A stretch of DNA of 64,000 nucleotides, taken from positions 68,368 through 132,367 of the forward strand of contig JBAZTR010000002.1 of assembly GCA_041661745.1 (NCBI GenBank), written 5' to 3'. The position numbers and the translations under genes were made by a program. Below, in pieces: positions 1 to 64,000 of the stretch. Position 1 is the first letter of the stretch, and every line of letters begins with the position of its first letter. The notes under the pieces were generated by a model, which was not told where the DNA came from, searched no databases, and saw only the letters and a program-made list of their open reading frames with translations. Source of the DNA: Patescibacteria group bacterium (GTDB lineage Bacteria > Patescibacteriota > Patescibacteriia > UBA9934 > GWF2-40-263).

Positions 1-1693
1 TAACCTTAACATCAATTAACGGGTAACCGGCCAAAACACCGCGATCAGAGGCTTCGTGAGCTCCTTTATCAATAGGCGAAATGTATTCGCGCGGGATTGA
101 ACCACCTTTGATTTCCTCAAAGAATTCATAACCCTTGCCTGGTTCGTTCTTTTCGATTCTGAGCCAGCAGTGACCATATTGACCACGACCGCCAGACTGA
201 CGAATATACTTACCTTCGGCTTCGGATGAACCGCGAATAGTTTCCTTATAAGCAACCTGTGGTTTACCAACAGTGGCTTCCACATTAAATTCGCGCTTCA
301 TGCGATCGACAATAATGTCGAGGTGGAGTTCGCCCATACCACCGATGATTGTCTGCAAAGTTTCTTCGTCAGTATGTACTTTGAAAGTCGGGTCTTCTTC
401 GGCCAATTTTTGAAGAGCAACGGCCATTTTTTCTTGGTCAACTTTGGTCTTAGGTTCAATAGCAATAAAGATAACCGGCTCAGGAAAGGTAATTGATTCA
501 AGAACAATTGGATGATCAGGGTCACACAAGGTATGACCGGTAAAAGTACTCTTTAAACCAACGGCCGCGGCGATTTCACCAGCATAAACTTCGTCTACAT
601 CCTCGCGGCTGTTGGCGTGCAAACGAACAATGCGACCCAAACGTTCGCGCTCGCCAGTAATGGAGTTTAAAACATACGAGCCGGCTTTGACTGTACCAGA
701 ATAAACGCGGAAAAAAGCCAGTTTCCCAACAAACGGATCAGCGGCGATTTTGAAAGCCAAAGCCGTGAATGGTTCGGAATCCTCTGGTTTTCGGGCAATA
801 ATAATTTCAGAATTATCAGGATCAGTTCCTGTCATTGGCGGAACATCGAGCGGCGATGGTAGATAGTCAACGACCGCATCAAGCATCATTTGGACACCTT
901 TGTTTTTTAAGGCACTACCACAAAGAATCGGAATAACCTGGGTGGCAATGCAAGCTTTACGCAAAACACGCTTTAAATCTTCCAAAGGGATTTCTTCACC
1001 GGCCAAATATTTGGTCATGAGGGCTTCGTCGTTTTCCACGATGGCCTCAATAAGTTGCGCTCGGTATTTTTTGGCCAAATCCAACATGTCGGCCGGAACC
1101 TCTGATTCTTCAATGTCTTTACCCATTTCGTCTTTATAAATCTCGGCTTTCATGCGCAACAAATCGACAATACCGACAAATTTATCTTCAGTTCCAATAG
1201 GCAACTGAATAGGATAGGCATTCTTGGTTAAACGATTATGAATCGATTCGACATCCTTAAAAAAATCAGCCCCGGTACGATCGAGTTTATTAATAAAGCA
1301 CAAACGCGGCACGTTGTAATCATCAGCGTAACGCCAGTTGGTTTCGGACTGTGGTTCCACGCCAGCCACGCCATCGAAAATAACGCAGGCGCCGTCGAGC
1401 ACACGAAGGGAACGCTTAACTTCAACCGTAAAATCAATGTGTCCTGGGGTATCAATTAGGTTAATGCGGTGACCTTTCCAAAAACAAGTGGTAGCCGCGG
1501 CAGTAATGGTGATACCGCGTTCCTGTTCCTGTTCCATCCAGTCCATAGTGGCCGCACCTTCATGAACCTCACCAATTTTATGCTTTTTACCAGTGTAATA
1601 AAGGACGCGCTCGGACACTGTCGTCTTACCAGCGTCAATGTGGGCAATAATCCCGATATTACGGGTTTTTTCTTGAGAATATTCTCGAGGCAT
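1..1693 (-). CDS. fusA: Elongation factor G, N-terminal ~564 aa; gene continues past the window edge
   Basis: Continuous minus-strand ORF starting at ATG 1691-1693. Translation [35 protein letters not shown]...DTPGHIDF is a canonical EF-G GTPase. The ORF is absent from the supplied track because it is edge-truncated. It lies 6 nt downstream of rpsG, the classic str operon order. Confidence 0.9.
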
Positions 1694-1699
1694 AAATTT

Positions 1700-2167
1700 T
1701 TATTTAGCAAAATGAGCAAACGCTTTGTTGGCTTCGGCCATACGCTGAACATCCTGTTTCTTTTTGACGGCGTCACCTTCACCTTTGGCCGCGGCCATAA
1801 GCTCATCGGCCAATTTTTGGGCCATTGGACGGCCTTTTTTGCCGCGGGTGGTATCCAAAATCCAGCGGAACGACAAAGCCAGTCGGCGTTCACCGCGGAC
1901 TGGCATTGGAATTTGATAGTTAGCACCACCGACGCGTTTGGATTTAACTTCCAAGGACGGCATGGTGTTTTTTAAAGCATTCTCAAAAACCTCGACCGGA
2001 TCGGACTTGGTTTTTTCGGAAATAATGTTGAACGCTGAATAAACAATGTCTTGGGCAATGGTTTTTTTACCGCTGACCATGACATAGTTTATTAATTTAG
2101 CGACTTGGACATTGCCATATTTGGCATCGGGGGCAATAACCCGAAGAGTTGCGGATTTACCACGCAT
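1700..2167 (-). CDS. rpsG: 30S ribosomal protein S7
   Basis: 155 aa ORF MRGKSATLRVIAPDAKYGN... with typical S7 sequence. Positioned between rpsL and fusA. Confidence 0.95.
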   Translation of the reverse strand: MRGKSATLRVIAPDAKYGNVQVAKLINYVMVSGKKTIAQDIVYSAFNIISEKTKSDPVEVFENALKNTMPSLEVKSKRVGGANYQIPMPVRGERRLALSFRWILDTTRGKKGRPMAQKLADELMAAAKGEGDAVKKKQDVQRMAEANKAFAHFAK

Positions 2168-2234
2168 AAATATTTACTTTCGGCCGGTTAGCTTCCCCGC
2201 GTGTGGGGTACTCCGCCGAAAAAATTAAGAATGA

Positions 2235-2660
2235 TTACTTTTTAGCTTTAGGTTTTTTGACGCCGTAAAGAGAACGGCTGCGATTGCGACCAGAAACACC
2301 TTGAGTGTCGTAAACACCACGAACGATGTGATAACGGACACCAGGCAAATCTTTAACACGACCGCCACGAATCATAACGATAGAGTGTTCCTGAAGGTTA
2401 TGACCTTCGCCCGGAATGTAGGCGGTAACTTCCATACCATTGGAAAGACGAACACGAGCAATTTTACGAATGGCTGAGTTCGGTTTCTTTGGGGTCATGG
2501 TGGTAACCTTAACACACACGCCGCGCTTAAAAGATGCGCCCATGGCAATTTCATTGCGCTTGCGATGCAAGGAATCCAAAGAAATCTGCATGGCTGGCGA
2601 TTTGCTCTTTGCCTTTTTAGAATGACGTCCTTTACGGATTAATTGATGAATTGTAGGCAT
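2235..2660 (-). CDS. rpsL: 30S ribosomal protein S12
   Basis: 141 aa [12 protein letters not shown]...PKKPNSA...GVKDL, canonical S12. Confidence 0.95.
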
Positions 2661-2687
2661 AATTAAACTTTTTTAGATGGCAAAAGA

Positions 2688-2716
2688 GTATCACGGAGTG
2701 TGGATGACGTCAAGAT
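2688..2716 (-). promoter_or_regulatory. Candidate sigma70-type promoter of the str operon (TTGACG-17-TACTCT on minus strand)
   Basis: Minus-strand reading ...cTTGACGtcatccacactccgtgaTACTCTtttgcc... lies about 30 nt upstream of the rpsL ATG. Confidence 0.35.
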
Positions 2717-2736
2717 TTAATGGGCCCTATCGGGCT

Positions 2737-3450
2737 TTAAGGCTTTATGGCCACCAAAATCTTTTCCACGTATTCCTTAACCTTTAATTGCTCGACTAGA
2801 GGATTCTCAAGTTCCAAAGCGATAAACGGAGGAACTTGCGATAAAGAAACATTTTTTAAATAATCAAAATCAGTAAGATTGTTAAACCAATGATAGGAAC
2901 AACGGAAACTCTGTTCGCGTTCGTCGAAATGAGGTTCTTCCCTTACTGCACTAATATGACCACAACCGATCGGAAAACGGGAATAAATTTCTTGCCACTG
3001 TTTAAAGGTGTCGGGAAAAAATCTACGGGCGTCCTCCACGTGTGAAAAATCCAGACATAAACCAGCAAAACCCTTGAGGTCTTCTTCGGTAATCGGGGCG
3101 AAAGTATTTTCGATATAAATCTGCTGGTAATATTTTGTCAGGTCGTGTTCCATGCCAAACTCAGACAAAAGATGAAAATTAAAAGCTTTTGTTTGCCAAC
3201 GCTTGATTAAATATTCCAACTCCTCTGGTCGCATATCCGAACGAATATGAACAAAAGGAATTTCTTCGAGTTTAGTATTTTCTAAAGCATGAAAAAGTTC
3301 TTGGCGTTCTTCAAAGCCTATAGTCGTGACGAAAACCGCAACTTGTTTTAAACCAAGTTGATCAATTTCCTTAACTTTTTCCCGCCAGCCACCCAAACCA
3401 TCCTTACTCAATAAAGTCGAGGTTACGGTGGGCAAAATCAAACTTTTCAT
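2737..3450 (-). CDS. Xylose isomerase-like TIM-barrel (AP endonuclease 2 family) sugar-phosphate isomerase/epimerase-like protein; function uncertain
   Basis: Start chosen at internal ATG (MKSLILPTV), 1 nt after the upstream M50 protease stop. Motifs GLCLDFSH and CGHISAV resemble the metal-binding His motifs of the xylose-isomerase-like fold. Confidence 0.35.
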   Translation of the reverse strand: MKSLILPTVTSTLLSKDGLGGWREKVKEIDQLGLKQVAVFVTTIGFEERQELFHALENTKLEEIPFVHIRSDMRPEELEYLIKRWQTKAFNFHLLSEFGMEHDLTKYYQQIYIENTFAPITEEDLKGFAGLCLDFSHVEDARRFFPDTFKQWQEIYSRFPIGCGHISAVREEPHFDEREQSFRCSYHWFNNLTDFDYLKNVSLSQVPPFIALELENPLVEQLKVKEYVEKILVAIKP

Positions 3451-3451
3451 A

Positions 3452-4114
3452 CTAGAAAAACATGGTCTGAATCGGCCCAAGCAGAAAACCGGCCGTGTGA
3501 TTTACCAAAAAATCCAAAAAGAAAAAAATGTTTACGCCAGCAAAAGAGAGAAAAATCAAAAGCATTAGTAAAAGTTGACCGCGTTGCTCAATCATTTGGC
3601 CAAGCTGTGGGTTATGAAGGAAAGTGTCAAAAATAGCATGCCAAATTTTTGAACCATCAAGTGGTGGCAAAGGAATTAGATTAAAAAATAACAAACCAAG
3701 GTTCAAAATAATAACCAGGTATAAAAAGAAAACCAAAAGATTATTAACGGCGATTAACTCGGCCCCAAGTAGTGCCTGTAAAATAAAGGCAGAAAATGCC
3801 GCCAGTAAAAAATTAGAAGCTGGACCGGCCAAAGCCACCCAAACACCGTCCCACCTAGTGTTCTTTAAATTATAAGGATTAAACGGCACAGGCTTGGCCC
3901 AACCATAACCAATTAAAAGAAAAGAAATAAAACCAAACAAATCAAGGTGTGACAAGGGATTCAAAGTCAGACGACCGGCCGCTTCAGCCGTGTGGTCGCC
4001 GCGAAGGTTGGCAACCATGGCATGTGAAAATTCATGGATAGTAAGGGCTGATAAGACCGCCACCACCCAAGCGACAGCAAGAAAAGGGTCAGAAAAAAGG
4101 AGTTGGAAGAACAT
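3452..4114 (-). CDS. M50 family (site-2 protease-like) zinc metalloprotease, multi-TM
   Basis: HEFSHAM (HExxH) motif inside a hydrophobic protein. Several predicted TM helices. Confidence 0.7.
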   Translation of the reverse strand: MFFQLLFSDPFLAVAWVVAVLSALTIHEFSHAMVANLRGDHTAEAAGRLTLNPLSHLDLFGFISFLLIGYGWAKPVPFNPYNLKNTRWDGVWVALAGPASNFLLAAFSAFILQALLGAELIAVNNLLVFFLYLVIILNLGLLFFNLIPLPPLDGSKIWHAIFDTFLHNPQLGQMIEQRGQLLLMLLIFLSFAGVNIFFFLDFLVNHTAGFLLGPIQTMFF

Positions 4115-4117
4115 ATT

Positions 4118-4232
4118 TGAGAAAGTAGGAAGTAGTGAGTAGTGAGTAGTTTGGCCGGCATTATAATAGCATTACTTGCCTTTTTTAGTCGAATAAGTTA
4201 TCATAACGACGCTAAAAACTACTTACTACCTA
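4118..4232. repeat. Divergent-promoter region with mirrored CTAC-type leaders for the M50 protease gene (-) and rpmB (+)
   Basis: Plus strand has GTAG-rich gtaggaagtagtgagtagtgagtag (4118-4146), which is a CTAC-rich leader on the protease mRNA. CTAC-rich ctacttactacc (4214-4229) lies directly before the rpmB ATG. Confidence 0.55.
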
Positions 4233-4234
4233 AT

Positions 4235-4474
4235 ATGTCTAAATTCTGTGACGCTTGTGGCCGCGGCGCTTTAACCATTAACTTGCGCAGTAAAAGCGAA
4301 AACGCTGTTAAATCCAAGCAACAAGTAAATTTGCAAACCGCCAAAATTGACGGGAAACGCGTTAGTATCTGCACCCGTTGCATGAAGACCATGGCCAAAA
4401 AGCCGGGTTTGATTAAAATCACCCCACGCAAAGTTCGTTTGGCCGGACGAAAGACCAAGCAATCCGCAAAGTAA
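4235..4474 (+). CDS. rpmB: 50S ribosomal protein L28
   Basis: Internal ATG at 4235. MSKFCDACGRGALTINLRSKSENAVKSKQQVNLQ... matches the L28 pattern (C..C..N.RSH..N.TKR...NLQ). Confidence 0.7.
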   Translation: MSKFCDACGRGALTINLRSKSENAVKSKQQVNLQTAKIDGKRVSICTRCMKTMAKKPGLIKITPRKVRLAGRKTKQSAK

Positions 4475-4486
4475 TTAAAGTTAAAA

Positions 4487-4522
4487 AATCCGATCGTGGA
4501 AAACGATCGGATTTTTGTTTTA
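4487..4522. terminator. Bidirectional intrinsic terminator between rpmB (+) and murA (-)
   Basis: aaaaaTCCGATCGTggaaaACGATCGGAtttttgtttt: perfect 10-bp stem flanked by A and T runs. Confidence 0.7.
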
Positions 4523-5830
4523 CTATTCTTCAACTCTTTTAATATTCGCTCCCAGCCCTTTCAGCTTTTCTTCCAAACGTTCGTAACCGCGATCAAGATG
4601 TTCGATACCAGTTAAGACCGACTCACCTTCGGCCACTAAGGCGGCTAAGACCAAAGCCAAGCCAGCGCGAATGTCGGGCACAACAATTGGCGCGGCTTTT
4701 AACGGTGTTGGTCCGTTAATAACCGCAGCGTGTTTGTAGTTCATGCCTTTGAAGCGGCAATTTATTTCGCCGAGACAATTTGGGAACAAGGTGATGTCAG
4801 CTCCCATAATATTCAGAGTCTCGGTATATCCGAAACGTTCTTCATAAACTGTTTCATGAACAACACTGGTTCCTTGAGCTTGTGTTAAAACGACAGTGAA
4901 CGGCTGTTGCCAATCGGTCATAAAACCGGGATGAGTATCGGTTTCAAGTTCAATGCCGTGTAAACCATTATCGCGTTTAAACAAAATGCCATCTTCCCTG
5001 ACTTCGTAAGTGCCACCAATTTTTCTGACAGCGTTTAAAAAAGTTATCAAGTGATCGTGTACCGCGCCTTTGATAAAAATTTCACCATTGGTGGCCATGG
5101 CCATACAAGCGTAACTGACGGCTTCGTTTCGATCGGGCATAACCCGAGCCTGACAACCATTTAGTTTCTCAACACCGATAATTTCAAATTGACGACCGAC
5201 CCCGACCTCAATTATGGCCCCCATTTTTTGGAGCATCTTAACCAGTTCCATAATCTCTGGTTCGATAGCGGCGTTTCTAATAACCGTGCGCCCCTTGGCC
5301 AGAACACCGGCCAAAATAACTGTCTCGGTCGCGCCAACCGAAGGAAACGGCAGTTCAATTAATGTGCCTTTCAGACGACCTTCGACCGAGGCACGATAAC
5401 CATCAGGAAGCTCCTCGATTTTCGCGCCCATTTTCTTTAAGGCATCAAGGTGAAAGTTAACCGGCCGCGGCCCAATTTTATCGCCACCGGCCACCGGCAC
5501 AAAAGCTTCGCCAACGCGATGAAGCAACGGAGCGATAGATAAAACAGAGATACGATTTTGGCGTGACAAACCGGTCACGGACGGCGAGGAAATTTTAGCC
5601 GCGTTAACCTCGACTGTATGTTCGGCCACCCATGTGGTGGTGGCACCAATGGCGTGAAGAATTTCTTCAGTAATCTGGACCTCGGCATGACGCGGCAGAT
5701 TTTCCAAAATCACCGGCTCATCGGTTAAAAGAGCGGCGATCATCATTTTAGACGAAGCGTTTTTTGCTCCAGAAAGTTCCACGGTTCCCTTTAAAGGTTT
5801 ACCGCCAATAATATGATAAGTTGATGTCAT
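4523..5830 (-). CDS. murA: UDP-N-acetylglucosamine 1-carboxyvinyltransferase
   Basis: MTSTYHIIGGKPLKGTVELSGAKNA... has full-length similarity to MurA. Start at internal Met, 13 codons into the track ORF. Confidence 0.9.
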   Translation of the reverse strand: MTSTYHIIGGKPLKGTVELSGAKNASSKMMIAALLTDEPVILENLPRHAEVQITEEILHAIGATTTWVAEHTVEVNAAKISSPSVTGLSRQNRISVLSIAPLLHRVGEAFVPVAGGDKIGPRPVNFHLDALKKMGAKIEELPDGYRASVEGRLKGTLIELPFPSVGATETVILAGVLAKGRTVIRNAAIEPEIMELVKMLQKMGAIIEVGVGRQFEIIGVEKLNGCQARVMPDRNEAVSYACMAMATNGEIFIKGAVHDHLITFLNAVRKIGGTYEVREDGILFKRDNGLHGIELETDTHPGFMTDWQQPFTVVLTQAQGTSVVHETVYEERFGYTETLNIMGADITLFPNCLGEINCRFKGMNYKHAAVINGPTPLKAAPIVVPDIRAGLALVLAALVAEGESVLTGIEHLDRGYERLEEKLKGLGANIKRVEE

Positions 5831-5868
5831 AGGAAGTAGCTTGTAGGAGGTAGCTTGTAGATTAGACA
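5826..5868. repeat. CTAC-type leader repeat upstream of murA (single arm)
   Basis: Plus strand ggaagtagcttgtaggaggtagcttgtagattagacac. Reverse complement ctacaagctacctcctacaagctacttcc directly precedes the murA ATG. Confidence 0.5.
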
Positions 5869-6452
5869 CTAATATTTTTTAGAAAATCTTTTAATTTGGA
5901 GAAAGCACGACCACGATGACTTAAGGTGTGTTTTTCTTCACGCGGCATTTCGGCAAAAGTTTGTTCGTGGTCAGCCGGAATAAAAATTTGATCGTAAGGT
6001 AATTTGGGGTTGGCGATACCGCGACGTTCTTTAATGACTCGGCCGGGCGAGAGTCCTTCAAAAACATATTCACGACCATCCGGCATAACCAAGGCCACCG
6101 CACAATGAAAAGCCGCGCCAAGATTTTCTTCCGGGATATCTTTTATTTTATTCAAAGTAAAATCAACGAGGTCGTTCCCTTCACCGGCCCAACGCGCCGT
6201 GTAAATACCAGGAGCACCATTAAGAGCCTCGAGACAAATTCCAGAGTCGTCGGCCACCGCACAGGTGCCACTTTTGGAACAAACGAACCGGGCTTTCTTT
6301 AAAGCATTCTCTTTAAAAGTTAAACCGTCCTCGATTGGGTCTTCGGTAACTCCAGCTTCGTCGGCACTTGAGACTTCGATGTTTAATTCATCCAGAAGTT
6401 CTTGCATCTCTTTTATTTTTCCGGGGTTATGGGTGGCGAAAATCAATTTCAT
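5862..6452 (-). CDS. rdgB: Non-canonical purine NTP pyrophosphatase (RdgB/HAM1 family)
   Basis: MKLIFATHNPGKIKEM...SHRGRA is typical of Ham1/RdgB. Confidence 0.85.
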   Translation of the reverse strand: MKLIFATHNPGKIKEMQELLDELNIEVSSADEAGVTEDPIEDGLTFKENALKKARFVCSKSGTCAVADDSGICLEALNGAPGIYTARWAGEGNDLVDFTLNKIKDIPEENLGAAFHCAVALVMPDGREYVFEGLSPGRVIKERRGIANPKLPYDQIFIPADHEQTFAEMPREEKHTLSHRGRAFSKLKDFLKNISV

Positions 6453-6475
6453 AATTGCTAATCCACCTTAGCAGA

Positions 6476-6507
6476 AAAAAGGGCGTCTTGGCAACCACGC
6501 CCCTTTT
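6476..6507. terminator. Hairpin with flanking A/T runs upstream of rdgB
   Basis: aaaaaAGGGCGtcttggcaaccaCGCCCCtttt. May insulate rdgB from read-through coming from the island to its right. Confidence 0.4.
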
Positions 6508-6547
6508 CATAAAACCCACTTTGGTTTAAAGTAATGGACGCGAAGCT

Positions 6548-6623
6548 CGGGCTATAGCGCAGTTGGTAGCGCGCTTGCATGGGGTGCAAGAGGCCGTGGG
6601 TTCAAGTCCCGCTAGCCCGACCA
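6548..6623 (+). tRNA. tRNA-Pro (anticodon GGG)
   Basis: Cloverleaf parsed by hand: acceptor CGGGCTA/TAGCCCG, D arm GCGC-AGTTGGTA-GCGC, anticodon stem CTTGC/GCAAG with loop ATGGGGT, T arm GTGGG-TTCAAGT-CCCGC, encoded CCA. Confidence 0.85.
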
Positions 6624-6624
6624 A

Positions 6625-6660
6625 AAACACACGAATAAATTTCGCGTGTTTTTATTTTAA
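6625..6660. terminator. Bidirectional intrinsic terminator after tRNA-Pro and after the convergent RelA/SpoT-like gene
   Basis: aaaaACACACGaataaatttCGCGTGTttttatttt. Confidence 0.65.
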
Positions 6661-6701
6661 TAAAAAAACACGACCAGCGAATGGCCGTGAAGAGATCTCT
6701 T

Positions 6702-7799
6702 TTAGTAACGCCGACTGGCCGCGCGAGCTAGAGCAAATTCACGCAGCACCTCGAGGCCATCCTCCCACCGAATGCCGAAGAGCTTCTGTGGATATCGAAC
6801 CTTTAAAAACTCCCCAAGTCGACTGGCTTCATAGACCAGGTGGTGAGTCGGACCCGGCCTAACATTCATAGCGAGATAAACCTCCCACGAAGCCAACTGG
6901 AACTCGAAAGCCTTGGAATGCCAGCGTACTCTTAACCGACGAAGCCCTTTGACACCTGGACCAGAAGAATAATTACTAATACTGGTCCGTTCGTATACAA
7001 CAGCGTTCAGTTGACGCAAGGCTACTTCAAGTCGAGCGATCGTTTCGGAAAAATCACCGGAGACCACGGTGATTCTGATTGCCCGACGATCATCAAGATT
7101 AACACGAAAAACTTCACCCTCTTCAAGACAGTCACGAAACAGTTTCAGGATTATGGCGAAGCGCTCCTTAGGACGATCTTCGAAGTAAATCCTAGCTGCA
7201 CCAAAGTCGCGGCAAGCCAGCGTCAGTTGGTTGGTTTCGTAGACAGCCCTGTCAAAACAGTAACTGAGCTTCTGCTCAGTGGCCGAACTTGAGAAGACCT
7301 CGCTAAACAGGACCTCAACAAGGCTTTGCAAGTCTCGATTGACCCGACGGAACGGATCAAACTTTTCCACCATGGCCAAGGCGATGGATACATCAAGCAA
7401 AACCAACGCTTCGAACGATCGCCGCGGATCCGGCGGGTGGCCACCGAAGTGATTAACGGCTAGATCAATAAGATCGCCGGCGGTATTGGCCAAGCTGACC
7501 CGAGAGTCCAGACCGAGTCGAGAACTAAAGGGGTAAAGAACGCCGTTTTCGATCCCCCTAAAGCCGCTGACGGCAACCGGAATAGCGGCATCGATTTGCT
7601 TTTTGTCTCTTGGTAAGGAACTGAGGATCCAGTCTCGTCTTCTCCCAATGACTTCATCCATTCTAGCGGTTCCTTCTACGACCTTTTGCCAATCGTTAAC
7701 CGAATCAGCAATAAGTTTTCGAAGCCTTTCCACAACACCCTCCTGGGACGAAATAAAAGGAACGCCCACCCATCTTACATGGCGAGCGTTCCTGGTCAA
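6702..7799 (-). CDS. RelA/SpoT-domain (alarmone-synthetase fold) nucleotidyltransferase with an N-terminal extension of about 200 aa; possible toxSAS-like protein
   Basis: C-terminal half carries the synthetase motifs in order: RPKERFAIILK (RxKxxxSxxxK-like), DDRRAIRITVV (DxxGxR), GVKGLRRLRVRW (GYRSLH-like), EFQLAS (EIQIRT-like) and HHLVYE (HxxxYK-like). The gene is visibly GC-richer than neighbours. Alternative TTG start lies 10 nt after the ndk stop. Confidence 0.5.
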   Translation of the reverse strand: MTRNARHVRWVGVPFISSQEGVVERLRKLIADSVNDWQKVVEGTARMDEVIGRRRDWILSSLPRDKKQIDAAIPVAVSGFRGIENGVLYPFSSRLGLDSRVSLANTAGDLIDLAVNHFGGHPPDPRRSFEALVLLDVSIALAMVEKFDPFRRVNRDLQSLVEVLFSEVFSSSATEQKLSYCFDRAVYETNQLTLACRDFGAARIYFEDRPKERFAIILKLFRDCLEEGEVFRVNLDDRRAIRITVVSGDFSETIARLEVALRQLNAVVYERTSISNYSSGPGVKGLRRLRVRWHSKAFEFQLASWEVYLAMNVRPGPTHHLVYEASRLGEFLKVRYPQKLFGIRWEDGLEVLREFALARAASRRY

Positions 7800-7808
7800 G
7801 ATTCCAAA

Positions 7809-8306
7809 TTACTTTTTAATTGTAAACTGCGTGTATAAAGGATTAAAGTCAACCAACTCCTCTGGTTTAAACCAAACAGCAATCTCCGTCTCAGCTTCCT
7901 CCGGACTACCGGAAGCGTGAACCATGTTGAAAACACCAATACCTCGTTCGTCGGCATGAGCAAAAGAAACGTGAGCGTAATCGCCACGGATGGTTCCAGG
8001 CGCGGCTGACTTTGGTTCAGTTGTGCCAACCATTTTACGGGTGACCTCAACCATTTCAACGCCTTCAACAACAATGGCAACAATTGGACCAGAGGTGAGC
8101 ATGTTAATCATGAGCTCGCGAACTTTTTCGCCACGGCGACGGGCCAAATCTTCAGTGTAATGTTTGCTGGCCGTATCTTTCTCTGACACCAAAAGTTTCA
8201 TACCAACAATTTTGGCGCCGACGCGCTCGAAACGTGTGATAATTTCACCGATAATACCGCGCTCTAAAGCGTCGGGTTTCAGAAGGACTAGGGAACGTTG
8301 AATCAT
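7809..8306 (-). CDS. ndk: Nucleoside diphosphate kinase
   Basis: MIQRSLVLLKPDALERGIIGEIITRFE...NMVHASGSPEEA is canonical NDK. Confidence 0.9.
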   Translation of the reverse strand: MIQRSLVLLKPDALERGIIGEIITRFERVGAKIVGMKLLVSEKDTASKHYTEDLARRRGEKVRELMINMLTSGPIVAIVVEGVEMVEVTRKMVGTTEPKSAAPGTIRGDYAHVSFAHADERGIGVFNMVHASGSPEEAETEIAVWFKPEELVDFNPLYTQFTIKK

Positions 8307-8458
8307 ATTTTAGCTTGTAGCTTGTAGCTTGTAGGAGGTAGGTTTTTCCGGCTCCAACAGACAACAAGCCGATTAATTTTCTGCAAAAAGATTAACATTT
8401 TATTTTTAAAAAAGCAATGATTCCTGCCTACAAGCTACTTCCTACAAACTACAAGCTA
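8307..8458. repeat. Long imperfect inverted repeat: GTAG-type arm (8310-8342) and CTAC-type arm (8421-8458) around a ~90 nt spacer, forming the ndk leader
   Basis: Left arm tagcttgtagcttgtagcttgtaggaggtagg. Reverse complement of right arm is tagcttgtagtttgtaggaagtagcttgtaggcagg. On the mRNA strand the CTAC-rich arm ends immediately before the ndk ATG. Confidence 0.6.
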
Positions 8459-9388
8459 AAACGGCAATGGCCGACTCTCCACTATCGGTTCCCCACCGGT
8501 CGAGGTAATTAAAACATCGCCATCGAGATCAGTGCGGAAAATTTTGATGCCACGCGTCTGCAAACGTTCAAGAGTGGCCGGATGTGGATGGCCGTAATCG
8601 TTATCAGTGCCAACCGAAATAATGGCGTAGCGCGGCTTAGCAACTTCAAGGAAACTCCCCGAAGTGGAAGTGACACTGCCATGGTGCGCGACCTTCAAAA
8701 CATCAACCGGTTCGGCCAGGTCGTCAAAAATTTCGTCTTCCTCATCAATCGGAGCATCGCCGGTTAAAAGAATCGAGGTCTCACCATAAGTTAAAAGAAG
8801 AACAACCGAGGCTTCGTTTAAGTTGTCGAGTTTTTTGTTTTGTAAATTGGTGTCTGGGGCGATAATTTCTAACCTCACCCCTGCGCCCCTCTCCTTCGCA
8901 AGGAGAGGGGGAGTTCCCTCTGACACCAAGTCCATCACTGCTCCTTGTCCCTCGGTCAACTCGCGAACACTGTCTTGTAGGTCGTCATAACCAAGCACAC
9001 CCGTCTCATAAATTGTCCCGACATTGTAACGAGACAAAACCTCGGGCAAACCACCTTCGTGATCGGCGTGAGGATGAGTGATAATAACAGCATCAATGGA
9101 ACGGTCCCACGGCAACATGACCTGACCAAGTTTGGTTAAAACCGAACTGTCGGCTCCGGCATCCACCAGAATTTGTTCGCCCTCGGGTGTTTCGATGAAA
9201 ATTGCATCGGCTTGCCCCACGTCAAAAATCCAAACCTTCAATTCTTTATCAAGTTGCATTGTATAAAACATCTGCCAGGTTAAAGCTAAAACCATAGCCA
9301 AGGTCATAAGACCAAGGCCAACCAACTTTTTCCGTTGCGCGGAAAATTTTATTGGTCGAGCGCGAGTTTGGATCGGCGAGCGAGCCAT
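8456..9388 (-). CDS. comEC: ComEC C-terminal part: single TM helix plus metallo-beta-lactamase domain (separate ORF or frameshifted continuation of comEC)
   Basis: MARSPIQTRARPIKF...TM...VWIFDVGQADAIFIE...HPHADHEGG...VAHHGS is the ComEC/Rec2 MBL domain. It overlaps the upstream ComEC N-terminal ORF by about 37 nt in a different frame. It also contains in-frame palindromic element copy A. Confidence 0.7.
   Translation of the reverse strand: MARSPIQTRARPIKFSAQRKKLVGLGLMTLAMVLALTWQMFYTMQLDKELKVWIFDVGQADAIFIETPEGEQILVDAGADSSVLTKLGQVMLPWDRSIDAVIITHPHADHEGGLPEVLSRYNVGTIYETGVLGYDDLQDSVRELTEGQGAVMDLVSEGTPPLLAKERGAGVRLEIIAPDTNLQNKKLDNLNEASVVLLLTYGETSILLTGDAPIDEEDEIFDDLAEPVDVLKVAHHGSVTSTSGSFLEVAKPRYAIISVGTDNDYGHPHPATLERLQTRGIKIFRTDLDGDVLITSTGGEPIVESRPLPF
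8870..8911. repeat. GC-rich palindromic element copy A, in-frame inside the comEC beta-lactamase domain (encodes ...TPPLLAKERGAGVRL...)
   Basis: TAACCTCACCCCtgcgCCCCTCTCCTTcgcAAGGAGAGGGGg. Same core as copies B and C. Antisense to the host gene and read in a different frame from copy B. Confidence 0.75.
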
Positions 9389-10686
9389 AATAAAAAGATA
9401 AAGACAACAAAAGCCAAAACTGCTGACAAAATTTTTGGTAAAACAATTGAAGCAAAAAAAACTGAACCAAACCAAGTCACTAAAAGCAAAACAAACGAAC
9501 TCAAAGCCGAAGCCGGAACAGCGACAATCGCCCCGAGCGTAACGGAAAGCCAACCAACACCGAGAGCTACCCCACCAAGAAGCATGAGATATGGAATCCA
9601 CGGCAAAATAAGGAGGTTAACTAAAGGCGCGATAAGTGAAGTTGAACCAAAGTGCCAGAGCATTATCGGCAGGGTGGCCGAAATGGCGGCAAGCGAAGCA
9701 GCACACGATTCACGCAAACCAAAAACTTCAGGAATAAAATTTACTCGCTCGCCAAACCAGTTACCTAGTAGCATCAAACCGGCTGTCGCCCCAAAAGAAA
9801 GTTGAAAACCAACATCGGTAATCAAATGCGGATTAAAAATCATCATGAGGAAAGCCGAAAGAAGAAGGAGATTGCCGGCATGCGGGGTGCGACCAAGCCA
9901 GGTGCCGAGCATAACCGTCGAGGCCATAATGCCAGCGCGAATAACCGGCGGCGTCGCCCCGGCCAAAAAGATATAGAGAATAACCAGTAAGCCGGAAACA
10001 ATAATCGCTCGTCGTCGACCAAGGGTACTCCGCATGAGAAGAACTAAAAGAAGCTGAGAAAAAATAGAAACGTTATAACCCGAAGCGGCCATGACATGTG
10101 AAAGTCCGGTGTGTGAAAAATCACCCTTCATGTCTTGGCTTAACCCCTGACTGCCGCCAAAAAGAATTCCGCTCATAAACGCGGCATGTGGCTCGGGGAA
10201 AATTTTTCCCAGCCGTTCAATCATAGCCAGACGAAGTGATAAAAGAGCATCGCTAATATTCCACGCAGCCTTCCCTTGCACCACTAACTCCTCTGGGCGA
10301 TAACACACGGCGTAAACTCCACGACTTTCAAGATAAGCGGCGTAGTCAAAATCATTAAACGGTTCGGGCACGACCAGTTCACAACGAAATTCCAAAATAT
10401 CGCCAGTAGAAAAGTTCTGCCACTTAGGTAAACGTGCCAAAATTTTTCCGTTCTGTTCTTCGCCGCCAACCTGAATATTTTTTAGGGTCACTTCTTGCGC
10501 CGAATCGCGCTGAACAATCTCCCCGGCAATTGTACCGGTCATGACCGTTTCTTTATTAACAAAATCACGAACCGTGGGGCTCGTGATTTCATCAAAAAAT
10601 AATGCTTTAGCCGACAAACCAACTATCAAAACCAGTAGGATGACAAAGAGGGATCGCGACGGTGACTTATCGAGTCCCCACACCAT
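9349..10686 (-). CDS. comEC: ComEC N-terminal part: DUF4131-like region plus polytopic competence channel domain
   Basis: About 10 predicted TM helices. Region ...GLSHVMAASGYNVSI... is typical of the ComEC competence domain. Its start overlaps the ugd stop by 20 nt. Confidence 0.75.
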   Translation of the reverse strand: MVWGLDKSPSRSLFVILLVLIVGLSAKALFFDEITSPTVRDFVNKETVMTGTIAGEIVQRDSAQEVTLKNIQVGGEEQNGKILARLPKWQNFSTGDILEFRCELVVPEPFNDFDYAAYLESRGVYAVCYRPEELVVQGKAAWNISDALLSLRLAMIERLGKIFPEPHAAFMSGILFGGSQGLSQDMKGDFSHTGLSHVMAASGYNVSIFSQLLLVLLMRSTLGRRRAIIVSGLLVILYIFLAGATPPVIRAGIMASTVMLGTWLGRTPHAGNLLLLSAFLMMIFNPHLITDVGFQLSFGATAGLMLLGNWFGERVNFIPEVFGLRESCAASLAAISATLPIMLWHFGSTSLIAPLVNLLILPWIPYLMLLGGVALGVGWLSVTLGAIVAVPASALSSFVLLLVTWFGSVFFASIVLPKILSAVLAFVVFIFLLWLARRSKLALDQ

Positions 10687-11980
10687 AATAGGTGAAGCCT
10701 AAATCTTTCAAATGTTGGTCGACAAGTAAATTGCGTCCATCAAAAATAACCGGATTCAGCATGCGCTCACGAACGGCGTCAAAAGAGACCTCGCGAAACT
10801 CCGGCCAGTCGGTTAGGACAAGCAAAGCTTCAGCTCCCTCAACCGCATCAACCGCTGTTGGAGCAAAAAGAACGCGATCGCTCAACACTTCTTTGGCTCG
10901 TTCCGCGGCCATGGGGTCATAAACAATAACTTCGGCCCCATTGGCAAACAATCGTTTAACAATATCAATGGCCGCTGACTCGCGGATATCATCAGTACCA
11001 CCTTTATAAGATAACCCCCACACAGCCAAAGTTCGCCCCTTCAAACCACCGAGCTTTTCTTCCACGCGACGAACAAAAATTTCTCGTTGGTGATTATTAA
11101 CTTCGATCACGGCTGACAAAAGTTTGAAGTCATAACCGTTGCGTCCGGCGATTTGGTGAAGAGCCGAAACGTCTTTAGGAAAACAAGAACCACCGTACCC
11201 TACTCCGGCTTTCAAAAAGTGCGGACCAATGCGCGGATCAAGACCAATGGAACGAACAATTTCTGTAACATCAGCTCCGACCAAATCAGCCAAATTAGCA
11301 ATTTCATTAATGAAAGAAATTTTAGTGGCCAGAAAAGCGTTGGCTGCGTATTTGGCCAACTCGGCGTTTTCAATAGTGGTCATTACGCGCGGCGCGACAA
11401 TTCCTTCGTGCAAACGCTCGAGCAAACTTGCGGCCAAAGCGTCATTGGTACCAATAACGATGCGCGACGGATTCATGAAATCACGCAAGGCCGTGCCTTC
11501 GGCCAAAAATTCCGGAACCGAGGCCGCCAACACCAAATCAGCCAACTCGCTGTGCTCGGCCGTGCGCATGCCTTCGCGCACGCGAGCCAAAACTTTTTTA
11601 TTAGTGCCAACCGGCACAGTACTTTTGGTAACAATTACCGCTTCGTGATCCAAACTTTTTCCAATCTCATCAGCCACGGAAAAAACCGCTGACAAATCCG
11701 CTTCACCACTTAAAAGCGGCGGCGTCCCAACGGCAATCATAATTATTTCAGCTCCGCTGATAACCGAAGCAAGATCAGAAGTAAAAATAATTCGACCGGC
11801 TTCCTGCATTTCCTGCAACAGCTCGTAAAGTCCCGGCTCAAAAAATGGCGGCTCGCCCAAATCAAGTCTGGCAACCTTGGCCGCGTCGCGATCAACACAA
11901 ACCACCCGGTGGCCGAGCTTGGCGTAACCTAAGCCGGAAACCAGGCCAACATATCCGGTACCGATAATAACAATATTCAT
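10667..11980 (-). CDS. ugd: UDP-glucose 6-dehydrogenase (nucleotide-sugar dehydrogenase family)
   Basis: MNIVIIGTGYVGLVSG... N-terminal Rossmann fold, GGSCFPKD catalytic-Cys region. Length 437 aa. Confidence 0.85.
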   Translation of the reverse strand: MNIVIIGTGYVGLVSGLGYAKLGHRVVCVDRDAAKVARLDLGEPPFFEPGLYELLQEMQEAGRIIFTSDLASVISGAEIIMIAVGTPPLLSGEADLSAVFSVADEIGKSLDHEAVIVTKSTVPVGTNKKVLARVREGMRTAEHSELADLVLAASVPEFLAEGTALRDFMNPSRIVIGTNDALAASLLERLHEGIVAPRVMTTIENAELAKYAANAFLATKISFINEIANLADLVGADVTEIVRSIGLDPRIGPHFLKAGVGYGGSCFPKDVSALHQIAGRNGYDFKLLSAVIEVNNHQREIFVRRVEEKLGGLKGRTLAVWGLSYKGGTDDIRESAAIDIVKRLFANGAEVIVYDPMAAERAKEVLSDRVLFAPTAVDAVEGAEALLVLTDWPEFREVSFDAVRERMLNPVIFDGRNLLVDQHLKDLGFTYYGVGTR

Positions 11981-12000
11981 ACGAGAGGAATCTTAACAAA

Positions 12001-12045
12001 GGGGCGAAAGGGGTACAAGGGGTGGAAGGGGTAAAACGGGAATAA
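12001..12045. repeat. Periodic G-rich repeat (AAGGGGT x4, about 10-nt period); equals a CCCCTT-repeat leader on the ugd mRNA strand
   Basis: ggggcgaaaggggtacaaggggtggaaggggtaaaacggg. Reverse complement lies 25-65 nt upstream of the ugd ATG. Confidence 0.6.
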
Positions 12046-12068
12046 AAAAAGGCCTCCTAGTGGAGGCG
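12041..12068 (-). terminator. Intrinsic terminator after the GC-rich hypothetical gene
   Basis: Minus-strand reading: hairpin GCCTCC-tagt-GGAGGC followed by a T7 run. Confidence 0.55.
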
Positions 12069-12090
12069 AGACAGGGTGTGGAAGTTGGGG

Positions 12091-12588
12091 CTAGCCCGTG
12101 ATGCCGAGCCGCCGGGCATCGGCGATGGCTTGTGCCCGCCGCTCCTCCTCGCTCTGGGCGAGGCGTGCCGCCTGCTCCCGTTGCTGCTTCACCTCGACCC
12201 AGGCCGCGGCGACGGCATTCTCGTTCTCCTGGACGTAGAGAAGGGCTCTCTGCCACTCCTCGGACCTGTCGAACCCCTTGACCATGTACTTGTTGTCGCC
12301 AGACCGGTAGACGGAAAGACAGATCTTGTTACCGAGATGGATGGTGACTTCTTGTCCACCCATGCCGGTCATGCCGTCCTCGAAGAAGAACGAGAGCCCG
12401 CCGAAGTCGAGAAGCTCGCTCTTCGTGTGGTAACGGTACGTGTATTCCTCACTGGAAACGACTCGTCCGCGTCTCTCGATGAGGTCAGGAACGAAGGTGA
12501 AGATGCCGTCGAGGAAATTCTGCCGCTTAGCGACCATTTCCTCGATGGCAGCCGTGGGAAGATCGGAAGCAGAGCGGGATGCGGGCAT
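12091..12588 (-). CDS. Hypothetical protein with C-terminal coiled-coil; GC-rich cassette
   Basis: Protein-like composition on the minus strand; the overlapping plus-strand ORF is L/G/R-rich antisense noise. Bracketed by terminators at 12041-12068 and 12653-12682. Very GC-rich by eye. Confidence 0.4.
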   Translation of the reverse strand: MPASRSASDLPTAAIEEMVAKRQNFLDGIFTFVPDLIERRGRVVSSEEYTYRYHTKSELLDFGGLSFFFEDGMTGMGGQEVTIHLGNKICLSVYRSGDNKYMVKGFDRSEEWQRALLYVQENENAVAAAWVEVKQQREQAARLAQSEEERRAQAIADARRLGITG

Positions 12589-12652
12589 AGTGTCTCCCAG
12601 AGGCTAGGGGTGAAAGGCCGGCTCGACTTTACCCAAAAAATAAAATTAAGTC

Positions 12653-12682
12653 AAAAAAACCGACCAAGCGGCCGGTTTTTTC
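12653..12682. terminator. Bidirectional intrinsic terminator downstream of the serine protease gene
   Basis: aaaaaaaCCGACCaagcGGCCGGtttttt. Confidence 0.55.
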
Positions 12683-12696
12683 AAACTCGTAATTTT

Positions 12697-13962
12697 CTAA
12701 AAAAGACTGGAAGGAATTTTTTCCAAATCAGTGTCGGCAATGCCCAGGCTTAAGAATCTCATTATGTCGTAGGCGGCATCGCCATCCTCTAAATAAACCC
12801 GATAACATTTATCCGGGTGAACATACCAAGCTTCGCCGTGTTGTTGAACCTGCAACAAAATTTTTCCTTTTAATTGATTGGCCAAAGAATTTGTCGCACA
12901 AACACTGTTAGCGGTCAAGACTTCGCTTGAACTTTCAATTAAGGGAATCTTGGCCAAGTCAGCATCGGTAATACCCAAACTAAAGTAGCGCATCATAGTG
13001 TAAGCAGCCGCGCCGTCTTCCATGTAATAACGCATGTTGTCTTTAGGGTTAACATACCAAGCTTCACCATTTTGTTCGACTTGAAGCAAAATACGTCCTT
13101 TCATTCTTTCCACCAACGCAGCGTCATATTTGGAGGGATCGTACTCACCGGAAGTGGACACTGTCACCTGCGCTGTTTCGTCTCCGTCGCCGGGCAAGGT
13201 GAAATATTCCGGGTAGTATTCCTCGTCTGTGGCAAAATAATAACAAACTCCGGCTGAGCAAGCCTTATTTCCCCATTCATAAAGGGTCGAATAATCCCGA
13301 GTAAAAGTATCAGCCCCGAAGGCGTCTTCAAAAATTGCGTTAAGATTTTCTATCCAAGTATAAGAATTCAGTTCACCCGAAGCCACCGCAGTGGGGATAC
13401 CAAAATAATTTCCCAAAGCGTCAAAGGCACCACCGCCAGAATTTCCATGTTCAGCCTGGGCGTCAGATTTAATCCAATCGGTACCGTCGAAGCCGGAAAT
13501 AGTTCCGCTAGTGGAGGTAATTGTTGAACCGGCCAAACCGGCATCAGGGTAACCAAGCAGGGTTATATCCTCACCCAAAATCATGGAGTCGGCGTTTCCC
13601 CATTCAGCACTCGAAGGAAAAATATATGGCTCGCCATATTCATCGGTAGCCTCAAGAAAGGCATAATCAAAATAATTATCGTATCTAACAATAGTTGGCG
13701 TTAACCAAAAAGCCACTTCCGGAATTTCATAGGGACTTATCGCGTAGCCGCCATAACAAGTTTCCTCTGTTTCGCCATAAGAATTTTGGACAACGTGAGC
13801 ATTAGTTAAAATCACGTTATCAAAAATCACTACTCCGGACCCGGTGTATTCGGGACACTCGATGTAGACCACGTTCTGGACATTGTCGGTAATCGAACCA
13901 GTGGCCGAGGCCATGGCCGGAAAAAGGAGAAATGCCCCAAGCAGAAAAAATATTCTTTTCAT
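12697..13962 (-). CDS. Secreted trypsin-like (S1) serine protease with two C-terminal tandem repeats of about 57 aa
   Basis: Signal peptide MKRIFFLLGAFLLFPAMASA. TNAHV (His) and GNSGG (Ser) motifs. Repeated KG(R/K)ILLQV(E/Q)Q(N/H)GEAWYV...MR(Y/F)(F/L)SLGI.D.DL.KIP modules. Confidence 0.7.
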   Translation of the reverse strand: MKRIFFLLGAFLLFPAMASATGSITDNVQNVVYIECPEYTGSGVVIFDNVILTNAHVVQNSYGETEETCYGGYAISPYEIPEVAFWLTPTIVRYDNYFDYAFLEATDEYGEPYIFPSSAEWGNADSMILGEDITLLGYPDAGLAGSTITSTSGTISGFDGTDWIKSDAQAEHGNSGGGAFDALGNYFGIPTAVASGELNSYTWIENLNAIFEDAFGADTFTRDYSTLYEWGNKACSAGVCYYFATDEEYYPEYFTLPGDGDETAQVTVSTSGEYDPSKYDAALVERMKGRILLQVEQNGEAWYVNPKDNMRYYMEDGAAAYTMMRYFSLGITDADLAKIPLIESSSEVLTANSVCATNSLANQLKGKILLQVQQHGEAWYVHPDKCYRVYLEDGDAAYDIMRFLSLGIADTDLEKIPSSLF

Positions 13963-14016
13963 ATTTATTTGGATTAAAAACCGCACTTATTATATCACGA
14001 CACTTAATTAAATTAA

Positions 14017-14041
14017 GAGACAGGGTGATTAACCCTGTCTC
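14017..14041 (-). terminator. Hairpin downstream of leuS
   Basis: GAGACAGGGTgattaACCCTGTCTC: perfect 10-bp stem. The flanking U-run is weak. Confidence 0.45.
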
Positions 14042-14050
14042 AACACTGTT

Positions 14051-16930
14051 TTACTTGATGACGATATTCATTAACTTGCCCGGGACAAAAATCGTTTTAA
14101 CGATTTCTTTTCCGTCTAAATATTTCTTTACGTTGTCTTCAGTTTCCGCCGCCGCTTTCACCTCAGCTTCGCCCGCTTCGGGCGAAACCACGATCGTCCC
14201 GCGAAGTTTTCCATTAACCTGGACGGCAATCGTCACCTCGTCCTCTTTCACAAGTTCGGGATCAAACTCCGGCCACGATCCTTCTTCGACAAAACCTTTA
14301 CCACCAAACGAAGAATAAATTTCGTTGGCCAAGTGCGGAGCAAAAGGACACAAGACACGAACGAATTTTAAAAGATTGTCTTTAGTGATTCCTTTCTCTT
14401 CGTAAACCACATTCACAAAAGTCATCATTTGCGCCACGGCTGTGTTGAAACGAAAACTGTCGATATCCTCGGAAACTTTTTTAATTGTTTGATGAAGGGC
14501 CCGGGTAACTTTCTTAGTTTCTTCTTTAATTATAATTTGTTCCAACCCGGAAACTCGTTCCAAAAAGCGTCTGGTCCCGACCAAACCATTGGTACTCCAC
14601 ACGGCCGGTTGATTAAACGGCCCCATAAACATTTCATAAACCCGCAGAGCATCGGCTCCGTAATCGTTTACCATGTCGTCGGGATTAATTACATTACCCC
14701 AGCGCTTCGACATTTTGCGACCATCTTCGGCCAGAATCAAACCAACGTTTTGTAAACGAGTAAAAGGTTCCTCAACGCTAACCGCGCCAATATCAAAAAG
14801 AAACTTGTGCCAAAACCGCGCATAGATAAGGTGACGGGTGGCATGCTCGGCTCCACCAACATACAAATCAACCGGCGACCAATATTTTTCTTTTTTAGCA
14901 TCAACCAAAGCTGTGTCATTTTTAGGATCCATGTACCGCAAATAATACCAACAACTGCCAGCCCATTGCGGCATGGTGTTGGTTTCACGTTTGGCCGGGC
15001 CGCCACAGTTAGGACAAGTTGTGTTAACCCACTCGTCAATGTTGGCCAGCGGCGATTCGCCAGTGCCTGTTGGTTCGTAGTGTTCAACTTGTGGAAGTTC
15101 AAGCGGTAGTTGATCTTCCGGAAGGGCGACGACTCCACACTTGGCACAATGCACAAGCGGAATTGGCTCGCCCCAATAACGCTGGCGAGAAAAAACCCAA
15201 TCACGAAGTTTATATTGCGTTTGGCATTGGCCCAAACCCTTTTCTTCCAACCAAGAAATCATGTCAGCTTTGGCTTTCCAGGTCGGCAGGCCATCCAAAA
15301 AGTCGGAATTAATGGCTACGCCTTCTTCAACAAAAACCGGTGCACCTTCCTTGTAGGCGTACCAAATCATCGGGCCATCGACAACGTTAACGGTTTTTTC
15401 TACTTCACTTTCATCAAACCAAACCGGCTCGTGATTTTTTAATTCTTCGGCCGGAATTTCATCATGATCATCGTTTACTAAATCCAAAACCGCCACACGA
15501 ATTTGCGCATATCGATTTTGACCTTTGTGCGCAGCAAAATATTCGGTGTGAACTTCGAAACCGACATCTTTAACAAATTTAAAATTTTTATAACCGGTTT
15601 CCTCGGTCGCTTCACGGATAGCCGCGGTAGATAAATCTTCGTCACCTTCAATACCACCGATAATAAAGGTGTGGAGGTGCGAACGGCTAGGTGTAATATT
15701 AGAAAACCAATTAAGCAGCAAAACTTTTCCGTCTTTCGGGTTACGAATAATGACATGAACGTTTTTGCGACGGCTTTCCGGAACCCCTTCGTGCGGCGGA
15801 TTGGCTGGATCAATGAAATGGGGAGCGACTACTTGTTTAATTGGCAAATTATATTTTGTGGCAAAGGCAAAATCGCGTTCATCGTGTGCTGGCACGGCCA
15901 TAATGGCGCCGGTGCCGTAGCCCATCAAAACATAATCAGCCACCCAAATCGGAATTTTTTCATTGTTGGCCGGATTGATGGCATAAGCGCCGGTGAAGAC
16001 GCCAGTTTTTTCTTTGGTATCATCGCCGCGTTCAATATCTGTTTTAGCTTTCGTGGCGGCAAGGTAATTTTCAACCTCAACTCGACATTCACTAGTGGTA
16101 ATTTCCGAAACAAGCGAATGTTCAGGAGCCAAAACCATGTAAGTCGCGCCAAATAAAGTGTCGGGACGGGTGGTGAAAACTCTAACCTCACCCCTTCCCT
16201 CTCCTTCGTAAGGAGAGGGGGAAACGATTTTGAAAGTAACTTCCGCCCCCTCGCTCTTACCAATCCACTCCCGCTGCATTTGCTTAATCGAGTCCGGCCA
16301 TTCGGTCAGCTTATCGAGATCGGCAAGCAGACGATCGGCATAATCGGTAATTTTCAAAACCCACTGGCGCATTGGTTTTTGTTCAACCACACTGCCGCAG
16401 CGTTCACATTTACCATCGTCCAAATCTTCATTGGCCAAACCGGTTTGGCAACTCGGGCACCAATTGATTGGTTCGAAAGATTCATAAGCCAAACCTTTTT
16501 TAAACATCTGAAGAAACGCCCATTGTGTCCATTTATAATATTTTGGATCAGTTGTGTTTACTTCCCTGTCCCAATCATAAGTAAAACCAAGAATGGAAAG
16601 CTGTTTTTTAAAAACTTCAATATTCTGCTTAGTAGCCACGGCCGGATGGACTTTATTTTTAATGGCAAAATTTTCCGCCGGCAAGCCAAAAGCATCCCAA
16701 CCCATGGGGTGAAGAACAGAAAAACCCTGCATCATTTTAGTGCGAGCTACAACATCGGTGGCAATGTAGCCTTTAGGGTGACCAACGTGAAGCCCGGCGC
16801 CGGAAGGATATGGAAACATGTCGAGGGCATAAAACTTTTTCTTGCCAGAATCTTCATTAGTTTTAAAAATGCCGGACTTGGCCCATTTTTCCTGCCACTT
16901 TTTCTCAATTTGTTTGTGATCGTAAGGCAT
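14051..16930 (-). CDS. leuS: Leucyl-tRNA synthetase carrying an inserted Nudix hydrolase domain (about residues 385-530) and an in-frame palindromic element (residues 237-251)
   Basis: HVGH motif (GAGLHVGHPKGY), KMSKR motif (GRKMSKRWGN) and CP1 editing region (TTRPDT). A Nudix box GGIEGDEDLSTAAIREATEETGY sits between AVPAHDERDFAFATKY and the leucyl-specific region YKLRDWVFSRQRYWGEPIP. Confidence 0.9.
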   Translation of the reverse strand: MPYDHKQIEKKWQEKWAKSGIFKTNEDSGKKKFYALDMFPYPSGAGLHVGHPKGYIATDVVARTKMMQGFSVLHPMGWDAFGLPAENFAIKNKVHPAVATKQNIEVFKKQLSILGFTYDWDREVNTTDPKYYKWTQWAFLQMFKKGLAYESFEPINWCPSCQTGLANEDLDDGKCERCGSVVEQKPMRQWVLKITDYADRLLADLDKLTEWPDSIKQMQREWIGKSEGAEVTFKIVSPSPYEGEGRGEVRVFTTRPDTLFGATYMVLAPEHSLVSEITTSECRVEVENYLAATKAKTDIERGDDTKEKTGVFTGAYAINPANNEKIPIWVADYVLMGYGTGAIMAVPAHDERDFAFATKYNLPIKQVVAPHFIDPANPPHEGVPESRRKNVHVIIRNPKDGKVLLLNWFSNITPSRSHLHTFIIGGIEGDEDLSTAAIREATEETGYKNFKFVKDVGFEVHTEYFAAHKGQNRYAQIRVAVLDLVNDDHDEIPAEELKNHEPVWFDESEVEKTVNVVDGPMIWYAYKEGAPVFVEEGVAINSDFLDGLPTWKAKADMISWLEEKGLGQCQTQYKLRDWVFSRQRYWGEPIPLVHCAKCGVVALPEDQLPLELPQVEHYEPTGTGESPLANIDEWVNTTCPNCGGPAKRETNTMPQWAGSCWYYLRYMDPKNDTALVDAKKEKYWSPVDLYVGGAEHATRHLIYARFWHKFLFDIGAVSVEEPFTRLQNVGLILAEDGRKMSKRWGNVINPDDMVNDYGADALRVYEMFMGPFNQPAVWSTNGLVGTRRFLERVSGLEQIIIKEETKKVTRALHQTIKKVSEDIDSFRFNTAVAQMMTFVNVVYEEKGITKDNLLKFVRVLCPFAPHLANEIYSSFGGKGFVEEGSWPEFDPELVKEDEVTIAVQVNGKLRGTIVVSPEAGEAEVKAAAETEDNVKKYLDGKEIVKTIFVPGKLMNIVIK
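15340..15780 (-). other. Nudix hydrolase domain inserted within the leuS coding sequence (approximate bounds)
   Basis: Nudix signature GX5EX7REUXEEXGU is satisfied by GGIEGDEDLSTAAIREATEETGY. About 150 aa are extra relative to E. coli LeuS at this position. Confidence 0.6.
16183..16221. repeat. GC-rich palindromic element copy B, in-frame inside leuS (encodes ...SPSPYEGEGRGEVRV...)
   Basis: TAACCTCACCCCttCCCTCTCCTTcgtAAGGAGAGGGGg. Base composition contrasts sharply with the surrounding leuS sequence. Confidence 0.8.
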
Positions 16931-16960
16931 ATTTACGCTTGGAAGTGTAGCAAATTACCT

Positions 16961-17075
16961 TGAGGTTTGGAAGGGTTATGAAGGGCTCCGAAGGGTTGTA
17001 AAGGGTTATTGAACTATATTCTTTAATATAAATCTTCCAAAGCCCTTCCCAGCCCTTCAAGACACTTCATAAAAA
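16961..17075. repeat. Inverted repeat built from periodic GAAGGG / CCCTTC units in the leuS leader
   Basis: Left arm ggaagggttatgaagggctccgaagggttgtaaagggtta, loop of about 30 nt, right arm tccaaagcccttcccagcccttcaagacac. On the mRNA strand the CCCTTC-rich arm precedes the leuS ATG by about 35 nt. Confidence 0.6.
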
Positions 17076-17138
17076 AATTCCCACCATATTTCAAACAGGT
17101 CACCACCTTAAACTAACAAACAAAATTAACAAGATTAT

Positions 17139-17168
17139 AAAAAACGACGGACAAGCCGTCGTTTTTTT
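17139..17168. terminator. Bidirectional intrinsic terminator after gdhA
   Basis: aaaaaACGACGGacaaGCCGTCGTttttttt. Confidence 0.7.
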
Positions 17169-17178
17169 CTAAAATAAA

Positions 17179-18405
17179 TTATTTCATGGCCGCTTCGATT
17201 CTTTCCATAGCCACGACAAAGGCCGCTTCGCGGACTGTACAGTTCAAAAAAGTTTTTTTATCCCATACCGCTGTAAGAGCAGCTTGCATGGTTTCACCTA
17301 ATTTAGCTTTCACTTGCTCTTCGGTCCATTTTTCATCCTTCATGTTTTGTGCCCACTCAAAATAACTAACAGTAACACCACCGGCGTTGGCCAGAATATC
17401 TGGAACAACCGGAATACCACGGGCCGCAAAAATTTCGTCAGCTTCTGGGGTAGTCGGACCGTTGGCAACTTCAAGAATCGCTTTAGCTTTAACGCGTGGG
17501 GCGTTGTCAGCCAAAAATTGATTCTCCAAAGCCGCTGGCACCAACACTTCGCACTCAAGCTCAAGCAATTCAGCATTAGAAATATTCTGAGCACCAGGAA
17601 AATTTTGAACCGAACCGGTTTCTTTCTTGTGAGCGTCAACGGCAGTTACATCCAAACCTTCTGGGTTATAAATTCCACCACGTGAATCGGACAAGCCCAC
17701 GACTTTATAACCGTTCTTAAAAAAGAGATTGGCCATTTGGTGTCCAGCATTGCCAAAACCTTGGACAACAATGCGACAAGCTTCCTTACTAATATTCAAA
17801 CGCTCGCGCAAACCTTCAAAAACAAAGTAACCGCCATCACCCGTGGCCGTGCCACGACCAAGCGAACCGCCGGCTTCAATGGTTTTCCCAGTAATAACAG
17901 CGAGCGGATGCGGATGATTGGTGGTTTTTTTAAATTCATCGACAATCCAATCCATTTCGCGCGGGGTGGTGTTAACATCCGGGGCTGGCACGTCTTTTTC
18001 CGGACCAATCACATCGGCTAAAGCCTTAGCCCAACCGCGCGTTAAACGTTCGAGTTCGCCAACCGAAAGAGTTTTTGGATCAACGGTAATTCCCCCCTTG
18101 CCGCCACCCATAGGAATTCCAACCACGGCACATTTCATGGACATCCAAAGAGCTAAAGCTCGCACCTCATCAATATTTGTTTCGTGATGATAACGGATAC
18201 CGCCTTTGTACGGCCCACGAGCGTTGTTGTGTTGAACGCGGTAGCCGGTAAAAATCTTTTGTGTACCATCATCCATTTTTATAGGAATCGCAATCTGAAT
18301 TTCCCGTTGTGGCTGACGCAGTTGGGCCAAAAAATCAGGGTTAAAAGACTGAAATTTGGCGGCCCGATCAAGCTGTTTCAAAGCGCTCTCGAATGGATTA
18401 GGCAT
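17179..18405 (-). CDS. gdhA: NAD(P)-dependent glutamate dehydrogenase
   Basis: KGGIRYH, GVPMGGGKGG and NAGGV motifs. Start at internal Met MPNPFESALKQ. Confidence 0.85.
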   Translation of the reverse strand: MPNPFESALKQLDRAAKFQSFNPDFLAQLRQPQREIQIAIPIKMDDGTQKIFTGYRVQHNNARGPYKGGIRYHHETNIDEVRALALWMSMKCAVVGIPMGGGKGGITVDPKTLSVGELERLTRGWAKALADVIGPEKDVPAPDVNTTPREMDWIVDEFKKTTNHPHPLAVITGKTIEAGGSLGRGTATGDGGYFVFEGLRERLNISKEACRIVVQGFGNAGHQMANLFFKNGYKVVGLSDSRGGIYNPEGLDVTAVDAHKKETGSVQNFPGAQNISNAELLELECEVLVPAALENQFLADNAPRVKAKAILEVANGPTTPEADEIFAARGIPVVPDILANAGGVTVSYFEWAQNMKDEKWTEEQVKAKLGETMQAALTAVWDKKTFLNCTVREAAFVVAMERIEAAMK

Positions 18406-18562
18406 AGTGCAAAAAATTATTTTTTTCCTAGGACGAATATAGATTAATACTTTGGTAAGTGGAGGGCAACAAAAAAAGTGTATAACCATTGACAACAAGG
18501 AAATTTTATGTTAAAAATAACCGCCTCTTTGAGTCCACCCCGCAAATTCTCCCGGAGGAGAA

Positions 18563-18811
18563 ATGCTAGGAAAGTTCCTTGGCAACGAATTCGCCACGCC
18601 GGTCACGGCAGTCACTCTCATGGTTGCGGCCATGCTCATCTACGCCGGAATGGCCTGCCGACTGCACGTTGGCACGCCGGCCTTCATCTGGTTGGCCCTG
18701 GTGTTGGCCTTCCTGGTGGAGGCCAACCTCGAGTGCCTCCCGGCCCGGTGGATGACGAAGGGTTTTGCCGTGGCCCTCGCCGGCGCCGCGGCCGTCTGCG
18801 TCATCTTCTGA
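18563..18811 (+). CDS. Small GC-rich membrane protein with 2 predicted TM helices; hypothetical
   Basis: GGAGGAG Shine-Dalgarno 6 nt upstream of the ATG. Two hydrophobic helices. Overlapping longer ORFs on both strands are R/G/P-rich noise. Immediately followed by palindromic element copy F plus a T-run. Confidence 0.35.
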   Translation: MLGKFLGNEFATPVTAVTLMVAAMLIYAGMACRLHVGTPAFIWLALVLAFLVEANLECLPARWMTKGFAVALAGAAAVCVIF

Positions 18812-18813
18812 GT

Positions 18814-18860
18814 CTTCCTCCCCAACCCGCCCCTCCTCAACTCTCGAGGAGCGGTTTTTT
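18814..18860 (+). repeat. GC-rich palindromic element copy F, acting as terminator stem after the small membrane ORF
   Basis: CTTCCTCCCCAACCCGCCCCTCCTCaactctcGAGGAGCGG + TTTTTTT. Aligns with copy C sense sequence CCTCACCCCCCAACCCCTCTCCTTacgAAGGAGAGGGG. Confidence 0.6.
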
Positions 18861-18870
18861 TAATCAAAAA

Positions 18871-18892
18871 AACAACGGTCGAAACCGTCGTT
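18871..18892 (-). terminator. trxB terminator hairpin
   Basis: Minus-strand reading AACGACGGtttcgaCCGTTGTT followed by a T-run. Confidence 0.5.
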
Positions 18893-18894
18893 TT

Positions 18895-18950
18895 CACCTC
18901 TCCCCTTCTCCCCTCTCCTTCGTAAGGAGAGGGGTTGGGGGGTGAGGTTA
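18895..18950 (-). repeat. GC-rich palindromic element copy C at the 3' end of trxB; its TAA terminus is the trxB stop codon
   Basis: Minus-strand reading TAACCTCACCCCccaaCCCCTCTCCTTacgAAGGAGAGGGGagaaggggagaggtga. Copies C and F are tail-to-tail around two convergent terminators. Confidence 0.75.
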
Positions 18951-19871
18951 TTTTTGTAACCAACGTTCAGCATCCATGGCTGCCATACAACCAGTACCAG
19001 CCGAAGTGATAGCCTGACGATAACGAGTATCGGCAACATCACCGCCGGCGAAAACACCAGGGACACTGGTTTCACTCCCACGCCCCTTACATATAATGTA
19101 ACCACGCTCATCCATTTCCACTTGTCCCTTAAACATTTCTGTATTCGGTTTGTGGCCAATGGCCGGAAAAATGCCATCGACCTTAATTTCTGTTTCCTCG
19201 TTGGTTTTAGAATTCAGAACTTTTGCGCCGGTTACCTTTGTCCCATCACCAAGAACTTCTTTAACCGAAACATTCCAAACAAAATTAATTTTTGCTTCGG
19301 CCTGGGCTTTCTCTTGCATGATTTTTGAGGCTTTTAGACTTTCACCGCGTACCAGAACTGTTACCTTATTGGCAAACTTAGCGAGGTCAAGAGCCTCCTC
19401 CATAGCGGCATCACCACCACCAACAACCGCGACTTCTTTACCTTTAAAGAAAAAGCCATCGCAAGTGGCGCAAACCGAAACCCCCTTACCTTTATACTGT
19501 TCCTCGCCCGGCACATTCATCCAAATGGCCGAGGCTCCGGTGGCAATAACCAAACTCTCGGTTTGGTATTCCGCCCCGCTGGTCGAAACAATCTTAAAAG
19601 GCTGCGCCGACAAATCAACCGAAGCAATATTTTCGGCGATAATTTTTGTTCCAAACTTTTCCGCCTGTTTTCGCATGCGCTCTTCCATTAACTCCGAACC
19701 ATAAACACCTTCAGGAAAGCCGGGAAAATTTTCGACGACTGTTGTCCACATTAATTGCCCGCCTGGTTGCGGCCCGGAAAACAAAACCGGAGCAAGTTCA
19801 GCTCGCGCGGCGTAAATGGCCGCCGTGTAACCGGCCGGACCAGCGCCGATGATGATTATTTTTTCTGACAT
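18948..19871 (-). CDS. trxB: Thioredoxin-disulfide reductase
   Basis: GAGPAGYTAA FAD motif, CATC redox site, GGGDAAMEEA NADPH motif. Confidence 0.9.
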   Translation of the reverse strand: MSEKIIIIGAGPAGYTAAIYAARAELAPVLFSGPQPGGQLMWTTVVENFPGFPEGVYGSELMEERMRKQAEKFGTKIIAENIASVDLSAQPFKIVSTSGAEYQTESLVIATGASAIWMNVPGEEQYKGKGVSVCATCDGFFFKGKEVAVVGGGDAAMEEALDLAKFANKVTVLVRGESLKASKIMQEKAQAEAKINFVWNVSVKEVLGDGTKVTGAKVLNSKTNEETEIKVDGIFPAIGHKPNTEMFKGQVEMDERGYIICKGRGSETSVPGVFAGGDVADTRYRQAITSAGTGCMAAMDAERWLQK

Positions 19872-19877
19872 AAATTA

Positions 19878-20426
19878 TCAATTAATTAAATATTCCCAAC
19901 CCGGTTGCCAGGCTTTGTTTTTCCGCCAATCCTCGGCAAAAGCTTGTTCCCAGGTTTTATTTTTTAGCAGGACGTCGAGAGCTAACTGCGGCGCTTTGTG
20001 AGCCACAATAGCCACGTGCTTACCGTCATAATTTTCTTTTAGGTGCTTAAGAAAATCAGCGATTCTTATTTTAACATCTTCATAACTTTCTCCGCCAGGG
20101 AAACGGTTGATAATATTTTGTTCCTGAAGCGGCTCGACAATGCTTGAGGGTTGGGCGTTAAAGTCCCCGTAGTCGCATTCACGAAGTCGCTTATCTTGAA
20201 TAATCTGCCAACCACTATCACCAAAAGTCAATTGTGCCGAAGCAACTGCTCGTTTCAAATCAGAACAAAAAACCACATCAAATTTCTTATCTTTGATATG
20301 GTTTTTTAATTCAATAGATTGTTTTATCCCAAGTTCGGATAATTCAGCATCATGACAGCCGGAAGAAATCTCTCTTTCATTATCAGTGGTGGTTCCGTGA
20401 ACAAAGTAAGTAATTTGAACTGACAT
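19878..20426 (-). CDS. Histidine phosphatase family protein (phosphoglycerate mutase-like)
   Basis: N-terminal VHGTTTDNE resembles the RHG catalytic motif of branch-1 histidine phosphatases. Length 182 aa. Confidence 0.55.
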   Translation of the reverse strand: MSVQITYFVHGTTTDNEREISSGCHDAELSELGIKQSIELKNHIKDKKFDVVFCSDLKRAVASAQLTFGDSGWQIIQDKRLRECDYGDFNAQPSSIVEPLQEQNIINRFPGGESYEDVKIRIADFLKHLKENYDGKHVAIVAHKAPQLALDVLLKNKTWEQAFAEDWRKNKAWQPGWEYLIN

Positions 20427-20430
20427 AAAA

Positions 20431-20482
20431 CAGGGGTTCTCCCTCTCTCGTCGCCACGACGGGGGAGGGTTGGGGTGGGGGC
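20431..20482 (-). repeat. Divergent copy E of the GC-rich palindromic element family, intergenic between trxA and the histidine phosphatase gene
   Basis: Minus-strand reading gcCCCCACCCCAACCCTCCCCCgtcgtggcgacgAGAGAGGGagaacccc. It has the same architecture, with compensatory changes that keep a stem (CCCTCCCCCGTCG / CGACGAGAGAGGG). Confidence 0.5.
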
Positions 20483-20800
20483 CTAGAGCGCTCGCTCAAT
20501 TCTTTCCTTCATCGCTTCCTTGGTTAAAGCTCCGGAAAACTGATCAACCGGCTGACCACCTTTAAAAACCATGAAGGTTGGAATAGAAAGGATATTAAAA
20601 CGTTGAGCCACCTCGGTTTCTTCGTCAACATTAACTTTGGCCACAATAACGGAATCCATCTCATTGGCCAGCTCTTCGACAATCGGCCCCATCATGCGAC
20701 ACGGACCGCACCACGGTGCCCAGAAATCGACAAACACCGGCTTATCAGATTGCAAAATGGTTTGATCAAAATTTTGTGAAGTTAAGTTGAGTTCAGACAT
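20483..20800 (-). CDS. trxA: Thioredoxin
   Basis: WAPWCGPCRM active site. Length 105 aa. Confidence 0.9.
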   Translation of the reverse strand: MSELNLTSQNFDQTILQSDKPVFVDFWAPWCGPCRMMGPIVEELANEMDSVIVAKVNVDEETEVAQRFNILSIPTFMVFKGGQPVDQFSGALTKEAMKERIERAL

Positions 20801-20811
20801 ATTTTTATTTT

Positions 20812-20900
20812 AGGTGTGTAGTAGGTAGGTCAGTAGTGGGTAGGCAAAAACCTCCGTCGAGACATCTTGCCTACATACTACCTACTACATACTATCAGCC
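20812..20900. repeat. Inverted repeat forming the trxA leader: GTAG-type arm plus CTAC-type arm
   Basis: Left arm gtgtagtaggtaggtcagtagtgggtaggca, 22 nt loop, right arm tgcctacatactacctactacatac. The CTAC-rich strand ends about 15 nt before the trxA ATG on the mRNA strand. Confidence 0.6.
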
Positions 20901-20907
20901 TTAATTA

Positions 20908-22929
20908 TTATCTAGCACGAATACCTTTAATTTCAAGAAGCCGTCCTTTAACTTCTTCAGTATAGAGTTCGAAAATATCACCAGCTTCGGCTTTGGTTTT
21001 ACTCTTATAACCAACACCGCATTCTTGTCCGGCTTTGGCATCCTTAACCTCGGCTCGACCAATTTGAACGGTAAGGATTTCACCTTCACCAACAATTTGT
21101 TCGGCTCGCCAGATACGAATTTTTGCCTTGGGTTTTATTTTACCATCTTTAACGCGCAAGCCAACAATCCAACCGTTATCAAGTTTTTTAAAGTTAGCTA
21201 AAACCTCGGCTTTACCAATTTCCGTCACCACGGTCTCTGATGGCAAAAGTTTTTGCAGGTCAGTTAAAAGATCTTCGAATAATTTATAAATAATGCTGTA
21301 CTCGCGAACCGTAACATTTTTGTCACGAGCCAATTCTTCAGCCGTTGTGGTTGGCTTGGCGTTGAAACCAATAACCACAGCACCGGTTGCTTCGGCATTT
21401 AGAATATCTGACTCGACAATATGCCCGAGTCCTTTGCCGACCACCTCAATACCAACCTCGGGATGTTGCACGGTGTCGAGCATACCAAGAATAGCCTCGA
21501 GCGAACCGAGCACATCGGCGCGCAACACCACCTTACGAGTTTGTTTGACTCCCTCGCCGTCAGTCGGCGCAGCGTGTTTAATGGAGGCGACTTCTTCAGT
21601 GGCGCGCATTGGTTTAACTTTAAGTTTTTTAAGAGCCGCGGCATCGGCCGGAACTTCAATTACATCGCCAACTGCCGGAGCGGCGCGAAGTCCAATAAGT
21701 TTTACCGGCATTGATGGCGGAGCGATTTTTACCAACTCGCCTTTCCAATCACGCATGGCCCGAACGCGGCCATAAAGTGCATCGGCCACACCAAGATCAT
21801 CACCAATCCGCAAAGTGCCGGCCTGCACCAAAATTGAAGCAACCGGTCCTTCACCCGGATCAACGTGTGACTCGATAACCGTACCAATGGCCGGACGGTC
21901 TGGGTTGGCACGAATAAATTTTTCGTTCATGTCGGCCGTCAAAATCAAAACATCTAGTAAATCATCAATACCAGTGCCGAGCTTAGCGGCCACAGGAATG
22001 ATCACGGTTTTTCCACCCCATTCTTCTGGAATCAAATTCAATTCTGCCAACTGGCCTTTAACCCGTTCTTGGTTAGCATCGGGTTTATCGATTTTATTCA
22101 AAGCCACGACAAACGGTAAGTGGCTAGACTGAATAATATTAACAGCCTCTTTGGTTTGTGGTTGCACACCATCATCAGCGGCTACAACTAGAATAGCAAT
22201 ATCAGCCACCTTAGCTCCGCGTGAACGCATGACTGTAAAAGCTTCGTGTCCAGGTGTATCAATAAAAGTTAAAAGACGGCCTTTGCGTTCAACTTGATAG
22301 GCACCAATGTGTTGGGTGATTCCACCAGCCTCAGACTCCATGACATTGGTTTTACGAATAGCGTCAAGAATTTTTGTTTTGCCGTGGTCAACGTGACCCA
22401 TGACAACAATAACCGGCGGACGATTTTTTAGGGTCTCTTCGGTTTCTTCGGCCGCGACTTCGGTCAAACGCTTGTCGGCCTCGGGATTAACTGCTTCCTC
22501 TTTTCCTTCTTCCTCAAGAGTTGCCTTGTAACCCAAATCCTCGGCAATGATTGAAGCTGTGTCAAAATCCAATCTCTCGTTAAGCGAAGCAAAAATTCCG
22601 CTACGCATTAATTCCTGCATAACCTTAGGTACTGGCAACTGCAAAAGCGAAGCAAAATCACGAACGGTTATAATGGCTGGCAAGACAATTGGTTTTTGTT
22701 CTTCGGCTGTCCGAGACTCACGGCGTTCTTGCTCGGCCTTTTGCGTTTCCATTCTTTCCTGTAATCTTTGACGGCGCTTTAATTCGGCCCAAGCATTCTG
22801 AATCTGACCAGCCACACGGTCATCAACCTTGATGGCGTGTGTACCAATACTAAAACCAAGCTCCGGCAGTTTGCTCCGTAACTCCTCTGGTAACACATTC
22901 AGGCGACGAGCCAGTTCGGATATATTCAT
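20908..22929 (-). CDS. infB: Translation initiation factor IF-2
   Basis: [16 protein letters not shown]-domain, DTPGHEAF motif, characteristic C-terminal domain. Confidence 0.9.
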
Positions 22930-22972
22930 AAGTGGTTAAATAATAATGCTTTTAGTAGAATAAGTAAAGATT

Positions 22973-23611
22973 ATGCCCTTCCTTCTTATCGACAAGCCGG
23001 TCGGTCCAACTTCACACGATATTGTTGACCAAGTCCGCCGAATAACCGGCGAACGTCGTGTCGGCCACGCCGGAACACTGGATCCCTTTGCCAGTGGTCT
23101 TTTAATTGTCGCTGTCGGCCGCGAATCAACCAAGGAATTGAGTAAATTCGTTGGCCTTGGCAAGGTTTACGAAGCGACCTTTATTTTGGGCGGATCAAGT
23201 GATACTGATGACCGTACTGGTAAAATAACGCCGGTACCCTTACCGCCTGGCTTAACTGAGGAGAAGATAAAAACAGCTATTGGCAAATTCATTGGTGAAA
23301 TCGAACAAATTCCACCAGCCTACGCAGCCATAAAAATTGGCGGCAAAAAAATGTACGAAGCGGCCCGCGAAGGCAAACCACTGGAGGCAAAAGCCAGGCC
23401 AGTGACGATTTTTGAGTACGATCTAACTTCCACACCGCTCGTGAAAACCGATACGGTAGAAATCCGTGTATACATAAAATGTTCGTCAGGCACCTACATC
23501 CGAGCCCTGGCTCGCGACCTTGGTCAAGCCTTGGGGACTGGCGGGTATGTCTCGGAACTAAGGCGAACAGCCATCGGACAATATAAGGTAGAGGACGCAA
23601 AAACCCTGTAA
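22973..23611 (+). CDS. truB: tRNA pseudouridine(55) synthase
   Basis: LLIDKPVGPTSHDIV...GHAGTLDPFASGLL catalytic Asp motif. Confidence 0.85.
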   Translation: MPFLLIDKPVGPTSHDIVDQVRRITGERRVGHAGTLDPFASGLLIVAVGRESTKELSKFVGLGKVYEATFILGGSSDTDDRTGKITPVPLPPGLTEEKIKTAIGKFIGEIEQIPPAYAAIKIGGKKMYEAAREGKPLEAKARPVTIFEYDLTSTPLVKTDTVEIRVYIKCSSGTYIRALARDLGQALGTGGYVSELRRTAIGQYKVEDAKTL

Positions 23612-23867
23612 AATCACCCCTTGCTCAAAGGATGATTTTATGAGATAATAAAAGCGTAAAAAATAATTTTCAGTATCCAGACAGAAGTTTTCGTCAATAC
23701 GCTTTTAACCATGCTTTCCAAACCTTGGAAATAAATATGATGCGCGCTAATCCGCTAATTAAAGCCGATTTACCCAGACCGCTAGCCGCGACATCTTTTT
23801 TGTTATAAACCCGAGTTAGGAAAAAATAAGCGTTTTTATGGAACTTCTTGGATACCAAGAGGTTTTT

Positions 23868-25406
23868 ATGTTAACAACTGACAATCTCCTTATCATCGCC
23901 GCGGCGATGGGGGTTGCCCTGGGATTCGTCATTGGTTATTTCCTCCGTCGTTTCATTGCCCACAAGGCCGTGCAAAACGCCGAAGTAAGAGCGGAAAAAA
24001 CCATTGCCGATGCCAAGGCCAAACAGCAAGAAATGATCCTTGAGGCCAAAGAAAAATCCCTCAAGATTATCGACGAAGCTAAACAAGAGGAAACAACTCG
24101 TCGTCACGAACTGCAAGAAACGCAAAAACGTTTGGAAAAACGCGAAGCGACCTTTGACCAAAAAATTCTTGATCTTGAAGACAAGAAAAACAAGCTGGAA
24201 GAAAAAACCAAACAGGTCGAGGAAATCAAAAAGAAAATTTTAGAGTTGCGTGATCAAGAAACCACTAAACTTCAAGAAGTCGCCGGCTTAACCAAAGAGC
24301 AAGCTCAAGAACGTTTATTGAAAGCCATCGAGGAAACCAATCAAGAAGCATTACTTAGTCGTTTGCGCAAAATGGAACAAGCCACCGAAGAAGAGTTAGA
24401 ACGCGAATCGCGCAAACTTATTTCTTTGGCTATTACCCGCTTTGCCGCGCCGCAGGCTGTGGAAACCACAACTGTGGCCGTGTCTTTGCCGTCGGATGAA
24501 ATGAAAGGCCGCATCATTGGTAAAGAAGGTCGCAACATTAAAGCCATCGAACTCTTAACTGGTACAGAAATCATTGTCGACGAAACACCAGAAATGATTA
24601 CCGTCAGCGGCTTCTCGCCTATTCGCCGTCAGGTGGCCAAATTAGCTTTGGAAATGCTTATCAAAGATGGCCGTATTCAACCGGCTCGTATTGAGGAAGC
24701 AATTACTGAAGCCAAAAAACAATTATCACAAGAAATCAAAAAAGCCGGCGAAGAAGCTTTGTACGCTTTGGGTATTCCGGTTTCCTCCATTGATCCTAAA
24801 CTGGTTTCCATTCTTGGCCGCTTAAAGTATCGCACGAGTTATGGCCAGAATGTTCTGCAACACTCCATTGAAGTGGCCCAACTCGCCGCGGCCATGGCCG
24901 AAGAGCTTGGCGCTGATGTCGCCATTTGTAAAAAAGGCGGTATCTTCCACGATATTGGCAAAGCTGTTGACCACGACATGCAAGGGGCTCACCCGGAGAT
25001 TGGCTACAACATCATGAAGAAGTTTGGCCTGCCGGAAGAAATTTGTTATCAATCGGTCGCCCACCACGAGGATCGCCCGCGCACCATTGAAGCCGCTTTG
25101 ATTAAAGCCGGTGACGCTATCAGTGGCGCCAGACCAGGGGCTCGTAAACAATCTTTGGAACAATTCATCCAGCGTATGGAAGAGCTGGAAAAAACCGCTT
25201 CGACTTTTGAAGGTGTTGAAAAGGCTTACGCTATTCAAGCTGGCCGCGAAGTCCGGGTCTTTATTCAACCGGAAAAAATTAACGACATGGAATCGTATCA
25301 ACTGGCCAAAGACATTGCCACTAAAATTGAAAGCGAACTGCAGTATCCCGGTGAAATTAAAGTGACGGTAATTAGGGAAACCCGCGTCATTGAATACGCT
25401 AGATAA
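23868..25406 (+). CDS. rny: Ribonuclease Y
   Basis: N-terminal TM helix, long coiled-coil, KH domain (GKEGRNIKAIE) and HD domain (HHED...). AAGAGG Shine-Dalgarno 7 nt upstream of the chosen ATG. Confidence 0.85.
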   Translation: MLTTDNLLIIAAAMGVALGFVIGYFLRRFIAHKAVQNAEVRAEKTIADAKAKQQEMILEAKEKSLKIIDEAKQEETTRRHELQETQKRLEKREATFDQKILDLEDKKNKLEEKTKQVEEIKKKILELRDQETTKLQEVAGLTKEQAQERLLKAIEETNQEALLSRLRKMEQATEEELERESRKLISLAITRFAAPQAVETTTVAVSLPSDEMKGRIIGKEGRNIKAIELLTGTEIIVDETPEMITVSGFSPIRRQVAKLALEMLIKDGRIQPARIEEAITEAKKQLSQEIKKAGEEALYALGIPVSSIDPKLVSILGRLKYRTSYGQNVLQHSIEVAQLAAAMAEELGADVAICKKGGIFHDIGKAVDHDMQGAHPEIGYNIMKKFGLPEEICYQSVAHHEDRPRTIEAALIKAGDAISGARPGARKQSLEQFIQRMEELEKTASTFEGVEKAYAIQAGREVRVFIQPEKINDMESYQLAKDIATKIESELQYPGEIKVTVIRETRVIEYAR

Positions 25407-25446
25407 AATGCAGGGGCGGACATTCGTTCGCCCCTCATTTAAAAAT

Positions 25447-26247
25447 ATGAAGATATTAATGTTTGGCGACACGATTGGAAAAATTGGTCGTGAAACCGTC
25501 AAAAAAATTCTCCCCGATCTGCGCGCCGAGTTTCAACCAGACTTCGTTATCATGAACGCGGAAAATTTGGCCCACGGTTTTGGTATTACTAAAAAAATTA
25601 TTTTAGAAATGATCGAGGCCGGCGTTGACGCCTTCACTTCCGGCAACCATGTCTTGGCCAACCCCAGTTGTGACGAGGTTTTTGCTGATCCGGAATTAAA
25701 AAAACTTGTTCTTAGACCGTATAATATTCCCCACCAAAGTGGAGCAGGTTATTCAGTCGTAGAAAAAAACGGTAAAAAAATTCTGCTTGCCAGTTTGTCC
25801 GGAAATGTTTTTATGGAAGATAAAGCTGCCAGTAACTTTATTGTGGCGGCTGATGAAATTTTAGAAAAGACTAGGGGCGAAAAAATTGCTGCCAAGCTTT
25901 TCGACTTCCACGCCGAAGCAACCTCAGAAAAAGCTGTCCTTGGTCTATACCTCGATGGCCGCATTTCGGCCTTTGTCGGCACACACACCCACGTTCCAAC
26001 AGCTGATGAAAGACTTTTACCTAAAGGTACAGCTTTTGTTTCTGACATTGGTATGGTTGGGGCGCACAATCAAGCAATCGGTGGAGCATACGAACCGATC
26101 TTGGTCGGTATGAGGGTTGGTGAGCTCGGTAAGTTCGAGGTCCCAGAATCGGGCCCGGTCGAAGTGAATGCCATCCTTATTGAAATTGACGAAGAAACCG
26201 GATTGGCCAAGGGTATAAAAAGGGTACGGAAGACCTTGACACTTTGA
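25447..26247 (+). CDS. ymdB: YmdB-like 2',3'-cyclic-nucleotide phosphodiesterase (calcineurin-like metallophosphoesterase)
   Basis: MKILMFGDTIGKIGRE...NAENLAHGFG...GNH... matches B. subtilis YmdB. The rny-ymdB arrangement is conserved in Firmicutes. Confidence 0.7.
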   Translation: MKILMFGDTIGKIGRETVKKILPDLRAEFQPDFVIMNAENLAHGFGITKKIILEMIEAGVDAFTSGNHVLANPSCDEVFADPELKKLVLRPYNIPHQSGAGYSVVEKNGKKILLASLSGNVFMEDKAASNFIVAADEILEKTRGEKIAAKLFDFHAEATSEKAVLGLYLDGRISAFVGTHTHVPTADERLLPKGTAFVSDIGMVGAHNQAIGGAYEPILVGMRVGELGKFEVPESGPVEVNAILIEIDEETGLAKGIKRVRKTLTL

Positions 26248-26293
26248 AGACTTTTTGGCTATACTATCAATAGAAATAAACATTCTCCTCAAT

Positions 26294-26629
26294 ATGAACA
26301 AAGCAGAATTGGCCCTTAAAATTTCCGAAAAATTGAACATTGCCAAAAAGCAGGCCGAAGATTTTGTCGAGGCTTTTGACGACATCGTTACCAACACCTT
26401 GGTGAATGATGGCGAAGTCACTATTGCTGGATTTGGCACCTTCTCGGCTCGCGTCCGTCGCGGTCGTGCTGGGGTTAATCCACAAAACCCAACAGAGAAA
26501 ATCCAAATTCCTTCAGTTAAGGTTCCAAAATTCAAAGCTGGTAAATCATTAAAAGATGCTTTAAAGGGCAAAACCGCCAAACCGGCCACTGCCCCGGCCC
26601 CGGAAACTCCAGTTGCACCGGCCATTTAA
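26294..26629 (+). CDS. hup: HU family DNA-binding protein with Ala/Pro-rich C-terminal tail
   Basis: MNKAELALKISEKLNIAKKQAEDFVEAF...GFGTFSARVRRGRAGVNPQNPTEKIQIP is the HU/IHF fold signature. Confidence 0.85.
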   Translation: MNKAELALKISEKLNIAKKQAEDFVEAFDDIVTNTLVNDGEVTIAGFGTFSARVRRGRAGVNPQNPTEKIQIPSVKVPKFKAGKSLKDALKGKTAKPATAPAPETPVAPAI

Positions 26630-26640
26630 ATAGAATAGAA

Positions 26641-26676
26641 AAAAGAGAGTCTGAGAAGGCTCTCTTTTAGTTTTCA
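26641..26676. terminator. Bidirectional terminator between hup (+) and the MFS transporter gene (-)
   Basis: aaaAGAGAGtctgagaaggCTCTCTtttagtttt. Confidence 0.6.
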
Positions 26677-27861
26677 GACACGCGGCCTGAAGAGATACAG
26701 AACCAAAGCTCCGGCCACCATGAGGCTGCCACAAATCATCCAGACCGTGGCAATAGTCGTGTTGTCACTCGGTGCTTGACGCAGACTAAACCACACCACG
26801 AAGGGAGTAACAGCAAAACCCAAACGGCCGAGGAGCGACTGAAGCGAGCTAAAGGTCGCCCGATACGAACTTTCCACGCGATGATGAATGAAGACGTCGG
26901 AAAGTGGCTCGAAGATACCGCGGCCAAGTTCATGGATGATCACCATAGGCAGAACGAAACCCCAACCTCCGAAGACTGGAATCAGTGCCATGCCGATGCC
27001 GCTCATGGCCAAGGCGATGAGAATGCCTGACTCTTCCCGTCCGTTCAAAACACGGCGGCTTCTCACGACAAAACCAGCAATCGGCACGGCCGGATACATA
27101 ACCAGCCAAGCAATGGAACCGCCTGATGGCCCGAAGAGCTCGTTGAAGTAAACGGCCCAGTAGTGATTGAAGGAAACCACCAAACCGAAAACAATCATAC
27201 TCGCGGCCACCCACACCAGGGCGCGACTCTGGCAAAGAAGAGTGAAGCTTTGCTTCAACGCTTCGAGCTCGGAAATCTTTTCCTCGGGCTCGCCGTGACC
27301 ATTCATACGATACTTGGCCAGCCACCAGACGAAAATTCCACTAACTACCAGCGGCAACCAAACGAAGTGCAACCCGATTGACTGGGCCAGAGTGTTGGCA
27401 AGAAGAGCGACAACGAACAAGACCGAACCATGAATAACTTTATCCATGGCAAAAGCTTTTTTGGTCGCGTGCTTCAACTCGTCATCGATCAAGCCGGAAC
27501 ACTTCAGCGAATCAACCATCCAGGCCTGCTTGGCTCCGGACATGAAAGCGCCGCCCACACCGACCAAGGCCTCGGCCAACATGGCGCTCCACAAACCTTC
27601 GGCAAAAAAGTAGGTGAGCGCACCAACGGCGTAGAAAAGACCGGACATGCCAATCGACCATGAACGACTGCGGCCATCGGCCAAGGCGCCGGTTGGAAGT
27701 TCAGCACAAATAACCGTGACCCAAAAAATCGTGTTGATCAAACTAAACTCGGCGTAAGACAAACCGAGCGAAGCCATGAATGGGCCATAAGCAACACAGG
27801 TGGCGCCCATGCCAACAGCCAGTGCGGCCGACAGAAGGTAGTACATTGATTGGGGACGCAT
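26674..27861 (-). CDS. Major facilitator superfamily transporter
   Basis: About 12 predicted TM helices. Conserved MFS loop-like motif GALADGRSRSW. Moderately GC-rich relative to flanks. Confidence 0.7.
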   Translation of the reverse strand: MRPQSMYYLLSAALAVGMGATCVAYGPFMASLGLSYAEFSLINTIFWVTVICAELPTGALADGRSRSWSIGMSGLFYAVGALTYFFAEGLWSAMLAEALVGVGGAFMSGAKQAWMVDSLKCSGLIDDELKHATKKAFAMDKVIHGSVLFVVALLANTLAQSIGLHFVWLPLVVSGIFVWWLAKYRMNGHGEPEEKISELEALKQSFTLLCQSRALVWVAASMIVFGLVVSFNHYWAVYFNELFGPSGGSIAWLVMYPAVPIAGFVVRSRRVLNGREESGILIALAMSGIGMALIPVFGGWGFVLPMVIIHELGRGIFEPLSDVFIHHRVESSYRATFSSLQSLLGRLGFAVTPFVVWFSLRQAPSDNTTIATVWMICGSLMVAGALVLYLFRPRV

Positions 27862-27888
27862 AATCGACTCCTTGGGGCGAATTAAAAC

Positions 27889-27909
27889 AACCCGGGGATT
27901 TCCCGGGTT
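27889..27909. promoter_or_regulatory. Perfect palindrome AACCCGGGGAtttCCCGGGTT in the 5' region of the MFS transporter gene; candidate operator
   Basis: 9-bp arms with a 3-bp spacer. Located between a TTGACA-like -35 element (complement of 27938-27943) and the AAGGAG Shine-Dalgarno of the transporter. Confidence 0.5.
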
Positions 27910-28143
27910 GCTTAGAAATTGATTTAATTTAACTACGTGTCAAAAAAATCAGTGGCCGACAACCCGAGAAACGCAAAACTTCGCCAATACCGATAACAGT
28001 ATTGAAGTGGTAAGACATTTTCGGATTGTGCCAACAATTATTCATAATTCTAGTCCGCTTTGGACTACATCTATATAGTCGTTCGGACCAGGCAAAGTAT
28101 CACATTTGGTTAAAAATAGCAATGATACAATCAAAAAACCGCC

Positions 28144-28166
28144 ATCCCTAGGCGGTTTTGATTTTA
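28144..28166. terminator. Bidirectional intrinsic terminator after the lipoprotein gene
   Basis: aaaaaaCCGCCatccctagGCGGttttgatttt. Confidence 0.6.
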
Positions 28167-28170
28167 ATCT

Positions 28171-28725
28171 CTATTCGGAAACTTTTGTTATCGTTTCAAA
28201 AATCGGTTTAAATACTTCTTCCTCGCCCAAAATAACAGAAACAACAATTAAATCTTCTCCGTTCTGAAACAGATAATGAGTTTTATCCATTCCAATAGCC
28301 GTGGTGCTGATCATTTTTTTCATGGCAATTCCGCCCTGGGTTACATCGGTTATTTCCCCAATGGCAATATTCCCTTGATCAGAAGCCTGAAGCGCTTCGG
28401 AAAACTGTTCGACACTGACATTTTTAAAAGCGTAAAAAAGAGCAAGTGTTGCTGGACCCTCTCCTTCACGACTAATGTCGCGAATGGACACAAAAAATTT
28501 TCCATTCAAACCAGCATAAGTCGAATCTTGGTCTTCGCTTGGACGCTCACGCAGCTCCATGGTGTCTGGATATGAAACAGCAAAATTGTAAGCAGTGTCA
28601 GAATAAGTTGTCCAACCGCTTGGAACATGAACCTTGGGGCTGCCACCACCAAATTTTTGACAACCAAAAGCCGTTAGAGTTAAGGCGATTAAAACTAGAG
28701 GTAAAAAATAAAGGATCTTTTTCAT
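28171..28725 (-). CDS. Lipoprotein, hypothetical
   Basis: Start at internal Met MKKILYFLPLVLIALTLTAFGC, giving a signal peptide plus lipobox. The N-terminal extension in the ORF track overlaps tRNA-Arg and is not coding. Confidence 0.5.
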   Translation of the reverse strand: MKKILYFLPLVLIALTLTAFGCQKFGGGSPKVHVPSGWTTYSDTAYNFAVSYPDTMELRERPSEDQDSTYAGLNGKFFVSIRDISREGEGPATLALFYAFKNVSVEQFSEALQASDQGNIAIGEITDVTQGGIAMKKMISTTAIGMDKTHYLFQNGEDLIVVSVILGEEEVFKPIFETITKVSE

Positions 28726-28763
28726 AAAACCGATTTTGGATATAAATAATTTTATTTTATCGC

Positions 28764-28838
28764 TGGTGCGCCTGGAGGGAATTGAACCCCCATTGCTAGT
28801 TCCGAAGACTAGCGCTCTATCCATTGAGCTACAGGCGC
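28764..28838 (-). tRNA. tRNA-Arg (anticodon TCG)
   Basis: Reverse complement GCGCCTGtaGCTCaatggatAGAGCgCTAGTcttcggaACTAGcaatGGGGGttcaattCCTCCCAGGCGCaCCA: clean cloverleaf, anticodon loop CTTCGGA. Confidence 0.85.
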
Positions 28839-28891
28839 GAAATGAGGAACATAAACACGTCACTTTTCCCCCACTAAGAATACGTGAAATC

Positions 28892-28920
28892 TTGACTCGC
28901 GTCAATGATTATGACATAAT
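28892..28920 (+). promoter_or_regulatory. Candidate promoter of tRNA-Lys (TTGACT-17-CATAAT)
   Basis: cTTGACTcgcgtcaatgattatgaCATAATttttcc; the tRNA starts about 18 nt downstream. Confidence 0.5.
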
Positions 28921-28938
28921 TTTTCCGTTGGAAAAAAT

Positions 28939-29015
28939 GCGCGCATAGCTCAGCCCGGTAGAGCAGGTGGCTCTTAACCACTTGGTCGAGGGTTCAAATC
29001 CCCCTGCGCGCACCA
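28939..29015 (+). tRNA. tRNA-Lys (anticodon CTT)
   Basis: GCGCGCAtaGCTCagcccggtaGAGCaGGTGGctcttaaCCACTtggtcGAGGGttcaaatCCCCCTGCGCGCaCCA. Confidence 0.85.
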
Positions 29016-29040
29016 AAAAAATCTCTGTGAAATCAGGGAT

Positions 29041-29100
29041 TTTTTTAAAAACTTTTCCTTCACTTCTCCTCCCTTTAACTCCCTTTCCTCCCCTTCGAAT
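29041..29100. repeat. Pyrimidine-rich periodic tract (CCTTC / CCCTTT units) downstream of tRNA-Lys, overlapping the queH 3' end
   Basis: ccttcacttctcctccctttaactccctttcctccccttcg. Its complement is GAAGGG / AAGGGAG periodic, the same unit family as the leuS and ugd leader repeats. Confidence 0.4.
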
Positions 29101-29659
29101 AAACACACCCACAATAATGTTGATGATAAATTCCCAGTTCCTTGCCGCGTTTTTGCGATTCCATTTCCCCGCCCTGTTTTTTAAAGTCGCCAGCTAAAAA
29201 TTTTATTCCAATCTCGGCGGCGATTTTTTCGCCAATCGGATTAATAATCGCGGCTGGTTTAAAACGACCGACGGTTAAGGTGGTGGCGAAATAATCGAAA
29301 CCTAGTTTTTTGGCTTCTTCAGCCGTGCGTCTCAAACGAAGTTCAAAACAAAGAGGACAGCGCGCTCCGCCCTCGCGCTCGTTCGCAAACCCGCGAACTC
29401 TTTCGAACCAAACCTTGGGGTCGTACTCACCTTCGATCATCGGAAGTTTCAAAAATTCCGACATTTGTTTTACAGCCTCACGACGGTGTTCATATTCCTC
29501 GCATGGATGAATGTTGGGATTGAAATAAAAAATTGTCACAGTAAAATCCTGCGACAATTTTTCAGGAAGCCAAGCGCCGCAAATTCCGCAGCAAGTATGA
29601 AGCAGCAACTTTGGTTTTTCCACATTTAAAAATTTTAAGCGGCTTTTCTTTTTTCCCAA
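29075..29659 (-). CDS. queH: Epoxyqueuosine reductase QueH (DUF208 family)
   Basis: LLLHTCCGICG, FYFNPNIHPCEEYEHR, RCPLCFELRL and FATTLTVGRFK motifs. Overlaps the upstream small ORF by 25 nt. Confidence 0.65.
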   Translation of the reverse strand: MGKKKSRLKFLNVEKPKLLLHTCCGICGAWLPEKLSQDFTVTIFYFNPNIHPCEEYEHRREAVKQMSEFLKLPMIEGEYDPKVWFERVRGFANEREGGARCPLCFELRLRRTAEEAKKLGFDYFATTLTVGRFKPAAIINPIGEKIAAEIGIKFLAGDFKKQGGEMESQKRGKELGIYHQHYCGCVYSKGRKGS

Positions 29660-29910
29660 TTCACCTCTTTACCTAGTAGTTCGGTTGAGACACCGGAAGT
29701 ATAGGCATCCAAAACTCTCCCAACCTCGCCGGCCGGCAAATCAACAAATTTTTCTTTAAGTATTCCAGCGATCAAACCCTTCGCGTCGGCTCGGGTTATT
29801 CCTTTTTTTCTCATTGCGTCATAAAGTTGAGCAATCGCTTCCGCCGGGTTATCAGTTTCCGGAACTCGTAGACTCGATCCCCGCTCTGGTGAATATCCTT
29901 CTCTAAACAT
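29635..29910 (-). CDS. Hypothetical small protein (91 aa) in the rnc-queH operon
   Basis: Only ORF in the gap between rnc and queH, codirectional. No recognisable motif. Confidence 0.3.
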   Translation of the reverse strand: MFREGYSPERGSSLRVPETDNPAEAIAQLYDAMRKKGITRADAKGLIAGILKEKFVDLPAGEVGRVLDAYTSGVSTELLGKEVNWEKRKAA

Positions 29911-29947
29911 ATGGTTAAAAAAAATTACTAATAATTATTAATATTTT

Positions 29948-30637
29948 TTACCAATCTTTTGTTTTTAAAGCTTCCGCGGCCGCCGCTACCTGAGCTTCAT
30001 GTTTCGAGGTTCCGTAACCTTTGGCCACAAGCTCTTTGTTAATGTAAACACCAATTTCAAACTTTTTATTATGGTCCGGGCCCTCTTCGGATAGTACCTT
30101 ATAATTTGGCGTTACGCCAACCCGTTCCTGAGCCGCTTCCTGGAAACGACTCTTGGGATCAATGTGTAATTGGTCACGCAGAATCTCCGGTAACTTTATC
30201 AAAACCGTACGATGAATAAAGTCCTTTGCTTCGTCCCATCCAAGATCCAGATAAATTGAACCGATTACCGCCTCGATAGCATTGGCCAAAATATATCGTC
30301 TGGCTTTGGAGGCTTTGTCTTTTGCTTCACCTTTAGAAAGGTAAAGAAATTCTTCTACATTAAGGCCGTCACAAATAACTGCCATCATGTCGGCATTGAC
30401 CAAGGCCGCCCGCCAGTTGGTGAGTTCACCTTCGGGGTTCTCGTAATTCTTATATAAGAATTCCGTTACCACCAATTCAAGAACAGCATCGCCGAGAAAT
30501 TCCAATCGTTCGTTGTGACCCAGACGAAAGTCGGGGTGCTCGTTTAGGTAAGAGCGGTGAACAAGCGCTTGACGTAACGTGTCCTTATCTTTGAACGTGA
30601 CGCCAAGAGTCTGCTCAAGCTTCTTCAAATCGTTCAT
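29948..30637 (-). CDS. rnc: Ribonuclease III
   Basis: [15 protein letters not shown] RNase III signature plus C-terminal dsRBD. Confidence 0.9.
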
Positions 30638-31125
30638 AATTGTTCTTTTTTATCTTCGTTATCGTTTTCTTTTTTTGGTGGATTAATATCAACCTCTTTT
30701 ATTTCGCCTTTGGCTACAACATCTTTATAAATTGCGCCAAGGACGCCGTTGACGAACTTTCCCGAAGCATCGCCGCCGAAACTTTTGGCCAATTCAATGG
30801 CTTCGTTGATAGCCACTTTGGAGGGCACGCCCGGTGAAAATTTTAATTCGTAAGTGCCGAGCCGTAAAATATTGCGATCCATGCAGGTCATGGATTGGAG
30901 TGGCCACTCCGGAGCGAACTGAACAATAATTTCATCGATTGTCGCCATGTTTTTAATGACCCCGTCAATCGTTTCCTTAACATAACCGGCGTCGTCAAAA
31001 TTCGGAGCAAATTCGGCGCGGTCATACGAAATAATATCATCGAGTTTGTCGGTTGGCTGACCGTTAAAATCCCATTGATAGAGCGATTGCATGACTAAGG
31101 TACGCGCAAGGTGACGGTTGGACAT
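30634..31125 (-). CDS. nusB: Transcription antitermination factor NusB with acidic C-terminal tail
   Basis: [20 protein letters not shown] is the NusB N-terminus. 4-nt overlap with rnc. Confidence 0.8.
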
Positions 31126-31165
31126 AAAGAACAAAAAAAGAGGCAAAAATTGCCTCTGTTATAAA

Positions 31166-31381
31166 TTATTTTTTGGTTGTCTTCTTAACCAAACGCTTGG
31201 CGGCGCGGGTGGTGTCGACAACTTTTTTGCCTTTGTAAGAACCGCAAGCCTTGCAAGCGCGGTGTGGCAAGACAGCAACGCCGCAAGCTTCGCATTTGTT
31301 GATGGAGAGTTTTTTAAGAGCAAAATGCGCGGCTCGACGACGCTTGTCCGAACTAGTTCGGCGATGACCAGGAAGTCCCAT
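31166..31381 (-). CDS. rpmF: 50S ribosomal protein L32
   Basis: RRTSSDKRRRAAHFALK...CEACG...HRACKACGSYKG is the L32 pattern. Confidence 0.75.
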   Translation of the reverse strand: MGLPGHRRTSSDKRRRAAHFALKKLSINKCEACGVAVLPHRACKACGSYKGKKVVDTTRAAKRLVKKTTKK

Positions 31382-31421
31382 AGTGATTTTTAATGAAGAT
31401 TAGTTAATACTGCTGGTTATC

Positions 31422-31450
31422 ATTGTAGCAAAAATAAGAAGATAAGTCAA
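31422..31450 (-). promoter_or_regulatory. Strong sigma70-type promoter of the rpmF-nusB-rnc-queH operon (TTGACT-17-TACAAT)
   Basis: Minus-strand reading gTTGACTtatcttcttatttttgcTACAATgataacc, about 40 nt upstream of the rpmF ATG. Confidence 0.55.
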
Positions 31451-31489
31451 CAAAACCCCGCCGTTCGCGAACGGCGGGGTTCTAAAAAC
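31451..31489 (-). terminator. Intrinsic terminator after gyrA
   Basis: CCCCGCCGTTCGCGAACGGCGGGG: perfect 10-bp stem followed by TTTTGTT on the minus strand. Confidence 0.7.
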
Positions 31490-31492
31490 CAT

Positions 31493-34015
31493 TTAAACCA
31501 CGGCCACACTGGCCACTTTGTCCTTTTCCTCTTTAAAGCGCATAACCCGCACCCCTTGAGTATCGCGGCCAAGAACAGAAACCGAGGTAATGCTGATACG
31601 AATAACCTGTCCGCCGGTGGAAATGACCATAAGGTCACGTTTGTCATCGGCATCAACAATGCGCGCACTGATGACCTTACCGGTTTTGGCCGAAACATGG
31701 GCTGTCCTGATACCAGAACCGCCACGCCCCTGTGTTTTGTATTCATCAATCGGAGTACGTTTGCCCAATCCATTTTCCATAATAACCAAAAGCTGGGCTT
31801 GATCCTTACGTTTGGCCATTTCGGTATTAATTACATCCATGCCAATCACCACATCAGAACCCTTAAGACGAATACCGCGCACCCCAGCCGCTGAACGGCC
31901 CATGGAACGAACACTGTCCTCGTTAAAACGAATTGATTGCCCGGCAGCCGTGACCAATGAAATATCATCTTTGCCGGAAGTTGGTTTAACCCATTCCAAA
32001 TTATCACCGTCGTTTAATTTAATGGCAATCAAACCGTTTTGACGAATGTTTTCAAATTCTTCAATGGCTGTCTTTTTAACAGTTCCTTTACTAGTTATAA
32101 AGAATAAGAATTTGTAAGCATCGTCTTCAGAGAAAGACAGGTACGAAGTGACCGATTCACCCGGCGCCAAGTTAAGGAAGTTAACCAAGGCCTGACCCTT
32201 AGCTGTGCGCGCCGCTTCGGGAATGTCGTAAGCTTTAGTTTTAAAGACACGACCACGATTGGTGAAGAACAAAATATCGCGGTGTGTGGTGGTGGAGAAC
32301 ATTTGTTCAACTTCATCTTCTTCTTTAGTGGTAAGGCCCATGACTCCCTTACCGCCACGAACCTGAGTGCGGAAAGCATCAGGCGAAACCCGTTTGATAT
32401 ATCCGCCACGCGTGATCATGACGACAGTCGCGACATCAGGAATTAAGTCTTCCATGGCAAAGGCCTTAATGCCCTGCTTAACCACCTCAGTGCGACGTTC
32501 GTCGCCATATTTTTCCTTAATTTCTTCGACCTCGTTTTTAACCAGGGTACGGACTTTCTTTTCTGATTTCAAAATCGCTTCCAGTTCGGCAATCAGTTTT
32601 TGTTTTTCTTCCCATTCCTGTTCGATTCTTAAGCGTTCCAAATTGGCCAGCTGTTGCAAGCGCATTTCCAAGATGGCGACCGCTTGCAGTTCGGACAACT
32701 TGAATTTCTTCATCAAGTTAACCCGCGCTTCGTCCTTATCTTTTGATTTTTTAATTGTCTCGATGACTTTGTCGATGTTGAGTAAGGCAATACGTAAGCC
32801 TTCAAGAATATGAGCGCGATCTTTGGCTTTATCAAGCTCGAACTGTGTGCGTCGACGAATAACAACAAAGCGATGTTTTAAAAATTCTTCAATGATTGAT
32901 TTTAAGTTCAAGACCCGCGGCTGAATTCCATCAATCAAGGCCAACATGTTGACGTGAAAAGTTTCTTGCAGCTGCGTTAATTGATACAAGCGGTTCAAAA
33001 CTTTTTTGGGATAAGCATCTTTTTTAAGTTCAATAATAATGCGCACGCCATCATTGGTTGATTCATCCCAAAGATCGCGAATGCCTTCAATTTTTTTATC
33101 GCGCACCAATTCGGCAATTTTTTCCAGAAGCGTCGCTTTATTAACCTGGAAAGGAATTTCTTGAACAATAATCCGCATGTTGCCTTTTTTGTCTTCGGAA
33201 ATCTCGGTCTTGGCGCGAGTCATGATTCCGCCCTTACCTGTGGCATAGGCTTGTTTGATTTCGTTCCAATCGTAAATAATACCACCGGTTGGAAAATCGG
33301 GGCCTTTTACAAATTCTAACAAATCTTCGATGGTGGCTTCGGGGTTATCCAGCAAATGAATTGTGGCATCACAGACCTCGGTTAAGTTATGCGGCGGAAT
33401 GTTGGTAGCCATACCAACGGCAATACCAAGCGTACCGTTGATAAGAAGGTTAGGTGCTTTGGCTGGCAAGACCGACGGTTCCTCGTGGGTACCATCAAAG
33501 TTGGGGTGAAAATCAACGGTATTTTTTTCAATATCAACCAACATTTCTTCAGCCAATGGACGCAGCTTTGATTCAGTGTAACGATAGGCCGCGGCTGAGT
33601 CGCCATCAAGCGAACCAAAGTTACCTTGGCCGTTAATAAGCGGGTAGCGCAACTTAAAATCCTGAGCCATGTGAACCAAGGAATCATAAACCGCCAAGTC
33701 GCCGTGCGGATGATATTTACCAAGTACTTCACCAACCACAGTGGCGCATTTCTTAAAACGCGAATTGGCTCTAAGACCCACTTGCCACATGGAATAAAGA
33801 ATGCGGCGATGCACCGGCTTTAAACCATCACGAACATCGGGCAAAGCGCGACTGACAATAACCGACATGGCGTAATCCAAATACGCGTCGCTCATTTCGT
33901 GACTAATTTCTCGGGCTTCAAGCCGACCGACTAAAGCCGTGTCGCTTAACGGAACCACTTCCTGGTCTTCACCCTTATTCGGCTGATGCTTGATTGTTTT
34001 CTTGAGTTTCGCCAT
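31493..34015 (-). CDS. gyrA: DNA gyrase subunit A
   Basis: [27 protein letters not shown] active-site Tyr region, C-terminal beta-pinwheel repeats. Length 840 aa. Confidence 0.95.
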
Positions 34016-34367
34016 ATTGATTTTCTAAATTTTCTTTCATGATTTCGCCCACTATATTGGAGGCTTCTTTTCTTTGTTCAGTGGCCTCGCCCAAGACCTC
34101 GACAGCATCGCCAATAACTGGGGTGACTTCACTGACCGGTTCTTGCAAACCACTTTTTAAATCAGAACCAATGTCTTGCATACCGTTTTTTATTTCAGAC
34201 ATCTGGGTCAGAGTATTCTTTGACGAAAGGTTAAGATTAGCCCAACTCTTTTTAAAAGAAAAAAACCATCCAACCAACGCCAAACAGATAGTCAGTCCAA
34301 CACTGACGTAAAAAACAGTTTGGCGATTGGCAGGTAGTTTATTGATTCGCATATCACGCCCGCTCAA
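33975..34367 (-). CDS. Small membrane protein, hypothetical (1 TM helix)
   Basis: TM helix VFYVSVGLTICLALVGWFF. Overlaps the gyrA start by about 40 nt, operonic. Confidence 0.35.
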   Translation of the reverse strand: MSGRDMRINKLPANRQTVFYVSVGLTICLALVGWFFSFKKSWANLNLSSKNTLTQMSEIKNGMQDIGSDLKSGLQEPVSEVTPVIGDAVEVLGEATEQRKEASNIVGEIMKENLENQYGETQENNQASAE

Positions 34368-34998
34368 GAGTCATAATCAACATATCTTCTTCTGGCAAAT
34401 CGCGTTTGGTGACCTTGTATTTATTTGTAGTCTCTCGCTGGCAGACTCCCAAGGCTTTACAGAAAGCATCGGCTGTTCCCAAATTTTCTTTTAACCCTTC
34501 AACTGAATGTGTCATGGGAATAACCACGCGCGGCTCAAGCTGTTCAATAACTTCCGAGGCAAGCTTGGGTGAAAGAACCCGCCCACCGCCAGCCGGAATC
34601 ATCAAAATATCGATATTTTTAAGTTCAGCCAACTCGTCGTCAGTCAAAACGCGATTTAAGGCCCCAAGATGCGCTAAATGAACGCCTTCAATTTCAAAAC
34701 GAAAGATGCGATGATCTTCCATTCCCTTTTCGGCCAAAGGCGCCGAAATGGAATAAACGAAAACACCTTTAACCTCGTATTCACCGGGGGTATTAACAAC
34801 AAACGGTTTGCCCTGAATAGCCTCGGTGTTGTTAGCGTCAGCTTCGTCATGACTGACAGCAACCAAATCAGCAGTCAAAGTCCGGGGGAAACGTAAACCG
34901 GTTTCGTTAACATACGGATCAGTGACCAAAGTCACTTCCCCGGCCGGGGTTTTGGTGGTGATTTCAAAGCTCGAAAGTCCGTGCCAAGAGATGTTCAT
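34354..34998 (-). CDS. Metallo-beta-lactamase-fold hydrolase (UPF0173-like)
   Basis: Start at internal ATG MNISWHGLSSFEI; SHDEADAN and HLAHLG motifs. The upstream part of the track ORF is K/R-rich and non-coding-like. Confidence 0.5.
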   Translation of the reverse strand: MNISWHGLSSFEITTKTPAGEVTLVTDPYVNETGLRFPRTLTADLVAVSHDEADANNTEAIQGKPFVVNTPGEYEVKGVFVYSISAPLAEKGMEDHRIFRFEIEGVHLAHLGALNRVLTDDELAELKNIDILMIPAGGGRVLSPKLASEVIEQLEPRVVIPMTHSVEGLKENLGTADAFCKALGVCQRETTNKYKVTKRDLPEEDMLIMTLERA

Positions 34999-35104
34999 AA
35001 AGTAAAAAGTTACGCGTCCAGTATAGCACGTGGGGGCAGTTTGGACAAGCGGAAAATGGGTAAAAAAACAGGCCACGAGAGTGGCCTGTTTTGATCTTTT
35101 TTCC

Positions 35105-35779
35105 TTATTCCTCCCCAAATACCCCTTGCCAATATTCGATTTCTTTTTTAACTGTTTCCAATTTTGGATCAGGCATAGTAACGAGCCATCCTTCCTCAAA
35201 GTTTTTAACCTTATCCAAAATTTCCGCCTCCCATTTTTTATCATGACTGGCCAAAGCTCGCAGAATATCAATTTGTTTCTGAATCTCATCACGTTGTCCC
35301 TCGTACTTCTTTACCAACTTGTCGTACTTGGGCAGATCTTTTTCGCTTAATTCTTTCATTTCTTCCTTAACATGCTCTTCAGCATCCATGAAACCATCTT
35401 CAATCTGATATTTTTCATCAGCATTAAACTGCTCTTCAAACATTTTACTGCGAGTAATTTCTTCGATATTGGCACCCGAGGCTAGAATATCCTCCAACTT
35501 CTTTTTCACGGCATCATCAACGTGTTCCAAAACATGTTCTTTGAGTTTCTCGAGCTTGGTCAGGCCGGTCAGTTCGTTATAGGCGTAGCGATACGGATAT
35601 TCAGCTTTACCGGTGGTAGCCATGGCCTCAGAAATTCTTTTTTCATCAGTATTCGGATCAGTCAAAAGAGCCTCGCATGTTTTTTGCGCTTCGGCCTTAA
35701 TTTCGGCTGGCACGGTTGGTGCCAAATGGTTAATGGCGTATTGGTACTCTTTTAAGATGTATTCATGGGGGTGAGACAT
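35105..35779 (-). CDS. Hypothetical acidic coiled-coil protein
   Basis: Start at internal ATG MSHPHEYILKEY. Pyrimidine-rich leader aacacccacccctct immediately upstream. Confidence 0.4.
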   Translation of the reverse strand: MSHPHEYILKEYQYAINHLAPTVPAEIKAEAQKTCEALLTDPNTDEKRISEAMATTGKAEYPYRYAYNELTGLTKLEKLKEHVLEHVDDAVKKKLEDILASGANIEEITRSKMFEEQFNADEKYQIEDGFMDAEEHVKEEMKELSEKDLPKYDKLVKKYEGQRDEIQKQIDILRALASHDKKWEAEILDKVKNFEEGWLVTMPDPKLETVKKEIEYWQGVFGEE

Positions 35780-35828
35780 AGAGGGGTGGGTGTTAAATCT
35801 AAGGATAGAGTACCAATAAATCGGAATC

Positions 35829-35857
35829 TTGCCAAAAATCCGCCCTTCGGCTATACT
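35829..35857 (+). promoter_or_regulatory. Candidate rpsA promoter (TTGCCA-17-TATACT) followed by a structured leader of about 110 nt
   Basis: cTTGCCAaaaatccgcccttcggcTATACTttcc. The leader contains CTAC motifs and the hairpin GGCCAAACCTGGGGCC. Confidence 0.5.
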
Positions 35858-35968
35858 TTCCACACCCTTCCTACGCTCGAGGCGAGCTACGGAGGGCACG
35901 CCTTTTAATTATTAGTCCCGTTGGGCCAAACCTGGGGCCACCCAGACTCACGCCTACCGGAAAATCAT

Positions 35969-37129
35969 ATGGCTTTAAAGAAGCCCGAAAACGTAAATAG
36001 TGAATTGGGAAAACTGCTCGCTGATGGCGGGTATTTAAAGATCCCAAAAGTTGCCGATGTGGTGCGTGGCAAGGTCTTGTCGACCAACCGCCGCGAAGTC
36101 CGTTTGGACATTGAAGGCATGACCTCAGGCGTTATTCGCGGTCGCGAATTGTTCGCCGAATCAGCTTTCTACGATAATTTAAAAATTGGTGATGAAGTCG
36201 ACGCGACCGTTCTTGAGCTTGAGAACGAAAACGGCGACATGGAACTTTCCTTTCGTTCGGCCGGCCAACAAAAGGCCTGGGACGAATTGCGTCGTTTGTT
36301 CACCACTAGTGAAATCGTTCCAGCTAAAGTTGTTGAAGCTAACAAAGGTGGTCTCCTCATGCGCATCGGTCATGTCACTGGTTTCTTGCCAGTGTCGCAG
36401 CTCTCGCCCGAACACTATCCGCGAGTTTCCGGTGGCGACAAAAATAAAATTTTAGAAAAACTTCGTTCGTATGTCGGCACCGACATGGACGTTCGAGTAA
36501 TCGATGTCAACGAAAACGAAGAAAAATTAATTGTCTCGGAAAAATCAGTTTGGGAAGAACGTCAAAAAGATTTGATCTCGCGTTATCGCGTTGGCGATAA
36601 GGTTATGGGTGAAATCACCGCCTTGGCCGACTTCGGCGCCTTTGTTCGCTTTGATACTTTGGAAGGCTTGGTCCATATCAGCGAAATTGCTTGGCAGCGT
36701 ATCGATCATCCTCGTGATTTATTGAAGGTTGGCCAACAAGTCGAAGCCGAAATCATCGGCATCGAAGGCAGCAAAATTTTCCTCTCCATGAAAAAGTTAG
36801 TTGATGACCCATGGAAGCGCATTCAAGAGGAATACAAAATTGGCGATACCGTTAAAGGAAAGGTTTTGAAGATTAATCCGTTCGGCTTCTTTGTTGAGCT
36901 GACTCCGGAAATCCATGGCTTGGCCCATGTCTCTGAACTTTCCAACCAGCCGAATATTGATCCCACCACCTTGGGTAAAATCGGCGATGAAATGGAATTC
37001 AAAGTCGTCTCGATTGAACCAAAAGAACATCGTCTTGGACTCTCCCTCAAAGCTATGACCGAACCGGAAGTTAAAACAGAAGAAGTTAAAGCTCCTGAAG
37101 AAACCAAGGAAGAAGTCAAAGCCGAATAA
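35969..37129 (+). CDS. rpsA: 30S ribosomal protein S1 (4 S1 domains)
   Basis: Repeated S1 OB-fold modules (GDEVDATVLELE, GDKVMGEITALADFGAFV, GDTVKGKVLKINPFGFFVEL). Start at internal Met MALKKPENV. Confidence 0.8.
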   Translation: MALKKPENVNSELGKLLADGGYLKIPKVADVVRGKVLSTNRREVRLDIEGMTSGVIRGRELFAESAFYDNLKIGDEVDATVLELENENGDMELSFRSAGQQKAWDELRRLFTTSEIVPAKVVEANKGGLLMRIGHVTGFLPVSQLSPEHYPRVSGGDKNKILEKLRSYVGTDMDVRVIDVNENEEKLIVSEKSVWEERQKDLISRYRVGDKVMGEITALADFGAFVRFDTLEGLVHISEIAWQRIDHPRDLLKVGQQVEAEIIGIEGSKIFLSMKKLVDDPWKRIQEEYKIGDTVKGKVLKINPFGFFVELTPEIHGLAHVSELSNQPNIDPTTLGKIGDEMEFKVVSIEPKEHRLGLSLKAMTEPEVKTEEVKAPEETKEEVKAE

Positions 37130-37134
37130 TCAAA

Positions 37135-37167
37135 CAAAAAAGCAGGGCTAACGGCCCTGCTTTTTGG
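37135..37167 (+). terminator. Intrinsic terminator after rpsA
   Basis: aaaaaaGCAGGGCtaacGGCCCTGCtttttgg. Confidence 0.75.
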
Positions 37168-37169
37168 TC

Positions 37170-37197
37170 TTGAAAAATCCAGCCGGTCGTGTATAAT
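37170..37197 (+). promoter_or_regulatory. Near-consensus promoter of ftsH (TTGAAA-16-TATAAT); predicts an essentially leaderless transcript
   Basis: cTTGAAAaatccagccggtcgtgTATAATttcttcgttATG. The -10 ends 9 nt before the ATG at 37207. Confidence 0.55.
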
Positions 37198-37206
37198 TTC
37201 TTCGTT

Positions 37207-39015
37207 ATGAAACCATTATCAAAAAACTTCATTCTCTTTATTTTAGTCCTATTGGTCATTGGGGCCATTTTCTCGACCTATAGTCTAAAAACCGATAAGC
37301 CAACCGAAGTCGGACTCAACACTTTGGTTGAGCAGGTGGCTAGTGGCCAAGTTCAATCGTTGGCCATATCCGGCAACGAAGTTGAAATTACTTTAAAAGA
37401 CGGCACCTTAGAAAAAACTACTAAGGAAGCCGACTTGTCGTTGACCGAACTTTTCGCTACCTACAATCTTGATCCGGCTGTGGTCGCGGCCGTGGACATG
37501 CAAATCGAAAACGAAAGCGGTAGTGGAATTTTTTGGGGGGTCATTATTCCTACTCTCTTACCAATTCTTCTTATCACTCTGCTCTTTTGGTTCATGATTC
37601 GCCAAATGCAAGGGGCCAACAACAAAGCCATGATGTTTGGTCAGGCCGGGGCGCGCGAATTTTCTAAGGATGCTAAAAATAAAGTTTCTTTCAAAGATGT
37701 TGCCGGAGCGCGTGAAGCTAAGGAAGAGTTAATGGAAGAAGTCGATTTCTTAAAAAATCCAAAAAAGTTTATTGACCTCGGAGCGAAAATTCCGAAAGGG
37801 GTTTTGCTCATGGGTCCGCCGGGCACTGGTAAAACTTTAATGGCTCGCGCGGTGGCCGGTGAAGCCGGTGTTCCCTTCTACCACATCAGCGGTTCGGAAT
37901 TTGTGGAAATGTTCGTTGGTGTTGGTGCCGCTCGGGTGCGTGATTTGTTTGCCAAAGCAAAAAAGAACGCTCCGTGCATTATCTTTATTGATGAAATTGA
38001 TGCTGTCGGTCGACAACGTGGAGCTGGCCTTGGTGGCAGTCACGATGAACGCGAACAAACTTTAAACCAAATCTTAGTGGAAATGGATGGCTTCGAACCA
38101 AACCTTGGGGTCATTATTATTGCCGCCACCAACCGCCCCGATGTTCTTGATCCGGCCTTACTACGCCCAGGTCGTTTCGATCGTCGCGTTATTTTGGATA
38201 TGCCGGACATTGGCGAACGCGAGGAAATATTAAAAATTCACGCTAACGGCAAGCCGCTTGAAGCCGATATCAATGTTCGCCGCGTGGCCGAGCGCACCCC
38301 GGGCTTTTCCGGAGCTGATTTGTCCAACGTTTTAAACGAGGCAGCCATTCGCGCGGCTCGTAACAACCAGACGATTATTACTTTGATCGATGTTTTAGAG
38401 TCAATTGAAAAGGTTTTGCTGGGACCAGAACGCAAAAGCTTTATTCTACTTCCCAAGGAACGGGAAATCACTGCTTATCACGAAGCTGGCCATGCCTTGG
38501 TAGCCCATATTTTGCCGCACGCTGATCCGGTTCATAAAGTTTCCATCATTAGCCGTGGTCGCGCCGCTGGTTACACTATTAAACTCCCGAGCGAAGACAA
38601 AAAAATGCACAGCAAGTCTGAATTTCTCGACGACATTGCCGTCTTCTTGGCCGGCCACTTGGTGGAACAAGAAATTTTTGGTGATGTTACCACCGGTGCT
38701 TCCGATGATTTACGCAAAGCCACCGGCTTGGCTCGCGAACTCGTCACCTCTTACGGCATGAGTGATCTTGGCACACGTACCTTTGGTGACAAGGATGAAA
38801 TGATTTTCCTTGGCCGTGAAATTCACGAGGCCCGAGATTATTCCGAAAAAACCGCCGAGGCTATTGATAACGAAGTAAACAACATCATTACTCGCGCTCA
38901 CGGCGTGGCTTGTGATATCATTAGTAAAGAACGCGCCAAACTTGATTTGATTGCTAAGACGCTTTTGGAAAAAGAAACAATTGAAAAAGACGAGTTTGAA
39001 GCGTTAATGAAATAA
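37207..39015 (+). CDS. ftsH: ATP-dependent zinc metalloprotease FtsH
   Basis: Two N-terminal TM helices, AAA+ Walker [17 protein letters not shown] zinc motif. Confidence 0.9.
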
Positions 39016-39031
39016 AAGACCAAAGGAGGAT

Positions 39032-39994
39032 ATGTCAAAACCAATTTATCGCCCGCTATTTTTAGAGGCCTGGAAAAAATCCTGGCACCACAAACGTTTG
39101 TGGGTCTTGGGAATTTTTGCCACGATTATGGCTTCCGGCGGGCTTTTTGAATCCATTTTTGGCAATTGGCAAACTGCTTTAAAAGGCCGAGAAATGTTGG
39201 AGCAATGTATTAATGGCACTCTCCCGGGTTATCAATGGTTGGTTTCTTATAGTCGTTACTTATCAATGCTTGAACCAAGGCAACAGTACACAATATCAGC
39301 CGTTGTTATTTTGCTTCTGCTTGGTCTAATCTCTTTAGGTGCTTTGGCTCAAGGAGCGATTTTGGTTGGTGGGCTAGAAAAACATTCCCTTAGTTTCCGC
39401 GAACTCCTCAAAAAAAGCTATCATTTTTTCTGGCGCATTCTTGGAATTGATATTATCGGCAAAATCGGCCTGGCCCTACTTTTTATTATTACCGTGGCCC
39501 CGGTCGCTTTCCTAAATCCTCTACCGTACGGTTGGCATCAATATCCGCCAATCATTTCCTTAGCTGTTTTCTTAGTTGGAATGATTGCTGTCACGACATT
39601 ACAAATGCTTTCCCTGGTCGGAGTCGTTAGAAAACATCTGAATATTTCCGGGGCTATCCACGAGGCTTGGGATATCTTCCGTTTTCATGTCGTCGTAACA
39701 CTTGAACTGGGGATTCTGCTTTTTATCACTTCCTTCCTCGCAACTTTGGTTACCATGGCTTTGCTGTTTATCTTATCCATACCGCTCATACTGTTATTTG
39801 TTATAGCAACCATCCTCGGCTCAGCCGGTTTCTATCTGCTTTCCATCTTTGCTTCCATTGTCATCGTTGTCGCCATTATCCTTCTTGCCTCGGGACTTCT
39901 TACAACCTTTCAATACACGGTTTGGTCTTTATATTTTGAAGAAGCCGGCCGTTTCGGAATTATTCCAAAAATTAAAAGATGGTTTAAAAAATAA
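39032..39994 (+). CDS. Polytopic membrane protein, hypothetical
   Basis: GGAGG Shine-Dalgarno upstream. At least 6 predicted TM helices. No recognisable family. Confidence 0.45.
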   Translation: MSKPIYRPLFLEAWKKSWHHKRLWVLGIFATIMASGGLFESIFGNWQTALKGREMLEQCINGTLPGYQWLVSYSRYLSMLEPRQQYTISAVVILLLLGLISLGALAQGAILVGGLEKHSLSFRELLKKSYHFFWRILGIDIIGKIGLALLFIITVAPVAFLNPLPYGWHQYPPIISLAVFLVGMIAVTTLQMLSLVGVVRKHLNISGAIHEAWDIFRFHVVVTLELGILLFITSFLATLVTMALLFILSIPLILLFVIATILGSAGFYLLSIFASIVIVVAIILLASGLLTTFQYTVWSLYFEEAGRFGIIPKIKRWFKK

Positions 39995-40007
39995 TCAACT
40001 GTTTGAA

Positions 40008-40036
40008 AACACCGGATAAAAAGCCGGTGTTTTTAT
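40008..40036 (+). terminator. Intrinsic terminator
   Basis: aaAACACCGGataaaaaGCCGGTGTTttt. Confidence 0.7.
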
Positions 40037-40121
40037 TTCTATCCTCTTAACCGCCTTTAACCTCCCGTGCTATACTAGAACCACGCTCGCTCTCGTCTTT
40101 CAGACTTCGGCGAGATAAAAT

Positions 40122-41885
40122 ATGTCGGACTTACCATCAATTGAAGACTTATTAAAAAAGAAACCCTCGCCTGCTTCCTTGCCCGTGGCCAGTGCCACCT
40201 TCGCCCCAGCCGCCTCAACGGCGCCCGCAGCCGCGGCCCCGGCCTCAGATTTAGAAGAAAAAATGAAGGAAGTTCGTTTAAAGGAAAAGGAAGATGAAGC
40301 GCAAGGAAAAGCGCGCGACCTTGGCGTATCTTTCGTTAACCTAAAAGGCTTCCCGATCAGCCCGGAAGCTTTGTCTTTGATTCCTCGCGAGCAAGCGGAA
40401 AAATTAAAAGTTGTCTGTTTTTTACACACTGGTCCGGAAATTCGTTTGGCTGCTCTGGAACCAAAAAGCGAAGGGGTCCAAGAGTTGGCCTTTCAGTTAG
40501 CTGAACGTTATAAAGCCAACAGTGTGGTCTATCAGGTCTCCGAGGAAAGCATGCGCTTGGCCATGAAGGCTTACGATTCCCTGCCGAAATTTAAACCGAT
40601 TGTTAAAGGGGTAAAAATAACTGATACCGAATTAGCCAAGTTTCAAGCGGCCATGACCACCTTTGCTGATATTCAAAAAACTATTCAGAACGCTTCGGTT
40701 ACCGATATTTTAACCATCGTTGTGGCCGCTGCCCTTAAATTTGATTCCAGCGACATTCATATTGAGGCTGAGGAAAATAAAATCGTTGTGCGTTATCGCC
40801 TGGACGGCGTTTTACAGGATGTCGCCGATCTGCCACACGAAGAATGGAAAAAAATTATCTCGCGTATTAAATTGATCTCTGGTTTAAAAATTAATATTGT
40901 CGAACGTCCGCAGGATGGCCGTTTCACAATTTTTATCAAAGATGGCGACACCGACGTTCGTGTTTCCACCATTCCCACCAACTGGGGCGAATCAGTGGTT
41001 ATGCGTCTCTTGAAACCGGAATCGATTGATGTTTCTTTCTCACAACTCGGCTGGCGACCAATCTTGGAAAAAAAGATTTTGCGTGAAATCGAAAAGCCGC
41101 ATGGCATGATTGTCACCACCGGTCCGACCGGCTCTGGTAAAACCACGACTCTTTACGCTATTCTTAAAAAATTAAATAAGTCCGATGTAAAAATCATCAC
41201 TTTGGAAGATCCGATCGAATACAAAATCGAAGGTCTAAACCAATCACAAATTGATGCCTCAAAAAATTACACTTTTGCCGCCGGTCTCCGTTCTATTCTT
41301 CGCCAAGATCCGGACATTATCATGGTCGGCGAAATTCGCGACCTGGAAACAGCCGACACAGCCATCAACGCCGCCCTTACCGGGCACCTTCTTCTTTCCA
41401 CTATCCATACCAACTCCGCTTCCGGGGCTTTGCCGCGTTTTATTTCCATGGGAGTCAAACCATTTTTACTTGCCCCGGCCCTAAACGCAATTGTCGGCCA
41501 ACGCTTGGTACGCAAGGTTTGCGAAAAATGTAAAACCAATGACGCTTTGACACCAGAACGATTGGAAGAAGTTAAAAAAATACTTGGCGTTATTTCTCCG
41601 ACTTCGGGTGAAGCTATTCCCGACCTAAATAATCTAAAATTTTATAAAGGAACCGGTTGTGAAGAATGTAACAACACTGGTTACAAAGGTCGCATCGGTA
41701 TTTATGAAGTTATTTTAATGGATGATACGGTTCGTGCTTCCCTTTCAGAAAATATCTCCGAATATGAAGCGCAAAAACTAGCCTTGGCTCAAGGTATGGT
41801 CACCATGTCGCAAGACGGTTTACTTAAAGCCCTTGATGGCATTACTGATGTGGCCGAGGTGTTCCGGGTAACTGGCGGCACATAA
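40122..41885 (+). CDS. pilB: Type IV pilus assembly / type II secretion ATPase (PilB/GspE family)
   Basis: N1 domain, Walker A GPTGSGKTTT, Asp box, Walker B and His box, tetracysteine motif CEKC...CEEC. The Ala/Pro-rich low-complexity N-terminus is GC-rich. Confidence 0.85.
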   Translation: MSDLPSIEDLLKKKPSPASLPVASATFAPAASTAPAAAAPASDLEEKMKEVRLKEKEDEAQGKARDLGVSFVNLKGFPISPEALSLIPREQAEKLKVVCFLHTGPEIRLAALEPKSEGVQELAFQLAERYKANSVVYQVSEESMRLAMKAYDSLPKFKPIVKGVKITDTELAKFQAAMTTFADIQKTIQNASVTDILTIVVAAALKFDSSDIHIEAEENKIVVRYRLDGVLQDVADLPHEEWKKIISRIKLISGLKINIVERPQDGRFTIFIKDGDTDVRVSTIPTNWGESVVMRLLKPESIDVSFSQLGWRPILEKKILREIEKPHGMIVTTGPTGSGKTTTLYAILKKLNKSDVKIITLEDPIEYKIEGLNQSQIDASKNYTFAAGLRSILRQDPDIIMVGEIRDLETADTAINAALTGHLLLSTIHTNSASGALPRFISMGVKPFLLAPALNAIVGQRLVRKVCEKCKTNDALTPERLEEVKKILGVISPTSGEAIPDLNNLKFYKGTGCEECNNTGYKGRIGIYEVILMDDTVRASLSENISEYEAQKLALAQGMVTMSQDGLLKALDGITDVAEVFRVTGGT

Positions 41886-41895
41886 TTTTACAACC

Positions 41896-41932
41896 AAAAA
41901 ATACCTGCCGCATGGCAGGTATTTTATTTTTT
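41896..41932. terminator. Bidirectional terminator between pilB (+) and tsaE (-)
   Basis: aaaaaATACCTGCCgcatGGCAGGTATtttatttttt. Confidence 0.7.
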
Positions 41933-41933
41933 A

Positions 41934-42360
41934 TTATTCGATAGTGATGATACGCTCGGTTTCTGTGCTACCAGTTTCAAATCTTACTACTCGATCGGTT
42001 TTAATTTCCGCTTCTTCGACCATTCCCGGCCACTCGATTAACACAATTGAGTCCGGCCGACCGACCCACTCCTCCAAACCAAGATTTAATAAATCGTCCG
42101 GCGTGCGCAAACGATAGGCGTCGACGTGAACGATTTTTTTTATATGGTCATGAGTGGCTGGATAAACATTCATTACCGTAAAGGTCGGGCTGCGCGCCAA
42201 CCCCTCGGCTCCAAAGGCCACGGCCAGACCTTGAACAAAGGTTGTTTTGCCAGCCCCTATTTCGCCCTCAAGAGCAACAACTTCACCACCCTTAAGAGTG
42301 GCCGCAAATTCCGCGGCAATAATCTTGGTCTGTTCAAGTGATTCGGACTTGTATTCCATA
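41934..42360 (-). CDS. tsaE: tRNA threonylcarbamoyladenosine biosynthesis protein TsaE (P-loop ATPase)
   Basis: GEIGAGKTTF Walker A. ATG immediately abuts the tsaD TAG stop. My reading of the printed sequence and the ORF-track frame disagree by 1 nt near 42300-42360, so coordinates carry about 1 nt uncertainty. Confidence 0.7.
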
Positions 42361-43395
42361 CTAAGCGAGACGGAGATTAGGATCAGCCTCAAACTTAAGA
42401 GGATCGATAAATTCTTTTCGCTCGGCACGCCACGCTCCAGCCGCGGCAATCATGGCCGCGTTGTCGCCAGTAAATTCAAGTGATGGAAAAAATACCGGCA
42501 AGGGCGACAATTTATTTTTCATTTCTTCGCGAAGTAACAAATTAGCCGAAACACCGCCAGAAACGATAACTGATTTAGCATTGGTCTTTGCAACAGCTTT
42601 AATTGTTTTTTCAACCAAAACATCGACCACAGCTTGCTCAAAGGAGGCACAGACGTCTTCGATTCCCCCTCCCACATTGGGGGAGGGGTTAGGGGAGAGG
42701 GATTCGGGATGAGTCTTAAGATAAACCGCTACCGCTGTTTTTAATCCGGAAAAACTAAAATCAAAATCTTTGCTGTCTAACATTGGCCGGGGAAAATCTA
42801 TTGCCCCTCTTTTCCCTTCTAACGCATGTTTAGAAATTTGCGGCCCGCCCGGATATGGCAAATCAAGAAGTTTAGCTACTTTGTCGAAAGCTTCACCGGC
42901 TGCATCATCACGTGTGCGCCCCAAAAGTTCATACTCACAAAAATTTTTCATGAGTAAAAGTTCGGTGTGTCCGCCGGAAACCAATAAACAGACGGCGGGA
43001 AATTCCGGCGGGGTCTCGACCGCAGCAATAAAAGCGCTGGCAATGTGTCCCTCCATATGGTTCACGGCCACCAATGGTTTTTTCCAAGCAAAGGCTAAAG
43101 TTTTAGCTGCTTCAACCCCAATCCTGAGGGCTGGAACCAAGCCCGGGCCAGCCGTAACAGCAATCGCGTCGATATCGGCTCCGTCGTGTGACACACCAGC
43201 CGCTTCAAGCAAGGGAAAAACCACATTAACGTGACAGCGAGCCGCCACCTCGGGTACCACTCCGCCATACTCGGCATGTTTGGCCGCCTGTGAAGCAATC
43301 AAACTTTTCTCAACAACAAAACTCCGGAGGCCATCGCTCGAAACGATGGCGACCGAAGTTTCATCACAACTTGTTTCAAGTCCTAATAAACGCAC
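42361..43395 (-). CDS. tsaD: tRNA N6-adenosine threonylcarbamoyltransferase TsaD (Kae1/Gcp family) carrying in-frame palindromic element copy D
   Basis: MRLLGLETSCDETSVAIV...HMEGH metal-binding motif. Inserted peptide ...SLSPNPSPNVGGGIED... at residues about 232-247. Confidence 0.9.
   Translation of the reverse strand: MRLLGLETSCDETSVAIVSSDGLRSFVVEKSLIASQAAKHAEYGGVVPEVAARCHVNVVFPLLEAAGVSHDGADIDAIAVTAGPGLVPALRIGVEAAKTLAFAWKKPLVAVNHMEGHIASAFIAAVETPPEFPAVCLLVSGGHTELLLMKNFCEYELLGRTRDDAAGEAFDKVAKLLDLPYPGGPQISKHALEGKRGAIDFPRPMLDSKDFDFSFSGLKTAVAVYLKTHPESLSPNPSPNVGGGIEDVCASFEQAVVDVLVEKTIKAVAKTNAKSVIVSGGVSANLLLREEMKNKLSPLPVFFPSLEFTGDNAAMIAAAGAWRAERKEFIDPLKFEADPNLRLA
42662..42706. repeat. GC-rich palindromic element copy D (divergent), in-frame inside tsaD
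   Basis: attCCCCCTCCCacattGGGGGAGGGGttaggggagaggg. Sense to tsaD it reads TCCCTCTCCCCTAACCCCTCCCCCaatgtGGGAGGGGG. It encodes a P/S-rich then G-rich peptide, like copy B. Confidence 0.6.
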
Positions 43396-43400
43396 ATTAA

Positions 43401-44147
43401 CTATTTTTTGGAAAAACCTTCAAAAGCTTTTAGAACTTCCAACGGGACGGCAAAGACAACAGTGTTCGAGGCATCAGAAGAAATGTCGTTAATCGAATTC
43501 AAAGTACGAAGATGTAAGGCACCTGGAGAATCGGAAAGCATTCGAGCGGCTTTGGCCAAATTTTCAGCTGCGGCGACTTCGCCCTCGGCGCTAATAATGA
43601 CAGCGCGACGTTCACGCTCGGCTTCGGCTTGTTTGGCAATGGTACGAATCATTTCTTGTGGCAAATTAATATCTTTCAGTTCGGTCACAGTAACTTCCAC
43701 ACCCCAACCCATAGTGGCTTCGTCCACAAGTTTTTCGATCTTATCAGAAATGACGCCGCGCTGACTCAAAAGTTCGTCGAGAGTCACTTCACCGACAATG
43801 TTACGCATGGTTGTCTGCGCCAACTGAAGAACGGCGTAGTCGACATGTTCAACCTCAAGAATAGCTTTACCGGCATCAACAACTTTATAATAAATAACCG
43901 CGTTGATTTTAGCTGAAACGTTGTCTTTGGTAATCGCGTCCTGTGAAGGAACATCAATCGCTTTTAAACGCATATCGACTTTGCGGATGGATTGAAAAAC
44001 CGGAATGATTGGATACCAGCCCGGGTTAACGATGCCGGAAAACTTACCCATGGTAAATTTAACGCCGCGTTCGTATTGGTTGACCTGTTTTAAACAGGAG
44101 AGGAAAAAGATAACCACGAGGATTATCAGAGGAATGTAGGCTTCCAT
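43401..44147 (-). CDS. SPFH/band-7 (stomatin/prohibitin-like) membrane protein
   Basis: N-terminal TM helix, band-7 domain (YERGVKFTMGKF...), C-terminal coiled-coil AEAERER. Confidence 0.8.
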   Translation of the reverse strand: MEAYIPLIILVVIFFLSCLKQVNQYERGVKFTMGKFSGIVNPGWYPIIPVFQSIRKVDMRLKAIDVPSQDAITKDNVSAKINAVIYYKVVDAGKAILEVEHVDYAVLQLAQTTMRNIVGEVTLDELLSQRGVISDKIEKLVDEATMGWGVEVTVTELKDINLPQEMIRTIAKQAEAERERRAVIISAEGEVAAAENLAKAARMLSDSPGALHLRTLNSINDISSDASNTVVFAVPLEVLKAFEGFSKK

Positions 44148-44166
44148 AAATAATTTCTTTTAATTA

Positions 44167-44631
44167 TTAATCTTCGATTAAAACTTTTTTACTTCGATCT
44201 TTTTTAACTTTTCCGCGCCGTGTTTTTTCATCAAGTTGTCGCCGCCGCACGGCCCGCGGTTTTCTGGTCGGAATACGCGGCACAATTGGCCTTAAAGCAT
44301 CCTCAAGATCGGCCAGAAAATTATCCAATACCATTTCCCGATTTTGCCTTTGTGACCGGGTAACCTGACATGCCATAACCAGTTCGCCTTTTTTATTAAT
44401 CATGCCGGCTAAGGCGCTTTTTATTCTGGTCTTTTCTTCAGGTGAAAAAACTAACGAGGTTTCAACATTCCAACGAAGATGCACCTTGGTATCGCTAGTA
44501 TTAACCCCTTGGCCGCCAGGTCCCCCGGAACGAGCGAAATCGAATTGTAATTCGGCCCTAAGAGCTGTTTCGTCAAAAAATCTCGCCTCACCATCAATTA
44601 CGGCCGGATTATGCCCAAATTCCTTTGGCAT
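44167..44631 (-). CDS. arfB: Alternative ribosome-rescue factor ArfB-like (peptidyl-tRNA hydrolase; class I release-factor GGQ domain) with basic C-terminal tail
   Basis: SGGPGGQGVNTSDTKV GGQ motif. K/R-rich tail KPRAVRRRQLDEKTRRGKVKKDRSKK. Confidence 0.65.
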   Translation of the reverse strand: MPKEFGHNPAVIDGEARFFDETALRAELQFDFARSGGPGGQGVNTSDTKVHLRWNVETSLVFSPEEKTRIKSALAGMINKKGELVMACQVTRSQRQNREMVLDNFLADLEDALRPIVPRIPTRKPRAVRRRQLDEKTRRGKVKKDRSKKVLIED

Positions 44632-44716
44632 AAAAATATTAATTATTTCTTTAAAATAATAGCATAACGGCGTGGAACAGCAACCCTTGACCAAAGGGCA
44701 AAAAAAGCGTTAAATA

Positions 44717-45253
44717 ATGGCGGGGACACAGACCGGAGGAAGAACCATGGTACACCATGCCGTGGCTCTGCCTGTTAGCGAGGATGGCCGTGAGGTCCTC
44801 CTCGCGTGTCACACTGAGGGAACCAATTATGGGGCCCTCCTTCCTCCCAGTGGTAAGGTGAAGCCAACGGATCGAAACGCCCAAGCTGCTGCGGTCAGGG
44901 AAACCCGCGAAGAGCTGGGTATCGATCTCGACGATCCACGATGCGTAGGTGTCGTGGAGGTCCTCAAGGAAGACGGCGACTGGCTGAGACTGTTCGTCTT
45001 TGTCTCGCGCTACCGTGGGAAGCCCCGGAAAAGCAACGAGATGAGAGACGCGCGTCTCTTCCCGATCGACGACCTGCCTCTCGAGGACATGTGGCCCGAT
45101 GCTAGTAGCTGGGTGCCTCACGTGATCAACCATGGTCACGACGCCCCGCCACTCGGGTTCAGGCTTCGCCACGTGCGTGGACCAAATGGCCGTCCCGGGT
45201 TCCTTGTCAAAAGGTTCAACCCGGCCGCGTTGGTCAGGAGGTACTGCGCATGA
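44717..45253 (+). CDS. Nudix hydrolase; GC-rich island gene
   Basis: Nudix box GKVKPTDRNAQAAAVRETREELGI. Markedly GC-rich by eye. The overlapping antisense ORF 44651-45319 is judged spurious. Confidence 0.55.
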   Translation: MAGTQTGGRTMVHHAVALPVSEDGREVLLACHTEGTNYGALLPPSGKVKPTDRNAQAAAVRETREELGIDLDDPRCVGVVEVLKEDGDWLRLFVFVSRYRGKPRKSNEMRDARLFPIDDLPLEDMWPDASSWVPHVINHGHDAPPLGFRLRHVRGPNGRPGFLVKRFNPAALVRRYCA

Positions 45254-45413
45254 CCACCTCACCCAACAACCCCTCGGCCGCCAGGCCAAGGACTCACGTC
45301 GATCGTTCGAGCACCCCACTTGCTCATGGTCGGCGTTTTATTTCTCCACGAGAGTGTCTGGCTTATTCCTTGACTCCTTTTCAAAAATCATTTATCATAA
45401 CCGCGCAATTTAT

Positions 45414-45488
45414 GGCCCCATCGTCTAACGGTTAGGACGCGAGCTTTTCAAGCTTGTAATCCGGGTTCGATTCCCGGTGGGGTCACCA
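45414..45488 (+). tRNA. tRNA-Glu (anticodon TTC)
   Basis: GGCCCCAtcGTCtaacggttaGGACgCGAGCttttcaaGCTTGtaatCCGGGttcgattCCCGGTGGGGTCaCCA. Confidence 0.85.
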
Positions 45489-45492
45489 CAAA

Positions 45493-45526
45493 GGTCATCT
45501 GTAAAAACAGGTGATTTTTGTTTTTA
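45493..45526 (+). terminator. Intrinsic terminator after tRNA-Glu
   Basis: TCATCTGtaaaaaCAGGTGAtttttgttttt. Confidence 0.6.
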
Positions 45527-45571
45527 AAAAACCGCCCGCCAAGCGAACCTTGGGGACGGGACGAACGAAGA

Positions 45572-46444
45572 CTACTCCTCCAAGAAACGTCGGTGTTGTT
45601 CGACCATCGCGAGCAACTCGGGGCCGGTGAAGACTGGGCGTTGAATTGTCTGCCAGTCGTTGGTCGAACGTGCAGGGTCCCACGGGCAAATCGAACGCAT
45701 CCAGTCAAGGCGAGTCCGCACATCAGTCGCACCTTCGGGATTGATCCGAGTATAGTGGAGGATATGGCCGTTGTGAATGCGGTCCAGGTTGCGTCGCGAC
45801 CTATCCAAATCGCGGAAGCGCTGCGGCGTCATGCGCTCAATAAGCACACGAACGGCCCACATAACCTCACCATGACAGACGATGATGACCGAGCCGTTGG
45901 ACTGCTCGCGGTGAAGTGAGTCAAAGAAAGCATGCAGACGATCAAGGACATCGGCCAGTGATTCACCGCCACCCGGCCGCCACCACACACCATCACGTTC
46001 CCTACGAGCCAAATTTTCGGCCATCTCGCCAGTGGCCCGCTGTTCAGCCGTGGCCGAACTAAGCCGACCCCAGTCGCGCTCGGACAGCATGGGGTGCAAA
46101 AGCCACTCAGCCCCCGGCATTTCTAGCAACCCGGCCGTTTCGATGGCCCGAGCGTACCAGCTAGTCAGGTAACGAGTGAAGCCTGCGGGAAACTCACGCC
46201 GCAGCCACTCACCGGCGGCCGCAGCTTGATTGCAGCCGCGCGGACTAAGACGCCATTCCTGGGTGTGAACCGCGTCGAGCTTGGCCATGAGTGAGCTATC
46301 GCCTTTTTTTACCAGAGCCTGGGCAACATTCCCCTCGCTCTCTCCGTGACGAACGAGGACAAGATTAAGCGGCATAGTCATGGACACATCCCCTTTCATT
46401 GAGCCTTGGAAATCGACCTTAACACCTAATTTTTTAAGCGTCAA
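45572..46444 (-). CDS. Histidine phosphatase family protein (phosphoglycerate mutase-like); GC-rich island gene
   Basis: LVLVRHGESEGN RHG catalytic motif. Start may be the internal Met MPLNLVLV at about 46375. GC-rich like the adjacent Nudix gene. Confidence 0.55.
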   Translation of the reverse strand: MTLKKLGVKVDFQGSMKGDVSMTMPLNLVLVRHGESEGNVAQALVKKGDSSLMAKLDAVHTQEWRLSPRGCNQAAAAGEWLRREFPAGFTRYLTSWYARAIETAGLLEMPGAEWLLHPMLSERDWGRLSSATAEQRATGEMAENLARRERDGVWWRPGGGESLADVLDRLHAFFDSLHREQSNGSVIIVCHGEVMWAVRVLIERMTPQRFRDLDRSRRNLDRIHNGHILHYTRINPEGATDVRTRLDWMRSICPWDPARSTNDWQTIQRPVFTGPELLAMVEQHRRFLEE

Positions 46445-46496
46445 TTATAAAAAACCGCTTTAATTTTCAAAAAAAATAAGCTATAATTGTTCCGTT

Positions 46497-46907
46497 ATGG
46501 AAAAAGTTGTGCTCTATTTTATCTTTTACGGTTTTGTTGGTTGGCTCATGGACACGGGCTTTCGCACTATTCGTGATAAAAAATTCAGTCAAGGTAGTTT
46601 TCTAAAAATTCCCTTTTGTTCAACCTACGGTTTGGGGGCGTTATTACTTTTGCTTATCCAATCATGGATCATTGAACAAAATATTTTAGTCCAATTTGTT
46701 CTTTTGGCTGTTGTTTTATCGGCTTTTGAATTTATTATCGGTTTTTTGTCATCACACGTCTGGGGGAAACGTTACTGGGATTATTCTAAACAGCCATTTA
46801 ATCTTTTTGGCCACACCGATCTTGAACATGCCATTTATTGGGGCGGCCTGGGGGTACTCTTTATTCATGTTGTTCACCCCATGGTAACCGCCATTTTTAC
46901 TTTTTAA
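46497..46907 (+). CDS. Small polytopic membrane protein, hypothetical
   Basis: 4 predicted TM helices. Confidence 0.45.
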   Translation: MEKVVLYFIFYGFVGWLMDTGFRTIRDKKFSQGSFLKIPFCSTYGLGALLLLLIQSWIIEQNILVQFVLLAVVLSAFEFIIGFLSSHVWGKRYWDYSKQPFNLFGHTDLEHAIYWGGLGVLFIHVVHPMVTAIFTF

Positions 46908-46953
46908 TGGCTTCTCAGGGTTTCAAAAAAGATATACAATATAAACAACTTAT

Positions 46954-47649
46954 ATGTTTAATCTTCCTTTTCTTTTTATCGCGCTGATACTATTTTTTAT
47001 CTGGGCCCTTTTATTTTTCTTTGGCAAAAACACACGGCGTGAACAAATTATCATGAGTTTGGCCGGCCTGGTTCTGACTCCAGCCGTTCTAATGGTGGCC
47101 TCTAATGATTATCGCGTAACCGGAACCTTGTCCTACGGCCTTATCGGTGTTGAAGATTTAATTTTTGCTTTTTCTTTTACTGGTGTCGCGGCCGTGGTTT
47201 ATGAAATTCTAATTGGCCGACGTTTAGTGCCGGCTCGCCACAAACATTTGTGGGGCAAACATCCCATTAATTGGTTTGCTTCGCTAGTCATTATTCTTGG
47301 CAGCTGGGCCTTGGTATCAATGGCCGCCTTGTGGCTATTTCCGGTTAATTCAGTCTACGCTTTAATGGTCGGTGGTTTGTTGGTTTTAACCTACATCATT
47401 ACCGATCGTCACGATTTAATTTTTGACGCCTTATTCTCTGGGTTATTCATGGCCATCTTAGTCTTTGGTTTGGAACAGTTATTTTTTGTTCAACTTTTTC
47501 CAACCGAAGCGGCCGCTATTTGGCAAGTCGATCGCCTTTCCGGTTTTCTCCCCGGTGGCGTTCCGGTTGAAGAAATAATTTGGGTTTTAATCGTTGGTAT
47601 GGCCATTGGCCCGGTTTATGAATTTGTCCGACACTATCGCGTTAAATAA
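46954..47649 (+). CDS. Polytopic membrane protein, hypothetical
   Basis: 6-7 predicted TM helices. Confidence 0.45.
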   Translation: MFNLPFLFIALILFFIWALLFFFGKNTRREQIIMSLAGLVLTPAVLMVASNDYRVTGTLSYGLIGVEDLIFAFSFTGVAAVVYEILIGRRLVPARHKHLWGKHPINWFASLVIILGSWALVSMAALWLFPVNSVYALMVGGLLVLTYIITDRHDLIFDALFSGLFMAILVFGLEQLFFVQLFPTEAAAIWQVDRLSGFLPGGVPVEEIIWVLIVGMAIGPVYEFVRHYRVK

Positions 47650-47650
47650 T

Positions 47651-48028
47651 ATGTCTGAATTTCAGACCATGGCAAAAGAGGAAACCTGGCTCCCCGAACA
47701 CGAGGGCCAACTTTCAATTGATGTCTTGGAAGATGATCAAAATATTTATATTCGCTCAGCCGTGGCCGGTGTTAATGCTGATGATTTGGATGTCACTATT
47801 ACTCATGATACTGTAACCATCCGTGGCCAGCGTCACCACAACTGCGAACATTGGGTTGAAGCCACAACTCATTTAGAGGAATGTTTTTGGGGCAGTTTTT
47901 CCCGTTCGATTGTTTTGCCAAGTCATGTCCGACCAGAGGCCGCCGACGCGGTTATGAAAAACGGCATTCTAACCATTACAATTCCTAAAACCGAATCAGC
48001 TAAAAACCTCGATGTTGTAGAGTGGTAA
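47651..48028 (+). CDS. Hsp20/alpha-crystallin small heat-shock protein
   Basis: Alpha-crystallin domain ending ...GILTITIPK. Confidence 0.8.
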   Translation: MSEFQTMAKEETWLPEHEGQLSIDVLEDDQNIYIRSAVAGVNADDLDVTITHDTVTIRGQRHHNCEHWVEATTHLEECFWGSFSRSIVLPSHVRPEAADAVMKNGILTITIPKTESAKNLDVVEW

Positions 48029-48034
48029 AATCAT

Positions 48035-49975
48035 ATGCACCTGCCATTATTCCTAAACGACGAATCAGCGCCTTCCGAAGAAAATAAGAAGGCGTTTTCT
48101 AAACCGCTTAAAATCGGTTTGATTATCGGTGTGGCCGTTATCCTTATCGGCTATGCCGGAACTTTTGCCTGGGCCAAATCTTATGAAAACCGCCTGGCCC
48201 CACGCACAAGCATTGATTCAATAAAGCTTAGTGGTGACAATCCTGACCAAGCCAAACAAAAAATCAACACCCGGGTTGATGAAATACTTTTAAACGGTCT
48301 TCAATTATCCGTCGACGGACAATTGCGAACAGTCCCGCTCTCCCCAACAGCCGCCGAAACCGGCGAATATATTATTTTTGATGTAAACCAGGCAATTGAA
48401 GACGCTCTTTCCAAGCAACGTGGAAACATCTCAGTATTTCAACCTTTTGTTTTCTTATATACCATTATTCGCGGAAACGAAATTAAACTTCCGGTATCAA
48501 TAAACGAAGAGGGTTTGCGCGCGGCAATCCTTAATACTTTTCCCGACAGTATCCAGGAACCGCTCAACGCTGGTTTTTCTTTCAAACAAAATGGTGAGGA
48601 ATGGACCGTTGAAGTTACACCATCAGCCAAAGGTTTTACCATTCCGACAGCTGAATTGTTTTACAAACTCAGAGTTCTTCTTGCCGAACTCGATCCACAA
48701 CCGATTGTTTTGACTCGTGCTTACGAAGAACCGACGATTATTGAAACTGACGTGGCTAAACTTTCAGATGCGGCCATGGCCGCGGTTGTCGTCGCTCCCT
48801 ACACCATTACTTATGAAGATCAAACCTGGAAAGTTGATGCCGCAACCTTAACCCCAGCCCTTCAGCCACTACTTAATAAAGACAAGGAATTAATTCTTTC
48901 TGTTTCAGCCGACGGGCTCAAACCATTGTTTGACGAAATTGCCATCAAGGTAGAAAAACCGGCCGTTGACGCGCGGATAGCTATGGAAAACGAACGGATC
49001 ACCGATTTTCAAGGCAGCTCTAACGGTGTAGCCATTGATCGTGAGGCCACAGCCGCCGCCTTATCAGACATTATTCAAACCCTTCCAAAAATTACCGAGG
49101 TCACAGAAATAAATAAAAACGCCGAACTGGTGGTTGTAATAACTGAACCGACAGTAAAGATGGAAAGCATTAATAACTTTGGAATTAAAGAAGTTTTGGG
49201 CGTCGGCACTTCCAACTACAAAGGTAGCCCGACCAATCGTATCAAAAACATCCGCAATGGGGTGCGACTTCTTAATGGGATTCTGATTAAACCAGGCGAA
49301 GAATTTTCCCTACTTAAAGCCTTGAGTCCTTTTAATACCACCAATGGATATTTGGCCGAGTTGGTAATTAAAGGTGACAAAATCGAACCAGAAGTCGGCG
49401 GTGGCTTATGCCAAATTGGCACCACTACTTTCCGTGCTGCCATGAACTCAGGTTTGCCTGTTACCGAACGTCGTAACCATTCTTTGGTAGTCAGTTATTA
49501 CAATGATCCAACCAACAATAAACCAGGCACTGATGCCACCATTTACGAGCCGGCCCCTGATTTAAAGTTTATAAACGACACCGGTAACTACATTATCTTC
49601 CAAGCGGAAATGGACGAAGTTAATTACGATTTATATTTCAGTTTTTGGGGAACTTCTGATGGCCGAAAAGGCTCGTACACTCCCCCAACGCTAATTCGCT
49701 GGATCGGTGTTGGTGAAGATCAAAGAACAGAGACCTTAGATCTTGCCCCAGGGGTTGAACAATGCCAACACGCCTATGTTGGAGCTGACACCACCTTTAC
49801 TTACACTATAGAACGGGCCGATGGAACGAAAGAGGAAACGGTTTTCGATTCCCATTATCGTCCTTTACCAAAAATCTGTTTAGTCGGCGTTGAAGAACTA
49901 ACACCAACCCCCGAGGAAACAACTGATGAAACCACGATTCCGACCGAAGAACCGGTTGTGCCTCTCGCCGAATAA
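48035..49975 (+). CDS. VanW family protein with N-terminal TM anchor
   Basis: C-terminal VanW-domain motif EVGGGLCQIGTTTFRAAMNSGLPVTERRNHS. Confidence 0.65.
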   Translation: MHLPLFLNDESAPSEENKKAFSKPLKIGLIIGVAVILIGYAGTFAWAKSYENRLAPRTSIDSIKLSGDNPDQAKQKINTRVDEILLNGLQLSVDGQLRTVPLSPTAAETGEYIIFDVNQAIEDALSKQRGNISVFQPFVFLYTIIRGNEIKLPVSINEEGLRAAILNTFPDSIQEPLNAGFSFKQNGEEWTVEVTPSAKGFTIPTAELFYKLRVLLAELDPQPIVLTRAYEEPTIIETDVAKLSDAAMAAVVVAPYTITYEDQTWKVDAATLTPALQPLLNKDKELILSVSADGLKPLFDEIAIKVEKPAVDARIAMENERITDFQGSSNGVAIDREATAAALSDIIQTLPKITEVTEINKNAELVVVITEPTVKMESINNFGIKEVLGVGTSNYKGSPTNRIKNIRNGVRLLNGILIKPGEEFSLLKALSPFNTTNGYLAELVIKGDKIEPEVGGGLCQIGTTTFRAAMNSGLPVTERRNHSLVVSYYNDPTNNKPGTDATIYEPAPDLKFINDTGNYIIFQAEMDEVNYDLYFSFWGTSDGRKGSYTPPTLIRWIGVGEDQRTETLDLAPGVEQCQHAYVGADTTFTYTIERADGTKEETVFDSHYRPLPKICLVGVEELTPTPEETTDETTIPTEEPVVPLAE

Positions 49976-49994
49976 TTTTATCCACAAATTTGTA

Positions 49995-50022
49995 TTGTAA
50001 AAAACCACCAACAAGGTAATAT
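49995..50022 (+). promoter_or_regulatory. Candidate promoter (TTGTAA-16-TAATAT) of the non-coding locus
   Basis: atTTGTAAaaaaccaccaacaaggTAATATcaaatc. Confidence 0.4.
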
Positions 50023-50029
50023 CAAATCA

Positions 50030-50322
50030 ACCCATTGGTGGATGCCCGTGCATTCGTCTCCGGGTCTCAAACCAAAAGAAAAAAAAGAATCCTCCTTCGC
50101 TCTTCGAGCTTCGGGGGACAAGAAAACCGTTGCCGTGAAGAAACTGCAGGCAAGAAATTTCGAACGAGGATTGAACGAGTCGAAACCCGGTCATCCGAGA
50201 CCGAAATCCCATGCTTGTCGTGCCTGCAGGTTCCTTACGACAACGGCTTTTCTATTTGGAACGTGACCGGACATGATAACCTATTCCAAGGAGACTGTCA
50301 ATACTTAAAACTCAGAAAATAA
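50030..50322 (+). ncRNA. Candidate structured non-coding RNA of about 300 nt; class unresolved
   Basis: No convincing CDS: the only ORFs are R/K-rich and overlap each other. Promoter upstream and intrinsic terminator downstream. Complementary long-range segments GUCUC-CGGG (about 50050) and CCCGG...GAGAC (about 50197-50212), plus internal hairpin GTCGTgcctgcaggttccttACGAC. Confidence 0.3.
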
Positions 50323-50352
50323 AAAATAAGGCTAAAACCCCTTATTTTTTAT
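50323..50352. terminator. Bidirectional intrinsic terminator shared by the ncRNA candidate (+) and clpP (-)
   Basis: aaaAATAAGGctaaaaccCCTTATTtttt. Confidence 0.65.
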
Positions 50353-50358
50353 ATTTTT

Positions 50359-50943
50359 TTACTCTTTATTAAAAACCTTGTCGACCAGACCGTATTTTTT
50401 GGCTTCATCGGCACTCATAAAATTATCACGTTCGGTGTCTGCTTCGATTGTTTTAAGCAACTGCCCGGTATGAGTAGCCAAAATCTGATTTAAACGATCT
50501 TTGGTCTTTAAAATTCGCTCGGCATGAATCTTAATATCCGTAGCTTGACCCTGAAATCCACCCAAAACTTGGTGAATCATAACTTCAGAATTAGGTAAAA
50601 CAAAACGTTTACCCTTGGCTCCGGCCGCAAGCAAAACCGCGGCCATGGAAGCGGCCATACCAATGCAGGTCGTGGAAACGTCGGGCTTTACGTATTGCAT
50701 GGCATCGTAAATTGCTAAACCGGCGGAAACCGAACCGCCTGGAGAATTGATATACAACTTAATATCCTTGGTTTTATCCTGACTCTCAAGAAACAAAAGT
50801 TGCGCAATAATTGTGTTAGCCGAAACATCATCAATCTCGGAACCGAGAAAAATAATACGATCCTTAAGCAGGCGTGAATAAATGTCGTAAGCGCGTTCAC
50901 CGTTGCTGGTTTTTTCGATAACCGTAGGGATTAGGAAAGACAT
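50359..50943 (-). CDS. clpP: ATP-dependent Clp protease proteolytic subunit
   Basis: Ser-His-Asp triad context (GMAASMAA...MIHQ), canonical ClpP length. Confidence 0.9.
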
Positions 50944-50965
50944 AAAAAAGTAATGTTTAATAATC

Positions 50966-51939
50966 TTATTTTAGCACTTCTTCGATCCTCCAGCAACCAT
51001 CGGGACCACAGACAAGATGAGAATTTTTAATAGTAAAACCGGCCGCTTTGGTGTGTCCACCACCGCCATGAGCCCGAGCGATTGCCGCCACATCCCCGCT
51101 TCTGGTGCGCATACTGGCTTTGACCCCGTTATCTTTAGTTTCGCGGAAAACGCAAATCGTGTCAGCCGCCAAGGCCCAATTCAAATAGTTTGATAAGCCG
51201 TCAATATCCTCTTCGCTTGCCCCGAAAGTCTCCAAATCTTGTCTGGTGATGGCTGTGGCCACGGCCTGAAATTCTTCGTGGTTAAACAGGCGTTCCAAGG
51301 CAATGCCCCACATTCGTAAAGCTGGAATTGAACGATTTTTTAAAAGCAGACGAATTGCCTCACTGCCCCGAGCGCCCAACATAAGCATTTCCGAAGCTCG
51401 CTCCAAAACCAAAGCGCTGGTGGCGTTATTAGAAAAGGCTGTGGTGTCAAAAATCAAACCGGAAAAAAGGCAAGTGGCCATTTCTTTATTTATAGAAATT
51501 TTATTCTCCTTGAAAAAACGAATAATGATTTCACAAGTGGCTGGTGCGGTCGCGTCGACAAAATGTAGGTGGCCAAATTTAGGGTTCGAAGAGTGGTGAT
51601 CAATATTTATGACAAACGGTTTGGGGCCGGACAATTTAGCTACCGTGTCCTCAATAAACTGAGCGTCAGAACAATCGAAAGAAACAACCAAGTCTGGAGA
51701 AAGTTTAGCCAGCTCGGCTGGATCAAAAAAACAAATATTCTGATGCGGTAGAATGCGATATTTTTCCGGTACGGCCTCGGAAATAAAAACCTTAACCGGC
51801 TTTCCTAACTGTAATAAATAATCAGCCATGGCCAAAGATGAACCAAGGGAGTCGCCATCCAACCTTTCGTCCGCGACAAGCAACGGTTGTTTGGCTTGGA
51901 TGAGCTTTTCGTGGATTTGTTCCAAGGTGGAATAGCTCA
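50966..51939 (-). CDS. nrnA: DHH-family phosphoesterase (NrnA-like oligoribonuclease / pAp phosphatase)
   Basis: DHH motif (INIDHHSSN) and DHHA1 GGGH motif. Start at internal [11 protein letters not shown]; the upstream part of the track ORF is antisense noise across the GC-rich island. Confidence 0.7.
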
Positions 51940-51984
51940 TAAGCAAGGAATGAGTATAAAGGAATTTCGGAAAACGGTCAAGAT

Positions 51985-52010
51985 TAAAAAAGCCCGCACG
52001 GATGTGCGAG
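51985..52010 (-). terminator. Intrinsic terminator after the caspase-like gene
   Basis: Minus-strand reading: hairpin CGCACatccGTGCG followed by GGCTTTTTT. Confidence 0.5.
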
Positions 52011-52020
52011 CGAGGCGGCT

Positions 52021-53070
52021 TCAGAAGCGGAAGACGAGGATGCCAGTGCCGGTGGCCAGCAGAACACCGCCGACAGCCAAGGTGCTGATCTGCGAGGCGC
52101 GAACCGCCTCGTAGGCCTTCTGGTCGCGCGGCTCCAGGGGCTCCATGAGGTAGGCGTCGCCGATCCCGTAGAGGGAGGCGCTGGCGACCCCAAAGAACAG
52201 TCCGGAGCCGATGACCGCCCAGCCGGCGTTCGGGTGCCCCTTCTTCTTGCCGGGGACGACCGGGGCCGGCGGCAGTACCGCGACTGCCCGAACGGGCGGC
52301 ATCGCGATGACATCGGTCGGATCGTAGTTGCCGGTCACGTCGACGTGTGCCTTGTCTTCGGTGGCCTCGCCGACCCTCTTGTCGACGAAACGCTGGAACT
52401 CGGCCACGGTGATTTCGCCGTTGCCGGAGGCGTCGGCCAGACCGTCCAGGCCTTCGGCTACCACTTGACCGAAACCTGCCCACTCCGAACCAGTGTTGGC
52501 CGGAAGGTAGGACACGGCCAGGATGTTCGGAGCCTGGTCGGACCAGTGGCGCGACTGCGGACCAACCAAGGCCACGTTGCCGAGCGAACCCTGACGCATG
52601 GTCTGGGTCACGACGATGACCTGAACCCCGGGCTTGATGGACCCCATGAGCCCATCGACCCTGACGCCGCTGGCCATGACATCACTTGGGTTGACGTCCC
52701 AGGGCAACAGGTAGGGGTCATCGAAGTCGCCCCCGACGGCCAGCATGGAGATGTAGAGGAAGAGCGAGTCGCCGGCCTCCAGGTTGATGGCGAAGTCGTT
52801 CGAGAAGAGACTCTCGATGTCGACCTTGTTGGCCTTGCTGCTCACCACGAGGTTGACCTCGTAGCCGGAAGCCTTCAGGGCCAGACCCAGCTGGCGAGTC
52901 TGCTCCAGCCCAGCGTCGAGCGACCGCGGCAAGGTGGTGTCCTGGTAGTTGTCGACAGCCAGGACGACCGCGATCTTCTTCGGATCCCCATCCTCGGCCC
53001 CCGCCACTGCAGGGCAAAGGAGGGAGAACAGGAAAGCCATGGCAACGGCGAAGGCCAGACGATTGAACAT
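52021..53070 (-). CDS. Secreted/membrane-anchored caspase-like (peptidase C14-like) domain protein with EF-hand calcium-binding loop and C-terminal TM helices; GC-rich island gene
   Basis: Signal peptide MFNRLAFAVAMAFLFSLLCPAVAGA. Caspase-like block KIAVVLAVDNYQD...ASGYEV...GDSLFLYIS...VQVIVVTQTMRQG. EF-hand DASGNGEITVAEF. Two C-terminal hydrophobic helices. Very GC-rich by eye. Confidence 0.4.
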   Translation of the reverse strand: MFNRLAFAVAMAFLFSLLCPAVAGAEDGDPKKIAVVLAVDNYQDTTLPRSLDAGLEQTRQLGLALKASGYEVNLVVSSKANKVDIESLFSNDFAINLEAGDSLFLYISMLAVGGDFDDPYLLPWDVNPSDVMASGVRVDGLMGSIKPGVQVIVVTQTMRQGSLGNVALVGPQSRHWSDQAPNILAVSYLPANTGSEWAGFGQVVAEGLDGLADASGNGEITVAEFQRFVDKRVGEATEDKAHVDVTGNYDPTDVIAMPPVRAVAVLPPAPVVPGKKKGHPNAGWAVIGSGLFFGVASASLYGIGDAYLMEPLEPRDQKAYEAVRASQISTLAVGGVLLATGTGILVFRF

Positions 53071-53166
53071 TTCTGAACTCCCACAGGTGGAAAATTGGGT
53101 GAAACCGACGCCTAATTCTTATCATAAAATCGAAAAAAGTCAAGGATGTGTTATAATATTTCCGAT

Positions 53167-55455
53167 ATGTATCTCGCCAAACTGGAACTTCAGGGTTTCA
53201 AAACCTTTGCCGGCAAAACCACCTTACTTTTCCCCGGACAAAAAGATGGTGGCTATTCCGTAACCACTATTGTTGGCCCCAACGGCTCGGGTAAATCAAA
53301 CCTGGCCGATGCTATTCGTTGGGCCCTTGGTGAACAAAGTCTCAAACTCCTCCGCGGAAAAAATTCCGAGGATGTTATTTTTTCCGGCTCGGCTAATAAG
53401 TCTCGCTCGGGTTTTGCCGAGGTTAACCTGACTTTTGACAACAGCGACCATGTCGTACCAGTTGATTTTTCCGAAGTGGTAATTACTCGCAAACTTTATC
53501 GCGACGGTGAATCGGAATATTTGGTCAATGGCAGCACCGCCCGCCTCTCCGACATTCGACTTATGCTGGCCGAGGCTAATGTTGGTCAACAATCGTACTC
53601 GGTTATTGGCCAAGGCATGGTTGATCACATTTTGGTGGCCACGCCCGAAGAGCGCAAAGCTTTTTTTGACGACGCCATGGGGGTTAAACCATTACAATTA
53701 AAACGACATGACGCGATTTTAAAATTAAAACGCACGGCGGAAAATCTTTCTGAAGTAAAAATGCTTTTAATGGAAATCGAGCCACGTTTGAAGAGCTTAA
53801 AACGCCAAGCTAATCGTTTAGAAAAACGGGCCATTATCGAAACCGAGCTAAAAGATCTGCGGCAGCGTTATTACAGCTCGCTCTGGTGGTCATTACACGA
53901 TCAATCGGTCTCGGTTCGTGACAAACACGACAAAATGGAAGGCGCTGTTGGACGTGTGATCGAACGGGTAAAAGATTTGGAAACAAAAGTTTCGACCAAA
54001 GAGGCCGAGGAACGCGGTAAAGAAAAAACTAATGCCGGACTTTTGGCTCTGCAAAAAGAATATCAGGAAACGCAACGCGAGCGGGCCCGTCTTCGCGATG
54101 AGGAGTTCGTGGTTGAACGTCAAATCGAATTAACCAAAGTAAAAGCCGAGACCACTTGGGCCCCACTGCCCCTTTCTAAAATTATCGAGGAAGTGGAAAA
54201 CATCAAGGTCTCGCAAAAAGGTTTGGTAGCGGCGTTACGCGCGGCCAAATCAATGGATGATGTTAAAAAAATCGCCGATGAAGCGGAAACAGTTTTTGAT
54301 CGCTCCAGTCTATTAGTTAGTCGCTTACAAAAACCAACGCCGATTGAAGCTAAACCAGATCCGGCTTTGGTGGCCAAACGAGAAAAAATTAAAATCGAAC
54401 GTTTAGGTATCGAAAACAAACTGGTTGAGCTGGAAAAATCCATTAACACTTCGGCCAGCCAAGAAAAAACCGATCGCACGGAATTGTTTGCCATGCACCG
54501 CGAGCTTCGACAAGCCGAGGAAGAACGTCATCACCTCGAGGCCGACTGGCATGAAACCCAAATTGAATTGGCTCGGTTGGAAGAACGCGAAAAAAATCTT
54601 GATCGCGAAATCCAAGAGGAAATGGGGGCTGAGGCCATGACTTCAAAAAGTAATCGCCCGACCGGACAAATAAATACCGATGAATTATACCCGGAGATTC
54701 AACGTTTACGTTATCAACTGGAACTCATTGGCGGGATTGATCCGGAAACTTTAAAAGAATATGAAAGTACCAATGAGCGCTTCACCTTTCTTTCCGCTCA
54801 AACCGAAGATTTGGAAAAAGCCATTAGGGACACTGAAAAAGTTATTGATGAATTGGACGAAAAAATTAAAGAACAGTCCGAAGAAGCCTTTAAAAAAATA
54901 AACAAGGAGTTTTCTAAATTCTTTAAAATGCTTTTTGGTGGCGGATCGTGCGAATTGGTTAAACTGACGGTCGAGGATTTGGCCCCGGAAGAAAGCGAAG
55001 TAAGTTTGGAACGTGCTCTAAATGACACAGCCGAAACCGAACAGATTAAAGAAGAACGACCAATTTTTGTCGAAAAGAAAGATCGGGTCATCGGGGTTGA
55101 TATTTACGCCACCCCGCCAGGCAAAAAATTAAAATCACTAAACCTCCTTTCCGGCGGCGAACGGGCCCTGACCTCGATTGCCTTGGTCTCGGCCATCATG
55201 GCCACCAACCCGGCCCCGTTCGTAGTTCTTGATGAAGTCGATGCCGCGCTTGATGAAGCCAACACTGTCCGCTTTGCTTCTATTCTCGATGAGCTGGCTA
55301 AACTAACACAATTTATTGTCATCACCCACAACCGTGCCACTATGGAAAAAGCCGATGTTCTTTACGGCGTTACTATGGGTGAGGAAGGTACCAGTAAAGT
55401 TCTCTCGGTCCGTTTGGAAAATGTGGCTGGCGGAAATGGAACGGCAAGACGATAA
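53167..55455 (+). CDS. smc: SMC-family chromosome segregation ATPase, unusually short (about 760 aa)
   Basis: N-terminal Walker A GPNGSGKSN and RGKNSEDVIFSG, long coiled coils, C-terminal signature LSGGERALTSIAL and Walker B VLDEVDAALD. Confidence 0.7.
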   Translation: MYLAKLELQGFKTFAGKTTLLFPGQKDGGYSVTTIVGPNGSGKSNLADAIRWALGEQSLKLLRGKNSEDVIFSGSANKSRSGFAEVNLTFDNSDHVVPVDFSEVVITRKLYRDGESEYLVNGSTARLSDIRLMLAEANVGQQSYSVIGQGMVDHILVATPEERKAFFDDAMGVKPLQLKRHDAILKLKRTAENLSEVKMLLMEIEPRLKSLKRQANRLEKRAIIETELKDLRQRYYSSLWWSLHDQSVSVRDKHDKMEGAVGRVIERVKDLETKVSTKEAEERGKEKTNAGLLALQKEYQETQRERARLRDEEFVVERQIELTKVKAETTWAPLPLSKIIEEVENIKVSQKGLVAALRAAKSMDDVKKIADEAETVFDRSSLLVSRLQKPTPIEAKPDPALVAKREKIKIERLGIENKLVELEKSINTSASQEKTDRTELFAMHRELRQAEEERHHLEADWHETQIELARLEEREKNLDREIQEEMGAEAMTSKSNRPTGQINTDELYPEIQRLRYQLELIGGIDPETLKEYESTNERFTFLSAQTEDLEKAIRDTEKVIDELDEKIKEQSEEAFKKINKEFSKFFKMLFGGGSCELVKLTVEDLAPEESEVSLERALNDTAETEQIKEERPIFVEKKDRVIGVDIYATPPGKKLKSLNLLSGGERALTSIALVSAIMATNPAPFVVLDEVDAALDEANTVRFASILDELAKLTQFIVITHNRATMEKADVLYGVTMGEEGTSKVLSVRLENVAGGNGTARR

Positions 55456-55690
55456 TAAAACTCCCCAGGCTGAAGTCCGAGTGCATTCGGTGAAAATAGA
55501 CAAAAAACTAGTCGAGTAATCGTCTAGTTTTTAAAAACATGGGGCTAGTTTAGTGTTGGTTTTTTATAAAGAATTCCCGTCCTGTCCGTATGTACACAAT
55601 ATTAAACTCTCTTGTAAAAATCAAAGAAAAAATGTACTCTAAAAATAGGCTTAGGTACAAAATTTTCATAAAATTATTACACCATAAGAT

Positions 55691-56788
55691 ATGAGTAAAT
55701 CAATAAAATGGGTTATCGGAATAGTTGCAGTCGTTGTTGTCGTGGCCATCGGATACTTTGTATCAAGAGGTCCGAAAGAGGTTTCGGAAGTCCCGATTAA
55801 AATTGGGATGGTTGCACCAATGACCGGTGATCTCGCCTTCATGGGCGAGGGGATAAGAGACGCTATTTTATTGGCCAAAGAAAACATGAGTAGCACGAAA
55901 TATACCTACGAAGTAATTTTTGAGGACGACCAACTGGATCCTAAAATGACCGCAAGCGCCGTCAATAAACTAATAAGTGTAGACAAAGCTGATGTAATTA
56001 TATCTTTTAGTTCCGTGACAGGAAATGTGATCACACCAATTGCAGAACAAAACGAAGTTGTGCATTTTGGCATAGCCTCAGATCCTAACGTGGCAATAGG
56101 TAAATTTAACTTCATCCATTGGACGCCTCCCTCTGAGGAAAATAAGGTTTTCATTGAAGAATTGCAACGAAGAGGGATTAAAAAACTGGGAGTGTTCGAG
56201 TCGAACGCACAAGGTGCTGCCGCTGTAATGGCCGACTTGCAAGAAAGATTAAAAGGGACGGATATTGAAATAGTAACTGACCAGGTATTTAACTTTGGCG
56301 AAAAAGACTTTAGAAGTATTATCGCTAAAGCAAAAAACAGCGAAGCAGAAATTTACTTATTAATGGCTTTCTCGCCAGAGTTAGAAATATTAGCCAAGCA
56401 AATGAAAGAAGCCGGAATAAACACGCCACTTACCTCTATTGAATCTTTTGAACTTAGCGAGCAGGTAGCTCTTTTCGAGGGAGATTGGTACGTCAACGCC
56501 GCTGACCCGACGGGAGATTTTGCTGATAAGTTCAAAACGAAAACTGGCAAAAACCCAACATTGGGAGCGGCTAACGGATATGATATTTTTAACTTAGTGG
56601 TTGCAGCCACCGAAAAAATTATAAGTTCAACAAAACCTACGCCCGACCAAATTGTAAGTGAACTAATGAATATTAAAGACTTCAGCGGCGCGCTTGGTAA
56701 CTTAAGTATTGACGAAGATGGACTTGTTGTATCAAAGGCAGCCATCCGTATGATAAAAGACGGGCAACCTGTTAGTGTCAGTGAGTAG
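55691..56788 (+). CDS. ABC transporter substrate-binding protein (branched-chain amino acid / LivJ-like, Peripla_BP_6)
   Basis: N-terminal anchor/signal, IKIGMVAPMTGDLAFMGEG typical of LivJ/K-type binders. First gene of a 5-gene liv operon. Confidence 0.8.
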   Translation: MSKSIKWVIGIVAVVVVVAIGYFVSRGPKEVSEVPIKIGMVAPMTGDLAFMGEGIRDAILLAKENMSSTKYTYEVIFEDDQLDPKMTASAVNKLISVDKADVIISFSSVTGNVITPIAEQNEVVHFGIASDPNVAIGKFNFIHWTPPSEENKVFIEELQRRGIKKLGVFESNAQGAAAVMADLQERLKGTDIEIVTDQVFNFGEKDFRSIIAKAKNSEAEIYLLMAFSPELEILAKQMKEAGINTPLTSIESFELSEQVALFEGDWYVNAADPTGDFADKFKTKTGKNPTLGAANGYDIFNLVVAATEKIISSTKPTPDQIVSELMNIKDFSGALGNLSIDEDGLVVSKAAIRMIKDGQPVSVSE

Positions 56789-56878
56789 AAACCCGACCTT
56801 ATGTGCAGAATAAAATTGCCTCGTTTTGCGAGGCAATTTTTTTGAAAAAACACGATGAACCAGGTAAAATAAAACTAA

Positions 56879-57745
56879 ATGAATATACTTCCACAACTCA
56901 TCTTGAACGGCATTATCGCTGGAGCGATATATACTTTGGTCACACTGGGTTTTAATCTCATTTACGGCGCGACAAAATTCTTCAATTTAGCGCACGGCGT
57001 AATGGCGGCAATCGGCGGCTACGCGATGTTTTATTTTGCCAAAACCTTAGGACTAAATGTTTATATTGCGGTTATTCTCGGTGTCGTTTTAGTCGGTCTT
57101 GTCGGTTTTGGCCTAGATAAACTCATTTATCGCCCGCTTCGCAAGCGTAAAGCGTCAAATATGGTTTTATTTGTTGCTTCACTTGGAGCAATGACTACCT
57201 TACAAGCCGTTATTGCAATCCTCTTTTCCAGTCAATTCAAAACGCTTTCACAAAACTTTGGTACCCAAAAATTTTTCATAATTTTTGGTGGCACCGTAAC
57301 ACAAACACAGCTTGTTATTTTATTATCTGCTGTTTTAGTTATGGCAGGGCTCGTTGTCCTTCTTTACAAAACGCAATTTGGCCGGGCCGTACGAGCCATC
57401 AGCGATGACGAGGAAGCAGCGCAGATTATCGGTATAGATACCAACAAAATAATTGGCTATGTTTTTTTCATCGGCTCGGCAATTGCTGGACTTACTGGAA
57501 TTTTGGTCGGTTTTGATGTAGGTATTGAACCGGAAATGGGATCGAACTTACTGCTCAAAGGTGTCATTGCTTCCGTTGTCGGTGGGGTCGGCAATATCTA
57601 CGGTGGAGTTTTGGGCGCGTTTCTTTTGGGATTTGCGGAAAATTTCGGCATTTGGAAAATATCTGGCGAATGGAAAGACGCCATTGCCTTTGCCCTCTTG
57701 ATTACATTTTTAATTTTCCGTCCCCGCGGAATTATGAATAAGTAG
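56879..57745 (+). CDS. livH: Branched-chain amino acid ABC transporter permease
   Basis: 8 TM helices, LivH-type permease. Followed immediately by livM (2 nt gap). Confidence 0.85.
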   Translation: MNILPQLILNGIIAGAIYTLVTLGFNLIYGATKFFNLAHGVMAAIGGYAMFYFAKTLGLNVYIAVILGVVLVGLVGFGLDKLIYRPLRKRKASNMVLFVASLGAMTTLQAVIAILFSSQFKTLSQNFGTQKFFIIFGGTVTQTQLVILLSAVLVMAGLVVLLYKTQFGRAVRAISDDEEAAQIIGIDTNKIIGYVFFIGSAIAGLTGILVGFDVGIEPEMGSNLLLKGVIASVVGGVGNIYGGVLGAFLLGFAENFGIWKISGEWKDAIAFALLITFLIFRPRGIMNK

Positions 57746-57746
57746 T

Positions 57747-58613
57747 ATGGTATATTTGGAACATTTAGCCATTTTATTTGCCATCTACGCTATCTTAGGT
57801 ATGAGTTTGAACTTGGTTGTTGGCTACACTGGACTTTTGTCCGTAACCCATGCCGCTTTTTACGGCATTGGTGCCTATACTACGGCAATACTTCTGACAA
57901 AAAGCGATGTTGGTTTTTTCAGTTCTTTGATTTTAGGAATTATCATTGCAGCCGCTGTAAGTTTCCTCATCGGCATAGTTTTGTCTAAGCTCAAAGGTGA
58001 TTATTATGCCCTTGGTACATTTGGATTTAACACGATTATCTTTGCTGTCTTTTTGAACTGGCAAAAATTGACGAGGGGCCCTCTGGGTATTCCCGGAGTT
58101 CCCAAGCCGGAGTTATTCGGCATAAACTTTGCGAATAATTTTAATTTCCTAGTTCTTGTTTTGATATTTCTGATCTTGACATATTTTGCCTCACGTTTTG
58201 TCGTCAACTCCTCTTTCGGCCGAGTATTGAAAGCAATTCGCGAAGACGAAACGGCCATTGCTGTTTTCGGATACAACGCTTTGTATTTCAAACTTACGAT
58301 TTTCGTTATTTCCGCCGCCATGGCAGCGATTGCCGGATCTTTCTTTGCTTCCTATGTTACTTTCATTGACTCCTCCAGTTTTCAGTTGGCGGAGTCGATG
58401 TTCATTCTTGCGATTATTATTTTGGGTGGACTCGCCAACCTACGCGGTTCGATTTTAGGCGCATTATTTTTGATACTGCTTCCTGAAATTTTACGTTTCG
58501 TCGGCTTTCCGTCCGGCATCGAGGCTCAAATGCGACAGGCCGTGTATGGCATAATTTTGATTTTACTCATGCTCTATCGGCCGCAGGGGTTAATAGGTGA
58601 ATACAAGTTATGA
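57747..58613 (+). CDS. livM: Branched-chain amino acid ABC transporter permease
   Basis: LivM-type permease. 4-nt overlap with livG. Confidence 0.85.
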   Translation: MVYLEHLAILFAIYAILGMSLNLVVGYTGLLSVTHAAFYGIGAYTTAILLTKSDVGFFSSLILGIIIAAAVSFLIGIVLSKLKGDYYALGTFGFNTIIFAVFLNWQKLTRGPLGIPGVPKPELFGINFANNFNFLVLVLIFLILTYFASRFVVNSSFGRVLKAIREDETAIAVFGYNALYFKLTIFVISAAMAAIAGSFFASYVTFIDSSSFQLAESMFILAIIILGGLANLRGSILGALFLILLPEILRFVGFPSGIEAQMRQAVYGIILILLMLYRPQGLIGEYKL

Positions 58614-59344
58614 AAATTCTTAAAACAAAAAATTTAGAAAAACGATTTAACGGCGTTCGTGCCGTTGATCGACTTTCAATAAGAATTGAAAAAGGAAAGA
58701 TCACCGGCATTATCGGACCGAACGGCTCCGGCAAAACAACACTTATTAATCTTTTGAGCGGGATTCTGGAAATGGATAGCGGAGAAATTATTGTCGATGG
58801 TATAAAAAAAAATACAAGGATACTGCCACACCAAATTTTTTTCTACGGTATTACCCGTACTTTTCAAAATGTTCGGCTGTTTGAACAAATGACGGTGATG
58901 GACAACATTTTAGTTGTCGTAACCGAGAGAAATGTTTTTAGTTCGCTTTTTGAGAGGCACACTGAATACCACAAAAAAATCGCCGAGGAAGTTTTGCAGA
59001 AAGTCGGTCTTTGGGAGAAAAAAGATCAGTTGGCCTTCAATCTTTCCTACGGCCAACGAAAACTTTTGGAGATTGCCCGGACATTAGCAACGAAGGTGGA
59101 AATTTATCTTTTTGATGAACCTTTTGCCGGACTTTTTCCAGAGATGAGAAAAATCGTTTCCATCATTCTTCAAGAGTTAAGGCAAGAAAATAAAACCATT
59201 GTCTTGATTGAGCACGATATCGGTTTAATCCGAGAACTTTGCGACCATGTTTTTGTGATGAATGAGGGCAAACTATTGGTCGAAGGCAAGCCCGACTCTG
59301 TTTTAAAAAAAAGAGAGGTTGTTGAGGCGTATCTTGGTGGATAA
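58610..59344 (+). CDS. livG: ABC transporter ATP-binding protein (LivG-like)
   Basis: Walker A GPNGSGKTT, signature SYGQRK, Walker B IYLFDEP. Confidence 0.85.
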   Translation: MKILKTKNLEKRFNGVRAVDRLSIRIEKGKITGIIGPNGSGKTTLINLLSGILEMDSGEIIVDGIKKNTRILPHQIFFYGITRTFQNVRLFEQMTVMDNILVVVTERNVFSSLFERHTEYHKKIAEEVLQKVGLWEKKDQLAFNLSYGQRKLLEIARTLATKVEIYLFDEPFAGLFPEMRKIVSIILQELRQENKTIVLIEHDIGLIRELCDHVFVMNEGKLLVEGKPDSVLKKREVVEAYLGG

Positions 59345-59353
59345 ATAATAAAT

Positions 59354-60073
59354 ATGGAAAAAGAAACTTTACTACAACTTCACAACGTTTCGGTTAACTA
59401 CGGCGGAGTAAAGGCTCTCAATGGTGTCGATATTTCGCTTGATGAGGGTGAAATCGTGGCTTTGATGGGTCCAAACGGCGCGGGTAAATCAACAATACTC
59501 AAGACGATTTTCGGCTTGGCGCCAATTCATTCCGGAAAAATTTTATGGCACGAAAAAGAGATAAAACCGGTTTCCTATGAGGTCGTGAAAAGAGGTATTT
59601 CTTTTGTTCCACAAGGCCGAAGAGTATTTAGTCATTTAACGATTGAAGAAAATTTGGAAATCGGCGGTTTTATCGTTGACGATAAAAAGGAATTGAAAAG
59701 ACGAATCGCCGAGGCAATGGAGACTTTTCCAATACTGAAACAACGGTGTAAAGCTAAAGCCGGAACGCTTTCCGGCGGTCAACAGCAGATGCTTGCCTTG
59801 GCGCGAGGGCTGATGACCGAACCGAAAGTTTTACTTCTCGACGAACCATCTCTTGGTCTTGCGCCAAAAATCGTTAAAGAGGTTTTTGCAAAGATTAAAG
59901 AAATAAACGAAAAACACAAAACGGCAATTTTGGTAGTCGAGCACAACATTAAATCGTTGCTTGATATCGCCAATCGTGGTTATGTTCTAGATAAAGGAAG
60001 TGTCGTAGCAAAAGACACCGCACAAAAGCTTCTTGAGAGCGATATTTTAGAAAAGGTATTTATGGGTAAATAA
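59354..60073 (+). CDS. livF: ABC transporter ATP-binding protein (LivF-like)
   Basis: Walker A GPNGAGKST, signature LSGGQQQ, Walker B LLLDEPS. Confidence 0.85.
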   Translation: MEKETLLQLHNVSVNYGGVKALNGVDISLDEGEIVALMGPNGAGKSTILKTIFGLAPIHSGKILWHEKEIKPVSYEVVKRGISFVPQGRRVFSHLTIEENLEIGGFIVDDKKELKRRIAEAMETFPILKQRCKAKAGTLSGGQQQMLALARGLMTEPKVLLLDEPSLGLAPKIVKEVFAKIKEINEKHKTAILVVEHNIKSLLDIANRGYVLDKGSVVAKDTAQKLLESDILEKVFMGK

Positions 60074-60126
60074 AAAACTCTAACCATATTAATAGTTATG
60101 AGTTTTTTATATTCCTCGAATCCTTC

Positions 60127-62997
60127 TTATTTCCTAGTTTCAAAAATTTCCTTCAAAAACTGTCCGGTATAACTAGTCTTAACTTTGGCCACCTCACGAG
60201 GCGTACCTTCGGCCACCACCATACCGCCCTTGTTCCCGCCATCCGGACCCATGTCGATAATCCAATCAGCGCCTTTGATGACATCAGGGTTATGCTCGAT
60301 GATCAAAACCGTATTGCCCTTATCCGCCAAACGATGAAGAACATCCAAAAGTTTTTTAATATCTTCAAAGTGAAGGCCGGTGGTCGGTTCATCAAGAATA
60401 TACAAAGTCTTACCAGTGGCCCGACGAGAAAGTTCTGTGGCCAACTTAACACGTTGGGCTTCACCACCAGACAAAGTCGTAGCTGATTGGCCGAGGTGCA
60501 TATAGCCAAGTCCGACCTCGCGCAAAATTCCCAGCTTGTCGGCAATGGCCGGTTGGTCGGAAAAGAAACGGAACGATTCTTCCACGGTCATATCCAAAAC
60601 ATCGGCAATATTTTTACCTTTGTAATGAATTTCCAAAACCTCGGCGTTGTAGCGACGACCATGACACTCGTGACATTCAGCGTAAACGTCGGGCATGAAC
60701 TGCATTTCAATGCGCTGCAAGCCATCACCACCGCAAGCCTCACAACGACCGCCACCTTTGACGTTGAAGCTAAACTTACCGGCATCAAAACGACGAAGTT
60801 TGGCTTCCGGCACCTCAGTAAACAAATCGCGCACGGCCGTGAACAGGCCGGTGTAGGTGGCCGGGTTGGAACGCGGGGTGCGACCAATAGGTGATTGATC
60901 AATGGCCACGATTTTATCAAGATTTTCTAGCCCCAAAATTTTATCATGCTCGGCCGGCAGTTCTTTGGCCCGATAAAAATGGCGCTCCAGTGCCTTCGCT
61001 AAAATCTCCAAAATCAAAGTTGATTTACCGGAACCGGAAACACCGGTAACACAAGTTAAAGTGCCGAGCGGTAAATTGACCGTGACGTTTTTCAGGTTAA
61101 AAGCACGCGCCCCGACAATGGTTAATTTTTTACCACTGCCCTTGCGAACGCGGGCTGGCACAGGAATTTCTTTTTTACCAGATAAATATTGTCCGGTTAG
61201 CGATTCTTTATTTTTAGTTAAATCTTTAATGGTACCCTCGGCAATAATTTCACCACCATAAGTGCCGGCGCCGGGCCCGACATCAATTATCCAATCAGCC
61301 TCATTCATCATGGCGGCATCGTGTTCAACAACAATAACACTGTTACCCTGGTCACGGAGTTTTTTAAGGGTTTCAATTAATTTTTCGTTATCGCGTGGAT
61401 GCAGACCAATAGACGGTTCGTCCAAAATATAAATCACACCGGTTAAACCATTGCCAAGTTGCGTAGCCAAACGAACGCGTTGCGATTCACCACCAGACAA
61501 AGTCATGGCACTGCGATCAAGGGTTAAATAACCTAACCCAACATCAAGCAAGTTGCGTAGACGACCACTAACTTCTTTGGCCACCCGTTCCATGACTTCT
61601 AGGTCAGAACCGGCCAAGCCACAGCAACACCGTTCCTGTTTACTTTTGACGGTGTGCTTACCCGGCACATAAGCTTTAAAAAATTCGGCCAGTTCATCCA
61701 ACGGCTTATTTACGAAATCGGAAATGGAAAAATTCAAAACCTTAACCGCCAAAGCCTCCGGTTTCAAACGTTGACCACGACAAGCTGTACAGAGCAAGGT
61801 GCGCATGTAGCACTCCAACTCGTGACGAACATAATCAGAATCGGTTTCTTTATATTTTCTTTCAAGCATGGCCAAAATGCCCGGGAAAGTTACGGTCTGA
61901 CCATCGATGTCGTAAGTTTCCTCACCGGTACCGTCAAATAAAACTTTCATTTTAACCGCGGGAATTTTTTCCACCGGAGTCCCCATGGGAATTTTATGGC
62001 GATGTCCGACGGCTTCAAGCAAACGCATTTGCGCCGCCGAATTACCGGCCGCCCTGGACCACGGCCGAATCGCCCCTTCGTCTAAAGTTAAACGCTTATT
62101 AGGAATAACCAACTCTGGTTCAAAAACAAGTTTAACCCCAAGGCCGGTACAATCCGGGCAGGCTCCGTGTGGCGAGTTAAAAGAAAAAGAACGCGGTTCA
62201 GGCTTGGACACCGACAACTGACAATCAGCACAATAGTAAGCCTGGGAAAACAAACGATCTTCGCCATCAGATTCGGACACCGCATTAACCACACCGTTAC
62301 CATACTCTAAGGCCTTACCAACCAATTCTTTAATTCGAGCTAACGGAAGGTTGCTGTCGGGTTCAAAAGTCGCAATCAATAAATCAATTGTGTGTGGCTT
62401 GGCCTTATCCTTCCGCATTTCAAGTGCTTCCTCGGTATCCATAATGACACCATCAAAACGTATTGACTTGAAACCAGAATCAAGTGCTGTTAACAGAACT
62501 TGTTTATGTTCACCTTTTTGTTCGCGGACAATCGGAGCAAACAAATAAAGCGTTCCGACCTCGCGGAGTTTATTTATAGTTGAAGAGATTTGTTCCAAAG
62601 TTTGCTCTTTCAATTCGCGCTGACATTTTGGGCAATGCGGTTTACCAATGCGGGCGAAAAGAATACGCAAAGCGTCGTAAACCTCAGTTACGGTGCCGAC
62701 GGTCGAACGCGGATTGTGCGAAGAAGATTTTTGATCAATGGCCACGGTTGGCGACAACCCGGTAATTTCATCAACATCGGGCTTGTCTTGCATTTCCAAA
62801 AATTGGCGAGCATAGCTAGACAGCGATTCCATAAAGCGACGCTGACCCTCGGCATAAATGGTGTCAAAGGCCAGAGAGGATTTTCCCGAACCGGATAAAC
62901 CGGTAATCACCACGAAACTATTTTTAGGGATATCGACGTCAACATTTTTCAAATTATGAACGCGCGCCCCGCGCACGGAAATGCAATTTTTTGTCAT
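60127..62997 (-). CDS. uvrA: Excinuclease ABC subunit A
   Basis: Two ABC ATPase modules ([20 protein letters not shown]), zinc-finger Cys clusters. About 955 aa. Confidence 0.9.
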
Positions 62998-63061
62998 AGA
63001 TAAAAGCGTGGGACATGGTACCACGCTTTTGTTTTTGCTGCAAGGATTCGATTATTCGATT

Positions 63062-64000
63062 TTATTTAGGTGTGGAAGCACAATTAGCTGTACCTAAAAT
63101 ATTTAAAGAATATGTGCACTTAGTATTCGTTTTTGCCCCAATTCCACAGGAATCTTCCTCGCAAACGGTTTTTAAACTTATATCTGAAGAATCGGGAGCG
63201 TAATAACCTAAAGGCGGTTGAACTCTGCCTGTCTTTGTCTTTTGATCTTTATAATCTTCACATTTTGCAACACTGGAACTGGAACAATCGAGTGTTAAAA
63301 GAACACACTTATTTAGTGATGCATCCGAGCCAAAAAGTGCTCCGTGATCGTAAAAACATTCATACGAAATTTTAGGAATTCCATTACCGCCAGTGGTATC
63401 TGTCCGCAAATCATATTGAGAACACGCAGAAGAGTCAACGGCTAGACCGGCGATGGTTTGGTTCATCTCTTCACAAGCAAGACAGCGATCGGCCGGATCT
63501 AGACGGGTACATTTTTGGTAGGTTTCAGGACAGGTGTTCCAGTGACAAGTTTTTTGTTCGGCCTCTGGAACATCTTTTCCGTTTTCTTTTACAAGTTTAG
63601 AAACCGTGCTGCCACATTTACCAGTAGTTGGTTCTAAAGTATATATTCCTTTGGCCTGAATGGATTCGCAACTGGTCGAATCAGAAATAAACATGACTCC
63701 TTGCATTTTTGGAATTTGCGGCATTTCTAATTTAATCAACTGGGGGTTAACGGTAAAAAGAATAAGAGCCGCACACATAAGCAAAACTAATCCGGTCAAT
63801 GCTTTGGTGATTCGCTCTTTAGCTTTAGAAATTTCCCCACCGCCCGGCGAACTAACATACTGCAAGCCACCGACCATTAACATAAGAACAGCAAAAATCG
63901 TGGCAATACTTAAAAGAAATTTATAGGTCTTATCAACATAATCCCCTAAACCGGTAACACTGGCCGTAATTCTACCGGCAATCGGCAAACTTACCCCAAG
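63062..64000 (-). CDS. Cys-rich secreted/membrane-anchored protein, hypothetical; N-terminus beyond window edge
   Basis: Hydrophobic N-terminal segments followed by a Cys-rich region of about 200 aa (C..C motifs). ORF remains open at position 64000. Confidence 0.3.
   Translation of the reverse strand, partial: LGVSLPIAGRITASVTGLGDYVDKTYKFLLSIATIFAVLMLMVGGLQYVSSPGGGEISKAKERITKALTGLVLLMCAALILFTVNPQLIKLEMPQIPKMQGVMFISDSTSCESIQAKGIYTLEPTTGKCGSTVSKLVKENGKDVPEAEQKTCHWNTCPETYQKCTRLDPADRCLACEEMNQTIAGLAVDSSACSQYDLRTDTTGGNGIPKISYECFYDHGALFGSDASLNKCVLLTLDCSSSSVAKCEDYKDQKTKTGRVQPPLGYYAPDSSDISLKTVCEEDSCGIGAKTNTKCTYSLNILGTANCASTPK

What the first reader, a model, noticed from the sequence alone, without database searches (positions are those of the whole stretch)
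44717..46444. GC-rich island flanking tRNA-Glu: Nudix hydrolase plus histidine phosphatase
Two genes on either side of tRNA-Glu are both markedly GC-rich compared with the neighbouring arfB, the membrane proteins and hsp20. This suggests acquisition at the tRNA. A Nudix pyrophosphohydrolase paired with a PGAM-family phosphatase is a plausible nucleotide-derivative degradation pair, for example ADP-ribose, Ap4A or alarmones. Together with the GC-rich RelA/SpoT-like gene elsewhere in the window, they could be dispersed parts of a foreign nucleotide-signalling or detoxification toolkit. That last link is speculative.
Basis: partly seen in the sequence, partly recalled or inferred. Interest (0 to 1): 0.55.

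Follow-up and report, generated by a model that had tools for sequence, protein, structure and literature searches.

The report
GC-rich Nudix and phosphatase beside tRNA-Glu
Two unusually GC-rich single genes, an MTH1-like Nudix hydrolase and an uncharacterised histidine phosphatase, flank a tRNA-Glu gene in a Patescibacteria genome, but related genomes have the same arrangement, so this is an old, probably horizontal inheritance and not a fresh tRNA-integrated island or a working enzyme pair.

Summary
The Nudix gene (44747-45253, +) has 60.6% GC and GC3 0.67. The histidine phosphatase gene (45572-46381, -) has 59.1% GC and GC3 0.64. The window median is 45.4% GC and GC3 0.44, so both are about 5 robust SD out. 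They flank tRNA-Glu(UUC) at 45414-45488.

The interpretation mostly fails.
- No repeat of the tRNA 3' end, integrase or transposase was found.
- A Candidatus Uhrbacteria relative (backbone proteins 60-94% identical) has the same PilB-TsaE-TsaD-Band7-Nudix-tRNA-Glu-HisPhos-LycCyc-HSP20-VanW order, and both genes are GC-elevated there too.
- The two genes are convergent, and each has promoter- and terminator-like sites of its own. They co-occur only in this narrow clade.
- The Nudix is MTH1/NUDT1-like, very rare, and diverging fast (33% identity to its positional orthologue).
- The phosphatase belongs to a large, catalytically intact 269-aa family spread patchily across phyla. In 11 of 94 loci it lies beside a canonical NAD-salvage cluster (PncB, a Prs-like gene, an NMNAT-NADK fusion, NadE). 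None of these genes is in this window.
- I found no RelA/SpoT gene.

My best reading is an old acquisition from a GC-richer donor, inherited within the clade and still ameliorating. Interest is modest. The phosphatase family's link to NAD salvage is the part worth following.

The parts
44747..45253 (+). MTH1/NUDT1-like Nudix hydrolase, 168 aa, GC 60.6%, GC3 0.67
   Evidence: Pfam NUDIX scores 60 bits. NCBI calls the same 168-aa protein (P0121). The best solved relatives are human and mouse MTH1 at E 5e-10, sharing the C-terminal MWPDxSxW motif.
45254..45330 (+). GC-rich (64%) untranslated tail after the Nudix stop codon
   Evidence: Composition is and the sequence. I have no function for it. 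L001 shows no comparable GC-rich stretch in its profile.
45370..45398 (+). Promoter-like site for tRNA-Glu (TTGACT, 17 nt, TATCAT)
   Evidence: The consensus scan matches 10 of 12 positions. L085 keeps nearly the same sequence. Its function is inferred.
45414..45488 (+). tRNA-Glu (anticodon UUC), with CCA encoded
   Evidence: ARAGORN and Rfam RF00005 at 62.9 bits. It is identical in L085 and differs at 5 positions in L001.
45495..45525 (+). Terminator-like hairpin (TCATCTGT-AAAA-ACAGGTGA) followed by a T-run, after the tRNA
   Evidence: I read this directly from the sequence. The scan tool did not list it. L001 has an analogous hairpin and T-run.
45532..45548 (-). Terminator-like hairpin plus T-run after the phosphatase gene
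   Evidence: Consensus scan. L085 and L162 have a comparable GC hairpin and T-run after the gene.
45572..46381 (-). Histidine phosphatase (His_Phos_1, branch 1) of a 269-aa family with a conserved C-terminal W-x-RS-x-CPWD extension; GC 59.1%, GC3 0.64
   Evidence: Pfam scores 100 bits. More than 857 homologues were found. R11, H12, G13, R78, E101 and H170 are invariant, and the MTMPL start is shared. The AlphaFold model has pLDDT 92.7. The fold matches FBPase-2, GpgP, CobC and dPGM at 20-25% identity.

Best explanation
The locus holds three independent transcription units: a Nudix gene, a native tRNA-Glu with its own promoter and terminator, and a convergent histidine phosphatase gene. Both protein genes are accessory genes of foreign, GC-richer origin. 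They entered the genome before this Uhrbacteria-like clade diversified and have been inherited in the same slot since.

They are slowly ameliorating toward the 45% GC host composition. That directional pressure, together with weak constraint, is why they diverge faster than the housekeeping genes around them.

They are not a tRNA-integrated mobile island, and they do not form an operon or an obligate enzyme pair.

Biochemically, the Nudix most likely sanitises or hydrolyses a nucleoside triphosphate or diphosphate derivative in the manner of MTH1. The phosphatase is a catalytically competent phospho-histidine enzyme acting on a phosphorylated sugar or ribotide. Gene neighbourhoods elsewhere tie it to Preiss-Handler NAD salvage and PRPP supply.

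Shown: composition, gene content, synteny, family membership, catalytic residues and neighbourhood statistics. Inferred: direction and timing of transfer, amelioration, substrates.
For: Composition:
- GC and GC3 are about 5 robust SD above 53 window genes, and GC1 and GC2 are raised too.

Synteny:
- L001 (Ca. Uhrbacteria GW2011_GWE2_45_35 type) has PilB-TsaE-TsaD-Band7-(ArfB-like remnant)-NUDIX-tRNA-Glu-HisPhos-...-LycCyc-HSP20-VanW-...-ClpP.
- Backbone proteins are 60-94% identical. The phosphatase is 62% identical and the Nudix 31-33%.
- Both genes are GC-elevated in L001 as well: GC3 0.56 and 0.62-0.64, against about 0.41-0.45 for most backbone genes (0.41-0.53 overall).
- The L001 Nudix shares the subfamily-specific PPSxxVKP, MWPDA and C-terminal LGxRL...NP features, so it is an orthologue and not an unrelated replacement.
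- L085 and L162 keep LycCyc-HSP20 next to the phosphatase. L085 also carries an identical tRNA-Glu.
- The clade of window, L085, L001 and L086 is monophyletic in the family tree.

No island hallmarks.

Independent units:
- Convergent orientation, a promoter-like site for the tRNA, and terminator-like hairpins.

No intrinsic GC constraint:
- Family members in AT-rich Patescibacteria have GC3 of 0.22-0.41.

Very GC-rich potential donors exist:
- GC3 is 0.93-0.98 in Thermoleophilia, Actinomycetota and Planctomycetota.

Divergence depth:
- Four-fold-site identity between window and L001 backbone genes is 0.31-0.53. That is deep but not fully saturated, so a residual ancestral GC signal is arithmetically possible.

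Function: for the folds and residues; for the NAD-salvage neighbourhoods.
Against: - Phosphatase distances inside the clade are nearly star-like (56-66%) and do not scale with backbone distances. Window-L085 is 82-86% in the backbone but 65% in the phosphatase. Window-L001 is 71-74% against 62%. That fits allele exchange as well as acceleration.
- In the GC-rich relative L086, phosphatase GC3 (0.63) is below its neighbours (0.78-0.86). The gene keeps GC3 near 0.6 in hosts of opposite composition, which simple amelioration after one event does not predict.
- My rough decay estimate needs an ancestral GC3 of about 0.75-0.99 at the split.
- By identity, the nearest outgroups are moderately GC-rich Patescibacteria (P0009, 52%, GC3 0.66), not very GC-rich phyla.
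- Clade members L160 and L161 are in other contexts.
- Only about three independent syntenic lineages were available.
Confidence: 0.5

Rival explanations
1. A discrete genomic island was recently integrated at tRNA-Glu, bringing a Nudix/PGAM-type degradation pair as part of a dispersed foreign nucleotide-signalling toolkit.
For: - Strong GC and GC3 anomaly next to a tRNA.
- Other GC-rich single genes are scattered through the window.
- In L160 a clade phosphatase lies between two other tRNAs.
Against: - No repeat of the tRNA 3' end, no integrase or transposase, and no border repeats.
- The two GC-rich blocks lie on opposite sides of a tRNA whose flanks have native composition.
- The same order is present in relatives whose four-fold sites are nearly saturated.
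- The genes are convergent and separately terminated.
- No RelA/SpoT gene was found.
- The other GC-rich genes have very different GC3 (0.62-0.85), so there is no sign of one donor.
Confidence: 0.05
2. The tRNA-Glu neighbourhood is a recombination and replacement hot spot. Alleles of the Nudix and phosphatase are repeatedly swapped in from a shared pool of GC3 about 0.6 among related Patescibacteria, with the conserved tRNA and housekeeping flanks serving as homology anchors. GC-biased gene conversion may contribute. The position is conserved but the lineage of the gene is not.
For: - Star-like phosphatase distances that do not scale with the backbone.
- GC3 of about 0.56-0.78 in seven clade members regardless of host GC3, which ranges from 0.29 to 0.86.
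- Micro-rearrangements at the site: the tRNA cassette is inverted in L085, ArfB is degraded in L001, and CmpB is replaced by an EamA-like gene plus a 275-aa gene.
- Several assemblies break at or just beside this tRNA.
- Four-fold-site identity is 0.33 for the phosphatase and 0.23 for the Nudix, against about 0.40 for the backbone.
Against: - The clade topology for the three taxa with backbone data matches the backbone.
- The Nudix orthologues keep lineage-specific motifs despite 33% identity.
- Sampling is very small, and no donor allele closer than 68% was found among 5.8 billion proteins.
- Accelerated evolution under amelioration predicts similar numbers.
Confidence: 0.25
3. The two enzymes really do act in one pathway of NAD/ADP-ribose or phosphoribosyl turnover even though they are not co-transcribed. 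For example, the Nudix cleaves a dinucleotide and the phosphatase removes a remaining sugar phosphate.
For: - In other Patescibacteria the phosphatase family sits beside PncA, PncB, an NMNAT-NADK fusion, ADP-ribosylglycohydrolase, a Prs-like protein and NadE. A Nudix-like 195-aa protein is often in the same cluster.
- Both genes stay adjacent in two deeply diverged genomes.
Against: - The window Nudix is unrelated to the cluster Nudix proteins beyond the superfamily. It resembles MTH1 instead.
- The L001 orthologue has a damaged Nudix box, RGIKEE.
- The Nudix and the phosphatase each occur alone elsewhere.
- No NAD-salvage gene was found in the 64-kb window.
Confidence: 0.1
4. Both genes are native, and their GC-richness is a gene-specific property (amino-acid composition, mRNA structure or expression), not a trace of transfer.
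For: - The position is conserved and GC is elevated in several relatives.
- The family is on average about 4 points GC-richer than its flanks in low-GC hosts.
- The proteins are rich in Arg, Gly, Ala, Pro and Trp.
Against: - GC3 is elevated as much as GC1 and GC2.
- The untranslated 77-nt tail is also GC-rich.
- Family members in AT-rich hosts reach GC3 of 0.22-0.41, so nothing intrinsic forces high GC.
- The P0122 Nudix orthologue shows no contrast with its neighbours.
- Ribosomal protein and translation-factor genes in the window have ordinary GC3.
Confidence: 0.1

Closest known systems
MTH1 / NUDT1 (oxidised purine nucleoside triphosphatase), Nudix superfamily
   Same: It has the Nudix fold and an intact REx2EE catalytic core. 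It shares the MTH1-type C-terminal substrate motif MWPD-x-S-x-W: W117, D119 and W123 of human MTH1 are conserved. About 30% identity extends over about 113 residues, and the best PDB E-value is 5e-10.
   Different: D120 is Ala and N33 is Leu, and both are base-recognition residues in hMTH1 (from my own knowledge of the hMTH1 structures). The G-x5-E part of the Nudix box reads G-x5-D with one extra residue. There is an extra tail of about 40 aa (LGFRLRH...FLVKRFNP) shared only with three or four relatives. Only 16 clusters among 1.84 billion representatives reach E of 1e-10 or better. The substrate is untested.
Histidine phosphatase superfamily branch 1: fructose-2,6-bisphosphatase domain, TIGAR, GpgP (Rv2419c), CobC alpha-ribazole phosphatase, dPGM
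   Same: It has the RHG nucleophile motif, a second catalytic His in CHGE, conserved Arg and Glu, and the canonical fold at pLDDT 92.7. The best sequence match in the PDB is rat FBPase-2 (E 3e-17). The best fold matches are GpgP, FBPase-2 and CobC.
   Different: Identity to any characterised enzyme is only 20-25%. All NCBIfam equivalog scores are far below their cut-offs; the best is CobC at 45 bits against 163. A conserved C-terminal extension of about 60 aa carries an invariant motif, W-x-RS-x-CP-[WST]-[DN], absent from the solved relatives (TM-score normalised to the query about 0.6). The family has its own recurrent PncB/Prs-like neighbourhood.
tRNA-associated genomic islands / integrative elements
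   Same: It is compositionally deviant DNA directly next to a tRNA gene, made of accessory-type genes.
   Different: It has no integrase, no att direct repeat, two blocks on opposite sides of the tRNA, presence at the same site in diverged relatives, and only about 1.6 kb of cargo.
Phage NARP1-AP operon (Adps - Macro-domain ADPR-1''-phosphate phosphatase Adpp - Namat), bioRxiv 10.64898/2026.01.28.702374
   Same: This is a formal resemblance that applies only to family members elsewhere (for example L012, L013, L017, L099). There, a phosphoribosyltransferase-family gene, a phosphatase and a PRPP-synthetase-like gene stand side by side in an NAD-rebuilding context.
   Different: The phosphatase there is a Macro domain, not a histidine phosphatase. 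The Patescibacteria transferase is a canonical PncB (E 2e-93 to PDB 1ybe), not a Namat. The Prs-like protein is only distantly Prs-like and is of unknown specificity. None of these partner genes is in this window.

Membership tests
Nudix hydrolase superfamily (PF00293) | Significant match to the NUDIX profile | tested here: met
   60.4 bits against a cut-off of 21.1, covering residues 13-135 of the long ORF.
Nudix hydrolase superfamily (PF00293) | Nudix box G-x5-E-x7-R-E-U-x-E-E-x-G-U | tested here: inconclusive
   The sequence reads GKVKPT-D-RNAQAAAV-RETREELGI. The REUxEExGU half is intact. The upstream Glu is Asp, and the spacer is 8 residues instead of 7. The L001 orthologue reads RGIKEE, so it has lost the first Glu.
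MTH1/NUDT1 subfamily | Substrate-recognition residues of hMTH1 (N33, W117, D119, D120), listed from my own knowledge | tested here: not met
   W117 and D119 are conserved. D120 is Ala and N33 is Leu in the alignments. I therefore call it MTH1-like, not a member.
8-oxo-dGTP diphosphatase MutT (NCBIfam equivalogs NF008044, TIGR00586) | Score above the curated equivalog cut-off | tested here: not met
   20.7 bits against 148, and 16.2 against 97.9.
Histidine phosphatase superfamily, branch 1 (PF00300) | Profile match plus the catalytic RHG His, a second His, two Arg and an acid Glu | tested here: met
   100.4 bits against 21.7. R11, H12, G13, R78, E101 and H170 are invariant in 26 family members. 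The canonical fold is modelled at pLDDT 92.7.
2,3-BPG-dependent phosphoglycerate mutase (GpmA) / CobC / PspA / SixA equivalogs | Score above the NCBIfam equivalog cut-off | tested here: not met
   The best is CobC TIGR03162 at 45.4 bits against 162.9. GpmA models score 16.5-38.7 against 81.7-421. SixA scores 16.3 against 74.5.
NAD+ kinase (the name JGI attaches to most family members) | NAD_kinase domains (PF01513, PF20143) | tested here: not met
   Only His_Phos_1 is detected. NAD_kinase domains occur instead in the neighbouring NMNAT fusion protein of the L087 and L098 clusters.
tRNA-integrated genomic island | Direct repeat of the tRNA 3' end at the distal border | tested here: not met
   The 26-nt 3' end has no second match in the window with up to 3 mismatches. 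No convincing repeats were found in 43800-47200.
tRNA-integrated genomic island | Integrase or recombinase gene next to the tRNA | tested here: not met
   All neighbours from about 29.9 to 56.8 kb with a Pfam match are housekeeping or membrane proteins. The exceptions without a match are 33975-34367, 39032-39994 and the 52021-53070 ORFan, and none resembles a recombinase.
tRNA-integrated genomic island | Absence from related genomes (empty site) | tested here: not met
   Both genes occupy the same site in L001, L002, L003, L089 and L090. No closer relatives were available, so a recent event among very close strains cannot be excluded.
Operonic enzyme pair | Same strand, co-transcribed, co-occurring across genomes | tested here: not met
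   The genes are convergent, with a tRNA and two terminator-like hairpins between them. Each gene is found without the other in L004, L160 and L161, within the limits of those short contigs.

The most novel reading that the evidence does not exclude
The 269-aa RHG...W-RS-CPWD histidine phosphatase family is an unrecognised component of phosphoribosyl/NAD salvage in Patescibacteria and other phyla. It would be a phosphatase for an anomeric or ribotide phosphate, with candidates ribose-1,5-bisphosphate, ADP-ribose-1''-phosphate, NaMN/NMN or NADP. That would make it a non-homologous counterpart of the Macro-domain phosphatase recently found in phage NAD-rebuilding operons. The gene would also travel horizontally as a self-contained promoter-gene-terminator cassette that tends to keep its own GC content.
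Probability: 0.15. Interest if true: 0.6.

Novelty: new member of a known kind. Interest (0 to 1): 0.3.

Why it matters
For the question asked, the result is mainly corrective. A striking GC anomaly next to a tRNA is not enough to call a recent island. Here it marks old accessory genes that stay compositionally foreign over a long divergence.

Two things could matter beyond that.

First, a large, well-conserved, uncharacterised histidine phosphatase family has more than 857 hits. I found nothing about it in the literature I searched, and a public pipeline labels it 'NAD+ kinase'. It has one recurrent genomic partner set: canonical NAD salvage plus a divergent PRPP-synthetase-like gene. Patescibacteria depend on salvage, so an unassigned step there is worth an enzyme assay.

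Second, the locus is a small, tractable case for asking why some transferred genes resist amelioration. The candidate answers are repeated replacement, biased gene conversion, and slow decay.

Tried and rejected
- I searched for att-type repeats of the tRNA-Glu 3' end and for general direct and inverted repeats. Only short chance matches turned up.
- Rfam found nothing in the window beyond the four tRNAs.
- PADLOC gave only a weak hit for the Nudix (PDC-S07, 24 bits) and nothing for the phosphatase. PHROGs gave generic Nudix hits and one unknown-function phosphatase family. There is no evidence for a defence or phage role.
- I tested whether the window Nudix is the Nudix type of the NAD clusters. 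It is not.
- I tested whether the Patescibacteria PncB/Prs-like neighbours are the phage NARP1 enzymes Namat and Adps. PncB is canonical. The Prs-like protein matches only ordinary Prs, and only distantly.
- Cluster look-up to name donors of the Nudix gave almost no taxonomy.
- Five completed literature searches (a sixth failed on term syntax) found nothing on this phosphatase family. The NARP1 search led to the NARP1-AP preprint.
- The metagenome scan found no relative closer than 62% apart from the L001 species.
- tRNA adjacency across the wider family (4 of about 48 loci within 500 nt) is no more than I would expect by chance.
- The long antisense ORFs 44651-45319 (-) and 45518-45919 (+) are by-products of GC-richness, and I set them aside as genes.
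Full report
**What is at the coordinates.** The window averages 45.9% GC. Fine-scale profiling shows two GC-rich blocks, about 44700-45330 and 45540-46390, at 57-63%. The flanks are much lower: 33-42% just after 46400 and 38-47% before 44700.

ARAGORN and Rfam place tRNA-Glu(UUC) at 45414-45488 on the + strand. The ORF to its left is a NUDIX protein and the ORF to its right, on the - strand, is a His_Phos_1 protein. The neighbours are ArfB, Band_7, TsaD, TsaE and PilB on one side. On the other are a CmpB-like membrane protein, a Lycopene_cyc-domain membrane protein, HSP20, VanW and ClpP.

Homologue alignments place the real starts at 44747 (168 aa, identical to the NCBI call P0121, with GGAGG upstream) and at 46381 (family-wide N-terminus MTMPL).

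Against 53 curated genes of the window (median GC 0.454 and GC3 0.437; robust SD 0.028 and 0.042):
- The Nudix has GC 0.606 and GC3 0.669.
- The phosphatase has GC 0.591 and GC3 0.637.
- GC1 and GC2 are raised as well, so both genes are about 5 SD out.

The island is not continuous, though. The tRNA's upstream region (GC 0.39) and the spacer between the tRNA and the phosphatase (GC 0.46) look native. A 77-nt GC-rich tail follows the Nudix stop codon.

**Architecture.** The Nudix and the tRNA point rightward and the phosphatase points leftward, so the two protein genes are convergent.
- The tRNA has a promoter-like TTGACT-17-TATCAT site 15 nt upstream.
- It is followed by a hairpin plus T-run at 45495-45525, which I read from the sequence.
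- The phosphatase has its own terminator-like hairpin on the - strand at 45548-45532.

These are three separate units, not an operon. This is inferred from sequence only.

**Tests for a tRNA-integrated island.**
- The 26-nt 3' end of the tRNA has no second copy in the window, even with three mismatches.
- Repeat searches over 43.8-47.2 kb give only short chance-level matches.
- Every neighbour from about 30 to 57 kb that matches a Pfam family is a housekeeping or membrane gene: RNase III, GyrA, S1, FtsH, PilB, TsaE/D, Band_7, ArfB, HSP20, VanW, ClpP, DHH, SMC. There is no integrase or transposase.

**Synteny in relatives.** The closest phosphatase homologue on a long contig is P0006 (62% identity), named Candidatus Uhrbacteria GW2011_GWE2_45_35. 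It lies in the same gene order: PilB-TsaE-TsaD-Band7-(101-aa ArfB-like remnant)-NUDIX-tRNA-Glu(UUC)-HisPhos-...-LycCyc-HSP20-VanW-...-ClpP. This order appears in independent ENA and JGI assemblies.
- Backbone proteins are 60-94% identical to the window's. The phosphatase is 62% identical and the Nudix only 31-33%.
- The L001 Nudix still shares the lineage-specific motifs (PPSxxVKP, MWPDA, and a C-terminal LGxRL...NP tail). It is a fast-diverging orthologue, not an unrelated replacement. Its Nudix box is damaged (RGIKEE).
- Both genes are GC-elevated in L001 too: GC3 0.56 and 0.62-0.64, against 0.41-0.45 for most backbone genes.
- Two further relatives (L085 at 65% and L162 at 68% phosphatase identity) keep LycCyc next to a GC-rich phosphatase, GC3 0.67 and 0.64; L085 also keeps HSP20. 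In L085 the tRNA-Glu is 100% identical to the window's, but the tRNA cassette is inverted relative to the phosphatase.

**What complicates a purely vertical story.**
- Four-fold-site identity between window and L001 backbone genes is 0.31-0.53. That is deep but not fully saturated. For the phosphatase it is 0.33 and for the Nudix 0.23.
- Phosphatase identities within the clade are nearly star-like (56-66%) and do not scale with backbone identities. Window-L085 is 82-86% in the backbone against 65% in the phosphatase. Window-L001 is 71-74% against 62%.
- Across seven clade members the gene keeps GC3 of 0.56-0.78, whether the host neighbours are at 0.29-0.6 or at 0.78-0.86 as in L086.
- Two clade members lie in other contexts. 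L160 sits between tRNA-Gly and tRNA-Phe, next to TrmB methyltransferase and PspC. L161 sits next to a TrmB-type regulator.
- The Nudix orthologue P0122 (58%) sits beside an M50 peptidase with no GC contrast.
- Nothing intrinsic forces the family to be GC-rich, since members in AT-rich hosts have GC3 of 0.22-0.41.

A rough decay estimate from the four-fold data implies that one pre-split acquisition would need a donor GC3 of about 0.75-0.99. This is my own inference. Such values exist in the family in Thermoleophilia, Actinomycetota and Planctomycetota. By identity, however, the nearest outgroups are moderately GC-rich Patescibacteria.

I therefore rank the models as follows:
- Old acquisition, vertical inheritance with ongoing amelioration and accelerated divergence: confidence 0.5.
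- Recurrent allele replacement at a conserved, rearrangement-prone site: 0.25.
- Native genes with a gene-specific bias: 0.1.

**The phosphatase family.** The k-mer/HMMER search returns more than 857 homologues, mostly 266-274 aa. JGI labels many of them 'NAD+ kinase' and NCBI labels them 'phosphoglycerate mutase family'.
- In 26 aligned members, R11, H12, G13, N18, R78, E101 and H170 are invariant. So is a C-terminal motif W-x-RS-x-CP-[WST]-[DN].
- No NCBIfam equivalog comes near its cut-off. The best is CobC at 45 bits against 163.
- A family profile matches the fructose-2,6-bisphosphatase domain best among solved structures (E 3e-17).
- An AlphaFold model (pLDDT 92.7) matches GpgP, FBPase-2, CobC, PSP and dPGM at 20-25% identity. 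TM-score normalised to the query is about 0.6, because the C-terminal 60 aa are extra.
- Genome hits come from many Patescibacteria classes, and also from Planctomycetota, Thermoleophilia/Actinomycetota, Acidobacteriota and Armatimonadota. A neighbour-joining tree interleaves these groups, which indicates inter-phylum transfer.
- In GC-rich hosts the gene matches its flanks. In low-GC hosts it is typically 2-13 points richer, with a few exceptions.

**Neighbourhood evidence for function.** I clustered all ORFs within 3 kb of the gene in an unbiased way across 94 non-redundant loci. The only recurrent partners were these:
- A canonical PncB in 11 loci (E 2e-93 to PDB 1ybe).
- CN_hydrolase/NadE in 9 loci.
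- A divergent PRPP-synthetase-like gene directly downstream in 8 loci.
- An NMNAT-NAD-kinase fusion in 7 loci.
- A radical-SAM protein in 6 loci.
- PncA, ADP-ribosylglycohydrolase and a weak Nudix-like protein also appear in the clusters.
- These partners lie mostly on the same strand as the phosphatase.

This probably explains the 'NAD+ kinase' mislabel. It ties the family to Preiss-Handler salvage and phosphoribosyl supply.

Given the similarity to an enzyme that removes an anomeric furanose phosphate (FBPase-2), I propose ribose-1,5-bisphosphate, ADP-ribose-1''-phosphate, pyridine mononucleotides or NADP as candidate substrates. This is inference, not a result.

A recent preprint describes phage NARP1 operons that add a Macro-domain ADPR-1''-phosphate phosphatase between Adps and Namat (bioRxiv 10.64898/2026.01.28.702374). 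The Patescibacteria arrangement PncB-HisPhos-Prs-like resembles that layout only in form. The transferase is a canonical PncB and the phosphatase is not homologous. None of these partner genes lies in the present window.

**The Nudix.** The best solved relatives are human and mouse MTH1 (E 5e-10), with the motif MWPDxSxW conserved. D120 and N33 of hMTH1 are replaced. MutT equivalog scores are far below their cut-offs.

An exhaustive HMMER pass over 1.84 billion representatives finds only 16 clusters at E of 1e-10 or better. Only P0122, P0123 and the L001 protein share the C-terminal tail. The Nudix is unrelated, beyond the superfamily, to the Nudix proteins of the NAD clusters. I read it as a lineage-restricted, weakly constrained MTH1-like nucleotide hydrolase. 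Its substrate is unknown.

**The proposed toolkit.** I found no RelA_SpoT or HD_4 match in the GC-rich or unannotated ORFs. The only HD domain is RNase Y (23838-25406), at native GC. The 365-aa ORF 6702-7799 matches nothing in Pfam or the PDB.

The window does contain other single-gene GC outliers:
- 12091-12588 (GC3 0.78).
- A gene of about 82 aa for a small membrane protein near 18562-18810 (GC3 0.68).
- An MFS transporter at 26674-27861 (GC3 0.62).
- An ORFan at 52021-53070 (GC 0.65, GC3 0.85), whose only hit among 5.8 billion proteins is itself.

Their GC3 values differ widely and they share no function, so I see no sign of a single foreign toolkit.

**Verdict.** The locus is an old, compositionally foreign pair of independent accessory genes around a native tRNA-Glu. 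The find itself is ordinary. It leaves one useful lead, an uncharacterised histidine phosphatase family linked to NAD/PRPP salvage, and one open question, why these genes keep their GC content.

Noticed in passing
window 52021-53070 (-): A 349-aa ORF with a signal-peptide-like N-terminus and a hydrophobic C-terminus. At GC 65% and GC3 0.85 it is the strongest compositional outlier in the window. It has no Pfam, PHROG, PADLOC or PDB match, and its only hit among 5.8 billion proteins is itself. It sits between a DHH/DHHA1 gene and SMC.
   Followed up: partly
window 12091-12588 (-): A 165-aa ORF with GC 61% and GC3 0.78 and no Pfam match. It lies between a 437-aa gene (10667-11980, not scanned) and a 429-aa gene with a signal-peptide-like N-terminus (12697-13986, not scanned).
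   Followed up: no
window ~18562-18810 (+): The GC-rich (59%) stretch between a 439-aa gene (17179-18498) and a 307-aa gene (18948-19871), neither scanned, seems to encode a small protein of about 82 aa with three hydrophobic helices. It is in frame +1, has GC3 0.68 and GGAGG upstream, and is followed by a terminator-like sequence. Rfam finds nothing there.
   Followed up: partly
window 26674-27861 (-): An MFS transporter with GC 54% and GC3 0.62 (z = +4.5). It is another single-gene compositional outlier.
   Followed up: no
window 19878-20426 (-): A second His_Phos_1 protein (182 aa, 107 bits) with native or low composition (GC 40%, GC3 0.35). The genome therefore carries both a native-looking and a foreign-looking histidine phosphatase.
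   Followed up: no
window 6702-7799 (-): A 365-aa ORF at GC 51% with no Pfam or PDB match. It lies next to NDK and downstream of tRNA-Pro.
   Followed up: partly
window 44651-45319 (-), 45518-45919 (+), 50966-52483 (-): The two long antisense ORFs inside the GC-rich genes, and the Arg-rich 170-aa N-terminal extension of the DHH ORF that runs into the GC-rich ORFan, are by-products of stop-codon-poor GC-rich DNA. They are not genes.
   Followed up: yes
L087 437-11126 (also L012, L013, L017, L098, L099, L105, L119): These Patescibacteria loci carry an NAD-salvage cluster: PncA-like, a 480-508-aa NMNAT-NAD-kinase fusion, ADP-ribosylglycohydrolase, a weak Nudix-like 195-aa protein, canonical PncB, the histidine phosphatase, a Prs-like or radical-SAM gene, and CN_hydrolase plus NadE. 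Most members are on one strand.
   Followed up: partly
L160 534-2899: A clade phosphatase (55% identical, GC3 0.72) lies between tRNA-Gly and tRNA-Phe, within a run of four tRNAs beside EF-Tu (GC3 0.29). This is a second, different tRNA-flanked context.
   Followed up: partly
L085 2620-2790; L162 1286-1333: In L085 the tRNA-Glu cassette (promoter plus a tRNA identical to the window's) is inverted relative to the phosphatase. The contig ends inside the tRNA. L162 ends in the terminator just after the phosphatase gene.
   Followed up: partly
L001 1068-2652 and 6376-7798: The Uhrbacteria relative has its own GC-rich single genes at other sites: a MopE-like gene (GC3 0.77), a 339-aa ORF at GC 68%, a 275-aa ORF and an EamA-like gene (GC3 about 0.6). 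A DDE transposase lies near PilB. GC-rich accessory inserts therefore seem to be a general habit of this lineage.
   Followed up: no
L001 9242-9760 (-): The positional orthologue of the Nudix has lost the first Glu of the REx2EE core (RGIKEE) and the Gly of G-x5-E. This suggests loss or change of catalytic activity.
   Followed up: no
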